Shown: piece by piece, positions 1-64,000 of the stretch
How positions within the stretch are numbered: position 1 is the first letter of the stretch
How the letters are laid out: every line of letters begins with the position of its first letter
Source of the DNA: an uncultured Phycisphaerales bacterium
GTDB lineage: Bacteria; Planctomycetota; Phycisphaerae; Tepidisphaerales; Tepidisphaeraceae
DNA length: 64,000 nt
Direction: 5' to 3'
Assembly (NCBI GenBank): GCA_937904525.1
Contig: CALEKX010000112.1
Coordinates: 13,811-77,810, forward strand
Notes under the pieces: generated by a model
Database searches by the model: none
What the model was told of the DNA's origin: nothing
Seen by the model: the letters and a program-made list of their open reading frames with translations, nothing else
Program-made: the position numbers and the translations under genes

Positions 1-2224
<2,224 letters not shown>

Positions 2225-2504
2225 GGAGGTCTTCTATGGCTGGAGCGCGGGTCATGAAGTCGCCACAATTTACAGATCAGACGGGGTTGTTCAAATACCG
2301 CACCCCGGCGGACCCCTGGCGCGGGGGCCGCAGGCCGCCGAGACCACTTGGGCGATGGATCCGCCCGAATGGTCGTTGCAGGCCGGTTAAACCCACCTGT
2401 TACAGCGTTAACTGAGCCCATTTGATGCGGAGGATGGGTGCTTTGGCAAGCCGCGGTGTGCTACGGTGACCCGGTCGACATCCGTTGGTGGGAGGGTTTG
2501 AAAC

Positions 2505-3245
2505 ATGACAGCCGGGATGATGCCTGCTGGCGAAAATGATCAGGGCGCTGCGAATGCGGCGATGCCGCAGCCGGCCCCTGCCTTCTCGGCTGCGCCCCGG
2601 TCCCTGATCGAGGAGCTGGCGGCGCTTCGGAACCCGGGCCCGGCTCCGGCTGGGTGGATGGCGATGTGCGGCGCGTTCCTGGCCCTGTCGCTGATCGGGG
2701 TAGCGATCGCGTGCTACACGGGGTGGCGTGATCATGGCTGGCCGGCGGAGTATCTACAGGACGGCCAATGGGGTACGTGGCTGTCGGCTGGGCCGCTGAT
2801 GCTGTCGGGCCTGCTGGGGCTGGGATTGGCGTGGCGATGGCGAAGCCTGCGGCGGCAGCGAAACTTCTGGCTGGCTGCGGGTCTCACCCTCCTGTTCATA
2901 GCGGGCGACGATCTGCTGCGATTCCATGAGAATTTCGAGCTCATGCTCGTGACCCGCTACGACCTGCCGAAAGAGCATCCGCTGGTCAGCCGGATCAACG
3001 ACTCGGTGATCATCCTGTACGGCCTCATCGCCGCTGTATATACTTACCGCAATCGCCAGCAGCTTCTGCGTTTCCCGTGGGCATGCATCGCCTTGGGAAT
3101 TGGGGGCATCTGGTTCGCAGGGATGGTTATTTGTGACGTCCTGCACATCTCAGCCACGGTTGAGGAGACCATGAAGGTACTCGCGACAATCTGCATCCTG
3201 TCGGCTGTGCTGGCCATCCGTCGAACCGCGGACGCATGGGCCTGA
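2505..3245 (+). CDS. integral membrane protein, function unknown
   Basis: ATG is preceded by GGGAGGG about 8 nt upstream. There are several hydrophobic spans (CGAFLALSLIGVAIACY, LSAGPLMLSGLLGLGLAW, FWLAAGLTLLFIAG, IILYGLIAAVY, ALGIGGIWFAGMVICDV, VLATICILSAVLAI). No family recognised. Confidence 0.5.
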   Translation: MTAGMMPAGENDQGAANAAMPQPAPAFSAAPRSLIEELAALRNPGPAPAGWMAMCGAFLALSLIGVAIACYTGWRDHGWPAEYLQDGQWGTWLSAGPLMLSGLLGLGLAWRWRSLRRQRNFWLAAGLTLLFIAGDDLLRFHENFELMLVTRYDLPKEHPLVSRINDSVIILYGLIAAVYTYRNRQQLLRFPWACIALGIGGIWFAGMVICDVLHISATVEETMKVLATICILSAVLAIRRTADAWA

Positions 3246-3379
3246 CGGCCCTGCAACACCCTCTACATCCATCCTGTTCTGCACGAGCGATCGCGACGAT
3301 CGGGATCGATCTCCCGTCGCCGCCATACCGCGTTGCCTTTGACCTTTGACCCTACCCCTCTTACCTTTGGTTGCCAGCC

Positions 3380-4876
3380 ATGCGCCGATACTTCCCCGAT
3401 CTGTCGACATTCAAGGACATTGCCCGCTCCGCCCGGATCATCCCCGTCTACAGGCAATTGCTGAGCGATACCCTCTCGCCTGTCAGTGCCTTTGAGGTGC
3501 TGGGCCGCGATGAGCATGCGTTTCTGCTGGAATCGGTGGTGGGCGGGGAGAAGATCGGCCGGTACTCGTTCATCGCCACGGGGCCGATGGCTGTATATCA
3601 GTGCGCCGGCGGAAAGGCGATGCTGCAGCATTACGGCCAGGCGCCGCAGGAATTCACGACGACCGACCCGCTGGGCGATCTGGAGAAGCTCCTGCCCAAG
3701 GGGCCGTTCCATCGTTTCAAGGAACTGCCCGCATTCACGGGCGGCCTGGTCGGCTATGCCGGGTATGACACCGTCCGCTACTACGAGCCGGAGAAGCTCA
3801 CCGCCGCCCCCCCCGATGACCGCCATCTGCCGGATGTGCTGTCCGGCCTGTATGGCGAGCTGGTGATCTTCGATCACGTGGACAAGACGATCAAAATCGT
3901 CGCCAACGCCGATCTGGGCAAGTTCCCCGATGCCGAATCAGCTTACAACGACGCCGCCCGTCGCATCGATCTGCTCGTTCAACGCCTTCAGCAGCCGTCG
4001 ATGCTCAGCCTGGGTGAGATTGACCCCCGCTCGCCGCTGGAGCTGAAGTTTCAGTCGAACTTCACGCGAGAAGCCTTCGAAGCGGCCGTCGAGAAGGGCA
4101 AGGAGTACATCCATGCCGGGGACATCTTCCAGTTCGTCCCCTCCCAGCGGCTTCGCGTCTACAGCGAGGCCTCGCCGCTGGACGTTTATCGCGCCCTGCG
4201 GATCATCAACCCCTCGCCGTACATGTTCTTCCTCAAGAGCCCAGCCTGCACACTGATCGGCTCGAGCCCGGAGATCCTCTGTAGTGTGATCGACGGCAAG
4301 GTGACCAGCCGTCCCCTGGCCGGGACGCGCCGCCGCGGTCAGACCGATGAGGAAGACCGCCGCCTCGAAGCCGAGCTACTGGCTGACCCCAAAGAGCGAG
4401 CCGAGCACATCATGCTCGTCGACCTGCATCGCAACGACGTCGGCCGCGTCAGCAAGATCGGCAGCGTCAAGATCAGCGATGTGCTGACCGTCGAACGCTA
4501 CAGCCACGTCATGCACATCGTGACCAATGTCACCGGCGAGCTGGCCGATGGCTATACCGCACTCGACGCCCTGCGCGTCAGCCTGCCGGTCGGCACGGTG
4601 AGCGGCGCGCCGAAGATTCGCGCCATGCAGATCATCGACGAGCTGGAACCCACCCGCCGCGGCCCGTATGGCGGCGCGGTCGGCTATGTGGATCTGTCCG
4701 GAAACATGGACACCTGCATCGCCCTGCGGACGATCGTCCACCGCTCAGGCGTCTACGACGTGCAAGCCGGCGCCGGCGTCGTCGCCGACTCCGTCCCCGC
4801 CAGCGAGTACGAAGAAACGATGAACAAGGCCAAAGCGCTGCTGAAGGCGGTCGAACTGGCGGAGAAGGGGTTTTAG
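3380..4876 (+). CDS. trpE: anthranilate synthase component I
   Basis: N-terminal IPVYRQLLSDTLSPVSAFEVLG. Chorismate-binding core LAGTRRRG...HIMLVDLHRNDVGRV...GTVSGAPKIRAMQIIDELE...RGPYGGAVGY. The track start 3371 is TTG, so I used the first ATG at 3380. Start is uncertain by 3 codons. Confidence 0.9.
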   Translation: MRRYFPDLSTFKDIARSARIIPVYRQLLSDTLSPVSAFEVLGRDEHAFLLESVVGGEKIGRYSFIATGPMAVYQCAGGKAMLQHYGQAPQEFTTTDPLGDLEKLLPKGPFHRFKELPAFTGGLVGYAGYDTVRYYEPEKLTAAPPDDRHLPDVLSGLYGELVIFDHVDKTIKIVANADLGKFPDAESAYNDAARRIDLLVQRLQQPSMLSLGEIDPRSPLELKFQSNFTREAFEAAVEKGKEYIHAGDIFQFVPSQRLRVYSEASPLDVYRALRIINPSPYMFFLKSPACTLIGSSPEILCSVIDGKVTSRPLAGTRRRGQTDEEDRRLEAELLADPKERAEHIMLVDLHRNDVGRVSKIGSVKISDVLTVERYSHVMHIVTNVTGELADGYTALDALRVSLPVGTVSGAPKIRAMQIIDELEPTRRGPYGGAVGYVDLSGNMDTCIALRTIVHRSGVYDVQAGAGVVADSVPASEYEETMNKAKALLKAVELAEKGF

Positions 4877-5020
4877 TCTCCCGCAGATTGCTTGTCGCGG
4901 GTTGTTTGTGGACGTCGACAGACGGGATGCCCCCGTTCGTGAGCACGCGGTGCAAGCGCACCGCCTCACTTGGTCTCTTCGTCTCGCCCCTTCGTCGCTC
5001 CGTCGCTTCAACGCAGATCC

Positions 5021-5389
5021 TTACGCCAAGGCCCCGGCTGCGCGCTGGGCGGAATATCGTTCGTATCCGCGCTGGCCGGGTTGGGGAGGATGGTTGACGA
5101 CCCATGCCGAGTCGATGGCGGCTCCGCCGGGAAGGGTATGCAGCTCGCTGACCCGTTGCCCGGGGGCCAGCCAGATCGCCGGGATGCCCTCGTTGTTCGA
5201 GCAGTACAGCATCACGTGCGCCCCTGGGCCCGCCACGACGCGCTTGACGTCCAAGCCCAGATATTCGGCGCTCAGGCTGCCGCGATGGTCCGCCGGCCCC
5301 AGAAATCGCCGAACCTGCGCAGTTTGCCCACTTCCCGAAATTACCTCAACCCAACAACCCCCCGGTGTTCCATCAGGTGCCGATCCCAT
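5021..5389 (-). CDS. hypothetical small protein (beta-rich; weak beta/gamma-crystallin-like pattern)
   Basis: GC3-rich codons through the central part. The composition is not Arg/Ala-shadow-like (GAHVMLYCSNNEGIPAIWLAPGQRVSELHTLPGGAAIDSAWVVN). A purine-rich stretch lies upstream of the ATG. No recognisable family. Confidence 0.35.
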   Translation of the reverse strand: MGSAPDGTPGGCWVEVISGSGQTAQVRRFLGPADHRGSLSAEYLGLDVKRVVAGPGAHVMLYCSNNEGIPAIWLAPGQRVSELHTLPGGAAIDSAWVVNHPPQPGQRGYERYSAQRAAGALA

Positions 5390-5640
5390 AGCAAGCAGCT
5401 CTCTTCCCGAAGTGTATAACCCACGGCTGCCTTACAGCTTGCGCGCCGCCCACTTCGACGCGTCGAGCCCGCGATTGTACGGATTCGGTTCGAATCGCAT
5501 ATTCACCTGTTCAGGTGGTATTCCAAGTCTGGACATCGCCTGTTTCGGATTGGATATATCACAGGTCCCCCGTTCACCTGAAAAGGTGATGATGGCGGCG
5601 GTTACGACTGTCCGATGAAACCCCTTGATCGCCCCCGAGC

Positions 5641-6453
5641 GTGCGCCGGGGGCGACAGCGAATCATGGCTCCCAAGGCGTTCGTCTCTGCAGACGACGTC
5701 CGGGCTTTGCTGCGGATCACCAACCGCTTGCACAGGCTTGACGTCGATCCCACCGCCCGCAAGCAGCATCTGCTCAGCGAGCTGTGTCGCCTCACAGGCG
5801 GCAGCGTGGGAGTCTGCGTGCTGTCGCGCCTGCATCGCGGGGCACTTGGTGAGACGATCGTGCCGATCGTGCAGGTCGGCGTAGAGGCGGCTGATCAGCG
5901 GACAGCGCTGAACACCTATTTTCGCCATCGCACGCCAGCCGATCCGGCACTGTCGAAGCTGGCAAGCCTGGCCATGAGCGAGAAAGGCGTCGCCACGCGA
6001 AGCCGCGAACAGCTCATCGACGACCAGACCTGGTATCGCTCGGCCCATGTGAAGACCCTGCGGCGCATGCTTGGCGTCGATCACTGCATCTACTCGCTGG
6101 CGGTTTTGAGCAACACGCGGCTGGTCGGCGAGCTGTGGATCTGTCGACCATGGGGCCAGAAGCGACCGTTCAGCGAACGCGAGCTGCGGCTGATCGACCT
6201 GATGCACGAAGAAACGCGCTGGCTTTACAATGCCGATCTGGCTTTCAACTCTCCCCAAGCCGCCACACTTCCGCCCCGCCAGCGGCAGACGCTCCAGCAT
6301 CTGCTGACCGGCCGCAGCGAAAAGCAGATCGCCAACGAGCTGTCGCTCTCACCCAATACCATCCACCATTACGTCAAAGCCATCTACAAGCGGTTCGGCG
6401 TCTCCAGCCGAAGCGAACTGCTGGCGCGATTTGTGCATCAGCGGCAAGGGTAG
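5641..6453 (+). CDS. LuxR/FixJ-type HTH transcriptional regulator with unknown N-terminal sensor domain
   Basis: C-terminal LuxR HTH: LPPRQRQTLQHLLTGRSEKQIANELSLSPNTIHHYVKAIYKRFGVSSRSELLARF. Start is ambiguous (GTG 5641 or ATG 5665). Confidence 0.75.
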   Translation: MRRGRQRIMAPKAFVSADDVRALLRITNRLHRLDVDPTARKQHLLSELCRLTGGSVGVCVLSRLHRGALGETIVPIVQVGVEAADQRTALNTYFRHRTPADPALSKLASLAMSEKGVATRSREQLIDDQTWYRSAHVKTLRRMLGVDHCIYSLAVLSNTRLVGELWICRPWGQKRPFSERELRLIDLMHEETRWLYNADLAFNSPQAATLPPRQRQTLQHLLTGRSEKQIANELSLSPNTIHHYVKAIYKRFGVSSRSELLARFVHQRQG

Positions 6454-6611
6454 TGGTTTGTTGTCAGTTGCGCGGTGCCAGAGGAAGGTCGGCTCGCGCC
6501 CATCCAATGGTCTGCATTGAACAACCCGCAACGCACCGCGCGAGACAGCAGCCTCATCCTGTAGTAAGGTAACCCACAAGCTACGGCTTTCTGTTGCCCG
6601 GAGGACTCTAC

Positions 6612-7058
6612 ATGACTGAGCAGAACCCCAATCCGACATCCGATTCTTCCGTCCCGCCCAGCCAAACACCGCCCCCGGCGGAACCGACCGCCAAGCGCAG
6701 CATCTTCTCGCCGCCGCCGCCCTACACGGGCCCCGAGCCTGATTCCGACAGCCGCACAATGGGTTTGCTCGCCCACCTGCTGGGGCTGTTCATGGGCTTC
6801 ATCGGCGCGCTGGCCATCTGGCTGGTGAAGAAGGACCAGAGCCCGTTCGTTGATGACCAGGGCAAGGAAGCCGTCAACTTCCAGTTGACGATGCTCATCG
6901 GATACATCGTCTCCGGGTTGACGATGTGCATCCTCGTCGGCTTTGTCCTGATGGCCCTCACCGCGATCGCGCACCTGGTCTTCACGATCATGGCCACCAT
7001 GGCAGCCAGCAAGGGCCAGGCATATCGATATCCGTTCAGCATCCGGTTTATTCGATAG
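6612..7058 (+). CDS. DUF4870-family small membrane protein with Pro-rich N-terminus
   Basis: MGLLAHLLGLFMGFIGALAIWLVKKDQSPFVDDQGKEAVNFQLTMLIGYIV matches the DUF4870 pattern (aHL..l....gPli.wl.kkd..fV...a.eAlNFq). ATG 6612 has GGAGG 7 nt upstream. The track start 6594 is TTG. Confidence 0.7.
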   Translation: MTEQNPNPTSDSSVPPSQTPPPAEPTAKRSIFSPPPPYTGPEPDSDSRTMGLLAHLLGLFMGFIGALAIWLVKKDQSPFVDDQGKEAVNFQLTMLIGYIVSGLTMCILVGFVLMALTAIAHLVFTIMATMAASKGQAYRYPFSIRFIR

Positions 7059-7236
7059 GCGGCATCCGTAAGCTCACGCGAAGGGGCGAAGGGATTGCCT
7101 GTGGTGTGTGGCCGGTTGCCTATGGACGTCCTCTGAACGAAGGACGTCTACAGGCGCCATGCTATGGCCCACATGCAGCCCCTTCGTCGCTCCATTGCTT
7201 TTCCCTTCGCCGCTTCGTGTCTTCGCGTGAGCCCCA

Positions 7237-8919
7237 TCAGTCCACGCCCGGACGGCGCTGGCGGTAGTTTTGCGCGATGGGCATGCGCCGGCCGAAGCCG
7301 AAGGCCCGGCTGGTCACCTTCAGCCCCGGAGCCGCCTGTCGCCGCTTGTACTCGCTGCGATCGACCAGGCGGATGACGCGCAGGACCGTCTCCGCATCGA
7401 ACCCCTTCTCGATAATCCGGGCGGCGCCGATCTCTTCCTCAATGTAGTGATAGAGGATCGCATCGAGGACGTGGTACGGCGGGAGGGAGTCCTGATCGGT
7501 CTGGTTGGGCCGCAGCTCGGCTGACGGCGGCTTGGTGATGCTGTTCTGCGGGATCAGGTCGCGCCCGGCGCGGCGGTTGATGTACTTCGCCATCTCATAG
7601 ACCTGCGTCTTGGGCACGTCGCTGATGACAGCCAACCCGCCGCACATGTCGCCGTAGAGCGTGCAGTAGCCGACCGCTACCTCGCTCTTGTTGCCCGTCG
7701 TCAGCAGCAGATGGCCAAACTTGTTGCTGAAGGCCATAAGAATGACGCCGCGGCAGCGGGCCTGGATGTTTTCCTCCGTCAGGTCCTTTTCGCGGCCTTC
7801 AAACACATCCGCCAGCACCTGCTCAAACGCGTCGTGCGGCGCCTTGATTGGGATGACGTGGTATTCAATGCCAAGATTCTCCGCGAGCTGCCGCGCATCG
7901 GCGAGCGAGTGGTCGGAAGAGTATCGGCTGGGCAGGGAGACGCCGACGACATGCTCGGGCCCGAGTGCCTCGGCCGCGATGGCAGCCACCAGGGCTGAGT
8001 CGATCCCGCCCGACAGCCCCAGCACAACGCTGCGGAACCCGCACTTGCGCACATAATCGCGCAAACCGAGCACCAGGGCCTTGTAGATCGACTCGATGCC
8101 CGTCGAATGGCGCGCCACGCCCTGCACAGGCGCCGGCGACCCCTCCTCGGGCACATCGACGATCAGCAGATCCTCTTCAAACTCCTTCGCCTGCGCGAGC
8201 ACCTGCCCGTCGGCACCGATGACCAGGCTGTTGCCATCGAAGACGAGCTCGTCGTTGCCGCCAACCTGATTGACGTAGACGATCGGCTTGTTGAACTGCT
8301 GCACCTGCGAGCGGAACAGTTCGAGGCGGAAATCGTGCTTGCCGACGATGAACGGCGACGCGCTGCAGTTGATCATCACCTGCGCGCCGGCTTCGTGGAG
8401 ATCGGCAATGGGATTTTCGTGGTACAGGCGGCGCGGATGCATCCGCTCGTCGTTCCACAGATCCTCGCAGATCGACAACCCCATCGGCACGCCGCAGATG
8501 TGCACGAGCTGATTGCGCTCGGTGATCGGGCCGGGCTCGAAGTAGCGGGATTCGTCAAAGACGTCGTAGGTCGGCAGCAGGGTCTTGAAATGCCGGCTGA
8601 CGATCTGGCCGTCGCGCAGCACGGCGGCTGCGTTATGCAGCGGCCGCCCGACCGGCCGGGTATTCCGCTCGGCATAGCCGACGATCACGTCGATTCCCCG
8701 CGTCGCCTGGGCGATCTCGTGCAACGCCTGCACGTCGTCCTCGATGAACTGCGGCTTGAGCAGCAGATCCTTCGGGGGATAGCCAATCACCGCCAGCTCG
8801 GGAAACACCACCACCTGCGCCCCCTGCGACCGGGCGCGCACGGCAAAGTCGATGATCCGGCGCGTATTGCCCGGAATGTCGCCAACCGTCGGATTGATTT
8901 GCGCAAGCGCAATCTTCAT
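7237..8919 (-). CDS. nadE: glutamine-dependent NAD+ synthetase (CN-hydrolase domain + NAD synthase domain)
   Basis: N-terminal nitrilase-like MKIALAQINPTVGDIPGN...VVVFPELAVIGYPPKDLL...GLSICEDLW. C-terminal ATP-PPase SGGIDSALVAAIA. Confidence 0.92.
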   Translation of the reverse strand: MKIALAQINPTVGDIPGNTRRIIDFAVRARSQGAQVVVFPELAVIGYPPKDLLLKPQFIEDDVQALHEIAQATRGIDVIVGYAERNTRPVGRPLHNAAAVLRDGQIVSRHFKTLLPTYDVFDESRYFEPGPITERNQLVHICGVPMGLSICEDLWNDERMHPRRLYHENPIADLHEAGAQVMINCSASPFIVGKHDFRLELFRSQVQQFNKPIVYVNQVGGNDELVFDGNSLVIGADGQVLAQAKEFEEDLLIVDVPEEGSPAPVQGVARHSTGIESIYKALVLGLRDYVRKCGFRSVVLGLSGGIDSALVAAIAAEALGPEHVVGVSLPSRYSSDHSLADARQLAENLGIEYHVIPIKAPHDAFEQVLADVFEGREKDLTEENIQARCRGVILMAFSNKFGHLLLTTGNKSEVAVGYCTLYGDMCGGLAVISDVPKTQVYEMAKYINRRAGRDLIPQNSITKPPSAELRPNQTDQDSLPPYHVLDAILYHYIEEEIGAARIIEKGFDAETVLRVIRLVDRSEYKRRQAAPGLKVTSRAFGFGRRMPIAQNYRQRRPGVD

Positions 8920-8975
8920 AGGCAGGCGATTGTAGCACTCGAAGGGCGGGGGCCCAATTTGGCTGACGCGGGGTT

Positions 8976-9083
8976 GTTATTTGTTACTGGTTACTGGTTA
9001 CTGGTTACTCGCGGGGTTCCGCCTCTCCTGGATCACTTCGTCTCTTTGTCTCTCCGTCTCTGGCTGATCCCTCCGTCGCTCTG
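8976..9083 (+). repeat. composite intergenic repeat, copy 1 (heptamer tandem GTTACTG x~4, then CACTTCGTCTCTTTGTCTCTCCGTCTCTG, then CCGTCGCT word)
   Basis: Aligns block-by-block with 14134-14260. Shared blocks are GTTAT(T/C)TGTTACTGGTTAC, TTACTCGC, GTTCCGC and an exact ~27-nt run CTTCGTCTCTTTGTCTCTCCGTCTCTG. It lies in the nadE/gltX divergent intergenic region. Confidence 0.8.
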
Positions 9084-9130
9084 ACACACCCTCTTGCCCC
9101 CCACGCCTTCCTCCCGATAATCGACCGTCT

Positions 9131-10771
9131 ATGGCCAATGGACTGGTAGTTACGCGGTTTGCGCCTTCGCCGACGGGGTATCTGCACGTGGGCGGAGCGC
9201 GTACGGCGCTGTTCAACTGGCTGCTGGCACGGCATGCCAGCGGGCGATATTTGCTGCGGATCGAGGATACCGATCTGGCCCGCAGCACGGAGGAATCGGT
9301 GCAGGCCGTCCTGCAGGACCTCCGCTGGCTGGGGTTGGATCATGACAACGCCGAGCTGGTCTTCCAGTCCAAGCGGCTGGCGGTTTACAACGCCGTCATC
9401 ACGGATCTGATGAACCGCGGCCTGGCATACGAGGCCTGGGAAACGCCCGAGGAGCTGGCTGCCATGCGTCAGCAGGCTGAGAAGGCCAAGCAGGCGTTCA
9501 TCTACCGCCGCCGCGAGTACACGGCTGACGAACTCAAGCGCTTCCGCGACGAAGGCCGTACGCCGACGATCCGCTTTGCCATGCCCGTGCGCGAGTACCG
9601 CTTCCATGACCAGGTGCTCGGCAAGGAGATCGTCGTTGCCCTGGATCAGGTGCAGGATTTTGTCATCCGCAAAACCGACGGCATGCCGACGTATCACTTC
9701 GCCGTCGTTGTCGATGACGCGGAGATGGGCATCACGCACATCCTCCGCGGCCAGGAACACCTGCTCAACACCGTCAACCACATCGCCCTTCAGGAAGCCA
9801 TCAACGCCCCGCGGCCGGTGTATGGGCATCTGCCCGTCATCCTCAATGCCGACGGCTCGAAGATGGGCAAGCGCGATCGCGACAAGAAGGTGCGCGAATC
9901 GGCGCAGGTCTGGATGAAGACCCACAAGAAGACGGCTGGCGATCTGTCAGCCGAGTCGGGGATCGCTGAAGAGCGCCTGTCGACCTGGCTAAACGACAAG
10001 AAGCAGCAGCTCGACCTGACCGAGCAGAAAGCCGTCATGGCCGTCATCGGCCTGCGTGAAAGCGATCTGCCCGAGATCCTCGTGCACGATTTCCGCAAGA
10101 ACGGCTATCTGCCAGAGGCGCTGATCAACTTCCTGGCGCTGCTCGGCTGGAACCCCGGCGGCGACCGCGAGCGGATGAGCATCGACACGCTGATCGAGCT
10201 GTTCAGCCTGGAGGGCATCGGCCACAGCAATGCCCGCTTCGATCGCGCCAAGCTGCTGTCGTTCAACACCGACGCCTGCGCGACAGCCGATTCCCGCCGG
10301 CTGGTGCAGGCGATGCGCGACTACCTGGCCGTCAATCCCGAATCGCCCGTCAACCAGGCGACCGACGAGCAGCTTGGGCAACTGCTCGAGATGAAGAAGG
10401 GCTTCCGCACGCTGCGAGAGGTCGATGAGGTTTCGCGCTTCCTGTTCGTCGCGGACGATCAGATCGCCTTCGACGACAAAGCCGTTGCGAAGGTGCTCGT
10501 CCAGCAGAAAGGCACGCAGATGCTTCGCGAGCTCCGGCCGATCCTCGAGGGGCTGGCGACCTGGTCGGCTGAGGCGATCGAGCAGGCGATCCAGCAGTTC
10601 TGCGATGCCAAGAAGCTCGGCTTGGGCAAGGTCGCCCAGCCGCTGCGCGTGGCCATCAGCGGCACGACGGTCAGCCCGCCGATCTTCCAGAGCCTGGCGT
10701 TCCTGACGCGTGAGCAGGTCCTGGCACGCATCGACCGCTGCCTGCTGCATGTCGACGAGGGGCCGCACTGA
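9131..10771 (+). CDS. gltX: glutamate--tRNA ligase (with a ~60-aa insertion after the KMSKS loop)
   Basis: RFAPSPTGYLHVGGARTALFNWLLAR (HIGH-type), LLRIEDTDLARS, KMSKS-like SKMGKRD, GYLPEALINFLALLGW. Confidence 0.9.
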   Translation: MANGLVVTRFAPSPTGYLHVGGARTALFNWLLARHASGRYLLRIEDTDLARSTEESVQAVLQDLRWLGLDHDNAELVFQSKRLAVYNAVITDLMNRGLAYEAWETPEELAAMRQQAEKAKQAFIYRRREYTADELKRFRDEGRTPTIRFAMPVREYRFHDQVLGKEIVVALDQVQDFVIRKTDGMPTYHFAVVVDDAEMGITHILRGQEHLLNTVNHIALQEAINAPRPVYGHLPVILNADGSKMGKRDRDKKVRESAQVWMKTHKKTAGDLSAESGIAEERLSTWLNDKKQQLDLTEQKAVMAVIGLRESDLPEILVHDFRKNGYLPEALINFLALLGWNPGGDRERMSIDTLIELFSLEGIGHSNARFDRAKLLSFNTDACATADSRRLVQAMRDYLAVNPESPVNQATDEQLGQLLEMKKGFRTLREVDEVSRFLFVADDQIAFDDKAVAKVLVQQKGTQMLRELRPILEGLATWSAEAIEQAIQQFCDAKKLGLGKVAQPLRVAISGTTVSPPIFQSLAFLTREQVLARIDRCLLHVDEGPH

Positions 10772-10915
10772 TCCCGCAGCCGCCACACCGGCAGGTTCTA
10801 TCCCCCGACCCGACAAAAACTTACCCGCCTTTCTCCTGGCGCAGACGTCCCGCACGCGCCCCGCTGGCGCGAACCTGCGCATGCTTGCCCAACGTACCGG
10901 AACGCAAGAATTTAC

Positions 10916-10970
10916 TTGACTTGCCGCGGCGCGCGGGTATGCTTCTTTCCGGTGCGTAATACATGTATTA
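10916..10970 (+). promoter_or_regulatory. candidate sigma70-type promoter (TTGACT-N16-TATGCT) plus 14-bp perfect palindrome TAATACATGTATTA at the 5' end of the GntR-type gene
   Basis: -35 at 10916-10921, -10 at 10938-10943, GTG start at 10952 (about 8-9 nt after the -10, so leaderless or nearly so). Palindrome at 10957-10970 sits in a locally AT-rich patch. Confidence 0.4.
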
Positions 10971-12067
10971 AAACCTGTAGTAAAACCGTCTACGACGATC
11001 TGCTCGAGCGGATGCGGCAGTCCATCATCCGCGGCATCCACAAACCGGGCGACTTCGTCGGCACGGAGCAGGAGCTGGGACGCACTGCCGGCATCAGCCG
11101 GGTGTCGGTCCGCCGCGCCACCGACCAGCTCATCCGCGAGGGCCTGATCGAACGCCGCCCGGGCAAGGGCCTGTTCGTCCGCCGTCGCGACCTGGCCACG
11201 CGCCTTATCCAGATCGTCGTGCCGGATCTGGCCTTCGAACAGTGCGTGCAGATCGCGCGCGGCGCCCAAGAGCTGGGAGCCGAACGCGGCTTCCAGGTGC
11301 AGGTTTACGACGCCCACAACCGCATGGACCGCGAGATCGGGTTCCTTGAACGGCTCCCCGAAGCCGTCGAAGGGGCGCTGGTCCTCTCGTGGCACCATCC
11401 GCGCTTCACCGAAACGCTGCTCAAACTCAAGCAGAAAGGGACGCCCTTCATCCTCGTCGACGAGCACTCGAGCGATATCGAGGTCTCGTCCGTCACAGCG
11501 GATAACTACGCCGGCGGCATGGCGGTCGGCCATGCCCTGATCGACATGGGCCACCGGACCATCGGCTTCATCGGCAACCTGTCCGCCGGCACGGTCCGTG
11601 CCCGTCTGGAGGGCCTGCGCGACGCCATCGGCGATCGCGGCTTGCCGTTCAACCGGGCTCATGTGATGGATCTGGCGGTCCAGCCGCAGGAAGACTGGGC
11701 CGAGCGCATCGCTTTGCGCACGCGGGAGCTGCTGTCGCGCCCCGACCGCCCCACAGCAGTGTTTTATTCCAACGACCAGGTGGCGGCTGAAGGGCTGCGG
11801 ACGATCCGCGCGATGGGTATCCGCGTACCAGAAGAGTTGAGTGTGGTCGGTTTCGACAACTCGCCGCTTTGCCGATGGCTGGACCCGCCGCTGGCGTCGG
11901 TCGAACAGCCGTCGTTTGAGATGGGTCGGGCAGCCATGGAAATGCTGCTGGACCGCCTGCAGGCTCCCCCAACCGCCAAGCCGCCGGCAGTCCGTCAGGT
12001 CACGCTGCCGGTGAAATGGATTCCGCGCACGTCAATCGGGGCTCCCCCGAAAGGAGCGAACCAATGA
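10952..12067 (+). CDS. GntR-type HTH regulator fused to LacI/periplasmic-binding-fold sugar-sensor domain
   Basis: N-terminal [64 protein letters not shown], followed by a PBP type-1 domain (IVVPDL..., [23 protein letters not shown]). The track start 10916 (TTG) coincides with the -35 box, so GTG 10952 is preferred. Confidence 0.8.
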
Positions 12068-12804
12068 TCGCCACACCCGCCCGCGACCGCCGCGTCGGGT
12101 TTACACTTGTCGAACTGCTGGTTGTCATCGGCATCATCGCCGTGCTGATCGCGATGCTCATGCCCGCGCTCACCAAGGCGCGTCAGAGCGCGCTGACGTT
12201 GACTTGCGCGTCCAACCTCCGGCAGATCGGCATCATGTTCGGCATGTATTCCCAGGACTACCCCGGCTGGCTGCCCCCGCTGAACTGGAAGCACGACCTG
12301 GACAACTCGATCCCGAATCACAACTCCTACGGCATGGTCCATGCCCTGGGTCCGTACATGGGGCATCCGGAATGGGCTGGGCAGTCTGAGGAGGCGCCCT
12401 ATATCTTCCTGTTCGATAACCCAGCCAAGGATGCGTTTCGCAAGTCAGTCTTCGTCTGTCCCGACTACTCCCCCACCGGCTACACCATCCAGCCGTATCT
12501 CAGCGGTGTTGCTGAGTCGGGATACTTGATCAAGACATCGGACCTCAAGTCCGTGGATCACACCCGGCCGCGCCGCGTCTCGAAGGTACGCAGGCCGCAC
12601 CACTCGCTGGTCCACGTGGCCGACAGCTACCAGGACTACGTCCTCAAATCGCGCAACGAGATCCTCAACGGAAAACGTCACTTTGACATCTACCGCCACA
12701 ACGGCGGCACGGCTGCCAACGTGCTGTTCTTCGACGGGCACGTCAGCACGTTCCGGACCGAGTACATCCGAGCCAACATCACCCAGTACCTCACATTGGA
12801 ATAG
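12064..12804 (+). CDS. DUF1559-type protein with prepilin-type N-terminal cleavage/methylation signal
   Basis: [28 protein letters not shown]...CASNLRQIG and C-terminal [12 protein letters not shown] (H-X9-DG-like). ATG 12064 overlaps the upstream stop (ATGA). Confidence 0.85.
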
Positions 12805-12824
12805 CCCCTGAACGGAGGAGACAC

Positions 12825-14042
12825 ATGCAGACGCTTCACACATCGCCCCGCATTCGCGATGCCGCCCTCGCCGCAGCAGTAGCCGTTAGCGCCAGCGCCC
12901 TCACGCCGCACCTCGCATCGGCTGCACTGGAAATGCGCACCTGGGTGGGCGAAACGAGCACAGACTGGAACACCAATGCCAACTGGTCGCCGACCAGCCC
13001 GCCGCTGGCTGCGGATCGCATCGCCGTCTTTGATCGCGCGTTCACCTATCAGCCGGCCATCAAGACGCACGTTACCGTCATCGCTGGTATCTGGATGACC
13101 GGCGACACCGTCGGCGATGTCATCATCACCAGCAGCCCCGACGGCCAGAACAGCGGCAAGCCGACTTTCCAGACGCGCGGCAATACCATCAACGGGATCG
13201 ATGGCGTCGGCATCCTGATGGACAACACCAGCAGCGGCAACCTGACCATCGCCACCAGCGCGTTCAAGGTCGAGTTCAGCCAGACGTGGATCAACAACTC
13301 GGCGAACCTGTTTACGATTGCAGCGGACACCAACCTGGCCGGCGCAACGGCGACCATCACCGGCAGCGGCAATACGCTCATCAGCGGAAATATCACCAAC
13401 AACACCGGTACAGGCCGCATCATCAAGGAAGGCACCGGCACGCTGACGCTCGCTGGCGAGACGATCAGCTACAACGGTGAGACGACCGTCAACAGCGGCA
13501 CGCTGCTGGTGACCGGCACGATGTCCTCCGGCAGCGCCCTCGTGACCGTCAATGGCGGCACACTCGGCGGGACGGGCACCATCGGTCGAACGACGACCAT
13601 CCACGAAGGTGCGACGCTCGCTCCCGGCCTCTCCAGCGACTCAGCCGGTACGCTGACCATCAATCGCAACCTGACGATCGAAGGCACGGCTGCGTTTGAC
13701 CTGATCGGCGCCGGCGAGAATGACAAGGTCTTCGTCAACGCCGTCAACGAAGGCAGCCGCACGCTGACCTTCGGCGGCACGCTGGTCGTCACGGCAACCG
13801 ACGGGATGACCTTTGCCCCCGGACAGGTGTTCGACCTGTTTGACTGGGGCGACAAGACCGCCGTCACCGGCACGTTCGACTCGATTCAGTTGCCGACCCT
13901 CACCGGCGGCTTGTCCTGGCAGATGTTCGGGGATCAGCCGTTCGACTATCAGACCGGGCAGATTGTGGTCGTGCCTGAACCGGTCGGCGGCATCGCCCTT
14001 GGCGGCTTGGCTGTCCTCCTCACACGCCGCCGTCGCAGCTAG
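12825..14042 (+). CDS. PEP-CTERM-anchored protein with autotransporter-associated beta-strand repeats
   Basis: Signal peptide. Repeats GTGTLTLAGETISYNGETTVNSGTLLVTG...VNGGTLGGTGTIG. C-terminal VVPEPVGGIALGGLAVLLTRRRRS. GGAGGAG lies upstream of the ATG. Confidence 0.8.
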   Translation: MQTLHTSPRIRDAALAAAVAVSASALTPHLASAALEMRTWVGETSTDWNTNANWSPTSPPLAADRIAVFDRAFTYQPAIKTHVTVIAGIWMTGDTVGDVIITSSPDGQNSGKPTFQTRGNTINGIDGVGILMDNTSSGNLTIATSAFKVEFSQTWINNSANLFTIAADTNLAGATATITGSGNTLISGNITNNTGTGRIIKEGTGTLTLAGETISYNGETTVNSGTLLVTGTMSSGSALVTVNGGTLGGTGTIGRTTTIHEGATLAPGLSSDSAGTLTINRNLTIEGTAAFDLIGAGENDKVFVNAVNEGSRTLTFGGTLVVTATDGMTFAPGQVFDLFDWGDKTAVTGTFDSIQLPTLTGGLSWQMFGDQPFDYQTGQIVVVPEPVGGIALGGLAVLLTRRRRS

Positions 14043-14067
14043 TGCAACGCGACATCGCGACGAATCA

Positions 14068-14126
14068 CACGGAGCGACGACGAAGGGATCGCGCCCATAC
14101 CCCCCTTCCGTCGCTCCGTGCTTTTG
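14068..14126 (+). terminator. intrinsic terminator-like hairpin after the PEP-CTERM gene
   Basis: CACGGAGCGACGACGAAGGG (14068-14087) pairs with CCCTTCCGTCGCTCCGTG (14103-14120) and is followed by CTTTTGTGG. Confidence 0.55.
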
Positions 14127-14133
14127 TGGATTG

Positions 14134-14260
14134 GTTATCTGTTACTGGTTACTTGTTACTCGCAACGTTCCGCATACCGGCACCACTTCGTCTCTTCGTC
14201 TCTTTGTCTCTCCGTCTCTGTAACCCCCTTCGTCGCCTCGTCGCCACTTCGCTCCGTCGC
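14134..14260 (+). repeat. composite intergenic repeat, copy 2
   Basis: Same block order as 8976-9083: GTTATCTGTTACTGGTTACTTGTTACTCGC, GTTCCGC, CACTTCGTCTCTTCGTCTCTTTGTCTCTCCGTCTCTG, CCTTCGTCGCCTCGTCGCCACTTCGCTCCGTCGC. Confidence 0.8.
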
Positions 14261-14283
14261 TATATTTTGATACAATCCCCCTC

Positions 14284-15867
14284 GTGGCGCGGCGACTTCT
14301 TCTTGCACTGGGCATCATCCTTCTGGCGACTTCCCTGGCATCTGCCAACGGCGGCTTCAAGAGCGCGCCGGCCTATCCCGCGCCGCCAGCCATTCCCGTT
14401 CAGCGGGCGATGATCGTCTACCAGGACGGCATCGAGATGCTCATCGTCGAATCCAGCTTCGACACGCCCAGCCCGGATGTCGGCTGGATCCTGCCTCTCC
14501 CGGCTGAGCCCACCAGCCTGCAAGCCGGCGACAGCGGCATGCTCAGGACCGTCTGCAACGCCATCCAGCCGTCCGTCACAGGCGGGTTGGAGGGATTCGT
14601 CCACATCACCCGGATGCTGCTGATCGTCCTGCTCATCTGGACCGCCCTCTCCATGTATCTCCCGCGACGCTCCATTGCCGCCCTATTGGTGGTTTTTGTC
14701 GCGCTCGTGGCGGCGTCTGTGCTCCTGCCAACCCTGAGCGCGCCGCGCGGATATCTGTTCGGCGACGGCATCGCCATCGCCTCGGCCCAGCGTGTGGGCA
14801 ATTACGATGCAACGGTTCTCCGTGCCGACGAAGCCGTCGCCCTTTCGCAATGGCTGGCCGATCAGGAGCTGGCGCCCCTTGAGGCTTCGGAGCAGGCGAT
14901 CATCGATGACTACATCGCCCGCGGCTGGTGTTTTGTCGTCGCGCGCCTGGTCCGCGAAGGCGACGGCGTTGCGACGCCCCATCCGCTTGTTGCCACATTC
15001 CCGGTCGACAAGCCCGTCTTCCCCATGAAACTGACAGCCATTGGCCGGTCGGACACGCGTGTCGAGCTGATCGTCGTCGCCGATCAGCAGGCCTCGGCTG
15101 ACGCATTCGACTGCGTGGCCGCCGATTCATTCCACCTTTTTCCCGGACAATCGGAAGGCGTCAATATGCGCGTCGGCCCGACGATGCAGGCCAGCAAACA
15201 CAGCCTCGAGATCGGCCATCCCGACGCCGTCGAGCACATGTGGGACGGCTGCGTCGTCACCAAGCTGCAAGCCGACCTCTCACCTCAGCAGATGGACCGC
15301 GACGTCGAGATGACCCTCTCGCCGCTTACTCCCCAGCGGCAGCACTTCTACGGCGAGCGAGCCAGGCACGACCTGTTCGTCGGCATCCTCCAGCTTGGCG
15401 GCATCGCGATCGCCCTGACCACCGGTATCGCCCTGCGCGGCGGCAGAAAGCCCGATCGGCTGTTTGTGAATGCCGTCGCCGTCCTCCTCGTGCTGGCCTT
15501 CGCCTCTGCAGCCATCGCCCGTGCCCTCCTGCCGGTGATCCCGACAGCCGAAACCACGCGGCGTGCCTTCTACTTCGGCCACTACATACCCCGCGAGCAG
15601 CGACAGGTTGCCTTGTCGCTTATTGCATCCGGCCAACTCTATGCAGGCATCACCGAACAGGAATTGGCAGCCCTCCTGCCGGAATTTGAGGAGGAGGTAG
15701 AACCTCCCGAGGGCATGAAGTACAGGATCGAGCGTTCCCCCGGAAATGTCGCCCTGCGCACCATCGACGGCGAAACGTGGTTCTGCACCTACGGCCCCGC
15801 AGGCAACGAACACCGCCTGCGCCTGCCACAAAGAAAAGAGCCACAGATGAACACCGATGGACACTGA
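14284..15867 (+). CDS. DUF2330-like secreted/membrane protein
   Basis: Signal peptide (LLLALGIILLATSLASA). QRAMIVYQDGIEMLIVESSF...VGWILPLPAEP and VGNYDATVLRADEAVALSQWLADQELAPLEASEQAIIDDYIARGWCFVVARL fit my memory of DUF2330. Has internal and C-terminal TM segments. Confidence 0.55.
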   Translation: MARRLLLALGIILLATSLASANGGFKSAPAYPAPPAIPVQRAMIVYQDGIEMLIVESSFDTPSPDVGWILPLPAEPTSLQAGDSGMLRTVCNAIQPSVTGGLEGFVHITRMLLIVLLIWTALSMYLPRRSIAALLVVFVALVAASVLLPTLSAPRGYLFGDGIAIASAQRVGNYDATVLRADEAVALSQWLADQELAPLEASEQAIIDDYIARGWCFVVARLVREGDGVATPHPLVATFPVDKPVFPMKLTAIGRSDTRVELIVVADQQASADAFDCVAADSFHLFPGQSEGVNMRVGPTMQASKHSLEIGHPDAVEHMWDGCVVTKLQADLSPQQMDRDVEMTLSPLTPQRQHFYGERARHDLFVGILQLGGIAIALTTGIALRGGRKPDRLFVNAVAVLLVLAFASAAIARALLPVIPTAETTRRAFYFGHYIPREQRQVALSLIASGQLYAGITEQELAALLPEFEEEVEPPEGMKYRIERSPGNVALRTIDGETWFCTYGPAGNEHRLRLPQRKEPQMNTDGH

Positions 15868-15950
15868 TAATCTCCGCCTTGAGATCTGCGTTCATCCGCG
15901 TTCATCTGGGGCCCTCAGATCGCGCACGTGCGGCACGCCCGTGCCACAAT

Positions 15951-15990
15951 CTTCTGTCTTCTGTCTTCTGACTTCTGGCTTCTCGCCTCA
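15951..15990 (+). repeat. CT-rich short-period repeat (TTCTGTC/TTCTGAC words)
   Basis: CTTCTGTCTTCTGTCTTCTGACTTCTGGCTTCTCGCC lies between convergent genes. A related tract is at 47996-48040. Confidence 0.6.
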
Positions 15991-16461
15991 CCCCCGATGC
16001 GACATCATCCGCCGCACGTTGCGGTCCTGTTCGCGGCGCTTGATGCTCTCGCGCTTGTCGAACTGCTTCTTGCCGCGGGCCACGCCGATCTCGATCTTGA
16101 CCTTCCCCTCCTTGAAATAGGCAGCCAGCGGGATGAGCGTCACACCCTTGGTCTTGGTCTGCTGTTCAAGCTTGCGGATCTCACGGCGATGGGCCAGCAG
16201 CTTGCGCGTGCGGTTGGGGTCGTGGTTCCAGGCAAGCGTCGCCTTCTCGTAGGGGTCAATGTGCATCTGGTAGAGGAACAGCTCGCCCCCTTCGACCCGG
16301 GCGAAGGCTTCCTGGAGCGTGGCTTTGCCCTGCCGCAAACTCTTGACCTCCGAGCCGGTCAGCGCAATGCCGCACTCGAGCTTGGCATCGATGTGGTAAT
16401 CGTGCATCGCCCGGCGGTTATGGATGCGCGGCGCCCAGTTGGGATGGTCCTTGCGAGCCAT
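15988..16461 (-). CDS. smpB: SsrA-binding protein
   Basis: MARKDHPNWAPRIHNRRAMHDYHIDAKLECGIALTGSEVKSLRQGKATLQEAFARV...KLLAHRREIRKL...KGVTLIPLAAYFKEGKVKIEIGVARGKKQFDKRE. I trimmed the track ORF to the internal ATG at 16461. Confidence 0.9.
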   Translation of the reverse strand: MARKDHPNWAPRIHNRRAMHDYHIDAKLECGIALTGSEVKSLRQGKATLQEAFARVEGGELFLYQMHIDPYEKATLAWNHDPNRTRKLLAHRREIRKLEQQTKTKGVTLIPLAAYFKEGKVKIEIGVARGKKQFDKRESIKRREQDRNVRRMMSHRG

Positions 16462-16645
16462 AGCACCGATCATACGCCCCGGCTGGCAAATTGACCATGC
16501 CCCCCGCGTTGCGGCTTGCGACCGCCTGCCCCCTCCAACTGGCTCGCCAGCGCCTTCGCGAAGTCCCCGCAGGAACTCGATTTGCCGTTCGAAACGTCGC
16601 ACCGCTTTCAGCCCCGCCCGAGAATGCGTAGAATCGCCCCCCTGT

Positions 16646-17395
16646 ATGGTTGAATTGGGAGTCAACATCGATCATGTGGCGACGCTCCGCCAGGCGCGTC
16701 GCACCTATGAGCCCGACCCGGTCTGGGCGGCTGTCGAGGCACAGCTCGGCGGCGCCGACGGCATCACCTGCCACCTGCGCGAAGACCGCCGGCACATCCA
16801 GGATCACGACATCGAGCGGATCCGGACCATGTGCCACGTCAAGCTCAATCTGGAGATGGCCGCCACGGAGGAGATGGTCGCCATCGCCCTGCGCGTCAAG
16901 CCTAACCTCTGCATGTTCGTGCCCGAGGGCCGCCAGGAGATCACGACCGAAGGCGGGCTGGACGTTGTCGGCCAGCGCAAGCATCTCAAGGACGTGGTGG
17001 CCCGGCTGAAGGATGCCGGACTGACCGTCAGCGCCTTCATCGATGCCGAGCTGCCGCAGATCGAAGCCGCGGCTGAGGTGGGGTTTGACGTGTGCGAGGT
17101 GCACACCGGCCCGTACGCAGCCGTCTTCCACCAGACCGGCGGCGACCTGGACAAACCGCAACTGGCAGCCGAGCTGCGCAAGATCATGGACGCCGGCGAC
17201 GCCATCCGCAAAGCCGGCATGCGCTTCAACGCCGGTCACGCCCTCAACTATGTCAATGTGCACCACGTGGCCGCCCTGCCGGGGTTGCGCGAGCTGCACA
17301 TCGGGCACGCCATCGTCAGCCGCGCCGTCTTCACCGGCCTGCGGCAGGCCGTGCGCGAGATGAAGCAACTGATCAATGCCAATCCGAAGGAGTAA
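16646..17395 (+). CDS. pdxJ: pyridoxine 5'-phosphate synthase
   Basis: MVELGVNIDHVATLRQARRTYEPDPV...ADGITCHLREDRRHIQDHD...LNLEMA...CMFVPE...EVHTGPYA...FNAGHALNY. Trimmed to the ATG at 16646. Confidence 0.9.
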   Translation: MVELGVNIDHVATLRQARRTYEPDPVWAAVEAQLGGADGITCHLREDRRHIQDHDIERIRTMCHVKLNLEMAATEEMVAIALRVKPNLCMFVPEGRQEITTEGGLDVVGQRKHLKDVVARLKDAGLTVSAFIDAELPQIEAAAEVGFDVCEVHTGPYAAVFHQTGGDLDKPQLAAELRKIMDAGDAIRKAGMRFNAGHALNYVNVHHVAALPGLRELHIGHAIVSRAVFTGLRQAVREMKQLINANPKE

Positions 17396-17398
17396 TGC

Positions 17399-18274
17399 AT
17401 GTTCAGCGGCGCGATGACAGCCCTGATAACCCCGTTCCGCGACGGCCGCGTGGACGAAGCCCGCTTCAAGCAGCAGATCGAGTACCAGATCTCAGCCGGA
17501 ATCGATGCGCTCGTGCCGGTCGGCACGACCGGCGAATCGCCGACCCTCTCCTTCGAGGAGCATGTGCGCGTGCTGGAGCTGGCCGTCCAGGCCGCCAACG
17601 GCCGCGTGCCGGTCATCGGCGGAACCGGCGCCAATTCCACAGCCGAGGCCGTTGAACTGCACCAGCATGCCAAAAAAGTCGGCTGCGCCGCCGGCCTGAG
17701 CGTCAATCCCTATTACAACAAGCCGTCGCAGGAAGGCCTTTACCGGCACTTCATGACCATCGCCGACAGCGTCGACCTGCCGATCGTGCTCTACAACATC
17801 CCAGGCCGCACGGGCATCACCATGAGCCCGCAGACGGTCGAGCGCCTCGCGAAGCATCCCAACATCGTCGCGATCAAGGAAGCCACCGGCTCGATCGACA
17901 TCGCGACCGAGATCCGCGCCCGCTGCGACATCACCGTCATCAGCGGCGACGACGGCATGACGCTGCCGCTCATGGCCATCGGCGCAACCGGCGTCATCAG
18001 CGTGCTGTCCAACCTCATGCCGCGCGAGGTGTGCCAGCTCACCAAGCTGGCAGCCGCCGGCAAGCTCGATGAGGCCCAGAAGCTGCATGTTCGCCTCTTC
18101 GGCCTGATTCGCGCCCTGTTTGTCGAAGGCAACCCTGTCGGCATCAAGGCTGCGATGAAGCTGGCGAACATGGACAGCGGCGAGCTGCGCCTGCCGCTTT
18201 GGCCGGCCAGCGAGGCGACCGTCCAGTTGCTCCAGGAGCAGATGCAGCGCGTCGCCGCCCCGATGGGAGTTTGA
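17399..18274 (+). CDS. dapA: 4-hydroxy-tetrahydrodipicolinate synthase
   Basis: ALITPFRDGRVDEARFKQQIEYQISAGIDALVPVGTTGESPTLSFEEH...LYNIPGRTG...AIKEATG. Confidence 0.92.
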   Translation: MFSGAMTALITPFRDGRVDEARFKQQIEYQISAGIDALVPVGTTGESPTLSFEEHVRVLELAVQAANGRVPVIGGTGANSTAEAVELHQHAKKVGCAAGLSVNPYYNKPSQEGLYRHFMTIADSVDLPIVLYNIPGRTGITMSPQTVERLAKHPNIVAIKEATGSIDIATEIRARCDITVISGDDGMTLPLMAIGATGVISVLSNLMPREVCQLTKLAAAGKLDEAQKLHVRLFGLIRALFVEGNPVGIKAAMKLANMDSGELRLPLWPASEATVQLLQEQMQRVAAPMGV

Positions 18275-18284
18275 GGCGCCGCCG

Positions 18285-19838
18285 ATGACCCACCTGTGCG
18301 TTGCCATCTTCGCCACCAGCGTCGAACAGGTCCGCCGTGACACCACCGCGGCTGCCGAAGCCGGCGCGGATCTGGTCGAATTGCGCGTCGACAACATCGA
18401 GGATGCCCAGACCATCCGCCAGATGGTGCAGGCCTCGTCGCTGCCGGCGATCGTAACCTGCCGGCCGACCTGGGAGGGCGGCCACAGCACCCTCTCCGAC
18501 AGCCAGCGCATCGCGCTGCTGCGCGACGGTGCCTCCGGCCTGGCAGCCTATGTCGATGTCGAGCTGCGCGCGATGCCATCGATCGCTGCCTTCTCCCCCC
18601 AGCCACGCGAGCAGCGCACGGGCATCATCGCCTCCAGCCATGATTTCACCACGCGGCCCGATCGCCTGTGGAATATCGTGGCTGAGCTTAATGCGTCGCC
18701 CGCCGACATCTCCAAGATCGTCTGGTCCGCCCGCAATATCCGCGACAACCTCGAAGCCTTCGAGATCCTGCAGAACCGCAGCAAACCGACGATCGCCCTG
18801 TGCATGGGCGAAGCCGGTGTGATCTCCCGCATCCTGGCGCGCAAATTCGGCGCATTCCTCACGTTCGCGTCGCTGACCAGCGATGGCGGCACGGCGCCTG
18901 GGCAGGTGAGCGTCTCGGACATGAAGCGCCTGTACCGCTGGGATGCGATAGGCCCAGAGACGAAGGTCTACGGCGTCGTGGCGGACCCCGTCGGGCATTC
19001 GATGTCGCCAGCCATCCACAATGCGGCGTTTGACGCGATCCACTACGACGGCGTCTATCTGCCGCTGCTGGTGCAGGGGACGTACGAGAGTTTCAAGGCG
19101 TTCATGGAGACGTTCCTGGCCTTCGAGCGGCTGCATCTGTCGGGGCTGAGCGTCACGATCCCGCACAAGCAGCACGCGCTGCGGTACCTGCGCGAAAAAG
19201 GCCATCGCGTCGAGCCGCTGGCGGAGGCGATCGGCGCGGTCAATACGATCGCGATCTCACGCGACGGTGGGCGAATTTCGCTGTACGGGTTCAACACGGA
19301 TTACGCGGCCATTCTCGACAGTATCACGGCTGCGCTGGACATCCGCCGCGAGGATCTGGCCGGGAGGCGCGTGGCCGTTATCGGCGCCGGCGGCACGGGA
19401 AGGACCGCCGTCGCCGCCCTGGCCAAGTATGGTGCGACCGTCGAGGTCTACAACCGCACGCTTGAGCGGGCTGAGGCGCTGGCGGAGGAATTCAACGGCA
19501 AGACGGGCGAGGTGTCAGCCAAGCCCATGGAAGACCTCCCCCGCGGCGGCTGCTCGATCTACCTCAACACGACCAGCGTCGGCATGCATCCGCATACCGA
19601 TGTCACGCCGTTCGGCGATGCCGAGCCGCCCTTCGACACGAATACGCTCGTGTTCGACGCCATCTACAACCCGACGCGCACCCGTCTGCTGGAGCTGGCA
19701 GAGAAAGCCGGCGCCAAGACGATCAGCGGCGTGGAGATGTTCGTCCGCCAGGCCGTCGGCCAGTTCGAGGCCTGGACACGCCAGCCGGCGCCGGTGGACG
19801 TGATGCGGCGGGTGATCGAGTCGCGCCTTCGCAAGTGA
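18285..19838 (+). CDS. aroDE: bifunctional 3-dehydroquinate dehydratase (type I) / shikimate dehydrogenase fusion
   Basis: N-terminal half is DHQase-like (CVAIFATS...ADLVELRVD...IVTCRPTWEGG...SSHDF). C-terminal half is AroE (YGVVADPVGHSMSPAIHNAAF...LSVTIPHK...NTD...VIGAGGTGRTAV). Confidence 0.85.
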   Translation: MTHLCVAIFATSVEQVRRDTTAAAEAGADLVELRVDNIEDAQTIRQMVQASSLPAIVTCRPTWEGGHSTLSDSQRIALLRDGASGLAAYVDVELRAMPSIAAFSPQPREQRTGIIASSHDFTTRPDRLWNIVAELNASPADISKIVWSARNIRDNLEAFEILQNRSKPTIALCMGEAGVISRILARKFGAFLTFASLTSDGGTAPGQVSVSDMKRLYRWDAIGPETKVYGVVADPVGHSMSPAIHNAAFDAIHYDGVYLPLLVQGTYESFKAFMETFLAFERLHLSGLSVTIPHKQHALRYLREKGHRVEPLAEAIGAVNTIAISRDGGRISLYGFNTDYAAILDSITAALDIRREDLAGRRVAVIGAGGTGRTAVAALAKYGATVEVYNRTLERAEALAEEFNGKTGEVSAKPMEDLPRGGCSIYLNTTSVGMHPHTDVTPFGDAEPPFDTNTLVFDAIYNPTRTRLLELAEKAGAKTISGVEMFVRQAVGQFEAWTRQPAPVDVMRRVIESRLRK

Positions 19839-19956
19839 ATAGCCGCGAAGGCGCGAAGCGATTGGCGTAGGGTATGTGGACGTCAACCGGCCCCATGCAA
19901 CAAGCCCCATACCCCGGCCAATGGCCATCGCTGCGCGAACGGTTACAATACGATCC

Positions 19957-20397
19957 GTGGCCGCCAACGTGACATTTTCCGCTGAGACACTGCTCCGCGA
20001 AGCCGGGCTGAAGCGCACGCCTGTGCGCCTGGCTGTTCTGGAGCTGCTTGCCGGCATGCACACGCCCCTGGCGGCTCAGCAGATCCTCGACGCTCTCCCA
20101 GCCAGCACGGATTCGGTCACGGTCTATCGCACGCTCAACACACTGACCGAACACCGCCTGCTGCACCGCATCCGCGGCGATGATCGCGTTTGGCGCTATG
20201 CCCTCAGCGACAGTGAGCCGCAATCCCCCCGCCACGATCACGCCCACTTCGTCTGCGAATCGTGCGGCAGCGTCGAATGCCTGCGCGATGTGCCCATCCC
20301 CCGCAAGCTGATGCAGCAGGTGGCACCCGATCAGCAGTACCGGGTGAAGTACTCAGAACTGCTGTTGCATGGGGTGTGTCCAAGGTGTCAGTCCTGA
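19957..20397 (+). CDS. Fur-family metalloregulator
   Basis: LREAGLKRTPVRLAVLELLAG...VYRTLNTLTEHRLLHRI...HAHFVCESCGSVECL...HGVCPRC. Start is uncertain. GTG 19957 sits 7-8 nt after a TACAAT box (19944-19949). Alternatives are ATG 19921 or GTG 19876. Confidence 0.75.
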   Translation: MAANVTFSAETLLREAGLKRTPVRLAVLELLAGMHTPLAAQQILDALPASTDSVTVYRTLNTLTEHRLLHRIRGDDRVWRYALSDSEPQSPRHDHAHFVCESCGSVECLRDVPIPRKLMQQVAPDQQYRVKYSELLLHGVCPRCQS

Positions 20398-20429
20398 TCA
20401 GCGACGAAGGGCGAGGGCGCGCGTCGCCT

Positions 20430-20472
20430 GTTGCCTGTTGACGTCGGCTGACGGTGGTGGTCAACAAACAAC
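20430..20472. terminator. hairpin between the convergent fur-family and FtsK-like genes
   Basis: GTTGCCTGTTGAC (20430-20442) against GTCAACAAACAAC (20460-20472), 11 of 13 complementary. Confidence 0.3.
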
Positions 20473-20498
20473 ATGCACCCAGCCACACGGCTGCGGCA

Positions 20499-23400
20499 TC
20501 ACGCCTTCTTCTGCAGCTTCTCGCCAACCTCCTGCAGCCACTGTGCATCCGGCAGTGCGTACGGCCGGAACTTCTCCATCATGCCCTGCTCTTCGCTGTA
20601 GGCCAGCGCACGGAAGAAGCCGAGCTTGTTGGCGGCTGGGGAGTCAATCAGGTTGCTCGAATCGGCTGCGCTCATCTGGAACAGAATGCGGTTGTCGAAC
20701 TCACGCATGCTGCTGCGTTCGATCGTCCGCTCCACGGCGGCCGGCGTGTCGCACCAGGCGATCACATGGATGCCGACGCCCGGACCGTCGCGCAGCAGAT
20801 CGGCAAACTGCTTGTCCGGCTGAGGCGGCTTCTCCGCGTCATCCAGCGAGAAGCTGAAGCCCTCCTCGCTCTTGCGGAGCACGCGATATCGCTGCAAGCC
20901 GTAGATGACCAGGTAGATCGTCGGCGCGTCAGGATCGTCCTGCTCCTGCCGGCGGGCAAGTTCCCTGGCCAATTCATCGATCGCTTCAGCCGTCTGGCGG
21001 TACTCTACCCGCTCGACCTGTTGCGGAATCACCGCCGCGACCTGCTCCAGCCGGCCGGCGAGGTCCGAATCCGCCGGCGTCCCATCCATGAGCACGAAAC
21101 GCGCCCGGTCTTTGCCGTGCTGCGCCGCCAGCGAGATCATCGAGACGCCAATGATCGCCATCGCCTGCTCGTCCTGCTGGCCGATGATGAGCATGTTGGC
21201 TCCGGGCTGACGGCGGAACGGCACAGCCGTCGGCTCCTTGATCGCCACCGGCTCGCCCAGCCACGCGCGCGGCGGGCCATCGAGGCGAGCGCCATCGAGC
21301 GCTTCGGCCAGCAGCCGATTCCTGCGGACATCGGCTGGGACATTCCCCTCGAACACAATCGGCTCGGGCACGCGAACGCCCTGCTGCTTTGCCCGATCTT
21401 GCACCTGCTCGAGGAACACATCCCGCTGCTCATCCGGCAGCCAGGCCACCTGGAACGGGCTGTTGCCCTCGACCAGGCCCCCGGCGTCGTTGTAGATCGC
21501 CTCGCCCGGACGCGACAGCAATCGCGCAGCCGAGTTGTTGTCACCCAGGATGAGCTGCGAATCGGCTTCGCTGGTCTGCAGGGCGATGCGCACCGCGATC
21601 TGGCCGATCGTGCTGCGCGACAGGCCGGATGATCCGGCGATCGTCTGTGAACCCAGCAGCACGTGAATGCCGAACGCACGGCCCTGTCGCACCAGGCGAT
21701 CCAGCAGCACGGCTGCGTCCTGAGCGAGTTTGTCGTCTTCGCTGAAGAACTCCTGGAACTCGTCGATGATCAGCACTGTCCGCGGCATGACATCGCCGGG
21801 CACTTCGCGACGGTAGGAGGCCAGATCCTGCACCCCGACCTTTCGGAACAGCTCGCCGCGCCGCGTCAGCTCCGCGTCAATCCGCTGGAGCACGCTCAGG
21901 CCGAACTCACGATCCGACTCCACCGCGATCGCCCGCGCATGCGGCAGGCTGTGCGTGGCGTACGTCTTGAACTCGACGCCCTTCTTGAAGTCGACCAGAT
22001 ACAGCTCGACCTGATCGGGCGAATACCACATCGCCAGGTTCGTGACGATCGCATGCAGCAATGTCGACTTACCCGAACCGGTCTTACCGGCGATCAACGC
22101 ATGCTGGGCGACGCCCTTGCCCAGGCGCAGATGCTGCTGGCGCGTCGCGCCCATGCGGCCGACGGCGACGCTCAGCTCGCTGCTGCTGTCCAGCGACCAG
22201 AACTGCTCCGGCTTGGGCGCGATGGCTGTGAACGGCACCTCGACCCGCTTGGATTCCTTGGCATGCCGGCCGACGACATCGAGCATCTGCGTCAGCGTCT
22301 GCTCCGACGGCGGCGGATCGAGCTTCAGCGGGAACTGCTGGAAGACCTCGTCTCTCCAGACGAACCGGCCATTTTCGCGAACGAGGTTGATGCTGTGCTG
22401 CTCCAGCTCGTCGATGTGCGTGCCGCTGGGCAGCGGCGTGCGCAGGTCGCGCAGCACGAGCGTATACACGCCGCAGCGGGCACCCGAGCTGGCGATGCTC
22501 GCCAGGCGCCGGAAACTGTCGCCTTCGAAACCGACGGGGAAGTCGGCGATCACCAGGAACCGATACGGCTCGGCGAGTTCGCCGGCCTGCGCGTTGTACT
22601 CGTCGATCGTCTCGAACTCGTTGCGCAGGTACTTCTGGATGACCGTCTCCATGTGCTCGGTCAGATCAGCCAGCCGCTGCTCGATATGCTCCGATTCGGT
22701 CCAGATGCGCGAGCCGACGAGGGCTTCGTCGTGATCGGCCAGGTGCATGAAACCGGCGAAGTTCTGTCCCAGGCCGACGGGATCGATGATCGTAAAGCGC
22801 ACGCGTCCCGCCGGCAGGCTGGTCAGCAGGCGCGACATCACCATGCGCAGCGTGTCCAGCGCCTCGGGCCGGCCCTCGCGATCCGTATGGATCAGCAGCG
22901 ACGAATGCCGCGGGAACGCCAGCCCGGCTGGCAGCGAAAAGGCCTCGGGCAGGCGAAGGCTTCGCGGCAGCTTGTCGGTGATGCGCTGCAGATCGACCTG
23001 CAACTCGCCAAATCGGACGGTCTGCGCGAACCGCTGCGGCGGCTGCCACGTGTTCCAGTCGGTCTGCTCCCAGCGGAGGATCGCGCGACCATCAGATGAG
23101 CCGGACTGGTGGATCGGATCGGCGATTTCCGCAAGCCCCGTGTCCCACCGTTGCTGCAGGGCTGCGCGGGCCTGAGCGTACTGCTGCTCAGCCTCGGCAA
23201 TGGCCTGATCATGTCGCTCCTGGAACTCGCGCAGCTTACGCTCGCGACGCTGCTCGATCGCCTCGCGTGTCTGCGCCAGCCAGGCGTCGACCTCAGCCAG
23301 GGCCTTCTCCCGTTCAGCGGAGACGCGGGCACGGATCTCGTCGTACTGGGCCTTGGCCTTTTCGATGGCCTGGTCGTGGTGATGGCGTGCCTGGGCCCGG

Positions 23401-24425
23401 ACGGGGGCGAATTTCTTCTTGAGGGCGTCGATCTCGGCTTCGGTCTTGCGCTTCGACTCTGCGACGCGCGAATCGCGCTCGCGCGCCAGGTGATCGAGGT
23501 GCGCCTTGGCGGCGTTGCGTGTGGCGGTCAGCTCAGCCCGCAGCGGCGCGTAGGCCTGGCGGATCTGCGATCGGGCAAGGAACCGCAAGCCGATGGCGAC
23601 GACGACGAACGCCGCCAGTGCGATCCCGCCGACAATCGCCAGCCGCGAGATATCGGGCGGCCCTCCGCCGTCGGCGAGGTAGGTCCCGCCAACAGCCAAA
23701 CCGACGACCAGCACGCCGACGATCCACGGCGTCAGCCCGACGAACAGGCGCGGGATCGGCAGCGTGTCGAAGCGGCGCAGGGCGAGCTGCGCGGCTTGCA
23801 GATGCTTGTCGTACAGCTCGGCTGGGTCGCCTTCGAGTTTGATCTCCGGCGGGTGGGTCTGAGCCAGGCTGGTGGCGCCGTAGGTGTGCAGCAGCTCGGC
23901 GAGCTTGTTCTCCATGGCATCGAGCTGCTCGATGCGTTCGCCGTATTTCAGCTTGTCCTGCCTGGCATCCTCGCGAGCCTGGGCGACGGTGGCTTCGTGG
24001 ACGCTTTCAGCCAGCCATGCGGCCTGGTCGAACTGCTTTTTGACCTCACGCTCAGCAGATTGGAGCTCCAGATCGGCTGTAGCCTTGGCCCGGGCGAAGG
24101 CCTCGGATGCGGCCTTGAGCTCGGCATCGAACTTGGCTCCCAGATGGCTGGTGCGCTGCTCATGCTTGGCCTGGGCAGCCTGGGTTTGCTGGGCGATCTG
24201 CTGCTCGAGGACGATCCTGGCGGTCTTGAGATCGCTGCGGGCGGTCTCCAGGCGCTGCTGATGCTCCTGCTCGATGCGGGCTTCTTCCTCAGCCGCGGAG
24301 GTGGACAGATCGATCAGCGACCGCAGTGCGGCGCGCTGGACATCTCGGGGCGTGGCGGCGCCGTTGCCGGCTGGCTCGTCCGAGCCGATGGATTGAGGTT
24401 CCAGTTGGTCGTGCATATCAGTCAC
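20499..24425 (-). CDS. membrane FtsK/SpoIIIE-family ATPase with three tandem FtsK-like modules (EssC/EccC-like architecture)
   Basis: Walker A LIAGKTGSGKSTLLH (nt ~22065-22097) and Walker B TVLIIDEFQEF (nt ~21756-21776). Flanking degenerate modules: LLIHTDREGRPEAL/YRFLVIADFP and MLIIGQQDEQAMAII/IYLVIYGLQ. TM hairpin at aa ~226-284. Long Q/A/E/R-rich coiled-coil-like segments at aa 1-220 and 290-430. Start is GTG 24425 or ATG 24416. Confidence 0.85.
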   Translation of the reverse strand: MTDMHDQLEPQSIGSDEPAGNGAATPRDVQRAALRSLIDLSTSAAEEEARIEQEHQQRLETARSDLKTARIVLEQQIAQQTQAAQAKHEQRTSHLGAKFDAELKAASEAFARAKATADLELQSAEREVKKQFDQAAWLAESVHEATVAQAREDARQDKLKYGERIEQLDAMENKLAELLHTYGATSLAQTHPPEIKLEGDPAELYDKHLQAAQLALRRFDTLPIPRLFVGLTPWIVGVLVVGLAVGGTYLADGGGPPDISRLAIVGGIALAAFVVVAIGLRFLARSQIRQAYAPLRAELTATRNAAKAHLDHLARERDSRVAESKRKTEAEIDALKKKFAPVRAQARHHHDQAIEKAKAQYDEIRARVSAEREKALAEVDAWLAQTREAIEQRRERKLREFQERHDQAIAEAEQQYAQARAALQQRWDTGLAEIADPIHQSGSSDGRAILRWEQTDWNTWQPPQRFAQTVRFGELQVDLQRITDKLPRSLRLPEAFSLPAGLAFPRHSSLLIHTDREGRPEALDTLRMVMSRLLTSLPAGRVRFTIIDPVGLGQNFAGFMHLADHDEALVGSRIWTESEHIEQRLADLTEHMETVIQKYLRNEFETIDEYNAQAGELAEPYRFLVIADFPVGFEGDSFRRLASIASSGARCGVYTLVLRDLRTPLPSGTHIDELEQHSINLVRENGRFVWRDEVFQQFPLKLDPPPSEQTLTQMLDVVGRHAKESKRVEVPFTAIAPKPEQFWSLDSSSELSVAVGRMGATRQQHLRLGKGVAQHALIAGKTGSGKSTLLHAIVTNLAMWYSPDQVELYLVDFKKGVEFKTYATHSLPHARAIAVESDREFGLSVLQRIDAELTRRGELFRKVGVQDLASYRREVPGDVMPRTVLIIDEFQEFFSEDDKLAQDAAVLLDRLVRQGRAFGIHVLLGSQTIAGSSGLSRSTIGQIAVRIALQTSEADSQLILGDNNSAARLLSRPGEAIYNDAGGLVEGNSPFQVAWLPDEQRDVFLEQVQDRAKQQGVRVPEPIVFEGNVPADVRRNRLLAEALDGARLDGPPRAWLGEPVAIKEPTAVPFRRQPGANMLIIGQQDEQAMAIIGVSMISLAAQHGKDRARFVLMDGTPADSDLAGRLEQVAAVIPQQVERVEYRQTAEAIDELARELARRQEQDDPDAPTIYLVIYGLQRYRVLRKSEEGFSFSLDDAEKPPQPDKQFADLLRDGPGVGIHVIAWCDTPAAVERTIERSSMREFDNRILFQMSAADSSNLIDSPAANKLGFFRALAYSEEQGMMEKFRPYALPDAQWLQEVGEKLQKKA

Positions 24426-24434
24426 AGGTGTCTT

Positions 24435-24647
24435 TCACTGGCAGTCGTTACGGATGCGCGACAACAGCGCTGCCATCTGGTCCATGGCGCCGACGGCTGA
24501 CTTGACGTCTTTTTCCAGCGATTCGAGATACTTCTTTTCGAACTGTTCGGCGACAGCGTCGCTCCAACTACTCCGGGTCTCCTGCCAGCGGAGCATCAGC
24601 TCGCGTGTCGCCTTCGTCAGTCCGCCTCGACCTTCGTATACACCCAT
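24435..24647 (-). CDS. small helical-hairpin protein, WXG100-like (W-S-D turn)
   Basis: 70 aa: ...TKATRELMLRWQETRSSWSDAVAEQFEKKYLESLEKDVKSAVGAMDQMAALL. Two helices flank a W-x-D turn, followed by A..F as in WXG100 proteins. The ATG directly abuts the upstream TAA (TAAATG) in the same frame. Confidence 0.55.
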   Translation of the reverse strand: MGVYEGRGGLTKATRELMLRWQETRSSWSDAVAEQFEKKYLESLEKDVKSAVGAMDQMAALLSRIRNDCQ

Positions 24648-25361
24648 TTACGTGCTCCGGTGGTCGTTATTGCGTTGTTCGTCAGTTTGTGGCGATGGAG
24701 GGGACGCCTGCTGGGCGTTTTGTGTGTCGGATCCTTCATCGCCGGACGGTGATTTGTCGCCTTCGGCAGCGGGCGCGGGCTCGGATTGGGCAGCCGGCTG
24801 GTTTTCCTCGCGCGGGGCGCGACGCATGGACGGCTGATCGTCCGCCTGCGAGGTGGCCATCTCCGGTGCGGCAACGCCCTCTCCGGTCGCATACGCCTCG
24901 ATCCGCTGGATAATCGCCTCAAGGTCGTGTGCCGCCTGCGGAATGTCGGCTGAGACGATGCTGGCAATGCGCTGGACCTGGCCCTTGTACATCATCGCCT
25001 CGCGGCGCAGGTGCTGGGTGTACTTTTTGACAGCCAGGACCTTCTGCTCGGCTTCGGCAAGGCGGCGCAGGGCCAGTTGCAGGGCCTTTTGCTCATCGAT
25101 GTCCGACTGGCGGCCGCCGGTGGGGCTCTTGAAGATCTGCTTCTGGCGAAGGGCTTCCTTGGCACGCATGACGGCTTCCTGCCGTTTTCGCACCTCGCTG
25201 GCCCAGAAGGTGCGCTGCTCGTTCTCCAGCCACATCTGCACGCGGGAGATCTCGGCTTCGGCTTCGTTGAGGGCGACGCTGGCACTCTCCTGGAACTTCC
25301 ACAATGCCCGCTTGAACAGCTTGAGGGCTTCGATGGATTCGACTCGTGCGGATTCTGCCAT
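24648..25361 (-). CDS. helical protein with disordered P/Q/S/E-rich C-terminal tail, function unknown
   Basis: aa 1-160 is strongly helical/heptad-like (VESIEALKLFKRALWKFQESASVALNEAEAEISRVQMWLENEQRTFWASEVRKRQEAV...). aa 160-237 is low complexity. It sits between the two WXG-like genes. Confidence 0.6.
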   Translation of the reverse strand: MAESARVESIEALKLFKRALWKFQESASVALNEAEAEISRVQMWLENEQRTFWASEVRKRQEAVMRAKEALRQKQIFKSPTGGRQSDIDEQKALQLALRRLAEAEQKVLAVKKYTQHLRREAMMYKGQVQRIASIVSADIPQAAHDLEAIIQRIEAYATGEGVAAPEMATSQADDQPSMRRAPREENQPAAQSEPAPAAEGDKSPSGDEGSDTQNAQQASPPSPQTDEQRNNDHRST

Positions 25362-25392
25362 GGTTCAACCGCCCGTTCCCAGGACCATGAAC

Positions 25393-25425
25393 CCGTCGCA
25401 TGCGGCTAGAGCCGCTATCCGACGG
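25393..25425 (-). other. nested stem-loop just downstream of the 90-aa WXG-like gene
   Basis: On the + strand, CCGTCG (25393-25398) pairs with CGACGG (25420-25425), with an inner stem GCGGC-TAGA-GCCGC. No U-tract follows. It is a candidate mRNA-stability or partial-termination element inside the operon. Confidence 0.3.
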
Positions 25426-25439
25426 ACCAGGCAGCGGGC

Positions 25440-25712
25440 CTATCGCTGCTTGAGATACTCTTCCACGGCTGCGGCCTTCTTGTTGAGGGTCGCGACGTGC
25501 TGATGCGACGCCTCCAGGAAGTTGCTGAGCACCTTGACGGTTTGCTCAAAGGCTTCGCTGAACTTTTTCTGTTCCTGATCGCGCCAGCTCTGCTCCAGGC
25601 CGCGCATCTTGGCGTGCAGGGAGGAAATCAGACCCTGCAGGTCATTATTGAACCGGTTGAGGTCACCGGCGAATCGCCGCAGTTCGTTGGGGTCAACATG
25701 GGCCTTGGCCAT
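25440..25712 (-). CDS. WXG100-like (ESAT-6/EsxA-type) small protein, W-R-D in place of W-x-G
   Basis: 90 aa. MAKAHVDPNELRRFAGDLNRFNNDLQGLISSLHAKMRGLEQSWRDQEQKKFSEAFEQTVKVLSNFLEASHQHVATLNKKAAAVEEYLKQR. Length, the V.P.ELR.FA opening, the central W at aa 43 and the following F..F match the WXG100 helix-turn-helix pattern. GGAGG lies 6 nt upstream of the ATG. Confidence 0.65.
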   Translation of the reverse strand: MAKAHVDPNELRRFAGDLNRFNNDLQGLISSLHAKMRGLEQSWRDQEQKKFSEAFEQTVKVLSNFLEASHQHVATLNKKAAAVEEYLKQR

Positions 25713-25851
25713 CGGTACCTCCGTATAGCCGCCAGTTTACCGGAGGATCGATCCTGTGACGAGTTTGAGGCCCGTGAGCAAACTTGGAACGGTGATTCGC
25801 AACCGCCGACAATTTCAGTAAGATGCGCTCCCGCGCGGCGGGAACAGACCA

Positions 25852-27186
25852 ATGGCAGATAAGACCTACACCACGACAAACTCCGAATCCGCCTTTCTGA
25901 AGGCCCGGCAGATCATGCCCGGCGGCGTCAGCTCGCCGGTGCGCGCATTCTCAGCCGTCGGGGGGACACCGATTTTCATCAAGAGCGCCGAAGGCTGCCG
26001 TGTCACCGATATCGACGGAAATGAGTACATCGACTACGTCTGCAGCTACGGGCCGTTGATCGGCGGCCATGCCAATGAGCAGGTCGTTGCGGCGTTGTCC
26101 AAGGCCATCGGCCGCGGCACCAGCTACGGCGCCCCCACCGAAGCCGAGACACAGCTTGCCAGCACGATCATCTCCGCCCTGCCGGACATGGAGATGATCC
26201 GATTCGTCAACAGCGGCACCGAGGCGACGATGAGCGCGATCCGCCTGGCGCGGGCCGCCACCGGCCGGGCAAAGATCGTTAAATGCGTCGGCTGCTACCA
26301 TGGCCATGCCGATGCCCTGCTCGTCGAAGCCGGCAGCGGCGCGCTGACCCTGCGCGACAGCACCCAGGCCGCAGCCAAGCCCGGCATCCCCGAATCCGCA
26401 GCCGCCGACACGCTGCTGGTCCACTACAACGACCTCAATGGCGCCAAAGCTGTCTTCGAGCAGCATCCCGGCCAGATCGCCGCTTTTATCGTTGAGCCGG
26501 TGGCGGGCAACATGGGGGTCATCCCCCCGGCTGAGGGGTATCTGCAGGGCCTCCGCGATCTGTGCACCGAGCACGACGCCCTGCTGATCCTGGATGAAGT
26601 GATGACCGGTTTCCGTGTCGCCTGGGGCGGCGCGCAGGTGATGTACAAGGTCAAGCCGGACCTGACCTGCCTGGGGAAGGTCATCGGCGGCGGCCTGCCT
26701 GTGGGTGCGTATGGCGGATCGCGGAAGCTCATGGAGATGATCAGCCCTGCTGGCCCGGTCTATCAGGCGGGGACGCTCAGCGGCAATCCGCTGGCCATGG
26801 CAGCCGGCCTGGCGACGTTGGAGCTGCTGAAGGAAGAGGGCGTCTACGAGAGCCTGGAAGCCAAGTCGGCTGAACTGGCCTCGGGACTGGCAGCCGCGGC
26901 TGAGGACGCGGGCATACCGGTGACGATCAATCGCGTCGGCAGCATGCTGACGGTCTTCTTCACCGCCCAGCCGGGCGCGGCCGTCACCAATTACGCCCAG
27001 GCGACGGCCAGCAATACCGAGACATACGCCGCTTTCTTCCATGCCATGCTCGAAAATGGCGTCATGCTCCCGCCGTCGCAGTACGAGGCCTGGTTCCCCA
27101 GCCTCGCCCACGACGCCGACGCCATCGAGCAGACCCTCAAAGCCGCGAAAAAGGCCTTTGCCGCCATCACGGCTAAATCCTCGTAA
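25852..27186 (+). CDS. hemL: glutamate-1-semialdehyde 2,1-aminomutase
   Basis: [12 protein letters not shown]...[13 protein letters not shown]...[12 protein letters not shown]...[16 protein letters not shown]...[15 protein letters not shown]. Confidence 0.92.
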
Positions 27187-27245
27187 CCTGGGGCACTTGC
27201 GAATCGGCTCGGCAGCGCGTATTGTGGCATGCTGTTAACCGTGTC

Positions 27246-27321
27246 CGGGGCGTGGCGCAGCTTGGTTTAGCGCGCTTGACTGGGGGTCAAGAGGTCGCAG
27301 GTTCAAATCCTGTCGCCCCGA
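27246..27321 (+). tRNA. tRNA-Pro (anticodon GGG)
   Basis: Acceptor CGGGGCG/CGCCCCG + A. Anticodon stem CTTGA/TCAAG with loop CTGGGGG. T-arm GGTTCAAATCC. 76 nt. Confidence 0.9.
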
Positions 27322-27335
27322 TCTGATGAGACTTT

Positions 27336-27372
27336 AAGCCCTTCGGCGAGTACGTCGAAGGGCTTATTGATT
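27336..27372 (+). terminator. hairpin terminator after tRNA-Pro
   Basis: AAGCCCTTCG (27336-27345) pairs perfectly with CGAAGGGCTT (27356-27365) and is followed by ATTGATT. Confidence 0.55.
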
Positions 27373-27502
27373 GTGGGGACAAGACTTGCGCCCTCCAGCG
27401 AAAAGTTCAAAACGACGATTTCGACCAACTTGCGTTTCTCGGTGAAGTCTGCCTCCCATCAAAGAACGATTTCCTCAGCTTTTCGGGTTGCTTGAACCTG
27501 CT

Positions 27503-27530
27503 TTGATCCACAGCACGGCACTGCGATAAT
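27503..27530 (+). promoter_or_regulatory. candidate promoter of the MerR-type gene (TTGATC-N16-GATAAT), leaderless geometry
   Basis: -35 at 27503-27508, -10 at 27525-27530, GTG start at 27538. Confidence 0.4.
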
Positions 27531-27537
27531 GTAGATT

Positions 27538-28020
27538 GTGAAAGACCTGACCATCGGCCAACTCGCTGCCGCCGCTGGCGTTCCAACCTCAACCGTTCGC
27601 TTCTACGAGCGAGAGAAGCTGCTCACGCCCGATGCCCGCACCGGCGCGAACTATCGCGCCTACTCCGCTGCATCGCTGGAGCGTTTGAAGTTCATCCGCG
27701 CCGCCCAGGCGTCGGGGTTCGGGCTGAAGGACATCCGCGAGATGCTGGATCTCACCTACTCCGACGCGCCGCCGTGCGATGAAGTCGCCGCCCTGATCAA
27801 GCGGCGTCTCGTCGAGGTCAAGCAGAAGCTGCGCGAGCTGAAGCGCATCGACCGTGTGCTCAGCGTCGCCCTGCGCAGCTGCTGCCAGGGCGGCCCCGAC
27901 TGGTGCAACGAGATCGAGCGATTGAAGGGCAAACCCGCCTGCGACTGCCCGCCCAAAAAGAATCCGCGCAAAAAGGCCTTGACCTTGCACAAAGGTTCAA
28001 CCTCTACACTCCTGACGTGA
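27538..28020 (+). CDS. MerR-family heavy-metal-responsive regulator (ZntR/CadR/PbrR-like cysteine pattern)
   Basis: N-terminal HTH LTIGQLAAAAGVPTSTVRFYEREKLLTP...YRAY. Cysteines by my count at aa 80, 115, 116 and 123 (PPC...SCCQGGPDWC), plus CDC near the C-terminus. Confidence 0.8.
   Translation: MKDLTIGQLAAAAGVPTSTVRFYEREKLLTPDARTGANYRAYSAASLERLKFIRAAQASGFGLKDIREMLDLTYSDAPPCDEVAALIKRRLVEVKQKLRELKRIDRVLSVALRSCCQGGPDWCNEIERLKGKPACDCPPKKNPRKKALTLHKGSTSTLLT
27979..28010 (+). promoter_or_regulatory. candidate MerR-type promoter/operator: TTGACC, 20-nt spacer containing dyad ACCTT-N5-AAGGT, then TACACT
   Basis: -35 at 27979-27984, dyad at 27982-27996, -10 at 28005-28010. The over-long 19-20 nt spacer is the MerR-family hallmark. 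It lies inside the last codons of the regulator gene, upstream of the Cys-rich ORF. Confidence 0.4.
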
Positions 28021-28083
28021 CGATCGACTGGGCCCGCAACGTGCGTGGCCCGCGATCGCCGGAGTCTCACCGTGGAGGCTGTC

Positions 28084-28173
28084 ATGTGCGCGTCCCAAGA
28101 CGACTGCCCGTGCCCGGTTCCCTGCCCGCCGACCCCGTCCTGCCCGTGCGGCGATGGGTGCTGCGGCAAGTAG
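28084..28173 (+). CDS. unannotated 29-aa Cys/Pro-rich peptide, metallothionein-like
   Basis: Below the ORF-track size cutoff. ATG 28084 has GGAGG (28074-28078) 5 nt upstream. Translation is MCASQDDCPCPVPCPPTPSCPCGDGCCGK (8 Cys of 29), with TAG at 28171-28173. Confidence 0.5.
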   Translation: MCASQDDCPCPVPCPPTPSCPCGDGCCGK

Positions 28174-28180
28174 TTCGCAA

Positions 28181-28218
28181 AGCACCGGCGGTGCTCCGCG
28201 CCGCCGGTGCTGCCCTTT
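28181..28218 (+). terminator. strong hairpin between the Cys-rich ORF and arsC (attenuator or partial terminator)
   Basis: AGCACCGGCGG (28181-28191) pairs perfectly with CCGCCGGTGCT (28201-28211) and is followed by GCCCTTTCGG (weak T-tract). Confidence 0.4.
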
Positions 28219-28234
28219 CGGAAGTGAATCGATC

Positions 28235-28666
28235 ATGAGCAAAGCGAAGGTCCTGTTTCTCTGCACCGGCAACTCCTGCCGAAGCCAGATGGCGGAGGGG
28301 TGGGCCAAAGCGCTGAAGGGCGACACCCTCGACGCCTACTCCGCCGGCGTCGATCCGCACGGCATGAACGCCCGCGCCGTCCAGGCGATGGCCGAAGCCG
28401 GCGTCGATATCACTACGCATCACTCCAAGCACTTGGATGAGCTGAAGCACATAAAATTCGACTACGTCGTCACCGTCTGCGGCCATGCCCACGAGACCTG
28501 CCCCGTCTTCCCCGGCCAAACCAAGGTCGTTCACGTCGGTTTCGATGACCCGCCCAACCTCGCCAAGGACGCCAAGTCCGACGAAGAAGCGATGACCCAC
28601 TACCGGCGCGTCCGCGATGAAATCCGCACGTTCATCCAATCCATCGAACAAAGGCTTGACGCGTGA
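28235..28666 (+). CDS. arsC: arsenate reductase, LMW-PTP/thioredoxin-coupled type
   Basis: MSKAKVLFLCTGNSCRSQMAEGW (CX5R loop) and VVTVCGHAHETCP (resolving Cys pair). I trimmed the track ORF to the ATG at 28235. Confidence 0.88.
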   Translation: MSKAKVLFLCTGNSCRSQMAEGWAKALKGDTLDAYSAGVDPHGMNARAVQAMAEAGVDITTHHSKHLDELKHIKFDYVVTVCGHAHETCPVFPGQTKVVHVGFDDPPNLAKDAKSDEEAMTHYRRVRDEIRTFIQSIEQRLDA

Positions 28667-29333
28667 TCCGCCCCCAACTTTTCGCCGAGTTCCTCGGCAC
28701 CTTCGAACTCGTCTTCGCCCGGTGCGTGCTATGGTCGTCAATGATGTTCACGGCGGCGTCATCACCCACGCCGGCATCTCCATCGTTTGGGGCCTGGTGA
28801 TCATGGCCATGATCTACGCGATGGGCGAGGTCTCCGGTGCTCACTTCAGCCCTGCGGTCACGATCGCCTTCGCCATCAGCGGCTCGTTCGCGCCCAGAAA
28901 GATCGCGCCCTACGTTCTCGCCCAACTCGCCGGCGCAACCGCCGCCGCCGGCGCGTTGCGGCTGCTGTTCGGCATGACGGGAAACGTCGGCATCACCCAG
29001 CCGCACGGCCCGGTGATGCAGGCGTTCTGGATGGAACTGATCCTCACGTTCTTCCTGATGCTGGTGATCCTCTCCGTCGCCCGCGGCAGCAAAGTGCAAG
29101 GTCTGATGGCGGGCATCGCCATCGGCGCGACGGTGGGCCTGGAAGCGATGTTCGCCGGCCCGGTGTGCAATGCGTCGATGAACCCCGCCCGCTCGATCGG
29201 CCCGGCCATCGTCGCTGGGAACCTCAATCACCTGTGGCTGTTTATCGTCGCGCCCCTCCTCGGCGCTGCATTAGCGGTGCCCGCGTGGAAAGCATCCAGC
29301 CAGAGGTGTTCCTCCATTTCGCCATCGAGCTAA
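28663..29333 (+). pseudogene. NIP-type aquaporin (aquaglyceroporin/arsenite channel-like) with an apparent 1-nt deletion after TM1
   Basis: GTG 28663 overlaps the arsC stop (GTGA) and encodes VIRPQLFAEFLGTFELVFARC, a typical MIP TM1. The rest (AMVVNDVHGGVITHAGISIVWGLVIMAMIYAMGEVSGAHFSPAVTIAFA...NPARSIGPAI...) is in the -1 frame. Restoring one G in TGCG-TGCT near 28726 gives ...LVFARCGAMVV.... Confidence 0.6.
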
Positions 29334-29419
29334 TCAGCCCTGATGGCACGATCAGCAAGCCAGAGACGGAGAAACTCCTCCAAGGATTCGTTGATCGATT
29401 CGTGGACGGATGAAGCGAT

Positions 29420-31213
29420 TCAATCGCTAGCGCTGGCATCACTCGCGGTCAACGATGCTCGCGGGAATCGCATGACGAACCGCGTGCCCTGACCGGGCTT
29501 GCTGGAGACTTCAATTGTCCCGCGATGGGCTTGAACGATGTGCTTCACGATCGAAAGGCCAAGGCCGGTGCCGCCCATGTCACGGGAGCGCGAACGGTCC
29601 ACCCGATAGAAGCGTTCGAAGATGCGAGGCAGGTCATCAGCGGGAATCCCGATGCCGTTATCGCTCACCTCGACGGATAGGGCGCTGTTGTCCTGCTTGA
29701 CTGACAAGCGCACCACGCCACCTTCAGGCGTGTACTTGAGGGCGTTGTCGATGAGATTTGCGATAGCGCGTTGCAGGTAATCAGCGTTGCCGTCCACGTG
29801 CGGCAGATGCGGCCAAACCTCGATGTTGAGCTGCTGTTGCTTGCGCTGGGCGGCGGATTGAAATAGCTCCACCGCCTTCCGCGCGACCTGTTCAAGGTCC
29901 ACGTGCTCGGGGCGCGGAACGCCAGGCAGGCTTTCCATGCTTGACAGGTCAAGCAGATCACTGACGAGATTGGTCAGCTGGTCGGCGTGCTTCTCGATAG
30001 TGGCCAGGTATTGCGGCCCACGCTGTGGATCCTGCATGGCCCCTTCGCGCAGGGTCTCAGCGAAGCCCTTGATGGCGGTCAACGGGGTACGCAGCTCATG
30101 AGACACGTTGGCGACGAACTCCGTGCGCAGTTCTTCGTAGCGAATGGCTTCGGTGGCATCGTGCAAAACGATTACCAGGCCTTCGGGGGTTCCCAGCGCG
30201 GGGAACGTTCGGATCGTCACTTGCAACTGCCTGCCAGCGATCGTGCCAATACGTAGACCCTGTCGCTGCGAGCCAAGCAGTACATCGCTTGCCGCCTGCA
30301 AGATTGCCTGGTGTCGTATGACCTCCCATAACGGCCTGCCCACTGCCTCCTCGAGCGATGCGTCGAGAAGGCGGGCCGCGGCTTGATTGGAGAGAACGAC
30401 ACGTTGCTGGGTATTGGTGGCGATGACTCCTTCGTTCATGCCAGACAAGATGGCCAGCAGTTGCGACTTGTCGCGCTGGGACTGGTGAAGCAGATCGACC
30501 AGCGAATCCGCCATCGCGTTCAGCGCTGCTGCCAGGGTTCCCAAGTCCCCGATTTCCGGGCGGACGATCCGCCGGCTGAGGTTCCCATGGCGTATGGCGT
30601 CGGCAAACTGGATCAGTTCCAGCAACGGGCGGGTGGAACGACGAGCAAAATAGTAGCTGATCCCCGCGGCTCCGAGCATGGCCAGAAGTGCGGCGGCGGC
30701 GATGCCAGCGTAGAAGGCCCGCAACTGGCGATCCAAATCCAGTAGATGCAGCGACAATCGCAAGTAATACGGTTTTCCGTCGGCCCCATCGACGCGACGG
30801 GCGAAGTACATCATATCGGTGTGGATCGTTTCGCTCGGGCGTATGCTCTCGCCATGGCCGCGGGTTGTGGCGGTGATAATCTCTGGGCGCAGGCGGTGGT
30901 TCTCCATGGCTGCCGGGTCAGCTTCATTATCGGCGATGACCGTACCCTCTTCCGCGACGATGGTTACGCGCCGGCCAATGGCTTGCCCCGCTTGGTTCAC
31001 ATGGTCGCGAAGCTCGGCCAGACGGTCGGGGTGAAGGTCGCCAGACACACTCAGCGCCAGCAGTTGGGTTTCATCACCCAGAGAACGCCGCGCCTGGCGC
31101 AGGTAGCTGTCGCGAAGCTGTTGCGCGCCGACCAATCCGACAACGCCGATCGCTGCGCAGCTCAGCAGCAGGTAAGGCAGGAACAGGCGGCGAAAGAAGG
31201 GACTGGACCACAC
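29420..31213 (-). CDS. phoR: PhoR-like sensor histidine kinase (TM, HAMP, PAS, HisKA, HATPase)
   Basis: H-box VANVSHELRTPLTAIKGF. N/G boxes IDNALKYTP, DNGIGI, GGTGLGLSIVKH. Context is next to phoB-phoU-pst. Confidence 0.8.
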   Translation of the reverse strand: MWSSPFFRRLFLPYLLLSCAAIGVVGLVGAQQLRDSYLRQARRSLGDETQLLALSVSGDLHPDRLAELRDHVNQAGQAIGRRVTIVAEEGTVIADNEADPAAMENHRLRPEIITATTRGHGESIRPSETIHTDMMYFARRVDGADGKPYYLRLSLHLLDLDRQLRAFYAGIAAAALLAMLGAAGISYYFARRSTRPLLELIQFADAIRHGNLSRRIVRPEIGDLGTLAAALNAMADSLVDLLHQSQRDKSQLLAILSGMNEGVIATNTQQRVVLSNQAAARLLDASLEEAVGRPLWEVIRHQAILQAASDVLLGSQRQGLRIGTIAGRQLQVTIRTFPALGTPEGLVIVLHDATEAIRYEELRTEFVANVSHELRTPLTAIKGFAETLREGAMQDPQRGPQYLATIEKHADQLTNLVSDLLDLSSMESLPGVPRPEHVDLEQVARKAVELFQSAAQRKQQQLNIEVWPHLPHVDGNADYLQRAIANLIDNALKYTPEGGVVRLSVKQDNSALSVEVSDNGIGIPADDLPRIFERFYRVDRSRSRDMGGTGLGLSIVKHIVQAHRGTIEVSSKPGQGTRFVMRFPRASLTASDASASD

Positions 31214-31219
31214 AGTGCT

Positions 31220-31927
31220 TCACTCTCCATTCGGTTCGGCCCCGATGCGGTCAGTGAACTTATACCCAAAGCCCCGCACGGTTTCGATCAGGTCGCCGCC
31301 CGCACCCAGCTTGCGGCGAATAGAACTGATATGCACGTCGATGGTGCGGTCGAAGATGGCCGCATCGCGTGACAGCGCCCCGTCAATGATCGCGTCGCGG
31401 CTTAAAACACGGCCGGGACGGCTTGCCAAGAACTGCAGGATGCGGAATTCCGTCGCCGTTAGGGTTACGGCTTGACCGTCATAGCTGACTTCATGGCCGG
31501 CAACATTTACGAGGAGCCTTCCCTGGCGGATGACCTGTGCGTCCAGTTGCGCCGTCATGCGGCGAAGCACCGCCTTGACGCGCGCCACCAATTCCCGCGG
31601 ACTGAATGGCTTAGTGACATAGTCATCGGCCCCGATCTCCAGGCCGACAATACGGTCAGCCTCTGCTGCCAGCGCCGTGAGGATGATGATGGGAAGGTGG
31701 CCTGTGCGGCTATTTGCACGCAACAGGCGACAGACTTCCAGCCCGCCCATTCCGGGCATCATCAGGTCCAGCACCACCACATCGGGCTGTTGCTCGGTAG
31801 CGAGGCTGTAGCCCGAGCGCCCGTCCGTTGCCGCCAGCACATCGAAACCCTCGCGCTCCAGGTTATAGCGCACCAGCTCGATCAGGTCCTTCTCGTCGTC
31901 GATTATCAGCACCGTTCCTCGGCTCAT
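31220..31927 (-). CDS. phoB: OmpR-family response regulator, PhoB-like
   Basis: Receiver VLIIDDEKDL...DVVVLDLMMPGMGG...IIILTA. Winged helix LTATEFRILQFLASRPGRVLSRDAIID...IDVHISSIRRKL. Confidence 0.85.
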   Translation of the reverse strand: MSRGTVLIIDDEKDLIELVRYNLEREGFDVLAATDGRSGYSLATEQQPDVVVLDLMMPGMGGLEVCRLLRANSRTGHLPIIILTALAAEADRIVGLEIGADDYVTKPFSPRELVARVKAVLRRMTAQLDAQVIRQGRLLVNVAGHEVSYDGQAVTLTATEFRILQFLASRPGRVLSRDAIIDGALSRDAAIFDRTIDVHISSIRRKLGAGGDLIETVRGFGYKFTDRIGAEPNGE

Positions 31928-32628
31928 GGGTGGTTCTGCTTACGGGGTTGCTGGGTCAGGCCCTTGGTGTGGCGTACGTCGCGGCCTTGGATCCAATAGA
32001 TCACTTCTTCTCCGATATTGGTGGCGTGATCGGCGATTCGCTCGAGATTCCGGGCGATCAGGATCATCGACATGGCTCGTTGAATTGTGCCGGGGTTCTC
32101 CATCATGTGCGTCAGCAGGGAACGAAATATCCTATCGCGAAAGCCGTCTACCTGCTCGTCATCGGCCAGAACCCGATCGGCCAAGGCTACGTCCTTGTTC
32201 ATCATGGCCGTCAAACTGTCGCGTACCATCTTCTGTGCGACTTCGGCCATGACCGAAATATCCGCCAATCCGGCCTGGGGCATGTCCACCTGGGGCTGTG
32301 ATGGCGCCAGGACGAAATGGGAATTCTGACAAATGTTGATCGCCTGATCTGCGATGCGCTCCAGTTCGCCGGCGATCCGCGACACCATGAACAGGAACCG
32401 TGCGTCTCTCGCCACGGGCTGGTTCAGCGCCGTGAGCGTGACGGCCAGATCGTCCACCTCGACCTGCAAGGCGTTGACCCGTTGTTCCTTCGAGTACACG
32501 TCGGCGCTGAGCTTCTCCGCCTGCTTCGCGAGGATCTGCGCCGCAGTGTGGATCATGTCTTCGGCCAATGACCCCATCACGACCACCTTCTGCAGGAGCA
32601 TTGCGAGCTGATCCTGGAAATGTCGCAT
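31924..32628 (-). CDS. phoU: phosphate signalling complex protein PhoU
   Basis: Two PhoU repeats containing ELERIADQAINI and NLERIADHATNI. ATGA overlap with phoB. Confidence 0.9.
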   Translation of the reverse strand: MRHFQDQLAMLLQKVVVMGSLAEDMIHTAAQILAKQAEKLSADVYSKEQRVNALQVEVDDLAVTLTALNQPVARDARFLFMVSRIAGELERIADQAINICQNSHFVLAPSQPQVDMPQAGLADISVMAEVAQKMVRDSLTAMMNKDVALADRVLADDEQVDGFRDRIFRSLLTHMMENPGTIQRAMSMILIARNLERIADHATNIGEEVIYWIQGRDVRHTKGLTQQPRKQNHP

Positions 32629-32648
32629 GAGACAACTCCTGTGGCAGT

Positions 32649-33461
32649 CTAGCCGAAGCGCCCGCTGATGAAAGATTCTGTACGCAGGTCTCTCGGGTTC
32701 GTGAACAACTCACTGGTCGGCCCTTGCTCGATCAGCTCGCCCGACAGCAGGAATATGCTCCGACCGGCGACGCGTGCGGCTTGCTGAATATTGTGCGTGA
32801 CCATTACCAGGGTGTAATCGCGCTGAAGGTCAACCAGCAACTGCTCGATGCGCTCGGTGGCAACCGGGTCCAATGCCGAACAGGGTTCGTCCAGCAGCAG
32901 GACCTCTGGTGAGACGGCCAATGCGCGGGCGATGCAGAGGCGCTGCTGCTGTCCGCCAGACAAGCTGGTTCCGGGCTTCTCAAGACGGTCCTTGACCTCA
33001 TCCCACAGCGCGGCACGGCGCAAGCTGAGTTCGACACGCTCGTCGAGCACTGAGCGCTTACGTATGCCGTTCAGCCGCAGCCCGACAGCCACGTTATCGT
33101 AGATGCTGAACGTGGGAAACGGATTGGGGCGCTGGAAGACCATGCCGATCCGTCGCCGCAACTGCACTGGGTCGAGGGACGGATCATACAAGTTCACGCC
33201 ACCGAGCCTAATGGCGCCCCGCACCCAAGCGCCGGGAACTTCCTCGTGAAGGCGATTGATGCAGCGGATCAGGGTGGACTTTCCGCACCCCGAAGGCCCC
33301 ATGACAGCGGTGATCGTCCGCTGGGGCAGGGTCAGCGAGATGGATTTCAGCACCTGGTGTCCGCCGAACCCCGCGTCCAAGCCGCTGATAACGATCTCAG
33401 AATCGCCAGCACAAGGGTCTGCGGTGACGGCAGGCCTTGGAATCGTGATATTGAGTTTCAT
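32649..33461 (-). CDS. pstB: phosphate ABC transporter ATP-binding protein
   Basis: [43 protein letters not shown]. Trimmed to the ATG at 33461 (ATGA overlap with the pstA stop). Confidence 0.92.
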
Positions 33462-34318
33462 GGATTTGCTCCTGATCCGTACCGCCAGTGGGAGTAAGCG
33501 TGGGTCGCCAGACGAACGGCGAGGATCAGGGCAACCAACACCAGCGCCGCGCCCCAGGCCTGGCGCACCAGTTCTTCGAATGGCTGACGGGCGTAATCGA
33601 ACAGCAATGCGGGCAGCGATCCGACCGGTTCCAGCGGCGAGCCAGGCCATTCGTTGGACCCGAAGGCGGTGAACAGCAGCGGCGCCGCTTCGCCGGCGAC
33701 GCGGGCCAACGCCAGAAACAGCCCGGTCAGCACCGCCGGCACCGCCGACCGCAACACGATTCGGAGCACGACGCGATAGCGCGGCAGGCCCAGCGCCAAC
33801 CCAGCCTCATCCACGCTGGTAGAGATCGCTCGCACCGCTTCTTCCGTCGTGCGCGCGAAGATCGGGAGCATGATCATCGCCAGTGCCAGTCCCCCGGCCA
33901 GCATGGAGAATCCGGTGCCAAGCGAGAATCCGCTGCGGCGGACGACGAGGGTGTAGATGAACACGCCGACGATGATCGCCGGGATGCCTGACATCACGTC
34001 CAGCAGCACGCGAACCATGCCGCCCAGTCGGGGACTTCGCCCGCGAGCCAGGAACAGACCCTTCGCCAGTCCCACCGGTACCGCCAGTGCCGTCGCAATC
34101 CCGAGCAGACACACCGATCCAGCGATGGCGTGGGCGATGCCACCGTTCTCGCCGACGGGCCGCCAGGGTCCGGTGATGAACCGAAGACTCAACGTGCTGC
34201 CGCCTTTGACGACCAGAGTGAACAGCAAGCTGGCCAGAGGCGCCAGGCAGATCAGCAAGGCGAGTCCCATGGCCCCTAGCATCAGTCGGTTCTTCCAGCG
34301 GCGGTAGCGCGGGCTCAT
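33458..34318 (-). CDS. pstA: phosphate ABC transporter permease PstA
   Basis: Multi-TM permease with [28 protein letters not shown] 34318 overlaps the pstC stop (ATGA). Confidence 0.88.
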
Positions 34319-35307
34319 GACCGGCCTCCCGCACCCGGAAGCGACGGGCGAATGATCCACCGAGCCAGGACGTTGACCGCCAGCGTCACCAGAAACAACA
34401 GCAACGCCATTTCGATCAATGCTGCCGTGAACAGATCGCTTGGCGCTTCTGCGAACTGGTTGGCGATGGTGCTGGCGACGGTGTCTGAAGCGGCGAACAG
34501 CGAAGGGCTGATCCGCCGTCCGTTGCCGATCACCATCGTCACCGCCATCGTTTCACCCAGTGCCCGGCCCAATGCAAGGATGCATCCGCCGGCGAATGCG
34601 GAACCGCAGGCAGGCCACACCGCCACCCGAATCATCTCCCAGCGCGTCGCCCCGAGTCCCAGCGCCGCCTCGCGATAGGACGCAGGCACGGCGCGGATCG
34701 CCTCCAGCGAAATCGACACGATGATCGGCAACACCATGATCGCCAGGATCAGCACAGCACACAACATGTTTCTCGGTTCGTACGGCGGGCCGAAGATCGG
34801 CAGGAAGCCCAGCGAGCGCGCCAGCACAGGCTGCAGGGTGTTGCTGACCCAGGGAGCCAGCACAAAGATCCCCCACAGCCCGTATACAACGCTGGGAATG
34901 GTCGCCAGCACTTCGATCAGAAAGCGCGCCGCCGAGCGCCAGCGGGAGGTGAGGACTTCGTTAAGAAAGGTGGCGACCGCAATGCCGAATGGGGCGGCCA
35001 GGCACAATGCCAGCACAGCGCTGATCAGCGTTCCGACAATGAAGGGCAAGGCGCCGTATTGCTCACGTTCGGGATGTGGCTCCCATACGCTGGAGGTAAG
35101 AAACGACAGCCCGAACGCACGAATCGACGGCCAGGCACCGTACACCAGCACGCCCACAAACAGCACCAGAATCGCCGGAGCCACCAGCGCCGCCGCCGTC
35201 AGCAGGCCATGATAGAGGCGGCCTTCACGCGCCCGGACTGTCACCCCTGTCCGTTGGGGCGCGGTCCGTTGATCGGCCGATTCAAACTTGGAGATCACTG
35301 CTTCCAT
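34315..35307 (-). CDS. pstC: phosphate ABC transporter permease PstC
   Basis: Multi-TM permease with EAALGLGATRWEMIRVAVWP. Confidence 0.88.
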   Translation of the reverse strand: MEAVISKFESADQRTAPQRTGVTVRAREGRLYHGLLTAAALVAPAILVLFVGVLVYGAWPSIRAFGLSFLTSSVWEPHPEREQYGALPFIVGTLISAVLALCLAAPFGIAVATFLNEVLTSRWRSAARFLIEVLATIPSVVYGLWGIFVLAPWVSNTLQPVLARSLGFLPIFGPPYEPRNMLCAVLILAIMVLPIIVSISLEAIRAVPASYREAALGLGATRWEMIRVAVWPACGSAFAGGCILALGRALGETMAVTMVIGNGRRISPSLFAASDTVASTIANQFAEAPSDLFTAALIEMALLLFLVTLAVNVLARWIIRPSLPGAGGRS

Positions 35308-35333
35308 ACGACTCGTGTACCGGTGCGCGAACG

Positions 35334-36398
35334 CTACTGGGAGACAAGCGGCTTGCCGCCCGAGGTCACCGAACGCAGCTTGGCTTCGATGTGCGGCAGC
35401 AGCGCCGCTGGAATCGGGGCATAGTGCAGCGGCGCGGCCATTGCCTGGCCTTCATGGGTCGCCCACCAAAGGAAATCGACCAGTGCCTTGCCCTTCGCCG
35501 CATCGGCCTGCTGCTGATAGAGCAGAATCCATGTCAGCCCGCTGATGGGGTAAGCCGAATCGCCCGGCGCATTCGTGATGGAAACCCGCAGATCCTCGGG
35601 AATGTCTTTCAAGGATGCCGCCGCCGAGACAGAGTCAGCGCTGGCACGGACGGCTTTTCCCGCCGCATTGACCACCGAACCGTAGGCGATGTTGTTGTTG
35701 GCCGCATAGATCAATTCGACGTAGCCCAGTGATCCTTCATTCTGCTTCACGTCCGCCGCAACGCCGTCATTGCCCTTGGCGCCTCGGCCGACGGGCCAGT
35801 TCACCGTGGTCCCCCGCCCAGGGCCTGACTCCCACGCTGGGCTAACCTTGGACAGGTAGTCGGTGAAGATAAAGGTCGTCCCGCTCCCGTCTGAGCGGTG
35901 AACGATGGTGATCGGCCGGTCGGGCAGGCCGGCATCGGGATTGAGCGTCACGAGCGCCGCGTCGTTCCACCTCGTGATCTTGCCCAGGAACAGGTCTGCC
36001 AGAACCGGCCCGCTGAACACCAATGGTCTTTTCACTTGCGGCAGGTTGTACACCGGAACCACGGCGCCCAGGACCATCGGAATGTGCAGCAGTTCGCCCT
36101 CTGCCTTCTGCAGTTGTGAATCGGTCATCGGACTGTCGGTGGCGCCGAAGTCTACGGTCTTCTCGGTGATCTGTTTGATTCCGCCCCCGCTGCCAATCCC
36201 TTGGTAGTTGATGACGACGTTCGGGTGCATCCGTGCGTATTGCGCCGCCCACTTCTCGTAGAGCGGCTTGGGGAACGTCGCCCCGGCGCCGGTCAGGCGC
36301 ACCGGACTTCCGCTTTCACCGGTGTCGCCGCCGTTTCCGTCGCATCCAACCGCCACGGTAAGCAATACAATCAACCAAAGCCTGATAATCAGCTGCAT
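35334..36398 (-). CDS. pstS: phosphate-binding lipoprotein PstS
   Basis: Lipobox LLTVAVGC. LTGAGATFPKPLYEKW...YQGIGSGGGI...GATDSPM...RSDGSGTT. AAGGAG lies upstream of ATG 36398. The longer track start is rejected. Confidence 0.9.
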   Translation of the reverse strand: MQLIIRLWLIVLLTVAVGCDGNGGDTGESGSPVRLTGAGATFPKPLYEKWAAQYARMHPNVVINYQGIGSGGGIKQITEKTVDFGATDSPMTDSQLQKAEGELLHIPMVLGAVVPVYNLPQVKRPLVFSGPVLADLFLGKITRWNDAALVTLNPDAGLPDRPITIVHRSDGSGTTFIFTDYLSKVSPAWESGPGRGTTVNWPVGRGAKGNDGVAADVKQNEGSLGYVELIYAANNNIAYGSVVNAAGKAVRASADSVSAAASLKDIPEDLRVSITNAPGDSAYPISGLTWILLYQQQADAAKGKALVDFLWWATHEGQAMAAPLHYAPIPAALLPHIEAKLRSVTSGGKPLVSQ

Positions 36399-36450
36399 GA
36401 GTTCTCCTTGTGATGAACTTCCAACAGAGTATGAATGCGTGCGAGGCACG

Positions 36451-36478
36451 TGTGAACAGATCGTTAAGAATGGGTTAA
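36451..36478 (-). promoter_or_regulatory. Pho-box-like array: three direct hexamers TTAACC / TTAACG / TTCACA at exact 11-bp spacing upstream of pstS
   Basis: The + strand shows GTTAA at 36474-36478, GTTAA at 36463-36467 and GTGAA at 36452-36456. A CATACT -10-like box follows about 17 nt after the last repeat on the minus strand. Confidence 0.5.
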
Positions 36479-36502
36479 GACCGCCTGCCGATGCCTCGCC
36501 CA

Positions 36503-37382
36503 TCACAGGGCGAGTTGGAACTGCACCCGCCAGACGACCTGATCGTCATCGCTGGCGAGGTAGCCCAGGCCGCTGTCAGATGGGCTGTCTTTTGGCAGAT
36601 ACACCACATCGGTTGTCAGCTTGGCGAAAACTGGTGTTGTCCGAGTTGATCCCGTCGTGGAACACGGCTTGGGTGGCGAGCGGACCTCGCTGATAGGCCA
36701 AACCCACGCCCTGGACCCTGTCGGTGGCGCCGCCACCTAGGATTTCGTTGACGATGGATCGGTCGGCCGCAAGCCGGCGGGTGGAACTGACCAGTTCCTC
36801 GTGATGCACCGGGTCCTTGAACTGCCCACCAACCAGTTTCCATTCGGGCGTGAGCTTATAGCTGATGACCGCGTCTTCGAGGAACACGCTACCGCCGGAG
36901 CGATTGGTAGCCCAGACGAACTTGTAACCGAGATCCTTGCTGAATGCGTGGCCTTCAGCGCCGAACTTAGCGCGGCGAATCTCGAAGCCGTTCTCATAGC
37001 CCTCGTCATCGCCTGAATCGGACCAGTTGGATACGTTGCGGAGCTGAAGTTGGAAGACCGGGCTGATCGAGAAGTTTCCGGCAGCGTCGCGGATAAGGAA
37101 CTTGCCCTTCTCCACGCCCGCCGTCAACGGCGCGACCGTCGTATCGGTCGGCAGTGTTTGGCTACGCCGCTGGGCATCAAGCAGGACCTCGTCGCGGGCG
37201 GCAGTCGACTTCGTGGTGGAACGTTGGGAAGTGGCCCGCAGTTCGGCCACCTCCTCCCGAAGAGTACGGATCTGCTCAGCCATGTCGGCAGACGCCGGCT
37301 CGGCGTCCCAGGACATACCTGACGTGGCCAGCGGCGAGGCCAGCAGAGCGATTAAGTTTGCAGAAGATCGTCTACGAAACAT
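36503..37382 (-). pseudogene. phosphate-selective porin O/P-like outer-membrane porin, apparent +1 frameshift in an A4/T4 run
   Basis: Signal peptide MFRRRSSANLIALLASPLATS, with AAGGAG upstream of ATG 37382. N-terminal coiled coil AEQIRTLREEVAELRA. Beta-barrel-like body. The reading frame breaks at 36627-36630 (AAAA on the + strand). Removing one base joins ...HDGINSDNTSF to AKLTTDVVYLPKDSPSDSGLGYLASDDDQVVWRVQFQLAL. Confidence 0.6.
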
Positions 37383-37913
37383 GCAGTAACTCCTTATCGG
37401 GCAACAGCGCCGGTGCCCCATGCGCATCCCGGCCAGCATTAGCGAAGAGTTCGCCAAATTCGCCGGTGGGCGGAGTTAACTGCAACGGCATTTGGGTCGC
37501 GCGAAGGACTTGTGATGCGTTGGTTAGATCGCCACTTCATTGGCATGTTCACGGCGATAGCCTGGCTGGCGGATAGAGTGGTCGACACGCGGGTAGCAGC
37601 GCGGAAAGTCTACGACTTGGACGACTAAGGCGCTGAGGGTTGACGAGAATGTGACCCGCCGCACGCAACCAGTTCAGGAAATCGATCATGTCCGCCAACA
37701 GGGGCTTGATCACTTATCGTGGAGAATCCGAAATCTGCAGGTGAGAATGAATGACCTATTGGCCAGTTGCACGTCTTGAAGGTTGTCCGTAACCGGATAC
37801 GTTCGGTGACGTGCATGAGAGCGACGTAACGGGTATGGCGATAGTCACGGACTTGCCTGTTGGCTGATGGCGGCCACGAAAAGTTCAACTGGCGTCCAGT
37901 CACCCCGAGTGAT

Positions 37914-37947
37914 AAGAGCCGGTCCTTGACCGGCTCTTTGCGTTTAC
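37914..37947 (+). terminator. strong orphan hairpin with T-rich tail
   Basis: AAGAGCCGGTC (37914-37924) pairs perfectly with GACCGGCTCTT (37928-37938) and is followed by TGCGTTT. I could not find an upstream + strand gene. Confidence 0.4.
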
Positions 37948-38128
37948 CGCGGTCTCGCTCTCCCCTCTCGCCAAGTTTCCAAGCCGACTCTTAACCGTTC
38001 TCTGCTCGCCTCTTTGCAATGGACCCATCGTCATCGCTTCAGCCGTTTCGTTCAGGCCTCTGCCCCCTCTGATCACCCCTTCCCCCCTACGCACAATTGC
38101 GGCATACTGAGCCGTTGGAAGGAGTCCT

Positions 38129-39553
38129 ATGAAACACGTCGGCCGTCGCTGGGCTTGTGTTGCGTGCGGTCTTGTCCTCTCGTGGATCGGCGGCTGCCGT
38201 TCGTCGACCTCGCCACCGGCTGGGCCGCAGGTCCTGATCAGTGATCGCGTCTTCGCCGGAACGATCGTCTCTGGCCCGACCGACACAGCCATCGAGCTAT
38301 CCCCATCCGCCATTGCGCGCGTCCATGTGCGCTGGATTGCGCTGGAGAACGTCCCAGCCGAGGTGTTGCCGCCGATCAACACGCAATCCCGCCTGATCAT
38401 CGCCCCCGATTCGTCAACCGTCCTACCTCCCAGCGGCCGGCTGACGCGACAGGTGCGCTTCGCCTCAGGGGATCAGGCGGCTGCGTTCATCAACGCGCTT
38501 CAAACGGGTGCGCTGGGCCAGTCGGTTGAGATTGCCAGTGAGACGACGCTGCTCGTCCCCGGCACGACCGCGCAGATCGGCATGCTCCCGGCCAATGCCC
38601 CTGCCGACGCCCCGCCGATCATCTCCGTGTTCGTCTCGCCCGCATCGGCCGCCCCGGCCACAACGCCACCCAACGAAGCCACGATCGGCGTGCAGGTGGC
38701 GGCGCATCCAGCCTCCGATGACGAAGACGCGCCCCAGCCGTCCGCCGACGGCCCAGCCAGCAGGCTCCTGCTCGCCCGCGAGACCGCACTCGTCGATGCC
38801 GTCCGCTTCGCCGATGGCGCGCAGTTCGTCGCAGCCGTCCCCGTACGCGCCACAGATAGCCCCTGGCGCGCCGTCGCAGCCATCGCAACCGTCACCCACG
38901 CTCCGGCCGACGACACTGAGCTCGAAGCCCTCCGCGCCGAGCTGGCAGAGTCCGCCGCGCTCGCCCGCGCCGGTCTGGATGCCTCGCCCCTGGGCGTCGG
39001 CCCGACGCTCCGCAGCGCGCTGGCCGCTCTCGGCGCGCCGGAGTCCGTCCGGCCCGCCCTGCTGCTACTGACAAGCCTCAGCAGCGCCCGCATCGCCGGC
39101 GACATGTGCCTCGTCGCCGATGACGAAGCCCTCGCCGCGCTTGCCGGGCAGACGCTGGAGTACGTCAACCCGGACACGCCACCCACGCTGCCGGAGCTGC
39201 AGTGGTTCCTCGACAGCCGCGCGCTGCTGTTCATGTGCCAGGCTGCCCAGCAGGAAGCACTGCCGCTGGAGCTGCAAGCCGTTCTCGCCCTGCACACTGG
39301 CGAACTGGCGCGCCGTCCCGATTTCATCGCCGAACTGCTCCAGCAGGTCGGCAGTACCGACGCGCTCGTGGAGCGCTTTATCGCCGAGAATCTCATCGCA
39401 TTGGAGGACAGCGCGCCAGCCGCCCGCGTCCGCGCCTACGACTGGCTGGCTGCACGCAATCGCGCGCCAGCCGGATACGATCCGCTGGCGGATGCCCGAT
39501 CCCGCCGCGACGCCATCGATCAGGCCATGCAACAGCTTGAGAGCCAGCCATGA
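38129..39553 (+). CDS. lipoprotein, function unknown
   Basis: GGAAGGAG lies upstream of the ATG. Lipobox VLSWIGGC. Ala/Pro-rich linker. C-terminal helical domain. The stop overlaps the start of the next gene (ATGA at 39550). Confidence 0.6.
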   Translation: MKHVGRRWACVACGLVLSWIGGCRSSTSPPAGPQVLISDRVFAGTIVSGPTDTAIELSPSAIARVHVRWIALENVPAEVLPPINTQSRLIIAPDSSTVLPPSGRLTRQVRFASGDQAAAFINALQTGALGQSVEIASETTLLVPGTTAQIGMLPANAPADAPPIISVFVSPASAAPATTPPNEATIGVQVAAHPASDDEDAPQPSADGPASRLLLARETALVDAVRFADGAQFVAAVPVRATDSPWRAVAAIATVTHAPADDTELEALRAELAESAALARAGLDASPLGVGPTLRSALAALGAPESVRPALLLLTSLSSARIAGDMCLVADDEALAALAGQTLEYVNPDTPPTLPELQWFLDSRALLFMCQAAQQEALPLELQAVLALHTGELARRPDFIAELLQQVGSTDALVERFIAENLIALEDSAPAARVRAYDWLAARNRAPAGYDPLADARSRRDAIDQAMQQLESQP

Positions 39554-42500
39554 CCGACAGCACAACGCCTTCATCCGAAAAGCCGTCTGCCTCCCAGCCG
39601 GCTAAAAAACAGAAGAAACGCCGCACCTGGAAACAGCGGCTGAAGATCACCGCCATCGTCGTCATCGTCGCGGCGATCCTGATTCGCATTGCGCTCAACT
39701 TCCTGCTGCCGACGGTCGTGCGCAAGGTCGCCAATGCCTACGACCTGGACTGCACCTATGACCGCATGTCGCTGGGGCTGTTCGAGGGCAATGCGCACAT
39801 CTGGAACCTCGAGCTCCGCCCGCGCGGCGGGGGCGACTCGATCATCCGAGCCGACTACATCCAGGGCAGCATCTCGACGACCAACCTCTTCCGCGGCCGG
39901 CTGGTCGTCTATCGCGCCGAAGTCGACGGCGTCGACATGATCATCGAGCGCGAGCCGGACGGTTCGATCCCGCTGCTGGATCGCCTGCTTTCCGGGCCGG
40001 AAGATGCGCCCATCTCCGTCGAACCCGAGCCCACCCGGCAGGCCGACGGTGACACCGCCCAGCCGCCCAGCCTTCAGCCGCCGCTGCGCATCGACGCGGT
40101 GCGCCTCTTCCATGTGAACACCGTCTTCCGCGATCGCAGCGTCACGCCGACGTTCGAGACGACGATCCGCACGTCGATGCGTCTCTCCGATGTCGGGGCC
40201 GACGGTTCGCCCGCACGCTTCGAGCTCGAGATCACCTCCGATCCGCTGCTCGACACGCTGCTTGTCAGCGGTGTGATGAATGCCCGGCCGGACGCGATCG
40301 ATGCCGATCTCGAGCTGCTGATCCGCGGCCTGCACGCCAAGCCGGCTGCGCCTTACCTGCTGCCGCTGGGCATTCGCCCGATCGCCGATGACATCACCAT
40401 TCGCGGCCAGGCCAAGCTCAACGCAGCCACGATCCCCGACTCCACCGACGTCAGCGCCACGCTGACCATCAGCGACATCTCCGTCGTCGCCGATCAGGAG
40501 CAATGGGCCTCACTCAAAGCCATCACGCTCGACGCCAAGCGCATCAGCGGATCAGCCGTCGAGCTTGGCCAACTGCTGATCGAAACCGGCCGGGCGTCTG
40601 CCCGTCGCAGCGCCGAGGGTTACGTCCAGATCGCCGGGTTTGAGCTTGTGCCTGCCGCCCCGTCCAGCGGCGATCAGACGTCCTCGACTCGACCATCGAC
40701 CGACACGGCCGCCGCATCAGCCGCCTCGCCATCGCCGCTGCGTATCTCGCTCGACGAGTTGCGCATCGCCGATATGCAGGCCAGCTTCGACGACCAGGCC
40801 GTTGCACCGGCTGCCCAGCTCGTCGCACGGCTTGAGCACCTGTCAGCCAAAGACATCGTCATCGACCCTGCCAATCCTGGCGGCGCCGTCACGATCGACG
40901 GCCTGGCGACGCTTCCCGGCGTGATCGAGACGATCCGCTGGAACGGCACGGTCTCCCCCTTCGCGCAGGAACGGCGCGCTGCCATCGCCCTGCGCGCGGA
41001 AGGCATCCGTCCCGACGCCCTCGAGCCGTATCTCAAGCTCGCCGGCCTGGCGTCGGAACTCGAGAACGGCCTTTTTACCGCGCGCCTGGACGCCGTCAGC
41101 ACCACCAGCGGCGATCGGGCAACGACGACCGCGCGCATTCGCGAGATTCGATTTGCCGACGGCGATGCAACGTGGCTGGAAATGGCCACGGCTGAAGTGA
41201 GCGGCCTGTCGATCAATCCAGCCGACGGCGCGATCCATGTTCGCGCGATCGAGATTGCCGGACCGACGATCAATCTGCAGCGCGACGCCGACGGGGCGCT
41301 GCACGTCTTCGGTTTGAAGACGCTCCCGGCAGATGAAAGCCAGCCGGCGGCTCCGACACCCGCCGCCCTCGAAGCACCGGCGGCTGACACGCCAGCCAAG
41401 GCGACGCCCGCCGCGCCTGCGCCCCTGCCGCGCATACAGATCGACCGCTTCGCGTGGAATGACATCCGCCTCGGCCTGGAGGATCGCTTCGGCGTCAACG
41501 AGCCGATCGTCCTGCAGGGCCAGGCGGGCATCGAAGCCGCCAATCTCGTTTTCGATGCGTCTGCTGCCCAGCCAGCCGCGGAGCCCGGGCGGTTCTCCGC
41601 ATGGCTTGAGTTGCCCGGCGTTGCCGAGCGGCTCCAGGTCGACGGAACGCTACAGGCCACTGCCCATGGGGTCGCCGTCGCGTCCAGCTTCCAGGGTCGT
41701 GCGATCACTGGATCGACGATTGCCCCCTACCTGCGTCCTCTCGGCATCGAGTTGACCCTCACCGATGGCCAGCTCGCCGGCAGGGCCTCCGCCAACGTCG
41801 CGACAGCCGACAACACGCTGAAACTCGACCTCGATCTCTCCGACATCGTCTACACCGACGGCCAGCAGGAACTGGCCGGTGTGCGCGGCGTGAAGATCAG
41901 CGGTGTTGTCGTCACGCCGCAGGGCGTCGCGGTCAATCTCGTGCAGATCGACAACCCGCGCGCCCGCGTGGCCCGCAACGCCGACGGCACGATCGAGTCC
42001 GCCGGCGTGCGTCTGGTCCCCGTTCCGCCGACAACCCAGCCGGTTGCCGCGTCAGCTGGGCCGTCAGGCCCACCCCAGCCGCTGACGCTCGCGCCCGCGC
42101 CCATGGAGCTGGCCCTCAAGGCCCTCCGCCTCAACGACGCAGCCATTGAGATCGCTGATCGCGCCGTCGCGCCCGCGTTGCAGACCGTGGTCCGCACGAG
42201 CGCCACGCTCGATGACGTGACGCTGCGCGGCGATGCGCCGGCGCGTCTGAGCGTCACGACGGCCATCGAGGGCATCGTCGATGAGCTCAGCCTCACCGGC
42301 ACGCTCAACCTCGCGCCGCAGTCGCCCTCGGCGACGCTCGTCCTGCAGGCCAACGCCATCCACGGCGACGCCCTCGCCCCCTATCTGCCGCCCGGCACGC
42401 AGAACACGCTGCGCGATGGCCGATTCACCGTCACGCTCGACGCGGCGGCCGCCAATCACGCCGAGGGCGGCATCTCCGCCCACGTGATCGTCCGCGATCT

Positions 42501-44964
42501 GCTGCTGGAAGAGCGCGCAAACAACGCGACGCTTGCACGTGTCGGAGCGTTCACGGTTCGCGCCAGCCGGCTCGATCCGCCCGGTGGTGTGCTTGCGATC
42601 GACAGAATCTCGTCAGCCGGCGTTGAGCTGGACATCACGCGCCAGCCGGACGGCGCGATGGATGTGCTTGGCTTGCGTATTGGCGGCGAAGCGCCGCAGG
42701 CGCTCGCCCAGCCGGAACCGGCTGAGCAGGCTGCAGCCGCAGATCATTCCGCTCCGGCCGCTATCGCGGTGGCATCGGCGACAACCCAGCCATCGGCTGA
42801 CGTCGCAGCCATCGTGGCGGACGCCCGCCGGGCCCTGCCGCTGCTGACGATCGACCAGATCGACCTGGTCGTCGACAGGATCGCCATCCACGGCCTGGCG
42901 ACGCCTGAGGGCGCGCCGCTGGCGGTCTCGATGCGTCTGCACAACCCCGCCCCGTTCGAGCTCGGTGGCAACGATCCGGCCTCACGCCCGCCGCTGACGC
43001 TGCAGCTCGACGGCTCAGCCGAGCCGATCGTTCGGCAGTTCGCCGTCACCGCGACGGCCAAGCTGTTCGAGAACGAACCGTCGCTCACCATCGACGTGAA
43101 CACCTCGGGCATCAACGGCAAGGGGCTGACGGATGTCGCCCCGCCGCTGGCGGAGGTGCTTGATGGCCAGGGGTTGACCGAAGGCACCTTCACAACGCGC
43201 CTGGTCGCCGACGTGAACTATGGCCGCCGCGGCCCGCGCGATTTCGACTTGAGCCGCGGTTTCACCGCGACGTTCACCGTCCAGCCGCTGGAGTTCCGCG
43301 CCCAACCGGATGGGCCCGTGCTCGCCGGTGTCGAAGCCGTCCGGGGCGAGGGGATCAACGTCCAGCCGCAGACCGGAAAGGTCATCATCCGCTCGATCGA
43401 AGTCGTCAAACCGATCGGGCGGTTTGTCCGCGATGAGCAGGGCCTGCATGTGATGGGTCTGGTCCTGCCGCTGGGCGACAGCGCATCGGCTGGCCAGGCC
43501 GACGCGACTACCGAGCCGGCCGACGTCGTCTCGGCTGATGCTGGAGCAGCCGATCGCGCGTCTGGGTCGCAGCCGCCGACGCCGGCTGAGCGTCCGCAGG
43601 CTGAGATCCGCCTCGATCGCGTTGCCGTCAGCGGCATTGACGTAATCATCGAGGATCGGACCACCGATCCCACCACGATCGTGCCGCTCAAGACGCTCGA
43701 TCTGGAGGTGCGCGACATCAGCAACCAGATGCTCTGGACCGGCCGGCCCATGCGGTTTGACATGCTCTGCACAGCCGACCGCGTCCCCCTGCCGCCGCGC
43801 AAGGGCGTGACTTCGACTGCCCCCGCATCGGCTGACGGGCTGGAAGATCGCGAGCTGTTCTCGCAGATCGTCGCCCGCGGCCAGATTGGCATGAAGCAAC
43901 TGCCCGATGGCCGCACCATCCTCACCGGCTGGGCCAAGACCAGCGTCAGCGGCTTTGAGCTGCTGGGTGTGCGCGGCCTGGCCAAGGCGCAGCAGGTCGA
44001 GATTGGTGGCGGCGTCTTCGATCACAGCACCGATATCCGCTTCAGGGACAACGGCCTGATCGAGACGCGCAACCGCGCCGTCTTCACCAATCTCTCGCTC
44101 AGCGAACCGCCCAATGGTCCGCTTCAGCGGATCTTCCAGTTGCCCGCGCCGATTGATGTCGCCATCGGCGCGCTGACGGCTCCGGATGGATCGATCACGC
44201 TCAACCTGCCGGTAACGATCGAGAGCGGCGAGGTCGACAAGGGCAAGCTCATCGCGCCGCTCATCGGCGCCGTCGGACAGGTGCTGGGAACGGCCATCGC
44301 CTCGGCGCCAATCAAGGCCGTCGGCGGTGTCGGCGAGATGCTCAACATCGGCGGCGGGCCGAAGGCGCCGGAAGAGCCGGTCGAGCTGACGTTCCTGCCG
44401 GGTGTCGCCACGCTCGAGCCGGCGGATCTGCAGCGGCTTGCGGCGCTGGTCGAGCGTGTCCGGCGGGACAGCCGGCTTGAGCTGCAGCTTCGGCACGAGA
44501 TGAGCTCAGCCGATGTCGCGCACGCCGCCCAGCGGGCCAATCCGCCGCTGGAGGATGTGCGCGTCATGGCCGATCGCCTGCGCCGCGACAAGGCGCAGCT
44601 CCTGTCGGATCGGGCGGTGCTGGCTGCCCGGGCGCGGGCGGAGTTCGCAGCCCAGTCGGCTGAGGCGGCTGAGTCGGTCGCGACGCTCCGGGCCATCGAC
44701 CGACGGCTGGCGCAGATCGACAGGTCGTTGGAGCAGTTGGGCGAACTGCTGCGTCCCGGCGCCGAAACGCAAGCCGACCGCCGCACGCGTGCCGCCAGCC
44801 TCGCCGTGGCTGAGGAGCGGTTCCAGTTGATCGAAGCGGCCCTGGCCAGCGCCGACATCCGCGATCTCAAGGAACGCATCCACCGCACGAACGCGCAGTT
44901 CGACCCGACCGACCTCCCCTCAGGCGGTCGCGTCGTCATCACGGTCGTCCGAAGCAGGCGGTGA
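39550..44964 (+). CDS. giant (1804 aa) N-terminally anchored AsmA-like/DUF748-like protein
   Basis: KKQKKRRTWKQRLKITAIVVIVAAILIRIALNFLLP anchor. The body is hundreds of residues of repetitive beta-rich sequence typical of TamB/AsmA-clan proteins (ADYIQGSISTTNLFRGRLVVYRAEVDGVDMIIERE...). C-terminal helical tail. Confidence 0.7.
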   Translation: MTDSTTPSSEKPSASQPAKKQKKRRTWKQRLKITAIVVIVAAILIRIALNFLLPTVVRKVANAYDLDCTYDRMSLGLFEGNAHIWNLELRPRGGGDSIIRADYIQGSISTTNLFRGRLVVYRAEVDGVDMIIEREPDGSIPLLDRLLSGPEDAPISVEPEPTRQADGDTAQPPSLQPPLRIDAVRLFHVNTVFRDRSVTPTFETTIRTSMRLSDVGADGSPARFELEITSDPLLDTLLVSGVMNARPDAIDADLELLIRGLHAKPAAPYLLPLGIRPIADDITIRGQAKLNAATIPDSTDVSATLTISDISVVADQEQWASLKAITLDAKRISGSAVELGQLLIETGRASARRSAEGYVQIAGFELVPAAPSSGDQTSSTRPSTDTAAASAASPSPLRISLDELRIADMQASFDDQAVAPAAQLVARLEHLSAKDIVIDPANPGGAVTIDGLATLPGVIETIRWNGTVSPFAQERRAAIALRAEGIRPDALEPYLKLAGLASELENGLFTARLDAVSTTSGDRATTTARIREIRFADGDATWLEMATAEVSGLSINPADGAIHVRAIEIAGPTINLQRDADGALHVFGLKTLPADESQPAAPTPAALEAPAADTPAKATPAAPAPLPRIQIDRFAWNDIRLGLEDRFGVNEPIVLQGQAGIEAANLVFDASAAQPAAEPGRFSAWLELPGVAERLQVDGTLQATAHGVAVASSFQGRAITGSTIAPYLRPLGIELTLTDGQLAGRASANVATADNTLKLDLDLSDIVYTDGQQELAGVRGVKISGVVVTPQGVAVNLVQIDNPRARVARNADGTIESAGVRLVPVPPTTQPVAASAGPSGPPQPLTLAPAPMELALKALRLNDAAIEIADRAVAPALQTVVRTSATLDDVTLRGDAPARLSVTTAIEGIVDELSLTGTLNLAPQSPSATLVLQANAIHGDALAPYLPPGTQNTLRDGRFTVTLDAAAANHAEGGISAHVIVRDLLLEERANNATLARVGAFTVRASRLDPPGGVLAIDRISSAGVELDITRQPDGAMDVLGLRIGGEAPQALAQPEPAEQAAAADHSAPAAIAVASATTQPSADVAAIVADARRALPLLTIDQIDLVVDRIAIHGLATPEGAPLAVSMRLHNPAPFELGGNDPASRPPLTLQLDGSAEPIVRQFAVTATAKLFENEPSLTIDVNTSGINGKGLTDVAPPLAEVLDGQGLTEGTFTTRLVADVNYGRRGPRDFDLSRGFTATFTVQPLEFRAQPDGPVLAGVEAVRGEGINVQPQTGKVIIRSIEVVKPIGRFVRDEQGLHVMGLVLPLGDSASAGQADATTEPADVVSADAGAADRASGSQPPTPAERPQAEIRLDRVAVSGIDVIIEDRTTDPTTIVPLKTLDLEVRDISNQMLWTGRPMRFDMLCTADRVPLPPRKGVTSTAPASADGLEDRELFSQIVARGQIGMKQLPDGRTILTGWAKTSVSGFELLGVRGLAKAQQVEIGGGVFDHSTDIRFRDNGLIETRNRAVFTNLSLSEPPNGPLQRIFQLPAPIDVAIGALTAPDGSITLNLPVTIESGEVDKGKLIAPLIGAVGQVLGTAIASAPIKAVGGVGEMLNIGGGPKAPEEPVELTFLPGVATLEPADLQRLAALVERVRRDSRLELQLRHEMSSADVAHAAQRANPPLEDVRVMADRLRRDKAQLLSDRAVLAARARAEFAAQSAEAAESVATLRAIDRRLAQIDRSLEQLGELLRPGAETQADRRTRAASLAVAEERFQLIEAALASADIRDLKERIHRTNAQFDPTDLPSGGRVVITVVRSRR

Positions 44965-44992
44965 GCGGCTATAGCCAGGCAAGAACCGTTAC

Positions 44993-45069
44993 GATCCACG
45001 AATGCACACGAAGGATCGGCGCGCCGTGAGGCGCATTGCCGACTCTTGTGTCCATTCGTGGATCGCTTT
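44993..45069 (+). terminator. long imperfect hairpin with T-tract after the giant gene
   Basis: GATCCACGAATG (44993-45004) pairs perfectly with CATTCGTGGATC (45053-45064) and is followed by GCTTTTGGGG. Confidence 0.5.
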
Positions 45070-45138
45070 TGGGGCGGAGGTTCGTGGGCGGAACAGCGTT
45101 TGCAGATCTGTCGCCTCTCAACCAGACAGGAGCGACAG

Positions 45139-46236
45139 ATGACAGAACGCAATCCCCATCCGCAGGCGACCAACCCCACAGGGACAGATCCCCAGTCGGA
45201 GCGTCAGCGGCGGCCGGGCGAAGATTCGCCCAGATCGACGCCCAGCGAGCGCGGCCCAGCCGATCTGGCTGATGCCCGCGGCCACCGCGACGGCGGCAAG
45301 CCCTGGCCAGCCAAGGCCCAGCCGATCGAAGAATCGCCGTCACAGGAGTCGCCGCAGATCACCGATGAGCCCATGCCGCCGTTCCCCAAGCAGCACCTCG
45401 ATACGCCCGAGGTCGGCTTGGAATCGCAACTCGACCCCGCGCCGCGATGGCGGGCTGAGCGATACAGGCCAGCCGGCAAGCTCGAGGGGAAGGTCGCCCT
45501 CATCACCGGCGGTGACAGCGGCATCGGCCGCGCGGTCGCGTACATGTACGCCCGCGAAGGAGCCGACGTCGCCATCGTCTACACGCCCGAAGAGCAGAGC
45601 GATGCCGAGGTCACACGCGAAGCTGTCGAGTCCGTCGGCAGGCGATGCGCCATGCTGGCCGGCGACCTGACCGATGACGGCTTCTGCCGCGCCTGCGTCG
45701 ATGAGACGGTGCGTCAGCTCGGCGGGCTGGACATTCTCGTCTCCAACGCAGCCCACCAGATGCGCAAGAAGACCGTCGACGACATCGACGACGATGAGTT
45801 CGACCGGACGTTCAAGACGAACGTCTACGCGTACTACTGGCTGGTGAAGGCGGCGCTGGACCACATGAAGCCCGGGTCAGCCATCATCGCCACCAGCTCG
45901 GAAACGGGCCTGCTCGGCAACAAGGGGTTGCCCGACTACTCCGCGACCAAGGGTGCGATCAACGCCTTCACCAAGGCGCTGGCGCAGATGCTGATCGACC
46001 GCGGCATCCGCGTAAATGCCGTCGCACCGGGGCCGGTGTGGACGCCCCTCAACCCCTCCGACCAGGGCACCTCGCCGGAAAAGATCGCCAACTTCGGCGG
46101 CGACACGCCCATGAAGCGTCCCGCCCAGCCGGAGGAGCTGGCGCCGGCATACGTCTATCTGGCCAGCGATGCCGACAGCAGCTATGTAACCGGCATCGTG
46201 CTCAACATCATGGGCGGCGAAACCACAGCCGGCTAG
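45139..46236 (+). CDS. SDR-family oxidoreductase (YghA/YhxC-like) with long disordered N-terminal extension
   Basis: GKVALITGGDSGIGRAVAYMYAREGADVAIVY, NAAHQ, YSATKGA (Y-x3-K), PGPVWTPL. ATG 45139 has AGGAG 7 nt upstream. The track start 45046 lies inside the terminator hairpin. Confidence 0.85.
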   Translation: MTERNPHPQATNPTGTDPQSERQRRPGEDSPRSTPSERGPADLADARGHRDGGKPWPAKAQPIEESPSQESPQITDEPMPPFPKQHLDTPEVGLESQLDPAPRWRAERYRPAGKLEGKVALITGGDSGIGRAVAYMYAREGADVAIVYTPEEQSDAEVTREAVESVGRRCAMLAGDLTDDGFCRACVDETVRQLGGLDILVSNAAHQMRKKTVDDIDDDEFDRTFKTNVYAYYWLVKAALDHMKPGSAIIATSSETGLLGNKGLPDYSATKGAINAFTKALAQMLIDRGIRVNAVAPGPVWTPLNPSDQGTSPEKIANFGGDTPMKRPAQPEELAPAYVYLASDADSSYVTGIVLNIMGGETTAG

Positions 46237-46359
46237 CCGCCACATCCGCCTGCACTCCCGCCGGCAGGCCGGGAATCCCGCCCGTACCGGCCGGCCTGTG
46301 GAAAATCCCGGAGGCGGCGGCCTTTGCGGACAATCCTTCCCTTTTGGCTGGGCGAGGGG

Positions 46360-46418
46360 TATAATTGGCGGCGTTGAGATCGAAACCACCGCCCCACGGG
46401 AGCGGTGGTTCGTGTTTT
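46360..46418 (+). promoter_or_regulatory. TATAAT box followed about 20 nt later by an intrinsic-terminator-like hairpin in the greA leader
   Basis: TATAAT at 46360-46365. AACCACCGC (46384-46392) pairs with GCGGTGGTT (46402-46410) and is followed by CGTGTTTT. greA ATG is at 46493. Confidence 0.4.
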
Positions 46419-46492
46419 AAGAAGCGTATTCACATTAGCGAGAGTTCGCCCCCGGCATGAGGCCGGGGCTGGTCCTATCATGGAGTCGTGCC

Positions 46493-46963
46493 ATGCAGAT
46501 CGTCAGTGCTCAGGAAAAGGCTGAGCTGGAGCGCAAGCGGGAGATGCTGCGTGCCGCCAAGGTCGAAGCCCAGGAGCGCATCCGCCAGGCGGCCAGCCTC
46601 GGTGACCTTTCGGAGAACGCTGAGTACCACTTCGCCAAGGAAGAAAACCGCAACATCGAGCGGGAACTGGCGGAAATCGAAGCCAAGCTGAAGAACATCT
46701 CCGTCGTCAGCACCGACAGCGTGCCGGAGGACGTGGTGTTCCTCGGCCACACCGTGCGTCTGCTCGACCTCGATGACGACAGCGAGCAGCTTGTCCGCCT
46801 CGTCGGCGAGGCCCAGGCGCCCGACGCCAACAGCGATGTCCTGCCGGTCAGCGCCTCCAGCCCGATGGGCGAGGCCCTGCTCAAGGCGCGCGTTGGCGAG
46901 ACGATCAAAGTCAAAGCCCCGCGCGGGACGATGGAATTCAAGATCCTCGAGATCGTCCAGTAG
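46493..46963 (+). CDS. greA: transcription elongation factor GreA
   Basis: AELERKREMLRAAKVEAQERIRQAASLGDLSENAEYHFAKEE... and C-terminal SPMGEALLKARVGETIKVKAPRG. Trimmed to the ATG at 46493. Confidence 0.88.
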   Translation: MQIVSAQEKAELERKREMLRAAKVEAQERIRQAASLGDLSENAEYHFAKEENRNIERELAEIEAKLKNISVVSTDSVPEDVVFLGHTVRLLDLDDDSEQLVRLVGEAQAPDANSDVLPVSASSPMGEALLKARVGETIKVKAPRGTMEFKILEIVQ

Positions 46964-47006
46964 CCAACAAAGCCATTCGCGATCCTGCCTCCCAGGATCG
47001 CCCGAC

Positions 47007-47079
<73 letters not shown>

Positions 47080-47403
47080 TTCGTGCAATCGAGTTCTCCT
47101 CGTAGAAATCAAAGCCGAAAGCGTTACCGGTCTTAGGGCCCAGCGTCGCCAGGACGTTGTTCCTATCATCCAGAAGCGCGACCATCGGCCGGTCATCCTG
47201 CGGCGCCACGCCGCCAGGTACGCACAAACACCACCGGCGTCGATCGACTCCGCACGGACCGAGACGTCGACCTTCAGCTCGGCGATCGTGACAGCCGCAC
47301 CCGTGCCGGCACCTCCTGAGGCATACTGGCAGCCCTCCGGCGCTGGCGGGAAATCGTTGGCATTCCCATAGTTAGTGCACACGTAGACGCAGCGGCGGCT
47401 TGT

Positions 47404-47652
47404 GTGTTTCACTCGAGCACCAGCGGGGGCCTTCCAACCTACATAGTCCGCGTAGTTTCACAGTTCGGCCGTGAATGGCTGATCGGAATTGAGGTCGACG
47501 AAGCAAACCGCCGCTACCGGGCGAAGTATATTGATGTGGTGCCTTGGGAGCACTGGGACGGTAAAATCGGGGGGAAGCGGCTGATCGACGGGGATATCCC
47601 GAATCTGGCCGCGCTCTACCGGGCGAACGCTCACAGGGGGCTCGAGCCATGA
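47404..47652 (+). CDS. hypothetical small protein in the tRNA-Thr-adjacent islet
   Basis: 82-aa ORF with lower GC3 than its neighbours (ata, gta, att, tat, aaa codons). Its stop overlaps the next ORF (ATGA at 47649). No family recognised. Confidence 0.3.
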   Translation: MFHSSTSGGLPTYIVRVVSQFGREWLIGIEVDEANRRYRAKYIDVVPWEHWDGKIGGKRLIDGDIPNLAALYRANAHRGLEP

Positions 47653-47834
47653 AAAGATGCCTCAGGGTTCTCACGAGAAGACACTTCATGCTGCTCCGCA
47701 TGCTTTCGTTGATGGCCAGCGTGGCGATCGGCGACGCGGGTGCGGACCTGCGCAATCCCTGGATGGTCGCTATCGGTTTTCTCGGCTTAGCCGGCGTCAT
47801 GTACTGGAACCACAAGTGCCCAGACTACATATGA
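47649..47834 (+). CDS. hypothetical small membrane protein
   Basis: 61 aa with hydrophobic stretches LLRMLSLMASVAIG and WMVAIGFLGLAGVMYW. Coupled to the upstream ORF. Confidence 0.3.
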   Translation: MKRCLRVLTRRHFMLLRMLSLMASVAIGDAGADLRNPWMVAIGFLGLAGVMYWNHKCPDYI

Positions 47835-47995
47835 TGCACACGATCAACTGCTGAGTTGGTGCTGAGTGCTGTGGGGCCGGATGTGACCATAGTGGCTCCT
47901 GGTTGCGGAACCGCGGAGGCACGGAGGCACGAAGGCGCGGAGGTGGCGCTGTCAGTGGCACAGGCTGAGTGCTCGATCGGGTACTGTCTTGTGCC

Positions 47996-48040
47996 TACTA
48001 TCTTCTGTTGTCTGCTGTCTTCTACCTTCTGTCTTTCCCC
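47996..48040 (+). repeat. CT-rich short-period repeat immediately upstream of the LLM oxidoreductase start
   Basis: CTACTATCTTCTGTTGTCTGCTGTCTTCTACCTTCTGTCTTTCCCC. It is preceded at 47911-47941 by the purine-rich word series GCGGAGGCACGGAGGCACGAAGGCGCGGAGG. Confidence 0.6.
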
Positions 48041-48052
48041 GGAGCCCCGTAG

Positions 48053-49072
48053 ATGCACTCTGAGGACCATCTCGTTCGATTGTCCGTGCTGGATCTTGCG
48101 CCGATTGTGCGCGGGGGAACGGCGGCGGAATCGTTTCGCAATACGCTGGATCTGGCGCGGCATGCGGAGCGGTTGGGGTTTTACCGGTATTGGCTGGCGG
48201 AGCATCACAACATTCCAGGCGTGGCCAGCTCGGCGACAGCCGTGCTGATCGGCTATGTGGCTGGCGGGACGTCGCGGATTCGCGTCGGTTCAGGCGGGAT
48301 CATGCTGCCCAATCACGCGCCGTTGGTGATCGCCGAGCAGTTCGGCACGCTGGAATCGCTGTATCCCGGGCGGATTGATCTGGGTATCGGCCGGGCGCCC
48401 GGCGGCGACATGGCGACGACAATGGCCCTGCGGCGCGACGCCGTCCGCAGCGCCGAGCGGTTTCCCGAGGATGTGCGCGAGCTGCAGACGTATCTCGGCC
48501 CGCCGATCGAGGGGCAGGTCGTGCATGCCATCCCGGGACAGGGGCTGAACGTGCCGATCTACCTGCTGGGCTCGAGCACGTTCAGTGCGACACTGGCAGC
48601 CGAGCTCGGCTTGCCGTTTGCCTTCGCGTCGCACTTTGCGCCCGACTACCTGCAGGCAGCCATCGAGCTGTACCGGCGGAACTTCAAGCCGTCGGCAACG
48701 CTCGCCCGGCCATATGTCATGGTCGGCGTGAACGTCGTCGCAGCCGATACGGACGCCGAAGCGCGGCGGCTGTTCACGTCGCTCCAGCAGCAATTCCTGT
48801 CGCTGGTGCGCCGCAAGCCGGGCCAGCTTCCGCCGCCGGTCGACTCGATGGACGAGCTCTGGACGCCGCTGGAGCGGTCGCATGTGGCCCACATGACGCG
48901 CTACTCCGCCGTCGGCGCGCCGGCGACCGTGCGGGCATTTCTGGAGAAGCTGATCGCCGAGACGGGGGCCGATGAGCTGATCGTCACGGCACAGATCCAC
49001 GATCACGCCGCGCGCGTGCATTGCCTGGAGCTGACGGCTGGGCTTGCGCCTCTTGCGCGTCGAAGTGGGTGA
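48053..49072 (+). CDS. LLM-class (luciferase-like) flavin-dependent oxidoreductase
   Basis: LSVLDLAPI...[86 protein letters not shown]. Confidence 0.85.
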
Positions 49073-49076
49073 TTAA

Positions 49077-49155
49077 ACCACAGAGACACGGAGGCACGGA
49101 GGTGTCACCTTCAATCCCTCATCGATATTCTCCGTGTCTCCGTGTCTCCGTGGTT
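49077..49155. repeat. 26-nt inverted repeat built from CACGGAG words between convergent genes
   Basis: AACCACAGAGACACGGAGGCACGGAG (49077-49102) against CTCCGTGTCTCCGTGTCTCCGTGGTT (49130-49155), 24 of 26 complementary. The right arm overlaps the last codons (HGDTETRR) of the minus-strand gene. Confidence 0.7.
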
Positions 49156-50325
49156 CAAACCAACCGCCCAAGTCGGGATTGGCTCGAAGGCGCGGGTCTC
49201 CTCGCTTGTGCGGGCCGCCAGGCACATGGCGGCGCTCAGGATCCCGTCAGCCAGGGTGGCATGCGAAACATCCTGGCCGCGGATGACGTCCAGGAAGTTG
49301 CGGGCAAGCGTCGTGTCGCCGCCGTGGTGGCCATGGGGGATCTCGACCGTGATCGTGTCGACGGCTGAGCCGTGATGCTCGATCACCTGGATCGTCTCAG
49401 TGAACCAGTCGAAATCGAGCGTGGCGCGATAGCCGGTGATGCGCGCCCCCCTTCGGGCAGCCGACCGGCGCGATACGAAGTTCTGCGCATACGACGCGTG
49501 CGTCCCGTCGGCATAGACGATGATGGCTGTCGCGGCATCGTGATGGCGGATGGATTCGCTGAACGCACAGGCGTGATCGCCCTGCCCCATGCCGCCGTCA
49601 TCGCCGCGCAGGGTGATATTCGCGGGGCTTTCAGGACAGGCGTCCGTGCGATCGCAGGCGGAGCATCGCAGATCGGCAGGCATGTGCCCGCCGTAGATCT
49701 TCCGCGTCGACGCGGCTGCCACCATCAGCGGCTGAACGCCGATGACGCGGTTGATGTAGTCGAAATCGTGCGTCGCCTTCTGCAGCCACAGCCCGCCCGT
49801 GGTGGCGTAATCGCGATACCACTGGCCGAAGTACACACCGCCGTACGGCACATAGTTGTAGGCTTGCACCTGGTTGATTGCGCCAAGACGGCCCGAGCCG
49901 ATGATCTCCAACACGCGCTGCACCAGCGGCGTAATGCGCAGCGGGAATGACACAACCACACGCTGCTCGCGCCCGGCGAAAGCGGAACGCAGGGCCTGCA
50001 ACTGCTCCATCGAGATTCCAACGGGCTTTTCGAGAAACAGCGGCAGGCGCGTCGGCGCGACCTTGACGGCCATTTCGGTGTGCAGGTTGCAGCGCGTACC
50101 GACCAGAACGGCGTCATACTGATCGGCATACTCCAGCATCCGATCGGCATCGTCGAAGAAACGCGTCTGGTCGTGTGGGACCTTCTCGTCCTCCAGCCGA
50201 CGTCGCGCGGCATCGGGCGTCGGATCGGCAACGGCGACAAGGCTAACCGATGGATCCTCGCGCCGCAGCGTTGCGACGATGCAGGCCGCACGAACACCCA
50301 TGCCAATAACGGCTAATCGAATCAT
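49111..50325 (-). CDS. Gfo/Idh/MocA-family oxidoreductase
   Basis: MIRLAVIGMGVRAACIV...AVADP Rossmann N-terminus, EKPVGISMEQL, typical length. Confidence 0.8.
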   Translation of the reverse strand: MIRLAVIGMGVRAACIVATLRREDPSVSLVAVADPTPDAARRRLEDEKVPHDQTRFFDDADRMLEYADQYDAVLVGTRCNLHTEMAVKVAPTRLPLFLEKPVGISMEQLQALRSAFAGREQRVVVSFPLRITPLVQRVLEIIGSGRLGAINQVQAYNYVPYGGVYFGQWYRDYATTGGLWLQKATHDFDYINRVIGVQPLMVAAASTRKIYGGHMPADLRCSACDRTDACPESPANITLRGDDGGMGQGDHACAFSESIRHHDAATAIIVYADGTHASYAQNFVSRRSAARRGARITGYRATLDFDWFTETIQVIEHHGSAVDTITVEIPHGHHGGDTTLARNFLDVIRGQDVSHATLADGILSAAMCLAARTSEETRAFEPIPTWAVGLNHGDTETRRISMRD

Positions 50326-50328
50326 GGA

Positions 50329-52632
50329 TCAGTCCAACAGATAGATTTGTGCGATCCACATCAGATCAGGCCGGGCTGGGCCGCCGGCCCCGGGCTCCTG
50401 ACGGATGCGGATCGAGTGGAATGCGCTGGTCGGCAGGCTGACCGTAACAGAGCGGGCGGTATTCTGCGAGACGTTGTGGGCGATCGCCCAGTCGCCGCTA
50501 TCGCCCGCGCATGTCTCGATGAAGAAGGCCTGCGATGGATGCGACGGCTCGAAGTCGATGCGCAGCCGGCCGCCCTTGCGGGCCTGCGGCAGGCGGATCT
50601 CGACCCACGCCGCTTCACCATCCTCAGCCGATGCCCAGGCTGCCTTCGACCAGTGCAGATTGGATCGGTCCTCGATCCCATCGACGACGGGCGCGATCGT
50701 ATAGCCGGCAAAGGCGCTGGAGGGCATCAGGACCGTGCCGGCGGGAAAACCATTGGCCGGCTTGTCGAGTTTGAACGACAGCAGCTCCGGCGTCGTCATC
50801 TTCTTCAGCCATTTCGGGTCGGGCCGGCCGGTCACCTGCACCTGGTACACGTCATCCAGAAAGATCGGCGCTGCGGCGAACAGGAAGCCGAACGTGGCTG
50901 CGCGATTGGCGGCTTCCTGAATGCGTTCGACCTCGTTCTCCGGAGCATAGTCGAGCACGAGCACCTTCAGCGGATGCTTCTCGATCACGGGCAGGATCTC
51001 GCTCTGCACGCGCTTCAGGTGCCAGTCGATCGATTGCGGATAGTTCAGCATGTAGCTGCGGCTGTCGAAATCGTAGGTGGCGGTGAAGCTTTCGAGCATC
51101 AGCCCGTCCGCCAGGGGCGCCAGCTCCGGCAGCATGGAGAAGCCCTGGTTGAGGATGATGGGCGCATCGGGCAGCGCCTCGCGCAGCTCCTGCACGAGCC
51201 GGATCATGCCCGGCTTGGTGTGCGGGCGGGCGGTGGCGGTGTCGAGGGTGTCGAGGAAGATGCCGTCAAAGCCGTACTCCTCGACAAGCCGCCTGGCTTC
51301 GGCGACACGATCCGCCCGCCATTTCGGATCGTTGGCATTGGTGTAGTAGCTGTGCCAGATGGGATTGCGATCCGGCTGGCCGTCGTTGTCATCGTCGAAA
51401 TACCAGCTTGCGTAGCCGCCGGGGCCGGTGCCGTCGCCTTTGCGGGCTTCGCGCGGGTCGTCTTCGCCGACGGTGATATAACCGACGGTGACGACGCCCA
51501 GCTCGCGCAGGCGCTTCACATCCTCGCTGGCCATCTGCGGCGTGTGGAGGATGACCAGATCGTAGTGCGACAGCTCCGCCACGCGACCCGAGCCGTAGTA
51601 GCAATAGAAGCTCTGTGCTTCGCGGACCCGCTGGCGCGCAGGCAGATGGCGATTGACCTTGGGCTCGGCCATTTGCACCTGCGGGCGCGGGGCGACAGGC
51701 TTGGCGTCGACCTTCAGGCGCAGCAAGCCCTCAGCCGGCGCGAGGTCGACGCGCGTCCGCCAGTCCTCGCTCATCGCCCAGACGGCTGCGCCCATCTCCG
51801 CCGCGCCGAACAGGCCGGCCTGGACGCGAATGGTCATCCGATTGTCGTCTGTCGTCACTTTGGCTGGGCCGACGCCCTCCCACTGCCAGGCATCGCGGGT
51901 CGCACCGTTGTGCCTGTGCAGGCGATCGCCGCTGATGAGCATCTCGAATCCAAAGCGCGGATCAGCCGGCGGCTGAAAGCCGGTCTTCGCGTCGAGATCC
52001 GTATCCACAAACAGCAGATAGGTTCCCAAGGCCCCGCCCTGCCGGGCTGCAATGGTGAAGACGACCTCATCGCCCTCCTGCGTGGCCGTGAAATTGGTGA
52101 TATCTCGCGCAGCATCAGCGATCGCAGGCTCTGCCGCATCGCCGGCGGGTTCGCGGAGGGTGAGCTTGATGGCAGCAGAATCGGGGGCGGTATCGACGAC
52201 GGTCTGCCAGTCGCCGGTAAGCGTACGGATGATGAACGCGGCTGCGTCGGTTCGCAGGTGATCGCGACTGATGTGGGTTGTGAGCTTGCGATTGGCGACA
52301 GTGCGGCGGACCTCGCCGATGCGCTGCCACGTCCAGTCATCGCCCTTGCCGTTGTAGCGGTAGAGGGTCGCCCCTTCAACCATCAGATCAGCCTTGATGG
52401 CGCCCACGGCAAACCCCTGGTTGGGCTGGGTGTCGATGAGGATCTGGATGGCGTCGAAATCCCAATCGCCGGCGACTTCAGCGGTGACGATAACCGATTG
52501 GCGATCGGCTGAGACCTCGCAGGCGACCAGATCGCGCGCCGGGTCTTTCGCATCGCCTTTTGGATCGGTTTGCGCGATGGCGATGGTCGCCAGAAGCGCA
52601 ACGATCCCGACCAGATTAGCCAGCAGCTTCAT
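50329..52632 (-). CDS. secreted multidomain protein with GH114/TM1410-like putative glycoside hydrolase core and discoidin-like C-terminal domain
   Basis: Signal peptide. Core YCYYGSGRVAELSHYDLVILHTPQ...GVVTVGYITVGEDD...YGFDGIFLDTLDT resembles my memory of the GH114 (endo-alpha-1,4-polygalactosaminidase-like) family. Confidence 0.5.
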   Translation of the reverse strand: MKLLANLVGIVALLATIAIAQTDPKGDAKDPARDLVACEVSADRQSVIVTAEVAGDWDFDAIQILIDTQPNQGFAVGAIKADLMVEGATLYRYNGKGDDWTWQRIGEVRRTVANRKLTTHISRDHLRTDAAAFIIRTLTGDWQTVVDTAPDSAAIKLTLREPAGDAAEPAIADAARDITNFTATQEGDEVVFTIAARQGGALGTYLLFVDTDLDAKTGFQPPADPRFGFEMLISGDRLHRHNGATRDAWQWEGVGPAKVTTDDNRMTIRVQAGLFGAAEMGAAVWAMSEDWRTRVDLAPAEGLLRLKVDAKPVAPRPQVQMAEPKVNRHLPARQRVREAQSFYCYYGSGRVAELSHYDLVILHTPQMASEDVKRLRELGVVTVGYITVGEDDPREARKGDGTGPGGYASWYFDDDNDGQPDRNPIWHSYYTNANDPKWRADRVAEARRLVEEYGFDGIFLDTLDTATARPHTKPGMIRLVQELREALPDAPIILNQGFSMLPELAPLADGLMLESFTATYDFDSRSYMLNYPQSIDWHLKRVQSEILPVIEKHPLKVLVLDYAPENEVERIQEAANRAATFGFLFAAAPIFLDDVYQVQVTGRPDPKWLKKMTTPELLSFKLDKPANGFPAGTVLMPSSAFAGYTIAPVVDGIEDRSNLHWSKAAWASAEDGEAAWVEIRLPQARKGGRLRIDFEPSHPSQAFFIETCAGDSGDWAIAHNVSQNTARSVTVSLPTSAFHSIRIRQEPGAGGPARPDLMWIAQIYLLD

Positions 52633-52681
52633 GTCGTTGTTCTCCCGAAGTGGATGACGTCAGGCGGCGCGTGCGTAGGGG

Positions 52682-53479
52682 CTAGAAGGCTGGCTTCCAC
52701 TGCCGCTCAGCCTGGTCCCAGTGGGTATCGAAACCGTAGACCTCATTGACCTGCCCTGCCTCGTCCACGCCCTGCCGGACGCTGGTGACATGCCCGTCAG
52801 CCCACAGCACATTGACCATGCCGCGGCCATCGCCTTTGCCGTGGCGCGGCCAGTCGATCAGGTGCCATGCGTCCGGCGTAACCGGCTGGGTGTTGGGCCG
52901 ATCGCTCAACAGTGTTTCGCCGTGGCGGTTATCCGCGACGAGGATCTTCTCTGCCGCGTTCTTGATCTTGGAGAACTTGGGATACGGCTCACCGTTCCAG
53001 TCATCGCGTCCGTCGGGCGGACTGCCCCAGGGATTGACGCCCTCGCGGATGGTCATCCATGAGTTGAGGCCGTAGCTGCTGAGGGCCAGGTCCTCCTCGC
53101 CGGGCAGGACGAACGGCCGATAGGGATCGTCGTCGGCTGGGCAGACGGTGACGCTGGCGGTGCTGGTGCGGTATCCGGGCAGATCGCCTTCGAGCATCAG
53201 CCGCTGCCACCAGAAGACGCCCACTTCGTTGCCCCACTCGTCCCTCTGCGGCGTGATGAACAGATATGGCAGATGATCGCCGTAGCGTTCGGCGTACATG
53301 CGCATGGCCAGGCCGATCTGGCGAAGGTTGGAGGCGCACTTGACCGAAGCCGCCGCCCGTCGGGCGCCGTTGAGCGAGGGCAGAAGGATGGCGATCAGAA
53401 GCGCGATGATGCCGATCACAACCAGCAGTTCGACCAGCGTGAACCCGCGCCTGCGTGCCTGGGATGGGCGTGAAGACAT
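52682..53479 (-). CDS. DUF1559-type protein with prepilin-type N-terminal cleavage/methylation signal
   Basis: [28 protein letters not shown]...CASNLRQIG and C-terminal [15 protein letters not shown] 53479 has GGAGG 5 nt upstream. Confidence 0.85.
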
Positions 53480-53547
53480 GCGTGCCTCCGGGGAATGGAC
53501 AGATGGCCGGCTGATGCCGGTTGTGAGAATGCCATCTTCTTGCCCAC

Positions 53548-53661
53548 TTGTCAATACAATTTTGTAACTTTCTCCCCACAACTCGCCTCTATGTCCCAGA
53601 AATACAGCCGACTACAGCGGATTCATTTTCTTGTTGACAATACAAGGTGACAAGTTATCTT
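53548..53661. promoter_or_regulatory. divergent promoter region with two copies of a GntR-type operator-like motif (TTGTCAATACAA / TTGACAATACAA)
   Basis: TTGT-N4-ACAA palindrome at 53548-53559 overlaps a minus-strand TTGACA -35. A near-copy at 53634-53645 overlaps the + strand -35 TTGACA (53634-53639). The -10 TATCTT is at 53656-53661, 7 nt before ATG 53669. Confidence 0.45.
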
Positions 53662-53668
53662 TGGGTGT

Positions 53669-54760
53669 ATGGCCGTTGCATCTCTGCCCAAATACGAGCA
53701 GGTCAAGCGCCAGCTCATCATGGAGATCGAGGAGGGCCGCTGGAAGGCGGGCAGCATCGTCCCTTCCGAAGCCGAGCTGCTGCGGCGCTTTGATGTGTCC
53801 CGCCCGACGCTGGTCCGATCCCTGCAGGACCTGGTGCGAGATGGGTATGTCTACCGCCGCCAGGGCAAGGGGACGTTCGTCGCCGAACGCCCGCCCCGCC
53901 GCCGGCTGGATGCGGAGTCTTCGCCTGCGACCGGTCGATCCGTGCCCGTTTTCGTCTCAGCTCATACTGCAGCCCTCAGCGGCGACGCGCGCGAAGTGCT
54001 GCTGCGCATGATGCGCGGCATCCAGTCAGCCCTTGGATCGGTCGGCATGGACCTGGTGCTGCGCAGCACGGTCTGCCATGAGATCGACGCTGCGACGCGG
54101 CGATTCCTCGATACCACCGAGCCTGGGCCGGCGCTGATGATCGAGCCGTCGTTCAACCTGCCGCTTCGTCGCGAGCTGGAGAAACGCGGCTGGCGCGTCT
54201 GGTCGATCAATGAGCCGCTGGACGACGGCAACTGTGTCTTCATCGATCAGGAACATGCCGGATACCTGGCGACGCGTCACCTGATCGAGCGGGGCCGCAA
54301 GCGCATCGCCCTGCTCAATGGTCCGCTGAAGGCATACTGGGGCTTCGAGGCGCGGCGCAACGGTTATCTGCGGGCGCTGGCTGAAGCCGGCATCGAGCCG
54401 GATGACGCCCTCATGCTCGAAGGCGCGCACGTCGTCGACAGCGAAGCCGGGCGGGCAATGATGCGCCAACTGCTGGAGACGAAGGTCAGGATCGACGGCG
54501 TGGTCGGCGCCAGCGACTCCAAGGCGATTGGTGCGATGGCCGCAGCGGAGGAGGCTGGCTGCGCCGTGCCGCAGGAGATCACGTTCGTCAGCATCGACAA
54601 CACGCTTGCCGACCGCACCGCCAAGCCCCTGCCGGCTGTGGCGATGCCGTTCGAAGAGCTCGGCCGACAGGCTGCCGTTTACGCCACCCAGCCCGTGCGC
54701 CCGGGCGATACGCCGTTCCACTCGAAGATCCAGCTCAAACCGACGCTCGTGGAGCGCTAG
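53669..54760 (+). CDS. GntR-type HTH regulator fused to LacI/periplasmic-binding-fold sensor domain
   Basis: KYEQVKRQLIMEIEEGRWKAGSIVPSEAELLRRFDVSRPTLVRSLQDLVRDGYVYRRQGKGTFV, followed by a PBP type-1 domain. Confidence 0.82.
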   Translation: MAVASLPKYEQVKRQLIMEIEEGRWKAGSIVPSEAELLRRFDVSRPTLVRSLQDLVRDGYVYRRQGKGTFVAERPPRRRLDAESSPATGRSVPVFVSAHTAALSGDAREVLLRMMRGIQSALGSVGMDLVLRSTVCHEIDAATRRFLDTTEPGPALMIEPSFNLPLRRELEKRGWRVWSINEPLDDGNCVFIDQEHAGYLATRHLIERGRKRIALLNGPLKAYWGFEARRNGYLRALAEAGIEPDDALMLEGAHVVDSEAGRAMMRQLLETKVRIDGVVGASDSKAIGAMAAAEEAGCAVPQEITFVSIDNTLADRTAKPLPAVAMPFEELGRQAAVYATQPVRPGDTPFHSKIQLKPTLVER

Positions 54761-54789
54761 CCAACCACATCACTTTCCGGGAGGACTCT

Positions 54790-55500
54790 ATGCAACCCAT
54801 CCGAATTGCCATACTCGCTGCGGCTGCGGGCATGATTCCAGGCGCAGCGGTGCAGGCCGTGACGTTGAGCAACCCCGTAGCCGACGGCGCCATCGTGCTG
54901 GACGACAGCCGCGACGACTGGAACGGCCTGGAGCGCTATCCCGATGACGGAAACGAAACCTACCCGATCGACATCGGCTTTATCACGATCGCGCACGACA
55001 GTTCGATGCTGTACATCCGTTACCAGATGTACCATCCCAGCCCGACGTTCTCCGGCAACTGGAAGCTGCTGATCGACACGGATCAGGACACGTCCACCGG
55101 CTACCACGGGCAGAACTCGGTGTATCAGGATGCCCTGGGCGCTGAGGTGATGATCGAAGGCGCCAGTGCCTTCCAGTTCACCGGCGCGACGCAGGACGCC
55201 TTCTCCTGGAACTGGATGGGCTTCCATGGTTTCAGCGAAACCGGCGAGGGACCCAATGACATTGAGCTGGCCGTGCCGCTGAGCTGGATCGGCAATCCGC
55301 AGACGTTCAATTTCATCCTCTGGGTGGATTCCAACAGCGACGGCGGGATCAGCGACGAGACGCTCGACGACCATCTGCCCAATGGCGCCTACGGCGGATC
55401 CACCGCCACTGTACACACGTACACACTCGTGCCCGAGCCGGCATCCCTGTCGGTGCTGAGCCTTGGCGCGATGGGCCTGCTGCGCCGGCGCAGCGCCTGA
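54790..55500 (+). CDS. PEP-CTERM-anchored secreted protein
   Basis: Signal peptide AILAAAAGMIPGAAVQA. C-terminal LVPEPASLSVLSLGAMGLLRRRSA. GGGAGG lies upstream of the ATG. Confidence 0.8.
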   Translation: MQPIRIAILAAAAGMIPGAAVQAVTLSNPVADGAIVLDDSRDDWNGLERYPDDGNETYPIDIGFITIAHDSSMLYIRYQMYHPSPTFSGNWKLLIDTDQDTSTGYHGQNSVYQDALGAEVMIEGASAFQFTGATQDAFSWNWMGFHGFSETGEGPNDIELAVPLSWIGNPQTFNFILWVDSNSDGGISDETLDDHLPNGAYGGSTATVHTYTLVPEPASLSVLSLGAMGLLRRRSA

Positions 55501-55579
55501 TCACAGACGACCCGACATCCTCACCGCCGGTGGACTCCCTGCAGGCGGTGAGGATTCCTGTCACTTCCCCTGCCCATCG

Positions 55580-57640
55580 ATGACGACCATCGACTGGATC
55601 ATCCTCCTGTTGCCGCTGGTGCTTGTGCTCTGCGTGGCGGCGCGCATCCGCCGCTATACGCGCAGCGTCGCGGACTTCCTGGCAGCCGGGCGAAGCGCGG
55701 GGCGATATCTCGTCAGCGTGGCTGACGGCATGGCGGCGATGGGGCTGATCACCGCCATCGGCGCATTCGAGATGTTCTACCAGGCGGGGACCGCCATCCA
55801 CTGGTGGAGCCAGCTTGCCGCGCCGGTGGGCCTGCTGATCGCGTTGTTCGGCTTCGTGATCTACCGCTTTCGCGAGACGCGCGCGCTGACGATGGCGCAG
55901 TTCTTCGAGATTCGCTACTCGCGGCGGCTTCGCATCTTCATGGGGATGCTGGCGTTTGTCGCGGGATTGGTGAACTACGGCATCTTTCCGATCGTCAGCG
56001 CGCGGTTCTTCGTCTATTTCTGCGGCCTGCCGACGGAGCTGACGATCGGCGAGATTGCGATCCCAACCGTCGCACTGCTGATGGCGCTATTTCTGGCGAT
56101 CGCGCTGTACTTCGTGCTGGGCGGCGGGCAACTGCAGGTGATGGTGACGGACTTTGTGCAGGGGCTGATCTGCGGCGTGCTGTTCATCGTCGTGGCAGCC
56201 GCGGTGCTGTACATCTTCACATTCGATCAGATGTTCGAGTCGGTCTCAGCGCGGCCGGCGGGACAGTCGCTGATCAATCCCTTCGACGCCTGGCAGGTGG
56301 CGGACTTCAACATCTGGTATGTGTTGATCGGCATCTTCAGCTCGGTCTACACGTACATGAGCTGGCAGGGCAACCAGGGGTACAACGCCTCTGCCTTGAA
56401 TGCCCATGAAGCCAAAATGGGACGGATCATCGGCGGCTGGCGGGGATTCGCGCAGGGACTGATGTTCACGCTGCTGGGGCTGGCGGCCATCACCTTCATG
56501 CACCATCCCGATTTCGCCGCCTCCGCCGCCGCGGCCCAGCAGAAACTGACAGCCATTGGCGCCGGCGAGGGCGAGCAGATCGTCAAGCAGATGACCGTGC
56601 CCGTCGCGATCAGCGAGTTTCTGCCCTGGGGCATCAAAGGGTGCTTTGCGCTGATCATGCTGTGCCTGATGATCACGACCGACAGCACGTACCTGCACTC
56701 CTGGGGCAGCATCTTCGTGCAGGATGTCGTGATGCCGCTGCGGAAGACACCGCTGGAACCGAAGCATCACCTGCGCCTGCTGCGATGGACGATCACGGGC
56801 GTGGCGGTGTTCGCACTGGTTTTCGGGCTGGTGTTTCCGCAGACGGACTACGTCTTCATGTTCTTCAACATCACAGGCGCGATCTTCCTGGGTGGATCGG
56901 GGGCTGTGATCATCGGTGGGCTGTATTGGAGCCGGGCGACGACGGCGGGCGCGTGGAGCGCGATGATCGTCGGGTCGTCGCTGGCGGTGACGGGCATCCT
57001 GTTGCCCATCTTCGTCGACGGCTGGCCGCTGAACGGCACAGTGATGATGTTCATTTCGATGGTGTGCGCGATTGCGGTGTTCGTGGTCGTGTCGCTGGCG
57101 ACATCGCGTCAGCCGTTCAACATGCAGCGGATGCTGCATCGCGGGCCGTACAAGATCGCGGAAGATCAGACCGAGCGCCCGCTGGAAGATCGGCCATTGG
57201 CCAACTGGAAGCGGTTGCTGTTGGGATATGACGAGAACTTCACGCGCGGCGATCGCTTCCTGTCAGCGGCGCTGTTCGCGTGGACGATGACATTGTTTGG
57301 CGCATTTGTCGTTATCACGATCATCAACCTGATCAGCCCTTGGAGCGATCGAGCCTGGTGGCGCTGGGTGGTGTTCAACAACATCTGGCTGCCGATCGTG
57401 GTGGGTGTGGTGACCACGGTCTGGTTCACGATCGGCGGAATCCGCGATCTGCGGCGGCTGTTGCAGCGTCTGCGCACCCAGCCGAGGGATGCGATGGACG
57501 ATGGCACCGTGGTGGCAGATCACAACGCCGATGATCAGTCGCCCTCCGGCGCCCGCGCATCTCAGCCGATCAGATCGGAGGAAGAACCGACCGATGCTCC
57601 CGAAGACCTTCCCGCCCCTGCGCCATCCACGGGCCTGTAG
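55580..57640 (+). CDS. sodium:solute symporter (SSF) family transporter with long C-terminal extension
   Basis: MTTIDWIILLLPLVLVLCVAARIRRYTRSVADFLAAGRSAGRYL and about 13-14 TM segments. Trimmed to the ATG at 55580. Confidence 0.8.
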   Translation: MTTIDWIILLLPLVLVLCVAARIRRYTRSVADFLAAGRSAGRYLVSVADGMAAMGLITAIGAFEMFYQAGTAIHWWSQLAAPVGLLIALFGFVIYRFRETRALTMAQFFEIRYSRRLRIFMGMLAFVAGLVNYGIFPIVSARFFVYFCGLPTELTIGEIAIPTVALLMALFLAIALYFVLGGGQLQVMVTDFVQGLICGVLFIVVAAAVLYIFTFDQMFESVSARPAGQSLINPFDAWQVADFNIWYVLIGIFSSVYTYMSWQGNQGYNASALNAHEAKMGRIIGGWRGFAQGLMFTLLGLAAITFMHHPDFAASAAAAQQKLTAIGAGEGEQIVKQMTVPVAISEFLPWGIKGCFALIMLCLMITTDSTYLHSWGSIFVQDVVMPLRKTPLEPKHHLRLLRWTITGVAVFALVFGLVFPQTDYVFMFFNITGAIFLGGSGAVIIGGLYWSRATTAGAWSAMIVGSSLAVTGILLPIFVDGWPLNGTVMMFISMVCAIAVFVVVSLATSRQPFNMQRMLHRGPYKIAEDQTERPLEDRPLANWKRLLLGYDENFTRGDRFLSAALFAWTMTLFGAFVVITIINLISPWSDRAWWRWVVFNNIWLPIVVGVVTTVWFTIGGIRDLRRLLQRLRTQPRDAMDDGTVVADHNADDQSPSGARASQPIRSEEEPTDAPEDLPAPAPSTGL

Positions 57641-57652
57641 CCGGACGATGGA

Positions 57653-58159
57653 TCAGGCCGATGCACCGTCTTCGGTGTCTGCCCTGCGCAGCAGATCGAG
57701 CGTCGCCTGATCCGCCTCGCCGTTGAAGTACTGGTTCAGCAGATCGTGAAACGGCGACGGTTCGGACGTCACGGCTGCGAAGAGCGTCGCACACGATCGC
57801 AGCTTCATGTCATCCGGCGATCCGAAGATCTCGTAGGCCGACTTGCCCTGGACATTGAGCACAGCCTGCGCGCATTCGCGCAGGCGCGGGCCGAGCACCG
57901 GATGCTCGAGATACGCGGCTGCCTCCTCGCGCGAACGGATGGCGTAGTACTGCGATGTTGCGCTGCGTCCCAGGCCCTGGTATTGCGGAAAGATGAACCA
58001 CATCCAATGCGAGCGTTTGCGCCCCGCCCGCAGCTCCGCCAGAGACTGCTCGTAAACGCCCTCCTGCGCCTGCACAAAGCGACCGAGATCGTAAGGGTCG
58101 TCCATCAGTTCAGCCTCCATCGCACGAACTGCGGACAATCTTCGCACCATCCCCGACAA
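57653..58159 (-). CDS. DUF1810-family protein
   Basis: DPYDLGRFVQAQEGVYEQSLAELRAGRKRSHWMWFIFPQYQGLGRSATSQYYAIRSREEAAAYLEHPVLGPRL. The true start is probably an internal Met (MEAELMDDPYDL). Confidence 0.7.
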   Translation of the reverse strand: MSGMVRRLSAVRAMEAELMDDPYDLGRFVQAQEGVYEQSLAELRAGRKRSHWMWFIFPQYQGLGRSATSQYYAIRSREEAAAYLEHPVLGPRLRECAQAVLNVQGKSAYEIFGSPDDMKLRSCATLFAAVTSEPSPFHDLLNQYFNGEADQATLDLLRRADTEDGASA

Positions 58160-58342
58160 TTGTCATCCCTGGTAGCACGCAGCGCAGCGACGGCACGCGT
58201 TTCTCCAATCCAGTTCACCCAGGATGACAATTTTCGGGCGATCGTCGTATGCGTCGACACACGGTGCCGGGGCGCGTCTTGTCGGTCCTTTCCACCCCGG
58301 ACACTCCTTCATTGCATTTGCCCTGCCACGCGGTAAGCTCCA

Positions 58343-59749
58343 ATGCGACGCCCCGTCGACGGCATGGCACGGTTCAACAACATGAGCACAGCACCCAACG
58401 TCGTCTTCTACTTCACCGATCAGCAGCGGTTCGACAGTGTCGGCCTGGGGGGCAACCCATTGGGTCTGACGCCCAACTTCGATCGCCTGGCGCGCCAGGG
58501 GACGCATGTTCGACATTGCTTCAGCCCCACGCCCATCTGTGGCCCCTGCCGGGCGTGCGTGCAGACCGGCACGTGGTACACGCGCAATGGCGTGTATCGC
58601 AACGGCACCGCCCTGCCACAGCAGCTGCCGACGATGGCTGATGCATTCAACCAGGCCGGTTACATGACCTCGTACATCGGCAAGTGGCATCTGGCTGGTC
58701 AAGACCAGCCGCATGGACCAGTCGCGCCCGAGCGCCGCGGCGGATACCAGCGATGGCTGGGCGCCGAGGTGCTTGAACTGGTCAGCCATCCCTACGACAC
58801 GCGCCTGTGGGACGCCGACGGCAACGAGCATCGCCTGCCCGGTTATCGCGTCGACGCCATGACCGATGCAGCCATTCGCGAGCTGCATCACCTCTCGCGC
58901 CAGGATCAGCCGTTCTTCCTTTTCCTCAGCCAGCTCGAGCCGCATCACCAGAACGACGCCGATAGCTGCCCCCCGCCGCGCGTCGACATCGGCCGATACG
59001 ACGGGGCGTGGACACCGCCGGACCTCGCCGCCCTGCCCACGCATCCGTCAGCCCAGCACCGCGAGCAATCCGCCACCGGCGGCAGCGCGTCGCGCCAGCT
59101 CGGCGGATACTGGGGCATGGTCAAGCGCCTGGACGAATCCCTCGGCCGGATCCACGATGCCCTGGTCTCGCTGGGCCTGGAAGACAACACCATCGTCGTC
59201 TTCACTTCCGACCACGGCTGCCATTTCAAGACGCGCGATGGTGCCTACAAGCGCACCTGCCATGAAAGCAGCATCCGCGTGCCCTGCATGATCAGCGGAG
59301 GTCCGTTCGCTGGCGGCGGCGATCTGCCCAACCTGGTCAGCCTGATCGACCTGCCGCCGACGTTGCTGGACGCCTGCGGGATCGACGTCCCGCCGTCGAT
59401 GCAGGGCCGATCGCTTCTGCCGGTGTTGACCGATCACCACGCAAGCTGGCCGGATGATGCCTATGTGCAGGTTGGCGACGGCAACTACGGCCGCGCGATC
59501 CGCACGCAGCGCTGGAAGTATTGCGTCATGGCTACGGACAACGATCACGCCCAAGCCAACGGCGGCGTAACGCATCGCTACACCGAGGCCTTCCTCTACG
59601 ACCTGGAGAACGACCCCTACGAGTTGTCGAACCTCATCCGCCTGCCGCGCTACGAATCCGTGCGCCAGGAGATGCGTCAGCGTCTGGCGAAGCGCCTCGC
59701 CGAGGCGGGCGAACCGCCAGCGGAGATGGTCCCTGCGGGCGAGGCATGA
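58343..59749 (+). CDS. sulfatase (formylglycine-dependent arylsulfatase family), no obvious signal peptide
   Basis: NVVFYFTDQQR and the C-x-P-x-R signature PICGPCRACVQTG, GKWH, FTSDHG. The start may be the internal MSTAPN (58382). Confidence 0.85.
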   Translation: MRRPVDGMARFNNMSTAPNVVFYFTDQQRFDSVGLGGNPLGLTPNFDRLARQGTHVRHCFSPTPICGPCRACVQTGTWYTRNGVYRNGTALPQQLPTMADAFNQAGYMTSYIGKWHLAGQDQPHGPVAPERRGGYQRWLGAEVLELVSHPYDTRLWDADGNEHRLPGYRVDAMTDAAIRELHHLSRQDQPFFLFLSQLEPHHQNDADSCPPPRVDIGRYDGAWTPPDLAALPTHPSAQHREQSATGGSASRQLGGYWGMVKRLDESLGRIHDALVSLGLEDNTIVVFTSDHGCHFKTRDGAYKRTCHESSIRVPCMISGGPFAGGGDLPNLVSLIDLPPTLLDACGIDVPPSMQGRSLLPVLTDHHASWPDDAYVQVGDGNYGRAIRTQRWKYCVMATDNDHAQANGGVTHRYTEAFLYDLENDPYELSNLIRLPRYESVRQEMRQRLAKRLAEAGEPPAEMVPAGEA

Positions 59750-59833
59750 TGTTCACGGTGGAACTGGCGCTCGGAGGAACGGCGACCGCGAAGGCGCGAT
59801 GAGCGCGAAGGATTCGCGAAGGCGCAAGCGATA

Positions 59834-60028
59834 TGCGTCGCGAACTGTCGCGACGCAAATGTTCCACGTGGAACATTGTCACTGGGTAGTGGACACCTGG
59901 TGCCACAGGTCGCGGCGTTAGCCGAGACCTGTGTTTCCCTGCGCGCAAGCACATGTCTGGCTGCGCTTCGCTGCGCCCGACATGTGGCACCGGGGGATTG
60001 GCTTGGCGAATGTTCCACGTGGAACATT
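59834..60028. repeat. structured palindromic element: two copies of the perfect 20-bp palindrome AATGTTCCACGTGGAACATT flanking nested inverted repeats
   Basis: Palindrome copies at 59858-59877 and 60009-60028. Hairpin TGCGTCGCGA-ACTG-TCGCGACGCA at 59834-59857. Nested arms 59899-59911/59979-59991 and 59925-59933/59950-59958. The symmetry centre is near 59943. Confidence 0.8.
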
Positions 60029-60168
60029 TTTCAGGACATTGCGATGCGACCCGGGTCGGCGGTGAATATCGAGGATAATCCGCTTTCCTGCGACAATTAG
60101 CGCCTCGCCCGTGCGCACGAGCGAGGCGCTGTTTTCAAGCAAGATTGCTCAAACGGCGGACGTGACGT

Positions 60169-63100
60169 TTACGGCGTCGCCGGCACGAAGCCCCACTGCG
60201 TCTCTGCCGTCCACTTGGTTCCCCAAGCCGGCTCGAAGTCCAGATCCACCGTCGTCGCGGCGCTGCGCCCGCGCGACCACTCCAGGCGGTTTCGCAACTG
60301 GTCATCCTGCACGATCATCGACATCAGGATGCGGTCGCCAGCGGCATGCGGCACCTGGTCGAGCTCGCTCCAGGGGATCGCCACCTCGTAGACATATCCC
60401 TCGTCCAGCACCTTGACCACAGCCCGCGCCCCCTCAATGCGGCAATGATCGCGGAGGAATCCATAATCGATCGGCAGCGGATGGCGATAGTAGAAGCTGG
60501 GCGTGCGGACGCGCAGGACCTCGGCACTCCCGTCGTCGGTCGGATAGACCATGTACTTGTACAGCGTGCTGAGGTATGACCCCGCGCGCCGCAGCGGATG
60601 ATCCGGCGGATACAGCTCGTACTGCGCCAGGTAATGCGAAGGATCGACCGGCCCCAGCGACAGCTGGATCATGTCGCCGGTATCGCCGGGGATCGGGCCG
60701 GCCTTCAGGTACATATGCTCAGCCGGCGGGCTTTGCATCTGGTTGAGGTTCTTGCCGGCCAGCATCGACGGCAGGATGCGCCGCGACGGGTCGCGAACGC
60801 GCGCCATCATGTACAGCGCGTCGTCATCGGCTGCGAAGGCGACTTCAGCGAAGAACGCATCACCGCTGTCGGCCACCTGTTCCCAGGGGAACCAGGCTTC
60901 GATCTGGTCGTCGCGGACTTCGCTGTTGAGCAACTGGACGGGCACGGCGCCAAACTGCTGCCACTCGGACACGTCGCCGTCGATCTGCGGCGTGGCGCGG
61001 GCGATGAGGCTGAAGTGCAGCGTCTCTTCGTGGGCGGCGTTGCCCTGCGGTGTTTGCACCTCGACGCGGACGGGATAGCGATTGCCCGCCGACATGTTGG
61101 CTGACACGACAGGCACTTCAAGTGTCTGATGGCCAGCCGGCGGCAGCGTCGCCTGAATGACAGGCGACTCGAACTGCAGGCCCTCGGCATGCAGCGTGAC
61201 CGAAACCGGCAGCGGCTGGTTGTAGGAATTGTTCAGCGTGACGCGGACGACGGCGCCTTCGCCGGCGCGGGCGGTCAGATCACTGAGGATGATCTCGACC
61301 GGCCGCAAGTCTTCGTGGATCGCCTGCTCGAGGCGCTGGACAAACTGCTCGATCGGTTCGCGTGATTCGATAAAGCGCGGCTCGGCATCGACGGTCAGTT
61401 CGATGTAGCCGTCGGCCTGGACGGGCGTCTCGATCGGATTGGCCAGCAAATCGAGCACGCGCAGGCCCTCGGTCGCCTGCAGGCGCATGCGGCTTTGATC
61501 ATCGACAAACTGCGCGCGGAACTCGCCGTCGAATCCGCGCACGCCGGCGGCCAGCGTGCTCATCACGGCTGCGACGTGGCGGTTTTCGCCGCGGGCGTTT
61601 TCGAACACGAGCACGAACGGCGGCCGCTGCGGGTGGGCGATCTGGCGGAACTTCAGGCCGTCGAGCATGTGGCGCACGCCGGCTGTCCACGCAGCCGCGG
61701 GGACCGGGTGGCGCTCGTGATCGAACAGCATCCGGTAGTTCCACAAGCTGATCTTGTCGCCGCCGTTGGCCAGGTAATACAGCACATGGCGCACGCTGGA
61801 GGCGTCGCCCGACCAGGCCTGCCAGGTCTCGGTCTCCCACAGATCCTTGTTGTATTCGCGGGCCATGGCGAAGGCGGCGCTGCGCGGGCTGGTGTAGTGG
61901 GTGCTGATCACGTCGATGACGTCTTGCATGCCGGCTGCGAACAGCTTCCAGTCGGTGTTGTGGCTGCTGTCGGCGGCGACGACCTTGATGGTCGGATCGG
62001 CCTGGTTGACGGCATCGCGGATGCCCTGCACGAGCCTGCGGTAATGCGCGCCGTCGGACTTCCAGCCGGTGATGCCCATGCCCTCCCACGGCTCGTTCCA
62101 GACGTTGGAGGCGCGGATGACATCCTTGTATCGGCTGTACAGTGCCACGTGAGCGCGCGTCCAGTCGGGCAGGTATTTCGTCAGCGGCGCCCAGTCGACC
62201 TTGATCATCTCGTTCTTGTACTTGGTCTCCTGGAGGCGCGGGTCGTCATCGGGCCTGGCCCATGTCGGCGCGATCTGCGCCAGGTGCATGGCCAGCAGGC
62301 CATTGTCGCGCAGGATCTGGAACAGCTCATCCGAGGCGGACCAGGTGTACCGGCCCGGCTGGGGTTCAAACGCTGCCCAGTTGGGGCCGCAGCGGACCCA
62401 GTCGATACCCATCTTCTTATAGGCATGGGCCATGGAGCGCAGGGGCATGGGCTCGCTGCTCTGCAGCTTGCCGTTTCGGAAGCGATCGCCCAGCGAGGCG
62501 ATGAACAGGCCATCAGGCTGGGTCTGATCCATCCGGCGCTGCGGCACGATGGCCGCCGCGCCCAGGTATCGCGCCCAGACGCGCTCGCCCTGTTCGAGAA
62601 CCACCGTCACACCCAGCGAACCATAGCGATCCGTCGGCAGGTCGATGTTGATCGAGGCCTGGCCACCATGGCGGGCGAGGACGTCATCCAGGGAGATGAC
62701 GGCCGCCTGGGCGGATTCGACGACGCGGATGTCGGCGCGCCACCAGGCTTCGCCCCACGTATCAGCCAGTCTCAGGCGCTGGATCACGATCCTCCCGGTG
62801 AGCGCGCCAGCCGGCAGACCACTGAGCGTCACCGTCGCCTTCGGCCGCTCCGTCGGGAAATAGATCTGCTGGGTGTCCCCGGAGAACGCTACCTTCGCCT
62901 CGATCCCCTCGATCGCGGAGCGCAGCTTTGTCTGCAGGATCTCATAGCCGGGACCGGGCTGCGCCTGCAGGCGCGAATCGCTGCCCAGCGTCAGTTGTTC
63001 CAGGAACAGCAGCTTCGCCGGGGCGTTCGGGTCAGCCGGCGCGGACAATCGCGTGAAGTACGGGACATAGCCGACGTTCCAGGCCTTGCCCGGCGGGCGC

Positions 63101-63339
63101 TTGGCGGGCTTGTACTCAACCTGCTTGCCGTCGATCCAGACGGTGTGGCGGATGGTTTCGCGCCCCAGTTCGGGAGGGATCGTGGCGGTCAACTCCAGGA
63201 AGTACGCCCCCGCGCCGGGGACGGCGATCTCCGCCGGCTCGGCTGTGTCAGGGGCATCCCCCGCTGCCTGTTGGCCCATGACGGGCGGAGCAAGCCACAG
63301 GGCCAAAACGACCGCAATCCCGCGAGTCATCCAGCTCAC
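60169..63339 (-). CDS. large secreted glycoside-hydrolase-like protein (TIM-barrel GH-A-like core, CBM9-like C-terminal domain)
   Basis: Signal peptide MSWMTRGIAVVLALWLAPPVMG. GTG 63339 lies 5 nt after GGGAGG. Core MGIDWVRCGPNWAAFEPQPGRYTW...NVWNEPW. C-terminal PQIDGDVSEWQQFGAVPV...DDALYMMARVRD. Confidence 0.55.
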   Translation of the reverse strand: MSWMTRGIAVVLALWLAPPVMGQQAAGDAPDTAEPAEIAVPGAGAYFLELTATIPPELGRETIRHTVWIDGKQVEYKPAKRPPGKAWNVGYVPYFTRLSAPADPNAPAKLLFLEQLTLGSDSRLQAQPGPGYEILQTKLRSAIEGIEAKVAFSGDTQQIYFPTERPKATVTLSGLPAGALTGRIVIQRLRLADTWGEAWWRADIRVVESAQAAVISLDDVLARHGGQASINIDLPTDRYGSLGVTVVLEQGERVWARYLGAAAIVPQRRMDQTQPDGLFIASLGDRFRNGKLQSSEPMPLRSMAHAYKKMGIDWVRCGPNWAAFEPQPGRYTWSASDELFQILRDNGLLAMHLAQIAPTWARPDDDPRLQETKYKNEMIKVDWAPLTKYLPDWTRAHVALYSRYKDVIRASNVWNEPWEGMGITGWKSDGAHYRRLVQGIRDAVNQADPTIKVVAADSSHNTDWKLFAAGMQDVIDVISTHYTSPRSAAFAMAREYNKDLWETETWQAWSGDASSVRHVLYYLANGGDKISLWNYRMLFDHERHPVPAAAWTAGVRHMLDGLKFRQIAHPQRPPFVLVFENARGENRHVAAVMSTLAAGVRGFDGEFRAQFVDDQSRMRLQATEGLRVLDLLANPIETPVQADGYIELTVDAEPRFIESREPIEQFVQRLEQAIHEDLRPVEIILSDLTARAGEGAVVRVTLNNSYNQPLPVSVTLHAEGLQFESPVIQATLPPAGHQTLEVPVVSANMSAGNRYPVRVEVQTPQGNAAHEETLHFSLIARATPQIDGDVSEWQQFGAVPVQLLNSEVRDDQIEAWFPWEQVADSGDAFFAEVAFAADDDALYMMARVRDPSRRILPSMLAGKNLNQMQSPPAEHMYLKAGPIPGDTGDMIQLSLGPVDPSHYLAQYELYPPDHPLRRAGSYLSTLYKYMVYPTDDGSAEVLRVRTPSFYYRHPLPIDYGFLRDHCRIEGARAVVKVLDEGYVYEVAIPWSELDQVPHAAGDRILMSMIVQDDQLRNRLEWSRGRSAATTVDLDFEPAWGTKWTAETQWGFVPATP

Positions 63340-63444
63340 ATGAACCTCCCGAACGGTAAAGATGACCTGTCGCACCAAAAAATACCATAAACCCTGATGG
63401 CGTCAATCAGATCTTCAGGAAGTGCCATGAAATACCGACAGAAC

Positions 63445-63481
63445 TTGACGAAAGCCCAATGGTTTGGTACTTTTTGAGTAC
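63445..63481 (+). promoter_or_regulatory. candidate promoter TTGACG-N17-TACTTT with inverted repeat GTACT-N5-AGTAC over the -10, near-leaderless
   Basis: -35 at 63445-63450, -10 at 63468-63473, inverted repeat at 63467-63481, ATG at 63484. Confidence 0.4.
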
Positions 63482-63483
63482 GG

Positions 63484-64000
63484 ATGAAAGACGACACCGG
63501 ACCATTGCTCGATCCCCTCACACAGACGCTTCCGCCACGCGGGCGGGTGATCCGGTGGGTGTCGGCTGCCATCGGTAGCGGAAAGCTGCGGATCGGTCAG
63601 CCGCTGCCGTCGGAGCGCGTCCTGGCCGAGCGCCTGGGCGTCTCGCGGACCGCCGTCCGGGCGGCGTTGGACGAAATGGCTGCCGAAGGCGCCATCGACC
63701 GGCCCAACGGGGGGCGCCTGCGCCGCGTCGCCCGAGTCCTGCCCGATCCGCAGGGGCGCAATCTCATGAACGACAGCCTCGCCATCGTCAGCAATGTCAT
63801 GCTGCCGACGGGGAATGTCGGAACCGGTTTCCAGGAACTGTACATCAAGCACCAGGCCTCGGTGAGCATCGAAGCCGCCGGCATGCACGCGATGGTCATC
63901 CACCCCTCCAGGGTGCTGGAGATGGGCATCGACCAGTTCCTGACGCATCCCCCAGCCGGCTTGCTGGTCGTGGACGAGGTGGCTGCCGGCTCTCAAGTGC
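63484..64000 (+). CDS. GntR-type HTH regulator, N-terminal part (3' end beyond the window)
   Basis: Not in the track because it is open at the edge. My translation reads MKDDTGPLLDPLTQTLPPRGRVIRWVSAAIGSGKLRIGQPLPSERVLAERLGVSRTAVRAALDEMAAEGAIDRPNGG. The minus-strand ORF 63415-63996 is its antisense shadow. Confidence 0.75.
   Translation, partial: MKDDTGPLLDPLTQTLPPRGRVIRWVSAAIGSGKLRIGQPLPSERVLAERLGVSRTAVRAALDEMAAEGAIDRPNGGRLRRVARVLPDPQGRNLMNDSLAIVSNVMLPTGNVGTGFQELYIKHQASVSIEAAGMHAMVIHPSRVLEMGIDQFLTHPPAGLLVVDEVAAGSQV

What the first reader, a model, noticed from the sequence alone, without database searches (positions are those of the whole stretch)
20499..25712. Minimal WXG100-like + FtsK/SpoIIIE-ATPase operon: a type VII-like secretion core in a planctomycete-type (diderm) genome
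Four co-directional, tightly spaced minus-strand genes:
1. A 90-aa protein with the length, opening (VDPNELRRFAGDL) and central Trp turn (W43-R-D, then F..F) of ESAT-6/YukE-type WXG100 hairpins.
2. A 237-aa helical protein with a disordered tail.
3. A 70-aa second hairpin protein with a W28-S-D turn.
4. A 1308-aa membrane ATPase with an FtsK/SpoIIIE P-loop (GKTGSGKST, VLIIDEF) and three tandem FtsK-like modules behind a TM hairpin. That is the EssC/EccC layout.

In Firmicutes and Actinobacteria, the pairing of WXG100 substrates with such an ATPase defines type VII secretion. Here none of the other known components is present (no EssA/EssB/EsaA, no EccB/D/E, no mycosin).

The surrounding genome carries outer-membrane-associated functions (porin, AsmA-like giant protein, PEP-CTERM proteins). 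If substrates are exported, an outer-membrane route would still be unexplained.

The locus sits between housekeeping genes (fur-family, hemL) with no mobile-element genes, so it looks native. I am not aware of an experimentally characterised system of this composition in this phylum.
Basis: partly seen in the sequence, partly recalled or inferred. Interest (0 to 1): 0.85.

Follow-up and report, generated by a model that had tools for sequence, protein, structure and literature searches.

The report
Planctomycete WXG100 plus FtsK-like ATPase operon
This is a real four-gene operon, conserved across the phylum Planctomycetota, that pairs small ESAT-6-like (WXG100) helical proteins with a membrane-anchored FtsK-like ATPase. 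This stripped-down relative of type VII secretion was already noted in comparative-genomics papers but has never been tested experimentally.

Summary
Four co-directional minus-strand genes lie exactly at the stated coordinates.

- **A (90 aa)** is a Pfam-significant WXG100 protein. Its closest solved relative is H. pylori HP0062.
- **B (237 aa)** is a confidently predicted long two-helix hairpin with a disordered tail.
- **C (70 aa)** is a divergent, N-terminally shortened WXG100 relative.
- **D (1308 aa)** has a coiled-coil N-terminus, a transmembrane (TM) hairpin, a very long helix, and three tandem FtsK-like modules. Only the middle module has a P-loop. [quoted passage not shown]

The A-B-C-D order is kept in about 61 of 66 informative loci from all planctomycete classes. 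The flanks vary and no other neighbour is conserved. The ATPase tree roughly follows taxonomy.

The core idea is not new. Zhang et al. 2012 (Biol Direct 7:18, Table 1 footnote 6) state that planctomycetes and other Gram-negative lineages have solo WXG domains with a distinct YueA-like ATPase whose three HerA/FtsK domains include only one active, middle, domain. Sutcliffe 2011 made a related point.

I did not find three things described before:
- components B and C;
- the membrane anchor with its long helices, which soluble proteobacterial relatives linked to the TerY phosphorylation triad (TerY-P) lack;
- the phylum-wide, apparently vertical conservation.

Secretion itself remains inferred. 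Interest is moderate.

The parts
25440..25712 (-). Gene A: 90-aa WXG100 protein of the HP0062 type. It has a W43-R-D turn and an invariant C-terminal E-E-Y86-L87-x-Q-R.
   Evidence: Pfam WXG100 41.7 bits against a gathering cutoff of 27.3. Full-length match to H. pylori HP0062 (3FX7/2GTS), E 5e-10. Exactly 90 aa in 57 of 60 homologues from related loci. Mean pairwise identity 55%. Motif counts.
24648..25361 (-). Gene B: 237-aa protein. A long antiparallel two-helix hairpin (residues 2-76 and 88-158) is followed by a disordered Pro/Gln/Ala/Glu-rich tail. A conserved L154-E-x-Y157 closes helix 2.
   Evidence: AlphaFold2 pLDDT of about 97 over residues 10-160; the tail scores below 60. Found directly between A and C in 65 related loci. 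No Pfam, PDB-sequence or Foldseek match beyond generic coiled coils. The tail length varies, giving proteins of 165-377 aa; 8 of 60 homologues carry a C-terminal Imm33-like domain.
24435..24647 (-). Gene C: 70-aa divergent WXG100-type hairpin that lacks the first ~15 residues of helix 1. W28 and D30 are invariant, and the penultimate Cys69 is nearly invariant.
   Evidence: The family profile's top PDB hits are S. aureus EsxA 2VRZ/2VS0 (E 4.4e-4) and 4LWS (E 0.012), with W28 aligned on the W of WxG. The C family model hits a Caballeronia WXG100 protein at E 1e-8. A jackhmmer search started from C recruits all A proteins. WXG100 is the only Pfam family hit repeatedly by family members, 10 of 70.
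20499..24425 (-). Gene D: 1308-aa membrane-anchored FtsK/SpoIIIE-type ATPase (an alternative ATG start lies 3 codons downstream).
   Evidence: Pfam FtsK_SpoIIIE 114 bits. NCBIfam best hits are EccCa, EccCb and EssC, all far below their cutoffs; FtsK scores only 24 bits. Full-length homologues of 40-64% identity occur across Planctomycetota.
23751..24425 (-). D residues 1-225: N-terminal cytoplasmic region rich in predicted helices and coiled coil, poorly conserved in sequence.
   Evidence: Mean pairwise identity 19%, but the length is conserved because the TM segments sit at about residues 205-285 in all 74 full-length homologues. Not modelled; the helical character is inferred from composition and from coiled-coil-type PADLOC hits.
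23571..23747 (-). D residues 227-285: TM hairpin of two hydrophobic helices joined by a ~10-residue loop (DGGGPPDISR).
   Evidence: Hydropathy scan and translation. Hydrophobic segments at the equivalent position occur in all 74 full-length family members.
23091..23570 (-). D residues 286-445: long helix continuous with the second TM helix (predicted stalk or coiled coil).
   Evidence: The AlphaFold2 model shows one helix from about residue 259 to 444, pLDDT mostly 70-80, falling to about 44-56 over roughly residues 375-415. Whether it is straight in the oligomer is unknown.
22221..23018 (-). D residues 470-735: first FtsK-like module (d0). It is degenerate, with no Walker A.
   Evidence: hhalign of d0 against d2 gives E 1.2e-4 over 158 columns; d0 against d1 gives E 0.08, in register. 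It has an alpha/beta fold in the model. Residues 446-735 find 1015 cluster representatives at E<=1e-30.
21426..22220 (-). D residues 736-1000: middle FtsK-like module (d1), the only one with Walker A (GKTGSGKS, nt 22065-22088) and Walker B (VLIIDEF).
   Evidence: A regular-expression scan finds a single Walker A, confirmed by translation. This module matches D1, D2 and D3 of EccC. Mean pairwise identity 70%.
20526..21308 (-). D residues 1040-1300: third FtsK-like module (d2). It is degenerate (GQQDEQAM replaces the P-loop) and is a candidate substrate receptor by analogy with EccC D3.
   Evidence: hhalign of d2 against d1 gives probability 92%, E 7e-7, over 199 columns. Foldseek aligns the three modules over the three ATPase domains of EccC 4NH0, 959 columns, E 1e-28. 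The receptor role is inferred only.
25713..25851 (.). 139-nt intergenic region shared with the divergently transcribed class-III aminotransferase (HemL-like) gene; presumed promoter region of the operon.
   Evidence: Position only. The sigma-70 consensus scan found no site. Inferred.

Best explanation
The locus is a planctomycete member of the 'solo WXG100 plus three-module FtsK/HerA (YueA-like) ATPase' systems. These are a stripped-down relative of type VII secretion, so far known only from comparative genomics.

**Shown here**
- A is a WXG100 hairpin of the HP0062 type.
- C is a shortened WXG100 relative.
- B is a ~160-residue two-helix hairpin with a variable C-terminal tail.
- D is anchored in the cytoplasmic membrane by a TM hairpin and has three tandem EccC-like modules. 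Only the middle module can bind and hydrolyse ATP in the canonical way.
- The four genes form a self-contained, vertically inherited cassette across Planctomycetota.

**Inferred mechanism**
1. D oligomerises at the inner membrane, probably as a hexamer like other FtsK/HerA ATPases.
2. A (as a homodimer or paired with C) and B assemble into elongated helical bundles. This resembles the heterotrimer of an LXG effector with its two Lap partner proteins in the Firmicute system T7SSb.
3. The conserved h-[ED]-x-Y motif, found at the C-terminus of A and at the end of helix 2 of B, docks onto a degenerate module of D. This would parallel the EsxB signal sequence binding to EccC D3.
4. ATP turnover in the middle module then drives export of the bundle, together with B's variable tail or domain, across the cytoplasmic membrane into the periplasm.
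5. How, or whether, anything crosses the outer membrane is unknown.
For: **Identity of the parts**
- A: Pfam WXG100 above the gathering score and a full-length match to HP0062.
- C: related to WXG100 proteins.
- B: a confident long hairpin.
- D: one Walker A and three homologous modules.
- D's model matches EccC (4NH0) over three domains at E 1e-28 and EssC at 1e-15 to 1e-18, against about 1e-10 for the single-domain hits to FtsK and TcpA.
- NCBIfam ranks EccCa, EccCb and EssC (93-123 bits) far above FtsK (24 bits).
- The TM hairpin is conserved in all 74 full-length homologues.

**Cassette**
- The A-B-C-D order holds in about 61 of 66 loci that have enough upstream DNA, from Phycisphaerae, Planctomycetia and Brocadiia.
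- No other neighbour is conserved within 7 kb on either side.
- B, C and D are packed tightly enough for translational coupling.
- The D tree roughly follows class taxonomy.
- The d0 module alone finds at least 1015 clusters at E<=1e-30.

**Literature**
- Exactly this ATPase architecture was described for planctomycetes (PMC3482391).
- In T7SSb, a long LXG helical domain plus two small WXG100-like partners form the presecretion complex (PMC9600955).

**Motifs**
- Y86 and L87 are invariant in A, and Y157 of B is conserved in 65 of 66 sequences, each preceded by an acidic residue.
Against: - No secretion data exist for any member of this kind.
- D fails the curated thresholds for EccCa, EccCb and EssC by a wide margin and has one P-loop where they have three.
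- No EssA/EssB/EsaA, EccB/D/E or mycosin-like partner, and no outer-membrane component, is conserved nearby.
- Proteobacterial relatives of D with the same three-module layout have no TM segment, so they are cytoplasmic. The WXG/FtsK pairing therefore does not imply secretion.
- The model places about 160 helical residues between the membrane and the first ATPase module. If that helix is extended, the motor would sit roughly 20 nm from the membrane, which is awkward for a directly coupled translocon.
- A is more conserved than D overall (55% against 43% mean identity). That looks more like a machine part than an effector.
- Neither A nor B carries a YxxxD/E motif.
Confidence: 0.5

Rival explanations
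1. Non-secretory, membrane-tethered remodelling machine. D is a cytoplasmic AAA-like motor tethered to the inner membrane by its TM hairpin and long coiled coils. A, B and C are adaptors, regulators or structural partners rather than cargo. The system would then serve an intracellular or envelope-proximal housekeeping role specific to planctomycetes, or a signalling or stress role like that of the soluble homologues linked to TerY-P.
For: - Soluble three-module homologues with the same WXG partner exist in proteobacterial TerY-P loci.
- D is the only membrane protein in the cassette, and its periplasmic loop is only ~10 residues long.
- Long helical segments flank the TM hairpin.
- A is highly conserved and fixed at 90 aa.
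- The cassette is phylum-wide, has no second copy of A, B or C within this 64-kb window, and appears vertically inherited.
- No outer-membrane partner is conserved.
Against: - The nearest characterised relatives in both sequence and fold are secretion ATPases.
- In every characterised WXG100 system, the WXG100 proteins are exported.
- Gaining a conserved TM hairpin relative to the soluble relatives suggests the membrane matters for function.
- B's variable C-terminal tail or domain resembles the carrier-plus-cargo design of LXG effectors (PMC9600955).
Confidence: 0.3
2. Mobile conflict or defence module. The cassette would be a horizontally spreading 'mobile version of T7SS' (the wording of Zhang et al. 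2012), delivering or controlling a toxin or anti-phage effector, as in loci linked to TerY-P.
For: - The literature's characterisation of this kind (PMC3482391).
- The Caballeronia plasmid locus places WXG, a coiled-coil protein with a C-terminal domain that looks PD-(D/E)xK nuclease-like (my reading of the sequence, not tested), small proteins and the FtsK ATPase among VWA/TerY, PP2C, kinase and CARF genes.
- Some B homologues end in an Imm33-like domain, a family named for polymorphic-toxin immunity proteins.
- The flanks differ between genomes.
Against: - In planctomycetes no toxin, immunity, integrase or defence gene is conserved next to the cassette.
- Here the flanks are housekeeping genes and GC content is unremarkable.
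- PADLOC gives only generic FtsK/HerA and coiled-coil hits.
- There is no counterpart on viral contigs.
- The D tree broadly follows taxonomy, and sequence divergence scales with taxonomic distance.
- B's tail here is low-complexity, not an enzymatic domain.
Confidence: 0.12
3. DNA translocase. D would be a divergent FtsK/SpoIIIE, TraB or TcpA-type DNA pump used in chromosome segregation, budding division or conjugation.
For: D hits the Pfam FtsK_SpoIIIE domain. FtsK and TcpA motor domains are significant sequence and structural hits for the middle module.
Against: - No FtsK gamma or other DNA-binding domain was detected.
- NCBIfam FtsK scores 24 bits against a cutoff of 1566.
- T7SS ATPases outrank DNA translocases by many orders of magnitude and align over all three modules.
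- D is strictly linked to WXG100 genes.
- Planctopirus limnophila has a separate canonical FtsK, 46% identical to the E. coli protein (PMC6952346).
Confidence: 0.04

Closest known systems
Solo-WXG plus three-module YueA-like FtsK/HerA ATPase systems of Gram-negative lineages (Zhang et al. 2012, Biol Direct 7:18, Table 1 footnote 6; Sutcliffe 2011). Examples are H. pylori HP0062/HP0066 and the WXG-FtsK module of TerY-P loci such as Caballeronia plasmid pSBC2-5.
   Same: - A ~90-aa WXG100 protein of the HP0062 type. The A family model hits the Caballeronia WXG100 protein at E 1e-25, and A matches HP0062 at E 5e-10.
- An ATPase with three FtsK-like modules and a single, middle, P-loop.
- A coiled-coil protein and a ~70-76-aa protein sit between the WXG gene and the ATPase gene.
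- Planctomycetes are named explicitly in the published description.
   Different: - The planctomycete ATPase is about 400 residues longer at its N-terminus. The extra region comprises a coiled coil, a conserved TM hairpin and a ~160-residue helix. The proteobacterial relatives examined have no TM hairpin.
- The planctomycete cassette stands alone, without TerY/VWA, kinase, phosphatase, nuclease or CARF neighbours.
- It appears vertically inherited rather than mobile.
- B is not demonstrably homologous to the 436-aa Caballeronia protein (E 0.06).
Type VIIb secretion system of Firmicutes (EssC with EsxA; LXG effectors with Lap1 and Lap2 targeting factors)
   Same: - WXG100 proteins are encoded next to a membrane-anchored ATPase with several FtsK-like modules and a two-helix TM anchor.
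- D's model matches EssC 4LYA and 5FV0 at E 1e-15 to 1e-18.
- C's profile is closest to S. aureus EsxA.
- A long helical-hairpin protein with a variable C-terminal part sits beside two small WXG100-type proteins, echoing the LXG-Lap1-Lap2 heterotrimer (PMC9600955).
   Different: - No FHA domains, and one P-loop instead of three.
- NCBIfam EssC scores 93.5 bits against a cutoff of 778.
- No EsaA, EssA, EssB or EsaB.
- No LXG or DUF3130/DUF3958 signature in B or C.
- No FxxxD or YxxxD/E motif.
- The host is diderm.
Type VIIa (ESX) secretion system of Actinobacteria (EccC with EsxA/EsxB)
   Same: - The best sequence and structural match of D is T. curvata EccC 4NH0 (E 4e-38 by sequence, 1e-28 by fold, over three tandem modules) and ESX-5 EccC5.
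- The partner genes encode WXG100 proteins.
   Different: - NCBIfam EccCa scores 123 against a cutoff of 509, and EccCb 109 against 347.
- No EccB, EccD, EccE or MycP.
- The WXG genes are not a bicistronic CFP-10/ESAT-6 pair.
- There is no YxxxD/E motif.
- Only one active ATPase module.
FtsK/SpoIIIE, TcpA and TraB DNA translocases
   Same: The middle module belongs to the FtsK/HerA P-loop fold.
   Different: - No gamma domain.
- Three modules, two of them degenerate.
- Obligate linkage to WXG100 genes.
- Much weaker similarity than to the T7SS ATPases.

Membership tests
Solo-WXG + three-module YueA-like ATPase systems (Zhang et al. 2012) | A stand-alone (solo) WXG100-domain protein encoded beside the ATPase | tested here: met
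   A is 90 aa and consists of the WXG100 domain alone (Pfam 41.7 bits against a cutoff of 27.3). It is found upstream of D in 61 related loci.
Solo-WXG + three-module YueA-like ATPase systems (Zhang et al. 2012) | [quoted passage not shown] | tested here: met
   A single Walker A at residues 780-787. d2 against d1 gives E 7e-7, and d0 against d2 gives E 1.2e-4. The model shows three alpha/beta modules that align to the three domains of EccC.
Solo-WXG + three-module YueA-like ATPase systems (Zhang et al. 2012) | Occurs in planctomycetes and other Gram-negative lineages | tested here: met
   At least 573 relatives in species-representative genomes. The best 80 are almost all Planctomycetota from three classes.
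Solo-WXG + three-module YueA-like ATPase systems (Zhang et al. 2012) | Mobile (the published wording is 'appear to be mobile versions of T7SS') | tested here: not met
   Housekeeping flanks, unremarkable GC content, no mobile-element genes, no viral counterpart, and a tree roughly congruent with taxonomy. This is a descriptive remark in the paper rather than a strict criterion.
Type VII secretion system (generic definition: WXG100 substrate + FtsK/SpoIIIE ATPase) | A WXG100-family protein | tested here: met
Type VII secretion system (generic definition: WXG100 substrate + FtsK/SpoIIIE ATPase) | A membrane-bound FtsK/SpoIIIE ATPase with several ATPase domains | tested here: met
   A TM hairpin plus three tandem modules, with EccC and EssC as the best structural matches.
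Type VII secretion system (generic definition: WXG100 substrate + FtsK/SpoIIIE ATPase) | ATPase-dependent export of the WXG100 proteins | not testable with these tools
   Needs secretome and fractionation experiments in wild type and a D mutant.
T7SSa (ESX) EccC | Meets the NCBIfam equivalog models EccCa (TIGR03924) and EccCb (TIGR03925) | tested here: not met
   123.5 bits against a cutoff of 509, and 108.7 against 346.6.
T7SSa (ESX) EccC | Three nucleotide-binding domains (D1-D3), each with a P-loop | tested here: not met
   Only one G-x4-G-K-[ST] motif; the flanking modules are degenerate.
T7SSa (ESX) | EccB, EccD, EccE and mycosin encoded with EccC | tested here: not met
   No conserved neighbour beyond A-D within 7 kb on either side in 80 loci. 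The window flanks are PdxJ, DapA, AroD/E, Fur, HemL, MerR, LMWP and MIP. The rest of the genome was not searched.
T7SSb EssC | Meets NCBIfam TIGR03928, and has N-terminal FHA domains | tested here: not met
   93.5 bits against a cutoff of 778.4. No FHA hit in Pfam; the N-terminus is coiled coil.
T7SSb | EsaA, EssA, EssB and EsaB encoded with EssC | tested here: not met
   Same evidence as for T7SSa.
FtsK DNA translocase | FtsK gamma (KOPS-binding) domain, and meets NCBIfam NF007615 | tested here: not met
   No gamma-domain hit. 24.3 bits against a cutoff of 1566.
WXG100 (Pfam PF06013), protein C | Scores above the Pfam gathering threshold | tested here: not met
   The window's C has no Pfam hit, and the best hit among 70 family members is E 0.0016. 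Homology instead rests on profile evidence: EsxA at E 4.4e-4 and a Caballeronia WXG100 protein at E 1e-8. C is therefore WXG100-like but not a Pfam-certified member.

The most novel reading that the evidence does not exclude
The cassette is not a reduced T7SS but a distinct machine that is ancestral to the phylum. In this reading, the single membrane protein D alone builds the whole apparatus. A hexamer would contribute 12 TM helices and 12 very long cytoplasmic helices, forming a stalk or conduit. That apparatus would handle a fixed trio of WXG-type helical hairpins (A, B and C). If D alone translocates folded helical bundles, it would be the minimal type VII-like translocon. It would also offer a direct handle on the unresolved question of what forms the T7SS channel. 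If it does something else, such as membrane remodelling or a role in the unusual planctomycete envelope, it would be a new use of the WXG/FtsK pairing.
Probability: 0.2. Interest if true: 0.8.

Novelty: new member of a known kind. Interest (0 to 1): 0.5.

Why it matters
- **A minimal model system.** If D really exports the WXG-type hairpins using one membrane protein and one active ATPase site, this would be the simplest type VII-like system known. It would be an attractive model for how folded helical bundles cross a membrane, and for how T7SS originated.
- **Scale.** The cassette is conserved across a whole diderm phylum: at least 573 species-level genomes and more than 1000 sequence clusters. 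It probably serves a core function in planctomycete cell biology that nobody has examined.
- **A caution for annotation.** The soluble proteobacterial relatives show that 'WXG100 plus FtsK' cannot be read automatically as 'secretion system'. This matters for genome annotation.

Tried and rejected
- **Anti-phage defence.** PADLOC gave only generic FtsK/HerA (SspH, mad8, HerA) hits and coiled-coil (LmuB, ZorA) hits, with nothing for B or C.
- **B by fold.** Foldseek against the PDB gave no hit below E 0.01, only generic coiled-coil hairpins such as SH3BP5, chemoreceptors, SMC arms and YscO.
- **B by sequence profile.** The search against PDB sequences returned chance MHC hits.
- **B related to A or C.** hhalign gave E 0.025 against A, an in-register but weak match to the WXG N-terminal helix, and 0.068 against C. 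This is not enough to claim homology.
- **B related to the 436-aa Caballeronia protein.** E 0.06, with high compositional bias, so rejected.
- **YxxxD/E export motif.** The window's B reads Y157-A-T-G-E161, but the +4 position is not conserved in the family, so rejected.
- **Phage or plasmid carriage of the planctomycete type.** None on viral contigs. The only plasmid hit for A was the Caballeronia TerY-P locus.
- **Promoter and terminator scans.** Uninformative.
- **The Ter-system paper (PMC4104200).** Not available.
- **The essential 'ftsK' of P. limnophila.** I checked whether it could be this gene. It is a separate canonical FtsK.
- **Other conserved neighbours.** All-against-all clustering of ORFs in 82 loci found none.

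Full report
**1. Observation**

| Gene | Coordinates | Length |
|---|---|---|
| A | 25440-25712 | 90 aa |
| B | 24648-25361 | 237 aa |
| C | 24435-24647 | 70 aa |
| D | 20499-24425 | 1308 aa |

- The B stop codon abuts the C start (TAAATG), C and D are 9 nt apart, and A and B are 78 nt apart.
- GC content across the locus (0.62-0.67) matches the rest of the window.
- On one side the flanks are PdxJ, DapA, a fused AroD/AroE and a Fur-family regulator. On the other they are a divergent class-III aminotransferase (HemL-like), a MerR regulator, a low-molecular-weight phosphatase and a MIP channel.
- A 1804-aa DUF748 protein lies at 39550-44964. DUF748 belongs to the AsmA-like clan (my knowledge of Pfam clans), which fits a diderm envelope.

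**2. The four proteins**

*A.*
- It scores 41.7 bits on Pfam WXG100, where the gathering score is 27.3.
- Its closest solved relative is H. pylori HP0062 (3FX7/2GTS), aligned end to end at E 5e-10. Bacillus EsxB and S. aureus EsxA follow.
- The turn reads W-R-D, as in HP0062, rather than W-x-G.

*C.*
- It has no Pfam hit on its own.
- A profile of 70 family members finds S. aureus EsxA as its top PDB hit (E 4.4e-4). The invariant W28 aligns on the Trp of the WxG motif. T. curvata 4LWS and S. agalactiae EsxA-like proteins come next.
- The family model hits a proteobacterial WXG100 protein at E 1e-8.
- A jackhmmer search started from C recruits every A orthologue.
- WXG100 is the only Pfam family hit repeatedly by individual members, 10 of 70.
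- C is therefore a divergent WXG100-type hairpin lacking about 15 N-terminal residues.

*B.*
- AlphaFold2 predicts a single long antiparallel hairpin (helices 2-76 and 88-158) at pLDDT of about 97, followed by a disordered tail.
- Foldseek, a PDB sequence-profile search and Pfam give nothing specific.
- B's length varies from 165 to 377 aa through its tail.
- Eight of 60 homologues end in an Imm33-like domain.

*D.*
- It has one Walker A (GKTGSGKS, residues 780-787).
- Profile-profile comparison shows that residues 1040-1300 are homologous to the active module 736-1000 (probability 92%, E 7e-7). Residues 470-735 are related to both (E 1.2e-4 and 0.08, in register).
- The AlphaFold2 model of residues 225-1308 (mean pLDDT 78.7) shows the first TM helix. 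The second TM helix then continues as one ~185-residue helix, followed by three alpha/beta modules.
- Foldseek ranks T. curvata EccC (4NH0; 959 aligned columns over three ATPase domains; E 1e-28) and EssC (4LYA, 5FV0) far above TcpA and FtsK (about 1e-10, single domain).
- Sequence searches agree. EccC scores E 4e-38 among PDB sequences. NCBIfam gives EccCa, EccCb and EssC 93-123 bits against 24 bits for FtsK, but all are far below the curated cutoffs.

**3. Conservation**

- Protein-database searches found 26 full-length homologues, named Phycisphaerae or Humisphaera borealis where named at all.
  - The best 80 are about 1300 aa long and 40-64% identical.
  - They come from Tepidisphaerales, Sedimentisphaerales, Phycisphaerales, Pirellulales, Gemmatales, Isosphaerales, Planctomycetales and Candidatus Kuenenia.
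- The degenerate first module alone finds 2409 cluster representatives at E<=1e-3 and 1015 at E<=1e-30. The best 150 nearly all have the ~1300-aa architecture.
- In about 61 of 66 loci with enough upstream DNA, the gene order is A-B-C-D (examples).
- A is 90 aa in 57 of 60 homologues, and C is 70 aa in nearly all.
- Clustering all ORFs within 7 kb on either side found no other conserved neighbour.
- Mean pairwise identities over 56 loci:

| Protein or region | Mean pairwise identity |
|---|---|
| A | 55% |
| B hairpin | 33% |
| C | 30% |
| D overall | 43% |
| D active module | 70% |
| D flanking modules | 47-52% |
| D N-terminus, TM hairpin and stalk | ~19% |

- All 74 full-length D homologues keep hydrophobic segments at the TM-hairpin position, and a neighbour-joining tree roughly follows class taxonomy.
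- No counterpart exists on viral contigs.

**4. Relatives outside the phylum**

- The only plasmid hit for A is on Caballeronia pSBC2-5.
- There, genes for a WXG100 protein, a 436-aa coiled-coil protein, proteins of 113 and 76 aa, and a 927-aa FtsK/SpoIIIE protein sit among VWA/TerY, PP2C, Ser/Thr kinase, CARF and AAA genes.
- The C-terminal part of the 436-aa protein looks like a PD-(D/E)xK nuclease. This is my reading of the sequence and was not tested.
- The A family model hits the Caballeronia WXG100 protein at E 1e-25. The Caballeronia ATPase aligns with all three modules of D at 27-33% identity, but it starts at about D residue 375.
- Its 120 closest relatives have one Walker A and no N-terminal TM hairpin.
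- The planctomycete ATPase is therefore a membrane-anchored branch of a wider family that also has soluble members.

**5. Literature**

- Zhang et al. [quoted passage not shown] - Sutcliffe 2011 extended WXG100 proteins to Cyanobacteria, Lentisphaerae, Proteobacteria and Verrucomicrobia, as cited in PMC6471051.
- HP0062 was noted to resemble ESAT-6 and to cluster with an FtsK/SpoIIIE gene (PMC3397514).
- Uchiyama et al. [quoted passage not shown]
- Full-text searches found no experimental work on the planctomycete system.
- The essential 'ftsK' of Planctopirus limnophila is a separate, canonical FtsK.

**6. Mechanism**

Shown:
- Two WXG100-type hairpins, one long hairpin with a variable tail, and a membrane-anchored, EccC-like three-module ATPase with a single catalytic site.
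- These are inherited together across the phylum.

Inferred:
1. D oligomerises at the inner membrane.
2. A, with or without C, and B form helical bundles. The best precedent is the heterotrimer of LXG, Lap1 and Lap2 that targets T7SSb toxins (PMC9600955).
3. A conserved hydrophobic-acidic-x-Tyr motif is the recognition signal for a degenerate module. It is present at the C-terminus of A (Y86 and L87 invariant) and at the end of helix 2 of B (Y157 in 65 of 66 sequences).
4. The middle module powers export to the periplasm.

Weaknesses:
- No secretion data exist.
- There are no accessory membrane or outer-membrane components.
- The relatives outside the phylum are soluble.
- A long helical spacer separates the membrane from the motor.
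- A is strongly conserved.
- There is no YxxxD/E motif.

The main rival is a membrane-tethered but non-secretory ATPase and adaptor machine. Mobile defence-module and DNA-translocase readings are less likely (see the rival explanations).

**7. Verdict**

- I did not find three things described before: the fixed four-gene composition (B and C), the membrane anchor with long helices that separates the planctomycete branch from soluble relatives, and the phylum-wide, apparently vertical inheritance.
- Function remains untested, and interest is moderate.

Noticed in passing
window 24435-24647 (-), residue 69 of protein C: The penultimate residue of C is a nearly invariant cysteine (65 of 71 homologues), preceded by Asp or Glu. 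A conserved C-terminal Cys in a small cytoplasmic helical protein is unexplained; a disulfide, metal binding or a modification are possibilities.
   Followed up: partly
B homologues such as P0054 (residues 228-321); also P0049, P0059, P0062, P0064 and P0087: A subset of B homologues (330-377 aa) carries a C-terminal Pfam Imm33-like domain (PF24719, E down to 7e-13) in place of the disordered tail seen in this window. It is the only recognisable 'cargo' domain on B.
   Followed up: partly
L084 (Caballeronia sp. SBC2 plasmid pSBC2-5, NZ_CP049321.1) 11267-24264: This is a TerY-P-type locus: VWA, WXG100 (89 aa), a 436-aa coiled-coil protein with a C-terminal domain that looks PD-(D/E)xK-like, proteins of 113 and 76 aa, a soluble 927-aa three-module FtsK ATPase, a DUF1887 CARF protein, VWA, PP2C, a Ser/Thr kinase and an AAA protein. 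It shows the same WXG / coiled-coil / small protein / ATPase core without any membrane anchor.
   Followed up: partly
window 23091-23747 (-), D residues ~259-444: AlphaFold2 models the second TM helix as continuing into one uninterrupted ~185-residue helix. Together with the ~225-residue coiled-coil N-terminus, this suggests a long stalk between the membrane and the ATPase modules. EccC and EssC have nothing similar.
   Followed up: partly
L043, L054, L081, L082 (no A, B or C upstream of D); L057 (C only): In about 5 of 66 loci with at least 6.5 kb of upstream sequence, the ATPase gene stands without the small genes. These may lie elsewhere in those genomes or may have been lost.
   Followed up: partly
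window 39550-44964 (+): A 1804-aa protein with Pfam DUF748 (E 1.7e-88). DUF748 belongs to the AsmA-like clan (my knowledge of Pfam clans).
   Followed up: partly
window 27538-29333 (+): A MerR-family regulator, a low-molecular-weight phosphatase (ArsC-like fold) and a MIP channel lie in a row. This may be a small metalloid-resistance cluster and is unrelated to the finding.
   Followed up: no
L080 (CALJZV010000426.1, labelled uncultured Verrucomicrobiales): One complete A-B-C-D cassette sits on a 7-kb contig from a metagenome-assembled genome labelled Verrucomicrobiales. It branches next to the main Planctomycetia clade rather than within it. This could be mis-binning or real presence outside Planctomycetota.
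   Followed up: no

Follow-up and report, generated by a model that had tools for sequence, protein, structure and literature searches.

The gene at 20499..24425 on the minus strand of the window, the whole 64,000-nt stretch of DNA from an uncultured Phycisphaerales bacterium analyzed here, encodes a three-module EccC/EssC-like ATPase in which only the middle of the three FtsK-fold modules carries the nucleotide-binding P-loop and the catalytic Asp-Glu. [quoted passage not shown] From the N-terminus, the protein comprises a helical region of ~225 aa, a transmembrane (TM) hairpin, a helical stalk of ~155 aa and the three modules. It matches Pfam FtsK_SpoIIIE (E = 8.5e-33) and has more than 6600 homologues, the best 120 of which are all ~1300 aa long. 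A regex scan of the whole ATPase found a single Walker A motif and a single Walker B motif (hhhhD[DE]). This result agrees with the preliminary description of this DNA, which had noticed a P-loop only in the middle module and whose quoted motifs were all recovered at the right residues of the translation.

Module 2 (aa 736-1010; 21396..22220, minus strand) is a canonical FtsK/EccC-D1-like ATPase according to Pfam, TIGR03924 and phmmer. The regex scan located the sole P-loop, GKTGSGKS, at aa 780-787 (22065..22088, minus strand) and Walker B, VLIIDE, at aa 884-889 (21759..21776, minus strand), and the model forms a strand, a 6-residue loop and a helix at this P-loop. The Pfam FtsK_SpoIIIE match spans aa 747-929, and positions 411-654 of TIGR03924 (EccCa), the D1 part, align to aa 739-978. 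In phmmer comparisons, module 2 scored 68.9 bits against D1 and 50.4 bits against D2 of Thermomonospora curvata EccC, and 63.8 and 32.5 bits, respectively, against those of EccC5. TIGR03925 (EccCb, D2-D3) aligns to aa 738-1164 and thus places module 2 on D2.

Module 1 (aa 441-735; 22221..23105, minus strand) was assigned as an FtsK-fold pseudo-ATPase from AF2, Foldseek and motifs. It contains LLIHTDREGRPEAL at aa 510-523, with SLLIHTDREGR at the Walker A position, and YRFLVIADFP at aa 621-630, with FLVIADF in the place of Walker B. Modelled alone by AF2 (pLDDT 91, pTM 0.90), it matched EssC D2-D3 4lya best in Foldseek (E = 4e-11), and EccC 4n1a, FtsK 2iut/2ius and EccCb1-D2 9jv8 were among the further top matches; E-values for the EssC, EccC and FtsK structures ranged from 4e-11 to 1e-8. 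The EccC5 DUF 8rin was matched at E = 4e-6, and the DUF structures 8rin, 6sgx and 9qks (TM-score 0.41-0.56) ranked below D2/D3 and FtsK (0.52-0.64). The match of module 1 to Pfam FtsK was sub-threshold (E = 0.0013), and its profile matched no PDB sequence. The predicted structure indicates that module 1 is an FtsK/EccC-fold domain; because the DUF structures rank lower and the PDB profile search was empty, its equivalence to the DUF is judged solely by position and collinearity.

Module 3 (aa 1011-1308; 20502..21395, minus strand) was assigned as an FtsK-fold pseudo-ATPase from hhalign, profile matches and the model. It contains MLIIGQQDEQAMAII at aa 1078-1092, where GQQDE replaces the P-loop, and IYLVIYGLQ at aa 1170-1178, which is devoid of the acidic Walker B. 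By hhalign, module 3 aligned with module 2 over 203 columns (E = 7.9e-5), with GQQDEQAM on GKTGSGKS, and with module 1 at E = 9.2e-5. Its profile matched the P-loop regions of EccC5/EccC D2, not D3. Module 3 was modelled at pLDDT 86-97, and aa 1078-1101 fold into a strand, a 3-residue loop and a long helix. AlphaFold/Foldseek and profile comparison therefore agree on the FtsK fold of modules 1 and 3, the point on which the preliminary description had staked its interpretation. An 869-aa model of the ATPase (pLDDT 80.6) was collinear with the three-domain T. curvata EccC 4nh0 over 968 columns (E = 1.8e-32).

We compared 76 orthologues from Planctomycetota, ranging from Tepidisphaerales to Pirellulales, Gemmatales and Isosphaerales. 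The module 2 P-loop is G[KR]TGSGKS in all 76 and its Walker B is DEF in 75, the exception being DEY in L057. None of the 76 carries a P-loop in module 1 or module 3, whose degenerate motifs are alike in kind throughout; thus, this copy is not simply decayed. The majority-residue frequency is highest in module 2 (0.77). By this measure, modules 1 and 3 are under strong constraint (means of 0.62 and 0.57, versus 0.31-0.33 in the helical arms), and the C-terminal subdomain of module 3 is highly conserved. Hundreds of species carry an uninterrupted frame. Within the family of the source organism, the gene is near-core (22/25 genomes), and the ATPase tree follows taxonomy.

The TM hairpin (aa 226-285; 23571..23750, minus strand) consists of two hydrophobic helices and an 11-aa loop, which is also the median length among orthologues. 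Kyte-Doolittle hydropathy of the whole ATPase placed the segments at ~226-250 and ~261-285, in line with the two helices described before, and detected no further TM segment, the windows >1.6 being confined to 222-235 and 257-270. Arg residues flank the hairpin on both cytoplasmic sides. The topology is N-in/C-in with almost no periplasmic part, and both amphipathic helical regions are cytoplasmic. The A/E/Q/R-rich N-terminal region (aa 26-225; 23751..24350, minus strand), delimited by composition and periodicity, is weakly conserved in sequence but keeps its length (median of 236 aa ahead of TM1 in orthologues). The post-TM stalk (aa 286-440; 23106..23570, minus strand) likewise keeps its length (median 155, range 96-188) but not its sequence, and shows weak compositional matches to Apolipoprotein, Mitofilin and the ZorA tail. 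The two arms are similar by hhalign (E = 1.5e-6), and both contain ~3% Pro/Gly. Their hydrophobic periodicity, computed across 73-76 orthologues, peaked at 3.64-3.67 residues in the N-terminal region (z ~42) and at 3.67 in the stalk (z ~62), while the 3.5-residue signal (z 12-14) was a shoulder of this peak and was not significant in the single sequence. For these reasons, the arms are best read as long amphipathic helices of the hendecad type rather than the heptad type: of the earlier claim of heptad-like helices around the hairpin, the long, Pro/Gly-poor and strongly periodic helices stand but the heptad does not.

The ATPase gene is the last in a conserved order of four genes. The first (25440..25712, minus strand) encodes a 90-aa protein with W-R-D for W-x-G, which is the sole match to Pfam WXG100 in the genome (E = 1.4e-10, above cut-off) and is present at 60/76 loci. 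The second (24648..25361, minus strand), identified as an ORF with an orthologue consensus, encodes a 237-aa helical protein with a conserved ~160-aa N-terminal domain and a disordered P/Q/S/E-rich tail; it has no match in Pfam, no toxin domain is seen in this copy, and its orthologues at 64/76 loci are 165 to 393 aa long. The third (24435..24647, minus strand) encodes a 70-aa WXG100-like protein with a W-x-D motif, which is related to the 90-aa family by hhalign (E = 8e-4, centered on W-[RS]-D...F). Its stop lies 9 nt ahead of the ATPase GTG, and it is immediately upstream of the ATPase at 69/76 loci. The cassette order is kept at 60-69 of the 76 loci, and the flanking genes vary. Here the neighbors are pdxJ, dapA, aroDE, a Fur-family regulator and an aminotransferase, with no relaxase or mobility gene in the flanks. 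Other T7SS core genes are absent: neither EccB nor EssB/YukC was found in the genome, and its sole YukD-like gene belongs to a ubiquitin-like E1/E2/JAB operon. The ATPase loci show no linked partner for the periplasm or the outer membrane.

The closest structural and sequence match is EccC, the T7SSa (ESX) ATPase of Actinomycetota (T. curvata 4NH0/4N1A; Mycobacterium tuberculosis EccC5 7NP7, DUF 8RIN), which shares two TM helices, a helical stalk, a dead ATPase-like domain, a canonical FtsK-type ATPase, degenerate module(s) and linkage to WXG100 genes. The preliminary description set this protein against EccC/EssC, to which it ascribed N-terminal FHA or DUF domains and a catalytic membrane-proximal module, but this contrast is mistaken: the DUF is the membrane-proximal cytosolic domain past TMH2 and the stalk helix (PMC8131196), and it is a degenerate, non-ATP-binding ATPase-like fold ahead of canonical D1, followed by degenerated, regulatory D2/D3 (bioRxiv 10.1101/2024.01.26.577026). 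Therefore, dead-catalytic-degenerate is the normal order of T7SS ATPases and nothing is inverted here. The real differences are three P-loop-fold modules instead of four, a single nucleotide site, the lack of FHA domains, the hendecad-like arms (225 aa at the N-terminus and a 155-aa stalk) and the absence of T7SS core genes. As EccC D2 and D3 retain GK[ST] P-loops (GPQTGKST and GDTECGKSN in 4nh0) and module 3 does not, there is one site per protomer instead of three. EccB, EccD, EccE and MycP of the EccC systems are absent. EssC/YukB, the T7SSb ATPase of Bacillota (Geobacillus thermodenitrificans 4LYA, Staphylococcus aureus 5FV0, Bacillus subtilis 9QKS), is also membrane-anchored with several FtsK domains, a DUF and degenerate distal domains, and D3 of S. 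aureus EssC has an extended helix instead of a P-loop, as in module 3 (bioRxiv 10.1101/2024.01.26.577026). EssC has FHA domains and one more module, and its partners EssA, EssB, EsaA and EsaB are absent here. NCBIfam matches were partial and far under the curated cut-offs for EccCa (TIGR03924, 123 versus 509 bits), EccCb and EssC (TIGR03928, 93.5 versus 778 bits). These scores, the three modules and the lack of FHA and EccB/YukC uphold the proposal of a distinct lineage. FtsK/SpoIIIE shares the RecA-like motor fold, intact in module 2 and degenerate in modules 1 and 3, but has a single motor with a gamma domain, which is absent here, and no WXG linkage.

The domain pattern itself is not new, having been in print since 2012 as a bioinformatic note: Zhang et al. 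2012 (PMC3482391, Table 1 footnote 6) listed a "solo WXG" together with a YueA-like ATPase that comprises three HerA/FtsK domains, the middle alone active, including in planctomycetes. The likeness extends to the three FtsK/HerA-fold domains, Walker A/B in the middle one and the adjacent small WXG-type gene; anatomy, partners and function are not covered in the footnote. Unlike their term 'mobile versions of T7SS' (PMC3482391), the Planctomycetota gene is chromosomal and lies among housekeeping genes. Plasmid-borne relatives exist in Rhodococcus (NZ_CP126457; 33% identity over aa 529-1303) and Helicobacter (NZ_AP024820), with the same gene set and an ATPase with the same single P-loop; the 90-aa protein matches the plasmid WXG proteins in Blastp (1e-11). 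The plasmid ATPases have the same three modules without the TM hairpin and stalk, to which the planctomycete clade adds the hairpin and two long arms; hence a membrane channel is not required of the ATPase in this family. On the Helicobacter plasmid, the slot of the 237-aa protein is occupied by an HNH toxin gene followed by a SUKH immunity gene, an arrangement that would fit a secreted-cargo role.

Export, hexamerization and the role of each module remain putative. In the cassette-motor reading, module 1 would take the place of the EccC/EssC DUF as a structural, docking pseudo-ATPase beside the membrane stalk. Module 2, the D1 counterpart, would be the sole engine, by analogy working in a hexameric ring whose ATP sites lie between neighbors, and module 3 would correspond to the regulatory, substrate-recognizing D2/D3 tier. 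The arms may form a bundle that holds the ring under the membrane, substituting for the EccD/EccE bridge or the FHA/EssB contacts, and the 12 TM helices of the hexamer could serve as an anchor or a pore. Both WXG-like proteins, of 90 and 70 aa, would be clients carried to the cytoplasmic membrane or through it, and the 237-aa helical protein is probably a client too. This reading does not explain true secretion beyond the cell: Planctomycetota are diderm, and no outer-membrane component is linked. Also speaking against it are the low EccCa, EccCb and EssC scores, the missing EccB and EssB/YukC, the hairpin-less plasmid relatives and the low rank of DUF structures among the matches of module 1.

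The interpretation in the preliminary description, partly supported by our results, amounts to a different module homology, to which we give a minority but appreciable chance: a DUF-less three-domain ancestor, modules 1, 2 and 3 being D1, D2 and D3 with the outer sites lost. The engine would then lie in another tier than in EccC/EssC, with a different mechanism, e.g. substrate gating. Collinearity of the cytoplasmic model with D1-D2-D3 of 4nh0, the proximity of module 1 to D2/D3 and FtsK rather than DUF structures, the TIGR03925 alignment and the plasmid relatives having three modules but no TM or stalk all favor it. However, all FtsK-fold modules inter-align, so collinear structural alignment is unable to assign orthology; module 2 scores higher with D1 in both EccC structures and aligns to the D1 part of EccCa, and module 3 matches D2 instead of D3. 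The functional order dead/active/degenerate corresponds to DUF-D1-D2/3 whatever the descent.

It is rather unlikely that the cassette encodes not an exporter but an AAA-like machine for remodelling or assembly that is tethered to the membrane and handles the three small helical-hairpin partners at the cytoplasmic face; in the planctomycete cell it might, for example, build or take apart a helical scaffold associated with a membrane. The 11-aa periplasmic loop, the lack of linked periplasmic or outer-membrane partners, the very long cytoplasmic arms, the lack of a toxin domain in the 237-aa protein and a near-core, taxonomy-tracking distribution that resembles housekeeping more than conflict point to it. 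Against this, to our knowledge, characterized pairs of WXG100 and FtsK-like ATPase are all export systems, a toxin and immunity pair fills the cargo slot in plasmid relatives, and the ESX pore is lined by TM helices of EccC, which itself has no large periplasmic portion (PMC8131196). An FtsK/SpoIIIE/TraB-type DNA translocase, for chromosome segregation or conjugation, is very improbable despite the Pfam FtsK_SpoIIIE match and the structural likeness to the FtsK motor and the TcpA coupling protein, given the WXG100-like genes at 60-69/76 loci, the flanks devoid of relaxase or mobility genes, no FtsK gamma or other DNA-binding domain found by Pfam and a separate true FtsK in the genome (905-aa frame, 213 bits to PF01580 versus 98 bits for this ATPase). 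The least probable reading is a copy that recently lost its outer P-loops or a defense-system ATPase. Decay is ruled out by the phylum-wide degenerate motifs and the intact frames; PADLOC did match SspH (1.9e-28) and mad8 (1.1e-23), but Ssp and Mad partners are absent nearby, and these matches are limited to the P-loop domain of module 2 (aa 773-979).

The ORF at 20499-24425 on the minus strand encodes 1308 aa from a GTG start, and an ATG three codons inside gives a 1305-aa product of which the protein collection holds a 100% identical copy. Its codon-position GC (GC3 0.83) is consistent with a real gene. Pattern scans of the whole protein detected exactly one Walker A motif, GKTGSGKS at residues 780-787, and exactly one hhhhDE Walker B motif, VLIIDE at 884-889, which identify a canonical FtsK/SpoIIIE ATPase domain of the D1 type (Walker A GxxGxGK[ST], Walker B hhhhDE). 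Both motifs reside in module 2 (aa 736-1010), between module 1 (aa 441-735) and module 3 (aa 1011-1308); the preliminary description had placed the sole P-loop in the middle module, and each motif that it quoted was found at its residue number in the translation. Hydropathy analysis located two TM segments, ~226-250 and ~261-285, separated by an 11-residue loop. Since Arg residues flank both outer sides of this hairpin (aa 226-285), the predicted topology is N-in/C-in with practically no periplasmic portion. The N-terminus is helical and of low complexity, and no FHA domain was matched by Pfam at E up to 1. Promoter and terminator scans of 20200-26000 yielded nothing exceeding shuffles. Such genes are annotated today merely as 'FtsK/SpoIIIE domain-containing protein' or 'hypothetical'.

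Sequence libraries detect module 2 only: Pfam FtsK_SpoIIIE (PF01580) matches at 747-929 (8.5e-33), the NCBIfam EccCa D1 region at 739-978 and EccCb at 738-1164, and the FtsK match of module 1 alone falls below threshold (E 0.0013, Pfam). The FtsK fold of modules 1 and 3, presumed in the preliminary description, was supported by profile-profile comparison and by structural modelling. Using hhalign on slices of a 40-sequence family alignment, module 3 was aligned with module 2 over 203 columns (E 7.9e-5), placing GQQDEQAM on GKTGSGKS, and module 1 with module 3 (E 9.2e-5). The direct match of module 1 to module 2 was weak (E 0.14), so that their relation goes via module 3 and structure. As a module 1 profile of 77 sequences retrieved no relevant match from all PDB sequences, module 1 is placed by fold comparison only. 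The AlphaFold2 model of aa 440-1308 (60-sequence alignment, pLDDT 80.6) consists of three consecutive alpha/beta modules, and the PDB entry that it matches best covers the three cytoplasmic domains of T. curvata EccC (4nh0; E 1.8e-32, 968 columns), followed by EccC and EssC D2-D3. Modelled alone from 77 sequences (pLDDT 91, pTM 0.90), module 1 matches EssC D2-D3 (4lya, E 4e-11), EccC (4n1a, 4nh0), the FtsK motors 2iut, 2ius and 6t8o, and EccCb1-D2 (9jv8), and more weakly ESX-3 EccC3 (6sgx), the EccC5 DUF crystal (8rin; E 4e-6, TM 0.41-0.50) and the B. subtilis YukB DUF (9qks). Where a P-loop is expected, the models show a strand, a six-residue loop and a helix in module 2, and a strand, a loop of 1-4 residues and a long helix in modules 1 and 3, as in the EccC DUF and S. 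aureus EssC D3, which have an 'extended alpha-1 helix instead of a P-loop'.

A decayed copy, whose orthologues would retain intact P-loops in all three modules, is ruled out by the conservation of the family. A word-index search returned >6600 homologues, of which the best 120 are without exception full-length (~1300 aa) and at least 55% identical. An exhaustive search of 50%-identity representatives revealed 150 further full-length relatives, nearly all ~1300 aa; the length is thus uniform in >250 relatives among the matches listed, and at least 586 relatives were confirmed in species genomes. The relatives confirmed in species genomes belong to Tepidisphaerales, Phycisphaerales, Sedimentisphaerales, Pirellulales, Gemmatales and Isosphaerales. 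Among them are the cultured Singulisphaera sp. Ch08, one contig with the label Phycisphaera mikurensis and a single MAG with the label Verrucomicrobiales. The motif pattern is uniform across 76 orthologues, none of which has a P-loop in module 1 or 3. In module 1, the Walker A position reads SLL[IL]x[TSA]..GR..A and the Walker B position YR[FV]LV[IV]A[DN]FP, in which Phe replaces the catalytic Glu and the Asp is often Asn. Module 2 carries invariably G[KR]TGSGKS and DEF (DEY in one of the 76), and module 3 invariably [LV][IV]G[QH]..[DE] at the Walker A position and no acidic Walker B. The mean majority-residue frequency is 0.62, 0.77 and 0.57 in modules 1, 2 and 3, respectively, and 0.31-0.33 in the N-terminal 440 aa, which are not strongly constrained. 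The uniform motifs and the strong constraint on modules 1 and 3 indicate that the degenerate state is ancestral and selected. The sole P-loop between dead flanking domains is a correct and statistically solid observation.

The ATPase scores below every curated equivalog cut-off, with 123.5 versus 509.15 bits for EccCa (TIGR03924), 108.7 versus 346.55 bits for EccCb (TIGR03925) and 93.5 versus 778.4 bits for EssC (TIGR03928). In ESX-5, a stalk helix joins TMH2 to the first nucleotide-binding-fold domain, the DUF (PMC8131196). The EccC DUF is ATPase-like in fold but degenerate and unable to bind ATP, its Walker A 'GEREQVL' forming a helix. The canonical, active ATPase is D1, and the motifs of D2 and D3 have degenerated, these two domains being regulatory (bioRxiv 10.1101/2024.01.26.577026; PMC11154593). 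The preliminary description had regarded the membrane-proximal module of EccC/EssC as catalytic and the DUF as N-terminal; on the contrary, the literature places the dead DUF behind TMH2 and the stalk and the active D1 next, so that the dead-active-degenerate order is common to our ATPase and EccC/EssC. Both also have a TM pair, a stalk (286-440 in the ATPase) and an FtsK-fold domain devoid of a P-loop ahead of a D1-type module.

Module 1 corresponds to the DUF by position only, and its best structural matches are not DUFs. Module 2 has a slightly greater affinity to D1 than to D2, and the profile of module 3 reaches D2, which suggests a DUF-D1-D2-like descent with one module fewer. Less probably, modules 1-3 may descend from D1-D2-D3, since module 1 is structurally not specifically DUF-like. 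Unlike EccC/EssC, in which the DUF and D1-D3 make up four P-loop-fold modules, the ATPase has three in 869 cytoplasmic residues. EccC D2 and D3 retain GK[ST], whereas the distal module of the ATPase is without any P-loop, leaving one nucleotide site per protomer. In further contrast to EccC/EssC, the ATPase has a long N-terminal arm and a ~155-aa stalk and belongs to a diderm host, and it lacks the N-terminal FHA domains of EssC (T7SSb). The designation 'atypical' thus holds for the module count, the single site, the arms and the absence of FHA domains but not for the order of the active module. Unlike the FtsK translocase, a single motor with a C-terminal KOPS-binding gamma domain, the ATPase has no Pfam match to FtsK_gamma or any other DNA-binding domain, and a bona fide FtsK is encoded separately on contig C2 of the genome.

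The two arms (~26-225 and 286-440) are rich in A/E/Q/R/K and contain ~3% Pro+Gly. Their sequence is poorly conserved and their length is kept, with a median of 236 aa ahead of TM1 and of 155 aa (range 96-188) from TM2 to module 1 in the orthologues. A crude a/d-position score flagged globular regions too, and the heptad (3.5) signal was not significant in the single sequence; both tests were replaced by a family-wide spectrum. Across 73-76 orthologues, the hydrophobic periodicity of both arms peaked sharply at 3.64-3.67 residues (z ~42 and ~62 versus shuffles, values inflated by the kinship of the orthologues, the peak position being robust), with 3.5 lying on the shoulder, and no comparable peak was present in globular module 2. 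The hendecad repeat found in straight helical bundles has a period of 11/3 = 3.67, near the 3.6 of any amphipathic helix. The spectrum supports long amphipathic, hendecad-like helices; of the 'heptad-like' arms proposed previously, the long helices are upheld and the heptad is not. The arms resemble each other at the profile level (hhalign, E 1.5e-6), which may be partly compositional.

Four genes run in the same direction on the minus strand, the ATPase gene being the last. Three genes upstream of it, 25440-25712 encodes a 90-aa WXG100-family protein (PF06013, 1.4e-10); T7SS ATPases share such a linkage. In this 90-aa protein, W-R-D (tWRDQEqxKF) replaces W-x-G in the window copy and the orthologues. 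Its C-terminal tail, KA..iEeYL.QR, is highly conserved in orthologues and could be a recognition signal. Next comes a 237-aa protein, all-helical apart from its disordered tail and without a Pfam match (24648-25361), and then a 70-aa protein (24435-24647), whose stop precedes the ATPase GTG by 9 nt. The 70-aa family is distantly WXG-like, since hhalign matches it around W-x-D...F (E 8e-4) and it recovers the 90-aa family in jackhmmer. At 24645-24650 (minus strand), the 237-aa gene ends with a stop codon that directly abuts the in-frame ATG of the 70-aa gene; other genomes show a 4-nt overlap or a gap between the two, so this junction is not conserved.

Two long metagenome contigs have this gene order too, as do 60-69 of the 76 genome loci, with WXG100 linkage in 60 of the 76; most loci without the order are truncated by contig ends. 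Three loci (L065, L076 and L078) lack a detectable 90-aa WXG gene and the middle gene within the 5.9 kb available upstream, and only the 70-aa gene is retained in L078, the contig labelled Phycisphaera mikurensis; the cassette is thus not invariant. In one Phycisphaerae relative, the 344-aa middle gene (locus L008, 6611-7645) has a precomputed Imm33-like Pfam match, and the variable C-terminal part of the middle protein can therefore carry recognisable conflict-system domains. Genes beyond the four vary by genome. In the window, the cassette lies between pdxJ, dapA, aroDE and a gene for a Fur-family regulator to one side and an aminotransferase gene to the other, and the cassette GC resembles its surroundings. 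PADLOC matches (SspH, mad8, HerA, LmuB, ZorA) cover the P-loop domain or low-complexity helices only, and a defence role was rejected.

The single WXG100 match in the 98%-complete genome is the cassette's own. Unlike T7SSa and T7SSb, the cassette has no known partner membrane proteins, and of these core components the two searched for individually, EccB (PF05108) and YukC/EssB (PF10140), had no match in this genome. The sole YukD-like gene (PF08817, 7.4e-12) was rejected as a T7SSb component of the cassette, since it heads a minus-strand operon on another contig (C44, locus L103, 3541-8794). It is followed there by genes for a 403-aa ThiF/E1-like enzyme, a 247-aa JAB/MPN+ peptidase, a multi-TM protein, a protein combining an FHA domain with Cys pairs of the zinc-ribbon-like kind, and a UBC/E2-like protein that has an HPNF motif. 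Judged from these domains, the operon looks like a bacterial ubiquitin-like conjugation system.

Module 1 served as a family-specific probe. No scores fell between 1e-10 and 1e-39 in either genome sample; in the own-family sample, matches weaker than 1e-45 were fragments cut by contig ends. Within the window's own family, 22 of 25 genomes have module 1; it was detected in a few genomes only of other families of the class, and patchily in the whole-phylum sample (35 of 301). A FastTree phylogeny of the ATPase part clusters by order, with 21 label changes versus 39.7 in shuffles (as low in 0 of 200) and well-supported Planctomycetia and Tepidisphaerales groups. The clustering and the distribution fit mainly vertical descent with losses, and, given the patchiness in the phylum and the existence of relatives on plasmids, the family may be mobile elsewhere.

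The relatives outside the phylum are on plasmids. The Rhodococcus sp. AH-ZY2 conjugative plasmid NZ_CP126457 (L104, 3480-8910) encodes a 1322-aa ATPase, 33% identical over aa 529-1303, with one Walker A, no TM and a TerD-like N-terminal domain in place of the TM hairpin; genes for 314, 73 and 87 aa (the last WXG, blastp 9e-12) come after rather than before it, and TerD-family and DUF475 genes adjoin. The Helicobacter sp. NHP19-012 plasmid NZ_AP024820 (L105, 2758-7160) has a cassette ordered like that of the window, with genes for an 89-aa WXG protein, an HNH-endonuclease toxin with a helical N-terminal domain, an SMI1/KNR4 (SUKH) immunity protein, a 77-aa protein and an 823-aa ATPase with one P-loop and no TM helices; the toxin and immunity genes occupy the 237-aa slot. 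These relatives indicate that the three-module, middle-active ATPase with small partners is a wider family, to which the planctomycete clade has added the TM hairpin and both helical arms. In the mobile versions, cargo occupies the position of the 237-aa gene.

This ATPase pattern is already in print in a footnote of Zhang et al., 2012. As far as the footnote describes it, the 'YueA-like' ATPase with a solo WXG likewise has three HerA/FtsK domains of which the middle alone is active, and an adjoining stand-alone WXG-domain gene, a feature shared by the plasmid relatives described above. In contrast to the 'mobile versions of T7SS' of that footnote, the window's cassette has housekeeping flanks, local GC, an order-wise tree and a high frequency within its family. 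Apart from the footnote, literature searches found no dedicated study of T7SS or WXG100 in Planctomycetes/Planctomycetota and no later study of the planctomycete proteins. The ATPase family is a distinct branch of T7SS-like ATPases noted earlier in print, and the window's ATPase is an ordinary member of its planctomycete clade.

By analogy with FtsK and EccC D1, six protomers would form a ring through module 2 with ATP sites between neighbours, and modules 1 and 3 would be dead tiers above and below it, serving in docking to the stalk, client recognition or regulation. The two cytoplasmic arms would pair into a bundle suspending the ring beneath the TM hairpins. The putative clients are the WXG-like 90/70 pair together with the 237-aa protein's helical N-domain, which would be threaded to or through the cytoplasmic membrane. 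Under a more far-reaching reading, with a probability of roughly one in four, the planctomycete clade would represent a type VII-like machine of diderms in its own right, inherited for the most part vertically and with one ATP site in each protomer. Its sole membrane part would be six TM hairpins, and the hendecad-type arms (~225 and ~155 aa) would build a long cytoplasmic bundle or conduit replacing all accessory T7SS membrane proteins. The machine would deliver WXG-like hairpin proteins to the periplasm, which is large in planctomycetes, and their function there would be housekeeping and related to the envelope rather than toxin delivery. Less probably, the ATPase may have a non-export role, remodelling at the membrane face.

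To our knowledge, type VII secretion has been studied almost exclusively in Actinomycetota and Bacillota. There, the ATPase requires several membrane partners, and the division of labour among its three nucleotide-binding domains is debated. A natural version with one active site, four genes and no accessory membrane proteins would be a simple system that could reveal the minimal needs of a WXG100 translocase and the purpose of dead domains, and would also show whether such systems work in double-membraned bacteria.

Elsewhere in the window, 12016-12804 on the plus strand encodes a DUF1559 (SBP_bac_10) protein with an N-terminal prepilin-type methylation motif. DUF1559 is a hallmark expansion family of Planctomycetota, and this gene supports the taxonomic placement of the window.

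Follow-up and report, generated by a model that had tools for sequence, protein, structure and literature searches.

What would a reading frame of 29 codons, rich in cysteine and proline, be doing between a MerR-type regulator and arsC in an uncultured Phycisphaerales bacterium, and is it a gene at all? The frame lies in a 64,000-nucleotide stretch of DNA, here called the window. A reading made from the letters alone, without database searches (the sequence-only reading), had noted it as an unannotated, metallothionein-like ORF in a metal-linked setting, with a leader peptide or a RiPP-like precursor as further options. We compared the locus with its relatives and with known families; the features concerned are as follows, in window coordinates.

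27246 to 27321: tRNA-Pro, just upstream of merR
27538 to 28020, plus strand: metal(loid)-sensing regulator of the MerR family, 160 aa from a GTG start (Pfam MerR_1 2.7e-19, MerR-DNA-bind, MerR)
27979 to 28010, plus strand: predicted MerR-type promoter/operator, within the 3' end of the regulator gene, read from sequence
28021 to 28058, plus strand: 5'-UTR stem-loop predicted by RNA folds, CGATCG...GGGCC / GGCCC...CGATCG
28074 to 28078, plus strand: Shine-Dalgarno sequence GGAGG, 5-nt gap to the ATG at 28084
28084 to 28173, plus strand: small Cys/Pro-rich gene, 29 codons plus TAG, predicted peptide MCASQDDCPCPVPCPPTPSCPCGDGCCGK
28181 to 28211, plus strand: stem-loop 3' of the ORF predicted by RNA folds, perfect 14 bp, 3-nt loop, no U-tract
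28235 to 28666, plus strand: arsC, thioredoxin-type arsenate reductase of the low-molecular-weight-phosphatase fold (LMWPc 5.3e-19, TIGR02691 7.8e-45)
28663 to 29333, plus strand: MIP-family channel, candidate AqpS-like arsenite channel (Pfam MIP 4e-41)

Re-reading of the sequence agreed with the earlier description of the ORF: an ATG at 28084 preceded by GGAGG at a 5-nt spacing, a TAG at 28171-28173, and 8 Cys among the 29 residues (28%; positions 2, 8, 10, 14, 20, 22, 26 and 27), arranged in C-x-C and CC motifs. The window copy has no aromatic residues. Its position 3' of a MerR-type regulator and a MerR-style promoter was confirmed as well, as was the strong hairpin behind it, which is kept in relatives. 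A GAGG(T/A) stands at the matching distance from the ATG in all family members. Other readings of the region were rejected. A GTG at 28045 would give a product of 42 aa, but this start falls within the 5' hairpin and lacks a Shine-Dalgarno sequence, and relatives have only the ATG following the GAGG in common. Antisense ORFs of 137 and 219 aa across the region appear to be GC-rich artefacts, selection acting on the plus-strand frame. The region is also not a repeat or mobile element, for the 224 nt from promoter to arsC occur once in the genome.

Could such a frame arise by chance in a GC-rich 5' leader, from DNA repeats of the TGCCCG type? Spurious ORFs are common in GC-rich genomes, and in this one (64% G+C) there are 116 stop-to-stop frames, out of about 80,000, with 8 Cys or more per 29 residues. 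Nearly all of those 116 frames, however, are off-frame text rich in Arg, Trp and Ser, whereas the peptides described here contain 23-36% Cys, are rich in Pro, Gly and Asp, lack Arg and Trp, and carry Lys at the C-terminus. The genome has 27,254 ORFs that start with ATG and run to 20-45 codons; at least 25% Cys is reached by 21 of them, and a single one of these 21 has an upstream GGAG or GAGG, and it is the ORF in the window.

Conservation bears on the same question. Close orthologues were reached through relatives of the adjacent ArsC, by comparing contigs of ArsCs that are 90-92% identical. The window-type orthologue peptides are MYASKDDCPCPQPCPPCPCDDGCCGK, MYASKDDCPCPQPCPPCPCDGGCCGK and MYATQDESCPCPPTPSCPCGDDCCGK, and loci L080, L081/82 and L083/84 retain the ATG, Shine-Dalgarno sequence, TAG stop, promoter and hairpin. 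These orthologues share the Shine-Dalgarno region TGGAGnnCGTCATG and the hairpin stem arms CACCGGCGG/CCGCCGGTG. The window copy is separated from them by two 9-nt indels, at different sites and both in frame, and differences number 2, 3 and 8 at codon positions 1, 2 and 3. The resulting pN/pS is 0.18-0.22 at a pS of about 0.48 (Fisher p ~1e-3); that of the adjacent arsC is 0.11-0.14. Synonymous changes include TGC to TGT at Cys codons and exchanges among CCG, CCC and CCT at Pro codons, and purifying selection extends to Gly, Asp and Lys positions and to the C-terminal GK. Cys2 of the window peptide is Tyr in the close orthologues, and the conserved set is therefore 6-7 cysteines. Ten assemblies of the window population are identical across 256 nt from promoter to arsC and, since nothing varies within the population, are uninformative on selection.

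The sequence-only reading had named conservation of the frame in relatives as the check to make, and the frame came through it, with only in-frame 9-nt indels and a pN/pS of about 0.2. The start, the Shine-Dalgarno sequence and the stop are conserved along with it. To judge from these comparisons, the 29-codon ORF is a real, conserved gene under purifying selection, presumably translated in vivo. A RiPP precursor was considered beside the chance frame, the peptide being short and Cys-rich like some RiPP cores, but maturase, protease and exporter genes are absent from every locus: the neighbours throughout are only merR, arsC, MIP or ACR3, arsM or GAPDH. The earlier RiPP option is dropped on that ground, and we regard a chance ORF or a RiPP precursor as scarcely credible.

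That the ORF is unannotated was borne out on a broad scale. No gene is called in the gap between merR and arsC in any of 10 independent assemblies of the window population (99.8-99.97% identical), and none of 10 member sequences is present in a collection of 15 billion proteins. The population occurs in the JGI samples 3300025572 and 3300025571 and in runs SRR32607926, SRR32607933, SRR18680875 and SRR33747694. A single-sequence search with the 42-aa GTG-extended form gave no word-sharing candidate, phmmer gave 0 matches among 1.84 billion representatives, and a profile search of a 5.8-billion collection returned 52 candidates, none of which scored. These protein searches came back empty because the gene has never been called, not for want of relatives, and it escapes annotation because its length is at or under the limits of gene callers. 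Pfam and NCBIfam, searched with 12 members at E values up to 10, yielded no family, and the lone PDB match was spurious (E 0.25). A six-frame peptide search of 401 genomes of the phylum produced composition noise, in which the candidates inspected were off-frame GC-rich text, and a peptide profile search of a phylum genome sample found nothing. The same kind of search over the genomes of the order recovered only two genomes of the L049/L050 type and missed the window copy; profiles of this low-complexity Cys/Pro family are insensitive across subfamilies. Full-text searches, within the incomplete literature covered, turned up no account of ars regulation by a MerR-type protein, nor of ars operons with a gene for a Cys-rich peptide.

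Scans for the MerR protein in metagenome and genome collections, and in all 141 genomes of the order, brought in further loci. The related records carry the labels 'uncultured Phycisphaerales bacterium', 'Tepidisphaeraceae bacterium' and 'Humisphaera sp.'. About 15 of these loci hold an ORF for a Cys/Pro peptide of 25-38 aa in the same slot, the order of elements being MerR-type promoter, 5' hairpin, GAGG(T/A), an ATG 5-7 nt on, the ORF, a hairpin 7-12 nt past the stop and the next gene. Examples are MNTNTCCGPCCPDCPPESPCCPPGCPCGGK, MIAITTCGPCCPDCPPDDCPCCPPGSPCIGK, MVDSSCICCSCCPECPPGCPCGTRK, MLLPILCGPCCPECPPDGDCCCPPCGK, MQAQNDQCPTCECPDGCECPPGTECPCPCCPK, MNASLPVLCCDCGDGCECPPECPPECPPCPCCPPPK and MLSIINATAGGCCDGSDCPPTCPPTCPPNCPPCPCCPS. 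In the relatives Cys residues number 6-11, in C-P-C, C-P-P and C-C arrangements, Tyr occurs once at most, and almost every member has a C-P-P with D, E, G or T after it. Within the other subfamilies pN/pS is 0.15-0.33. The operon's host group is soil Phycisphaerae.

How far these peptides form one family is a separate matter. In leave-one-out profile tests, all 11 of the other members outscored their own shuffles, no more than 0-3 in 500 of which matched the score. For the window peptide against the profile of the other members, 863 of 2000 of its own shuffles scored as high, hhalign gave a probability of 49.5%, and in pairwise comparison only the L042 peptide stood out (z 3.1). The subfamilies cannot be aligned past composition, so that convergence could account for part of the 'family'. 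We accordingly describe the peptides as subfamilies alike in composition, among which homology is uncertain to that extent.

The gene is also patchily distributed. About half of the orthologous MerR-ars loci are without it; in L003 the promoter leads directly to arsC and in L002 to an arsM-like gene, neither locus having the ORF. These two loci had suggested a lineage-specific chance insert, an idea overturned by metagenome loci that do have the ORF. The copy in L056, with a frameshift and a TAG in frame, looks pseudogenised. Loci that have the peptide gene are scattered throughout the MerR tree, a pattern that takes no fewer than 4-5 gains or losses to explain. Since the gene is missing from about half of the loci and looks decayed in L056, it is dispensable, and in this comparison it appears as an old but dispensable accessory.

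The regulatory elements around the gene are those of a MerR-type unit. The promoter has a -35 box TTGACC (27979-84), a 20-nt spacer containing the dyad ACCTT-N5-AAGGT, and a -10 box TACACT (28005-10); it is near-identical across orthologous loci, with the consensus TTGACCTTGCACTAAGGTTCAACCTCTACACT, the orthologous promoters having the form TTGACCTT-N-TACACT. A scan for promoters with standard spacers of 16-18 nt did not call it, as expected because the spacer is 20 nt. The properties by which a MerR-regulated unit is recognised, namely a 19-20-nt spacer, a dyad and an adjoining merR with metal-binding Cys, are all found here. In the regulator, Cys80, Cys115/116 and Cys123 are kept in 18 of 19 aligned ars-linked orthologues, the exception being the L068 copy, which breaks up after Cys80; in a more distant MerR that drives merA, the CC pair is absent. 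The 5'-UTR stem-loop begins right after the predicted transcription start and has a counterpart in all related loci examined, visible too where the peptide gene is absent. A scan of positions 26500-29500 for Rfam-type RNA families found nothing besides the neighbouring tRNA.

Downstream of the peptide gene the order is arsC and then MIP or ACR3, or, in one member, an ArsJ-type GAPDH. Locus by locus, the orthologous regulator and promoter drive arsC and MIP; arsC and ACR3; arsM, arsC and ACR3; or the ArsJ-associated GAPDH. These assignments score above the NCBIfam cut-offs: 292.7 bits for arsM (cut-off 263), 446 bits for ACR3 (282.8) and 550 bits for the ArsJ-associated GAPDH (450). Across genomes the peptide gene is co-oriented and contiguous with arsenic-detoxification genes behind one promoter, as befits a member of an ars operon. 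Of the genes observed under the promoter in about 30 loci, all are arsenic genes, with none for a P-type ATPase, CDF or RND and no mer gene among them. As ars genes are under the promoter in every locus, this clade of MerR proteins controls arsenic detoxification. The metal-linked setting proposed earlier thus stands as to the MerR-type promoter and is corrected as to the element, which the genes arsC, MIP, ACR3, arsM and ArsJ-type GAPDH identify as arsenic.

Given the conserved arsenic context, the ligand of the peptide is likely to be arsenite or antimonite and not Zn, Cd or Cu. We infer the regulator's inducer, As(III)/Sb(III), from the regulon only. The peptide might instead be a general soft-metal metallothionein, for Cd, Zn, Cu(I), Hg or Pb, that is under a broad-specificity MerR-type sensor and merely shares the ars operon. 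The regulator's nearest NCBIfam models, ZntR, MerR, CadR/PbrR and CueR, and its ZntR-like Cys pattern are in keeping with this, as are the C-x-C and C-C motifs of the peptide, which bind all thiophilic metals. Yet the window regulator falls under the equivalog cut-off of each of those models, and so under every one for Zn, Hg, Cd and Cu sensors, and only arsenic genes are found under the promoter in the roughly 30 loci. A general soft-metal function is, in our estimate, unlikely.

The reading that we favor, with confidence slightly better than even, is that the ORF encodes an inducible peptide, the first cistron of a MerR-activated ars operon, which would be translated and would trap As(III)/Sb(III) by its thiolates. 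The inducer would be bound through Cys80, Cys115/116 and Cys123 of the regulator, so that the over-spaced 20-nt promoter is realigned and the peptide is co-produced with ArsC and the channel. As(III) is bound by three thiolates in ArsR, ArsD and metallothioneins. Having no folded core, the peptide would chelate about 2-3 As(III) per molecule in AsS3 or AsS2 thiolate complexes, and probably Sb(III) likewise. In this way it might buffer arsenite that enters the cell or is made by ArsC, and shield protein dithiols until the metalloid exits or is methylated. The post-stop hairpin probably acts on the short transcript of the first cistron, either by stabilising it or by ending it in part, which would let a stoichiometric binder exceed the catalytic proteins.

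The state of the MIP gene in the window may add to the weight of such a sink. Its start overlaps the arsC stop (GTGA), and it is split by a 1-nt frameshift near 28726, the Pfam match spanning only profile positions 41-219. In the 10 independent assemblies the region aligns gap-free, and each calls just a 200-aa MIP. This is the sole MIP in the window genome, and neither ACR3 nor ArsB was found in its assembly, which is 98% complete. With neither of these found, and with the sole MIP carrying its frameshift in all assemblies of the population, this cell may depend mainly on the peptide to handle the arsenite produced by its ArsC. The same combination could mean either that the sink is more important here or that the islet is decaying.

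Besides the dispensability of the gene, the poor alignment between subfamilies and an inducer read from the regulon, two points run counter to a sink. The MIP partner is passive and conducts neutral As(OH)3, with whose exit a tight cytosolic binder would compete, and a nearly invariant C-P-P is also what one would expect of a ribosome-stalling leader. The latter possibility, already among the options of the sequence-only reading, is still the main rival. It holds that the peptide itself is functionless, and that the speed of the ribosome on Cys and Pro-Pro codons, as set by Cys-tRNA supply, dependence on EF-P or depletion of thiols by arsenite, decides whether the hairpin forms and hence the transcription or stability of arsC and the channel. 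X-P-P-X motifs are EF-P-dependent stall sites, and the nearly invariant C-P-P followed by D/E/G/T has that form. The first ORF is very short, the strong hairpin always lies 7-12 nt past the stop, within reach of a terminating ribosome, and the sequence outside Cys and Pro evolves fast.

Several observations weaken this option. The post-ORF hairpin, which starts 7 nt past the stop in the window, is found at its site in nearly every complete peptide-bearing locus examined, with stem sequences that vary by clade; such hairpins are without U-tracts, and that of the window was not called in a terminator scan. The ribosome-binding site of arsC is its own, outside the hairpin, and RNA folds leave it unsequestered. 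There is no conserved anti-terminator pairing, and none appears in minimum-free-energy or centroid folds. The operon can do without a leader, as is seen from ORF-less loci in which arsC or arsM comes straight after this promoter, and a metal response is already supplied by MerR. Finally, selection acts on Gly, Asp, Lys and the C-terminal GK, at a pN/pS close to that of arsC. We consider a regulatory leader improbable, and retain the trapping of As(III)/Sb(III) as the preferred function.

The position of the peptide gene immediately 5' of a thioredoxin-coupled ArsC, seen in most loci, raises one more alternative, a dithiol/disulfide mini-peptide that would support the thioredoxin-type ArsC or act as a sacrificial thiol buffer. 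The peptides of L037, L038, L047 and L055 do contain the active-site tetrad of thioredoxin, C-G-P-C, but it is absent from the window subfamily; the peptides have no thioredoxin fold and no obvious route of re-reduction, and one member precedes ArsJ-type GAPDH rather than arsC. A redox partner is very unlikely in our view. Within the metalloid-trapping reading, we propose more tentatively, as something short of an even chance, that these are arsenite-specific natural mini-metallothioneins, with Cys-Pro turns like those of the tetracysteine tag, under a MerR-family arsenite sensor. If this is true, inducible sequestration would join efflux and methylation as a third arm of arsenic resistance in bacteria, and a MerR-family arsenite sensor would stand where textbooks put ArsR.

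Arsenic resistance is among the best-mapped of bacterial detoxification systems, and to our knowledge its accepted gene set includes no small cysteine-rich binder and has ArsR as its sensor. The MerR-type promoter described here controls five kinds of arsenic genes across loci. Should the proposal be confirmed, the peptides would offer a minimal natural As(III)/Sb(III)-binding motif for biosensing and bioremediation, the regulator and promoter would form a MerR-type activator/promoter pair for arsenic biosensors, and the gene would be a concrete case of functional genes of fewer than 40 codons being lost to annotation.

Known systems resemble the present one in part. In the arsR-aqpS-arsC-arsH operon of Sinorhizobium meliloti, ArsC is combined with a MIP channel that replaces ArsB or ACR3 as the way out for arsenite; the pairing of ArsC with MIP recurs here and in most related loci. 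That operon has an ArsR repressor and no known small Cys peptide gene, whereas here the regulator is of the MerR type and a peptide gene leads. ArsD, a protein of about 120 aa with a thioredoxin-like fold, binds As(III)/Sb(III) and passes As(III) to the ArsA ATPase. It is likewise a Cys-pair-bearing accessory protein encoded within an ars operon, but the present peptide cannot have such a fold, gives no ArsD family match, and is accompanied by arsA in none of the loci. In Comamonas testosteroni's ant operon, which confers metalloid resistance, AntC is a small accessory protein described as one that sequesters Sb(III) and delivers it to the pump (PMC12641948). Its partner is the P-type ATPase AntA and its regulator belongs to the ArsR family; the likeness to our peptide is one of description only. 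The CCPGCC tetracysteine tag, used with FlAsH, ReAsH and CrAsH, is a short motif of the Cys-Cys-Pro-x-Cys-Cys type whose paired thiols hold arsenicals tightly (PMC6273389, PMC3665623). CCPDCPP, CCPPGC and PCCPECPP occur among the family members, a resemblance that we take as a lead, the tag being a synthetic motif, chosen to bind a biarsenical dye, and no buffer of arsenite in nature.

The nearest likeness in arrangement is to the metallothioneins. As in SmtB-SmtA/BmtA (PF02069) and MymT, the gene for a small Cys-rich cytosolic binder adjoins, and would be controlled by, a metal sensor, with induction by its own ligand and sequestration as the putative features here. The earlier label 'metallothionein-like' holds for composition, with 28% Cys in C-x-C and CC motifs against the roughly 15-35% Cys, low molecular mass and scarcity of aromatic residues by which metallothioneins are defined in practice, and fails for homology to SmtA/BmtA, MymT or any Pfam, NCBIfam or PDB family. 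Twelve members gave no significant profile match to the metallothionein families PF02069, PF00131, PF01439 and MymT. At 25-38 aa, the peptides are half the size of SmtA/BmtA and MymT (53-56 aa) or less, show no sequence relation to them, and are Pro-rich, with neither zinc-finger-like elements nor His ligands. Those metallothioneins are controlled by an ArsR/SmtB or CsoR repressor, in contrast to the MerR-type activator and the place inside an arsenic operon seen here. Most likely, judging by sequence and gene context, the peptide is metallothionein-like yet non-homologous to any known metallothionein, and is tied to arsenic.

In the window and in loci L002-L003 and L037-L069, all from one Phycisphaerae family, arsenic operons of several compositions are headed by a regulator of the MerR family and not by ArsR. 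The genes under this regulator include arsC with a MIP channel, arsC with ACR3, arsM with arsC and ACR3, and an ArsJ-type GAPDH. In the literature searched, no arsenic sensor of the MerR type is described. Cys80, Cys115/116 and Cys123 are kept among the orthologous regulators, and in the window as in the related loci the operator/promoter lies within, or directly at, the 3' end of the regulator's own gene.

Window 27538-28020: MerR-family regulator; operator/promoter at 27979-28010.
Window 28021-28058: 5' stem-loop; equivalent position in L037-L050 and L080-L084.

The stem-loop was found immediately 3' of the predicted transcription start in every related locus examined, including three that lack the peptide gene (L040, L046 and L048). 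Its common form is GGTTCGGA...GCCGTCGCG...TCCGG; possible roles are 5' stabilisation or service as a second site of regulation. A separate hairpin follows the peptide stop. In L043 and L044 it consists of tandem GTAA(C/T)GC heptamers (CGTAACGCGTAATGCGTAATGCGTAAC ... GTTACGCGTTACGCATTAC) with a stem of 22 bp and differs from the hairpins at other loci; thus, at this position the structure is conserved and the sequence is not.

The peptide gene itself is degenerate in two loci. That of L056 (genome G536) carries a frameshift and an in-frame TAG at the position of the relatives' TGC, while that of L060 (G523) has its first ~20 codons in common with L059 and then continues into unrelated sequence, a divergence that is due to a deletion or an assembly join within the CPP repeat. 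Another ORF was found in L005 (G016), downstream of a related MerR-type promoter whose regulator displays 43% identity.

L005, about 2040-2234, reverse strand: 64-codon ORF with AAAGGAG upstream.

Its predicted N-terminus resembles a signal peptide (MSTLLFVAMMLIGFAPAQQ...) and its C-terminal run is DCPPCPPCPPCPTCPPCPLCP; the product is possibly exported and related to the Cys-Pro peptides.

Window 28663-29333: MIP channel gene with a 1-nt frameshift near 28726.

The frameshift splits the channel gene downstream of the first helix. Sequencing error was ruled out as its source, because the region aligns without a gap in all 10 of 10 independent assemblies of the window population and the sole product called is of 200 aa; the frameshift is therefore real. 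The start of the gene is unbroken in the close relatives L080 and L082. This frameshifted operon copy is the only MIP gene in the window organism's genome, in which neither ACR3 nor ArsB was found.

Window 27246-27321: tRNA-Pro (GGG), immediately upstream of the merR-peptide-arsC-MIP islet.

The tRNA gene is preceded by hemL, and a histidine kinase gene on the opposite strand lies beyond the islet. A tRNA gene in such a flanking position is a frequent landmark of acquired islets.
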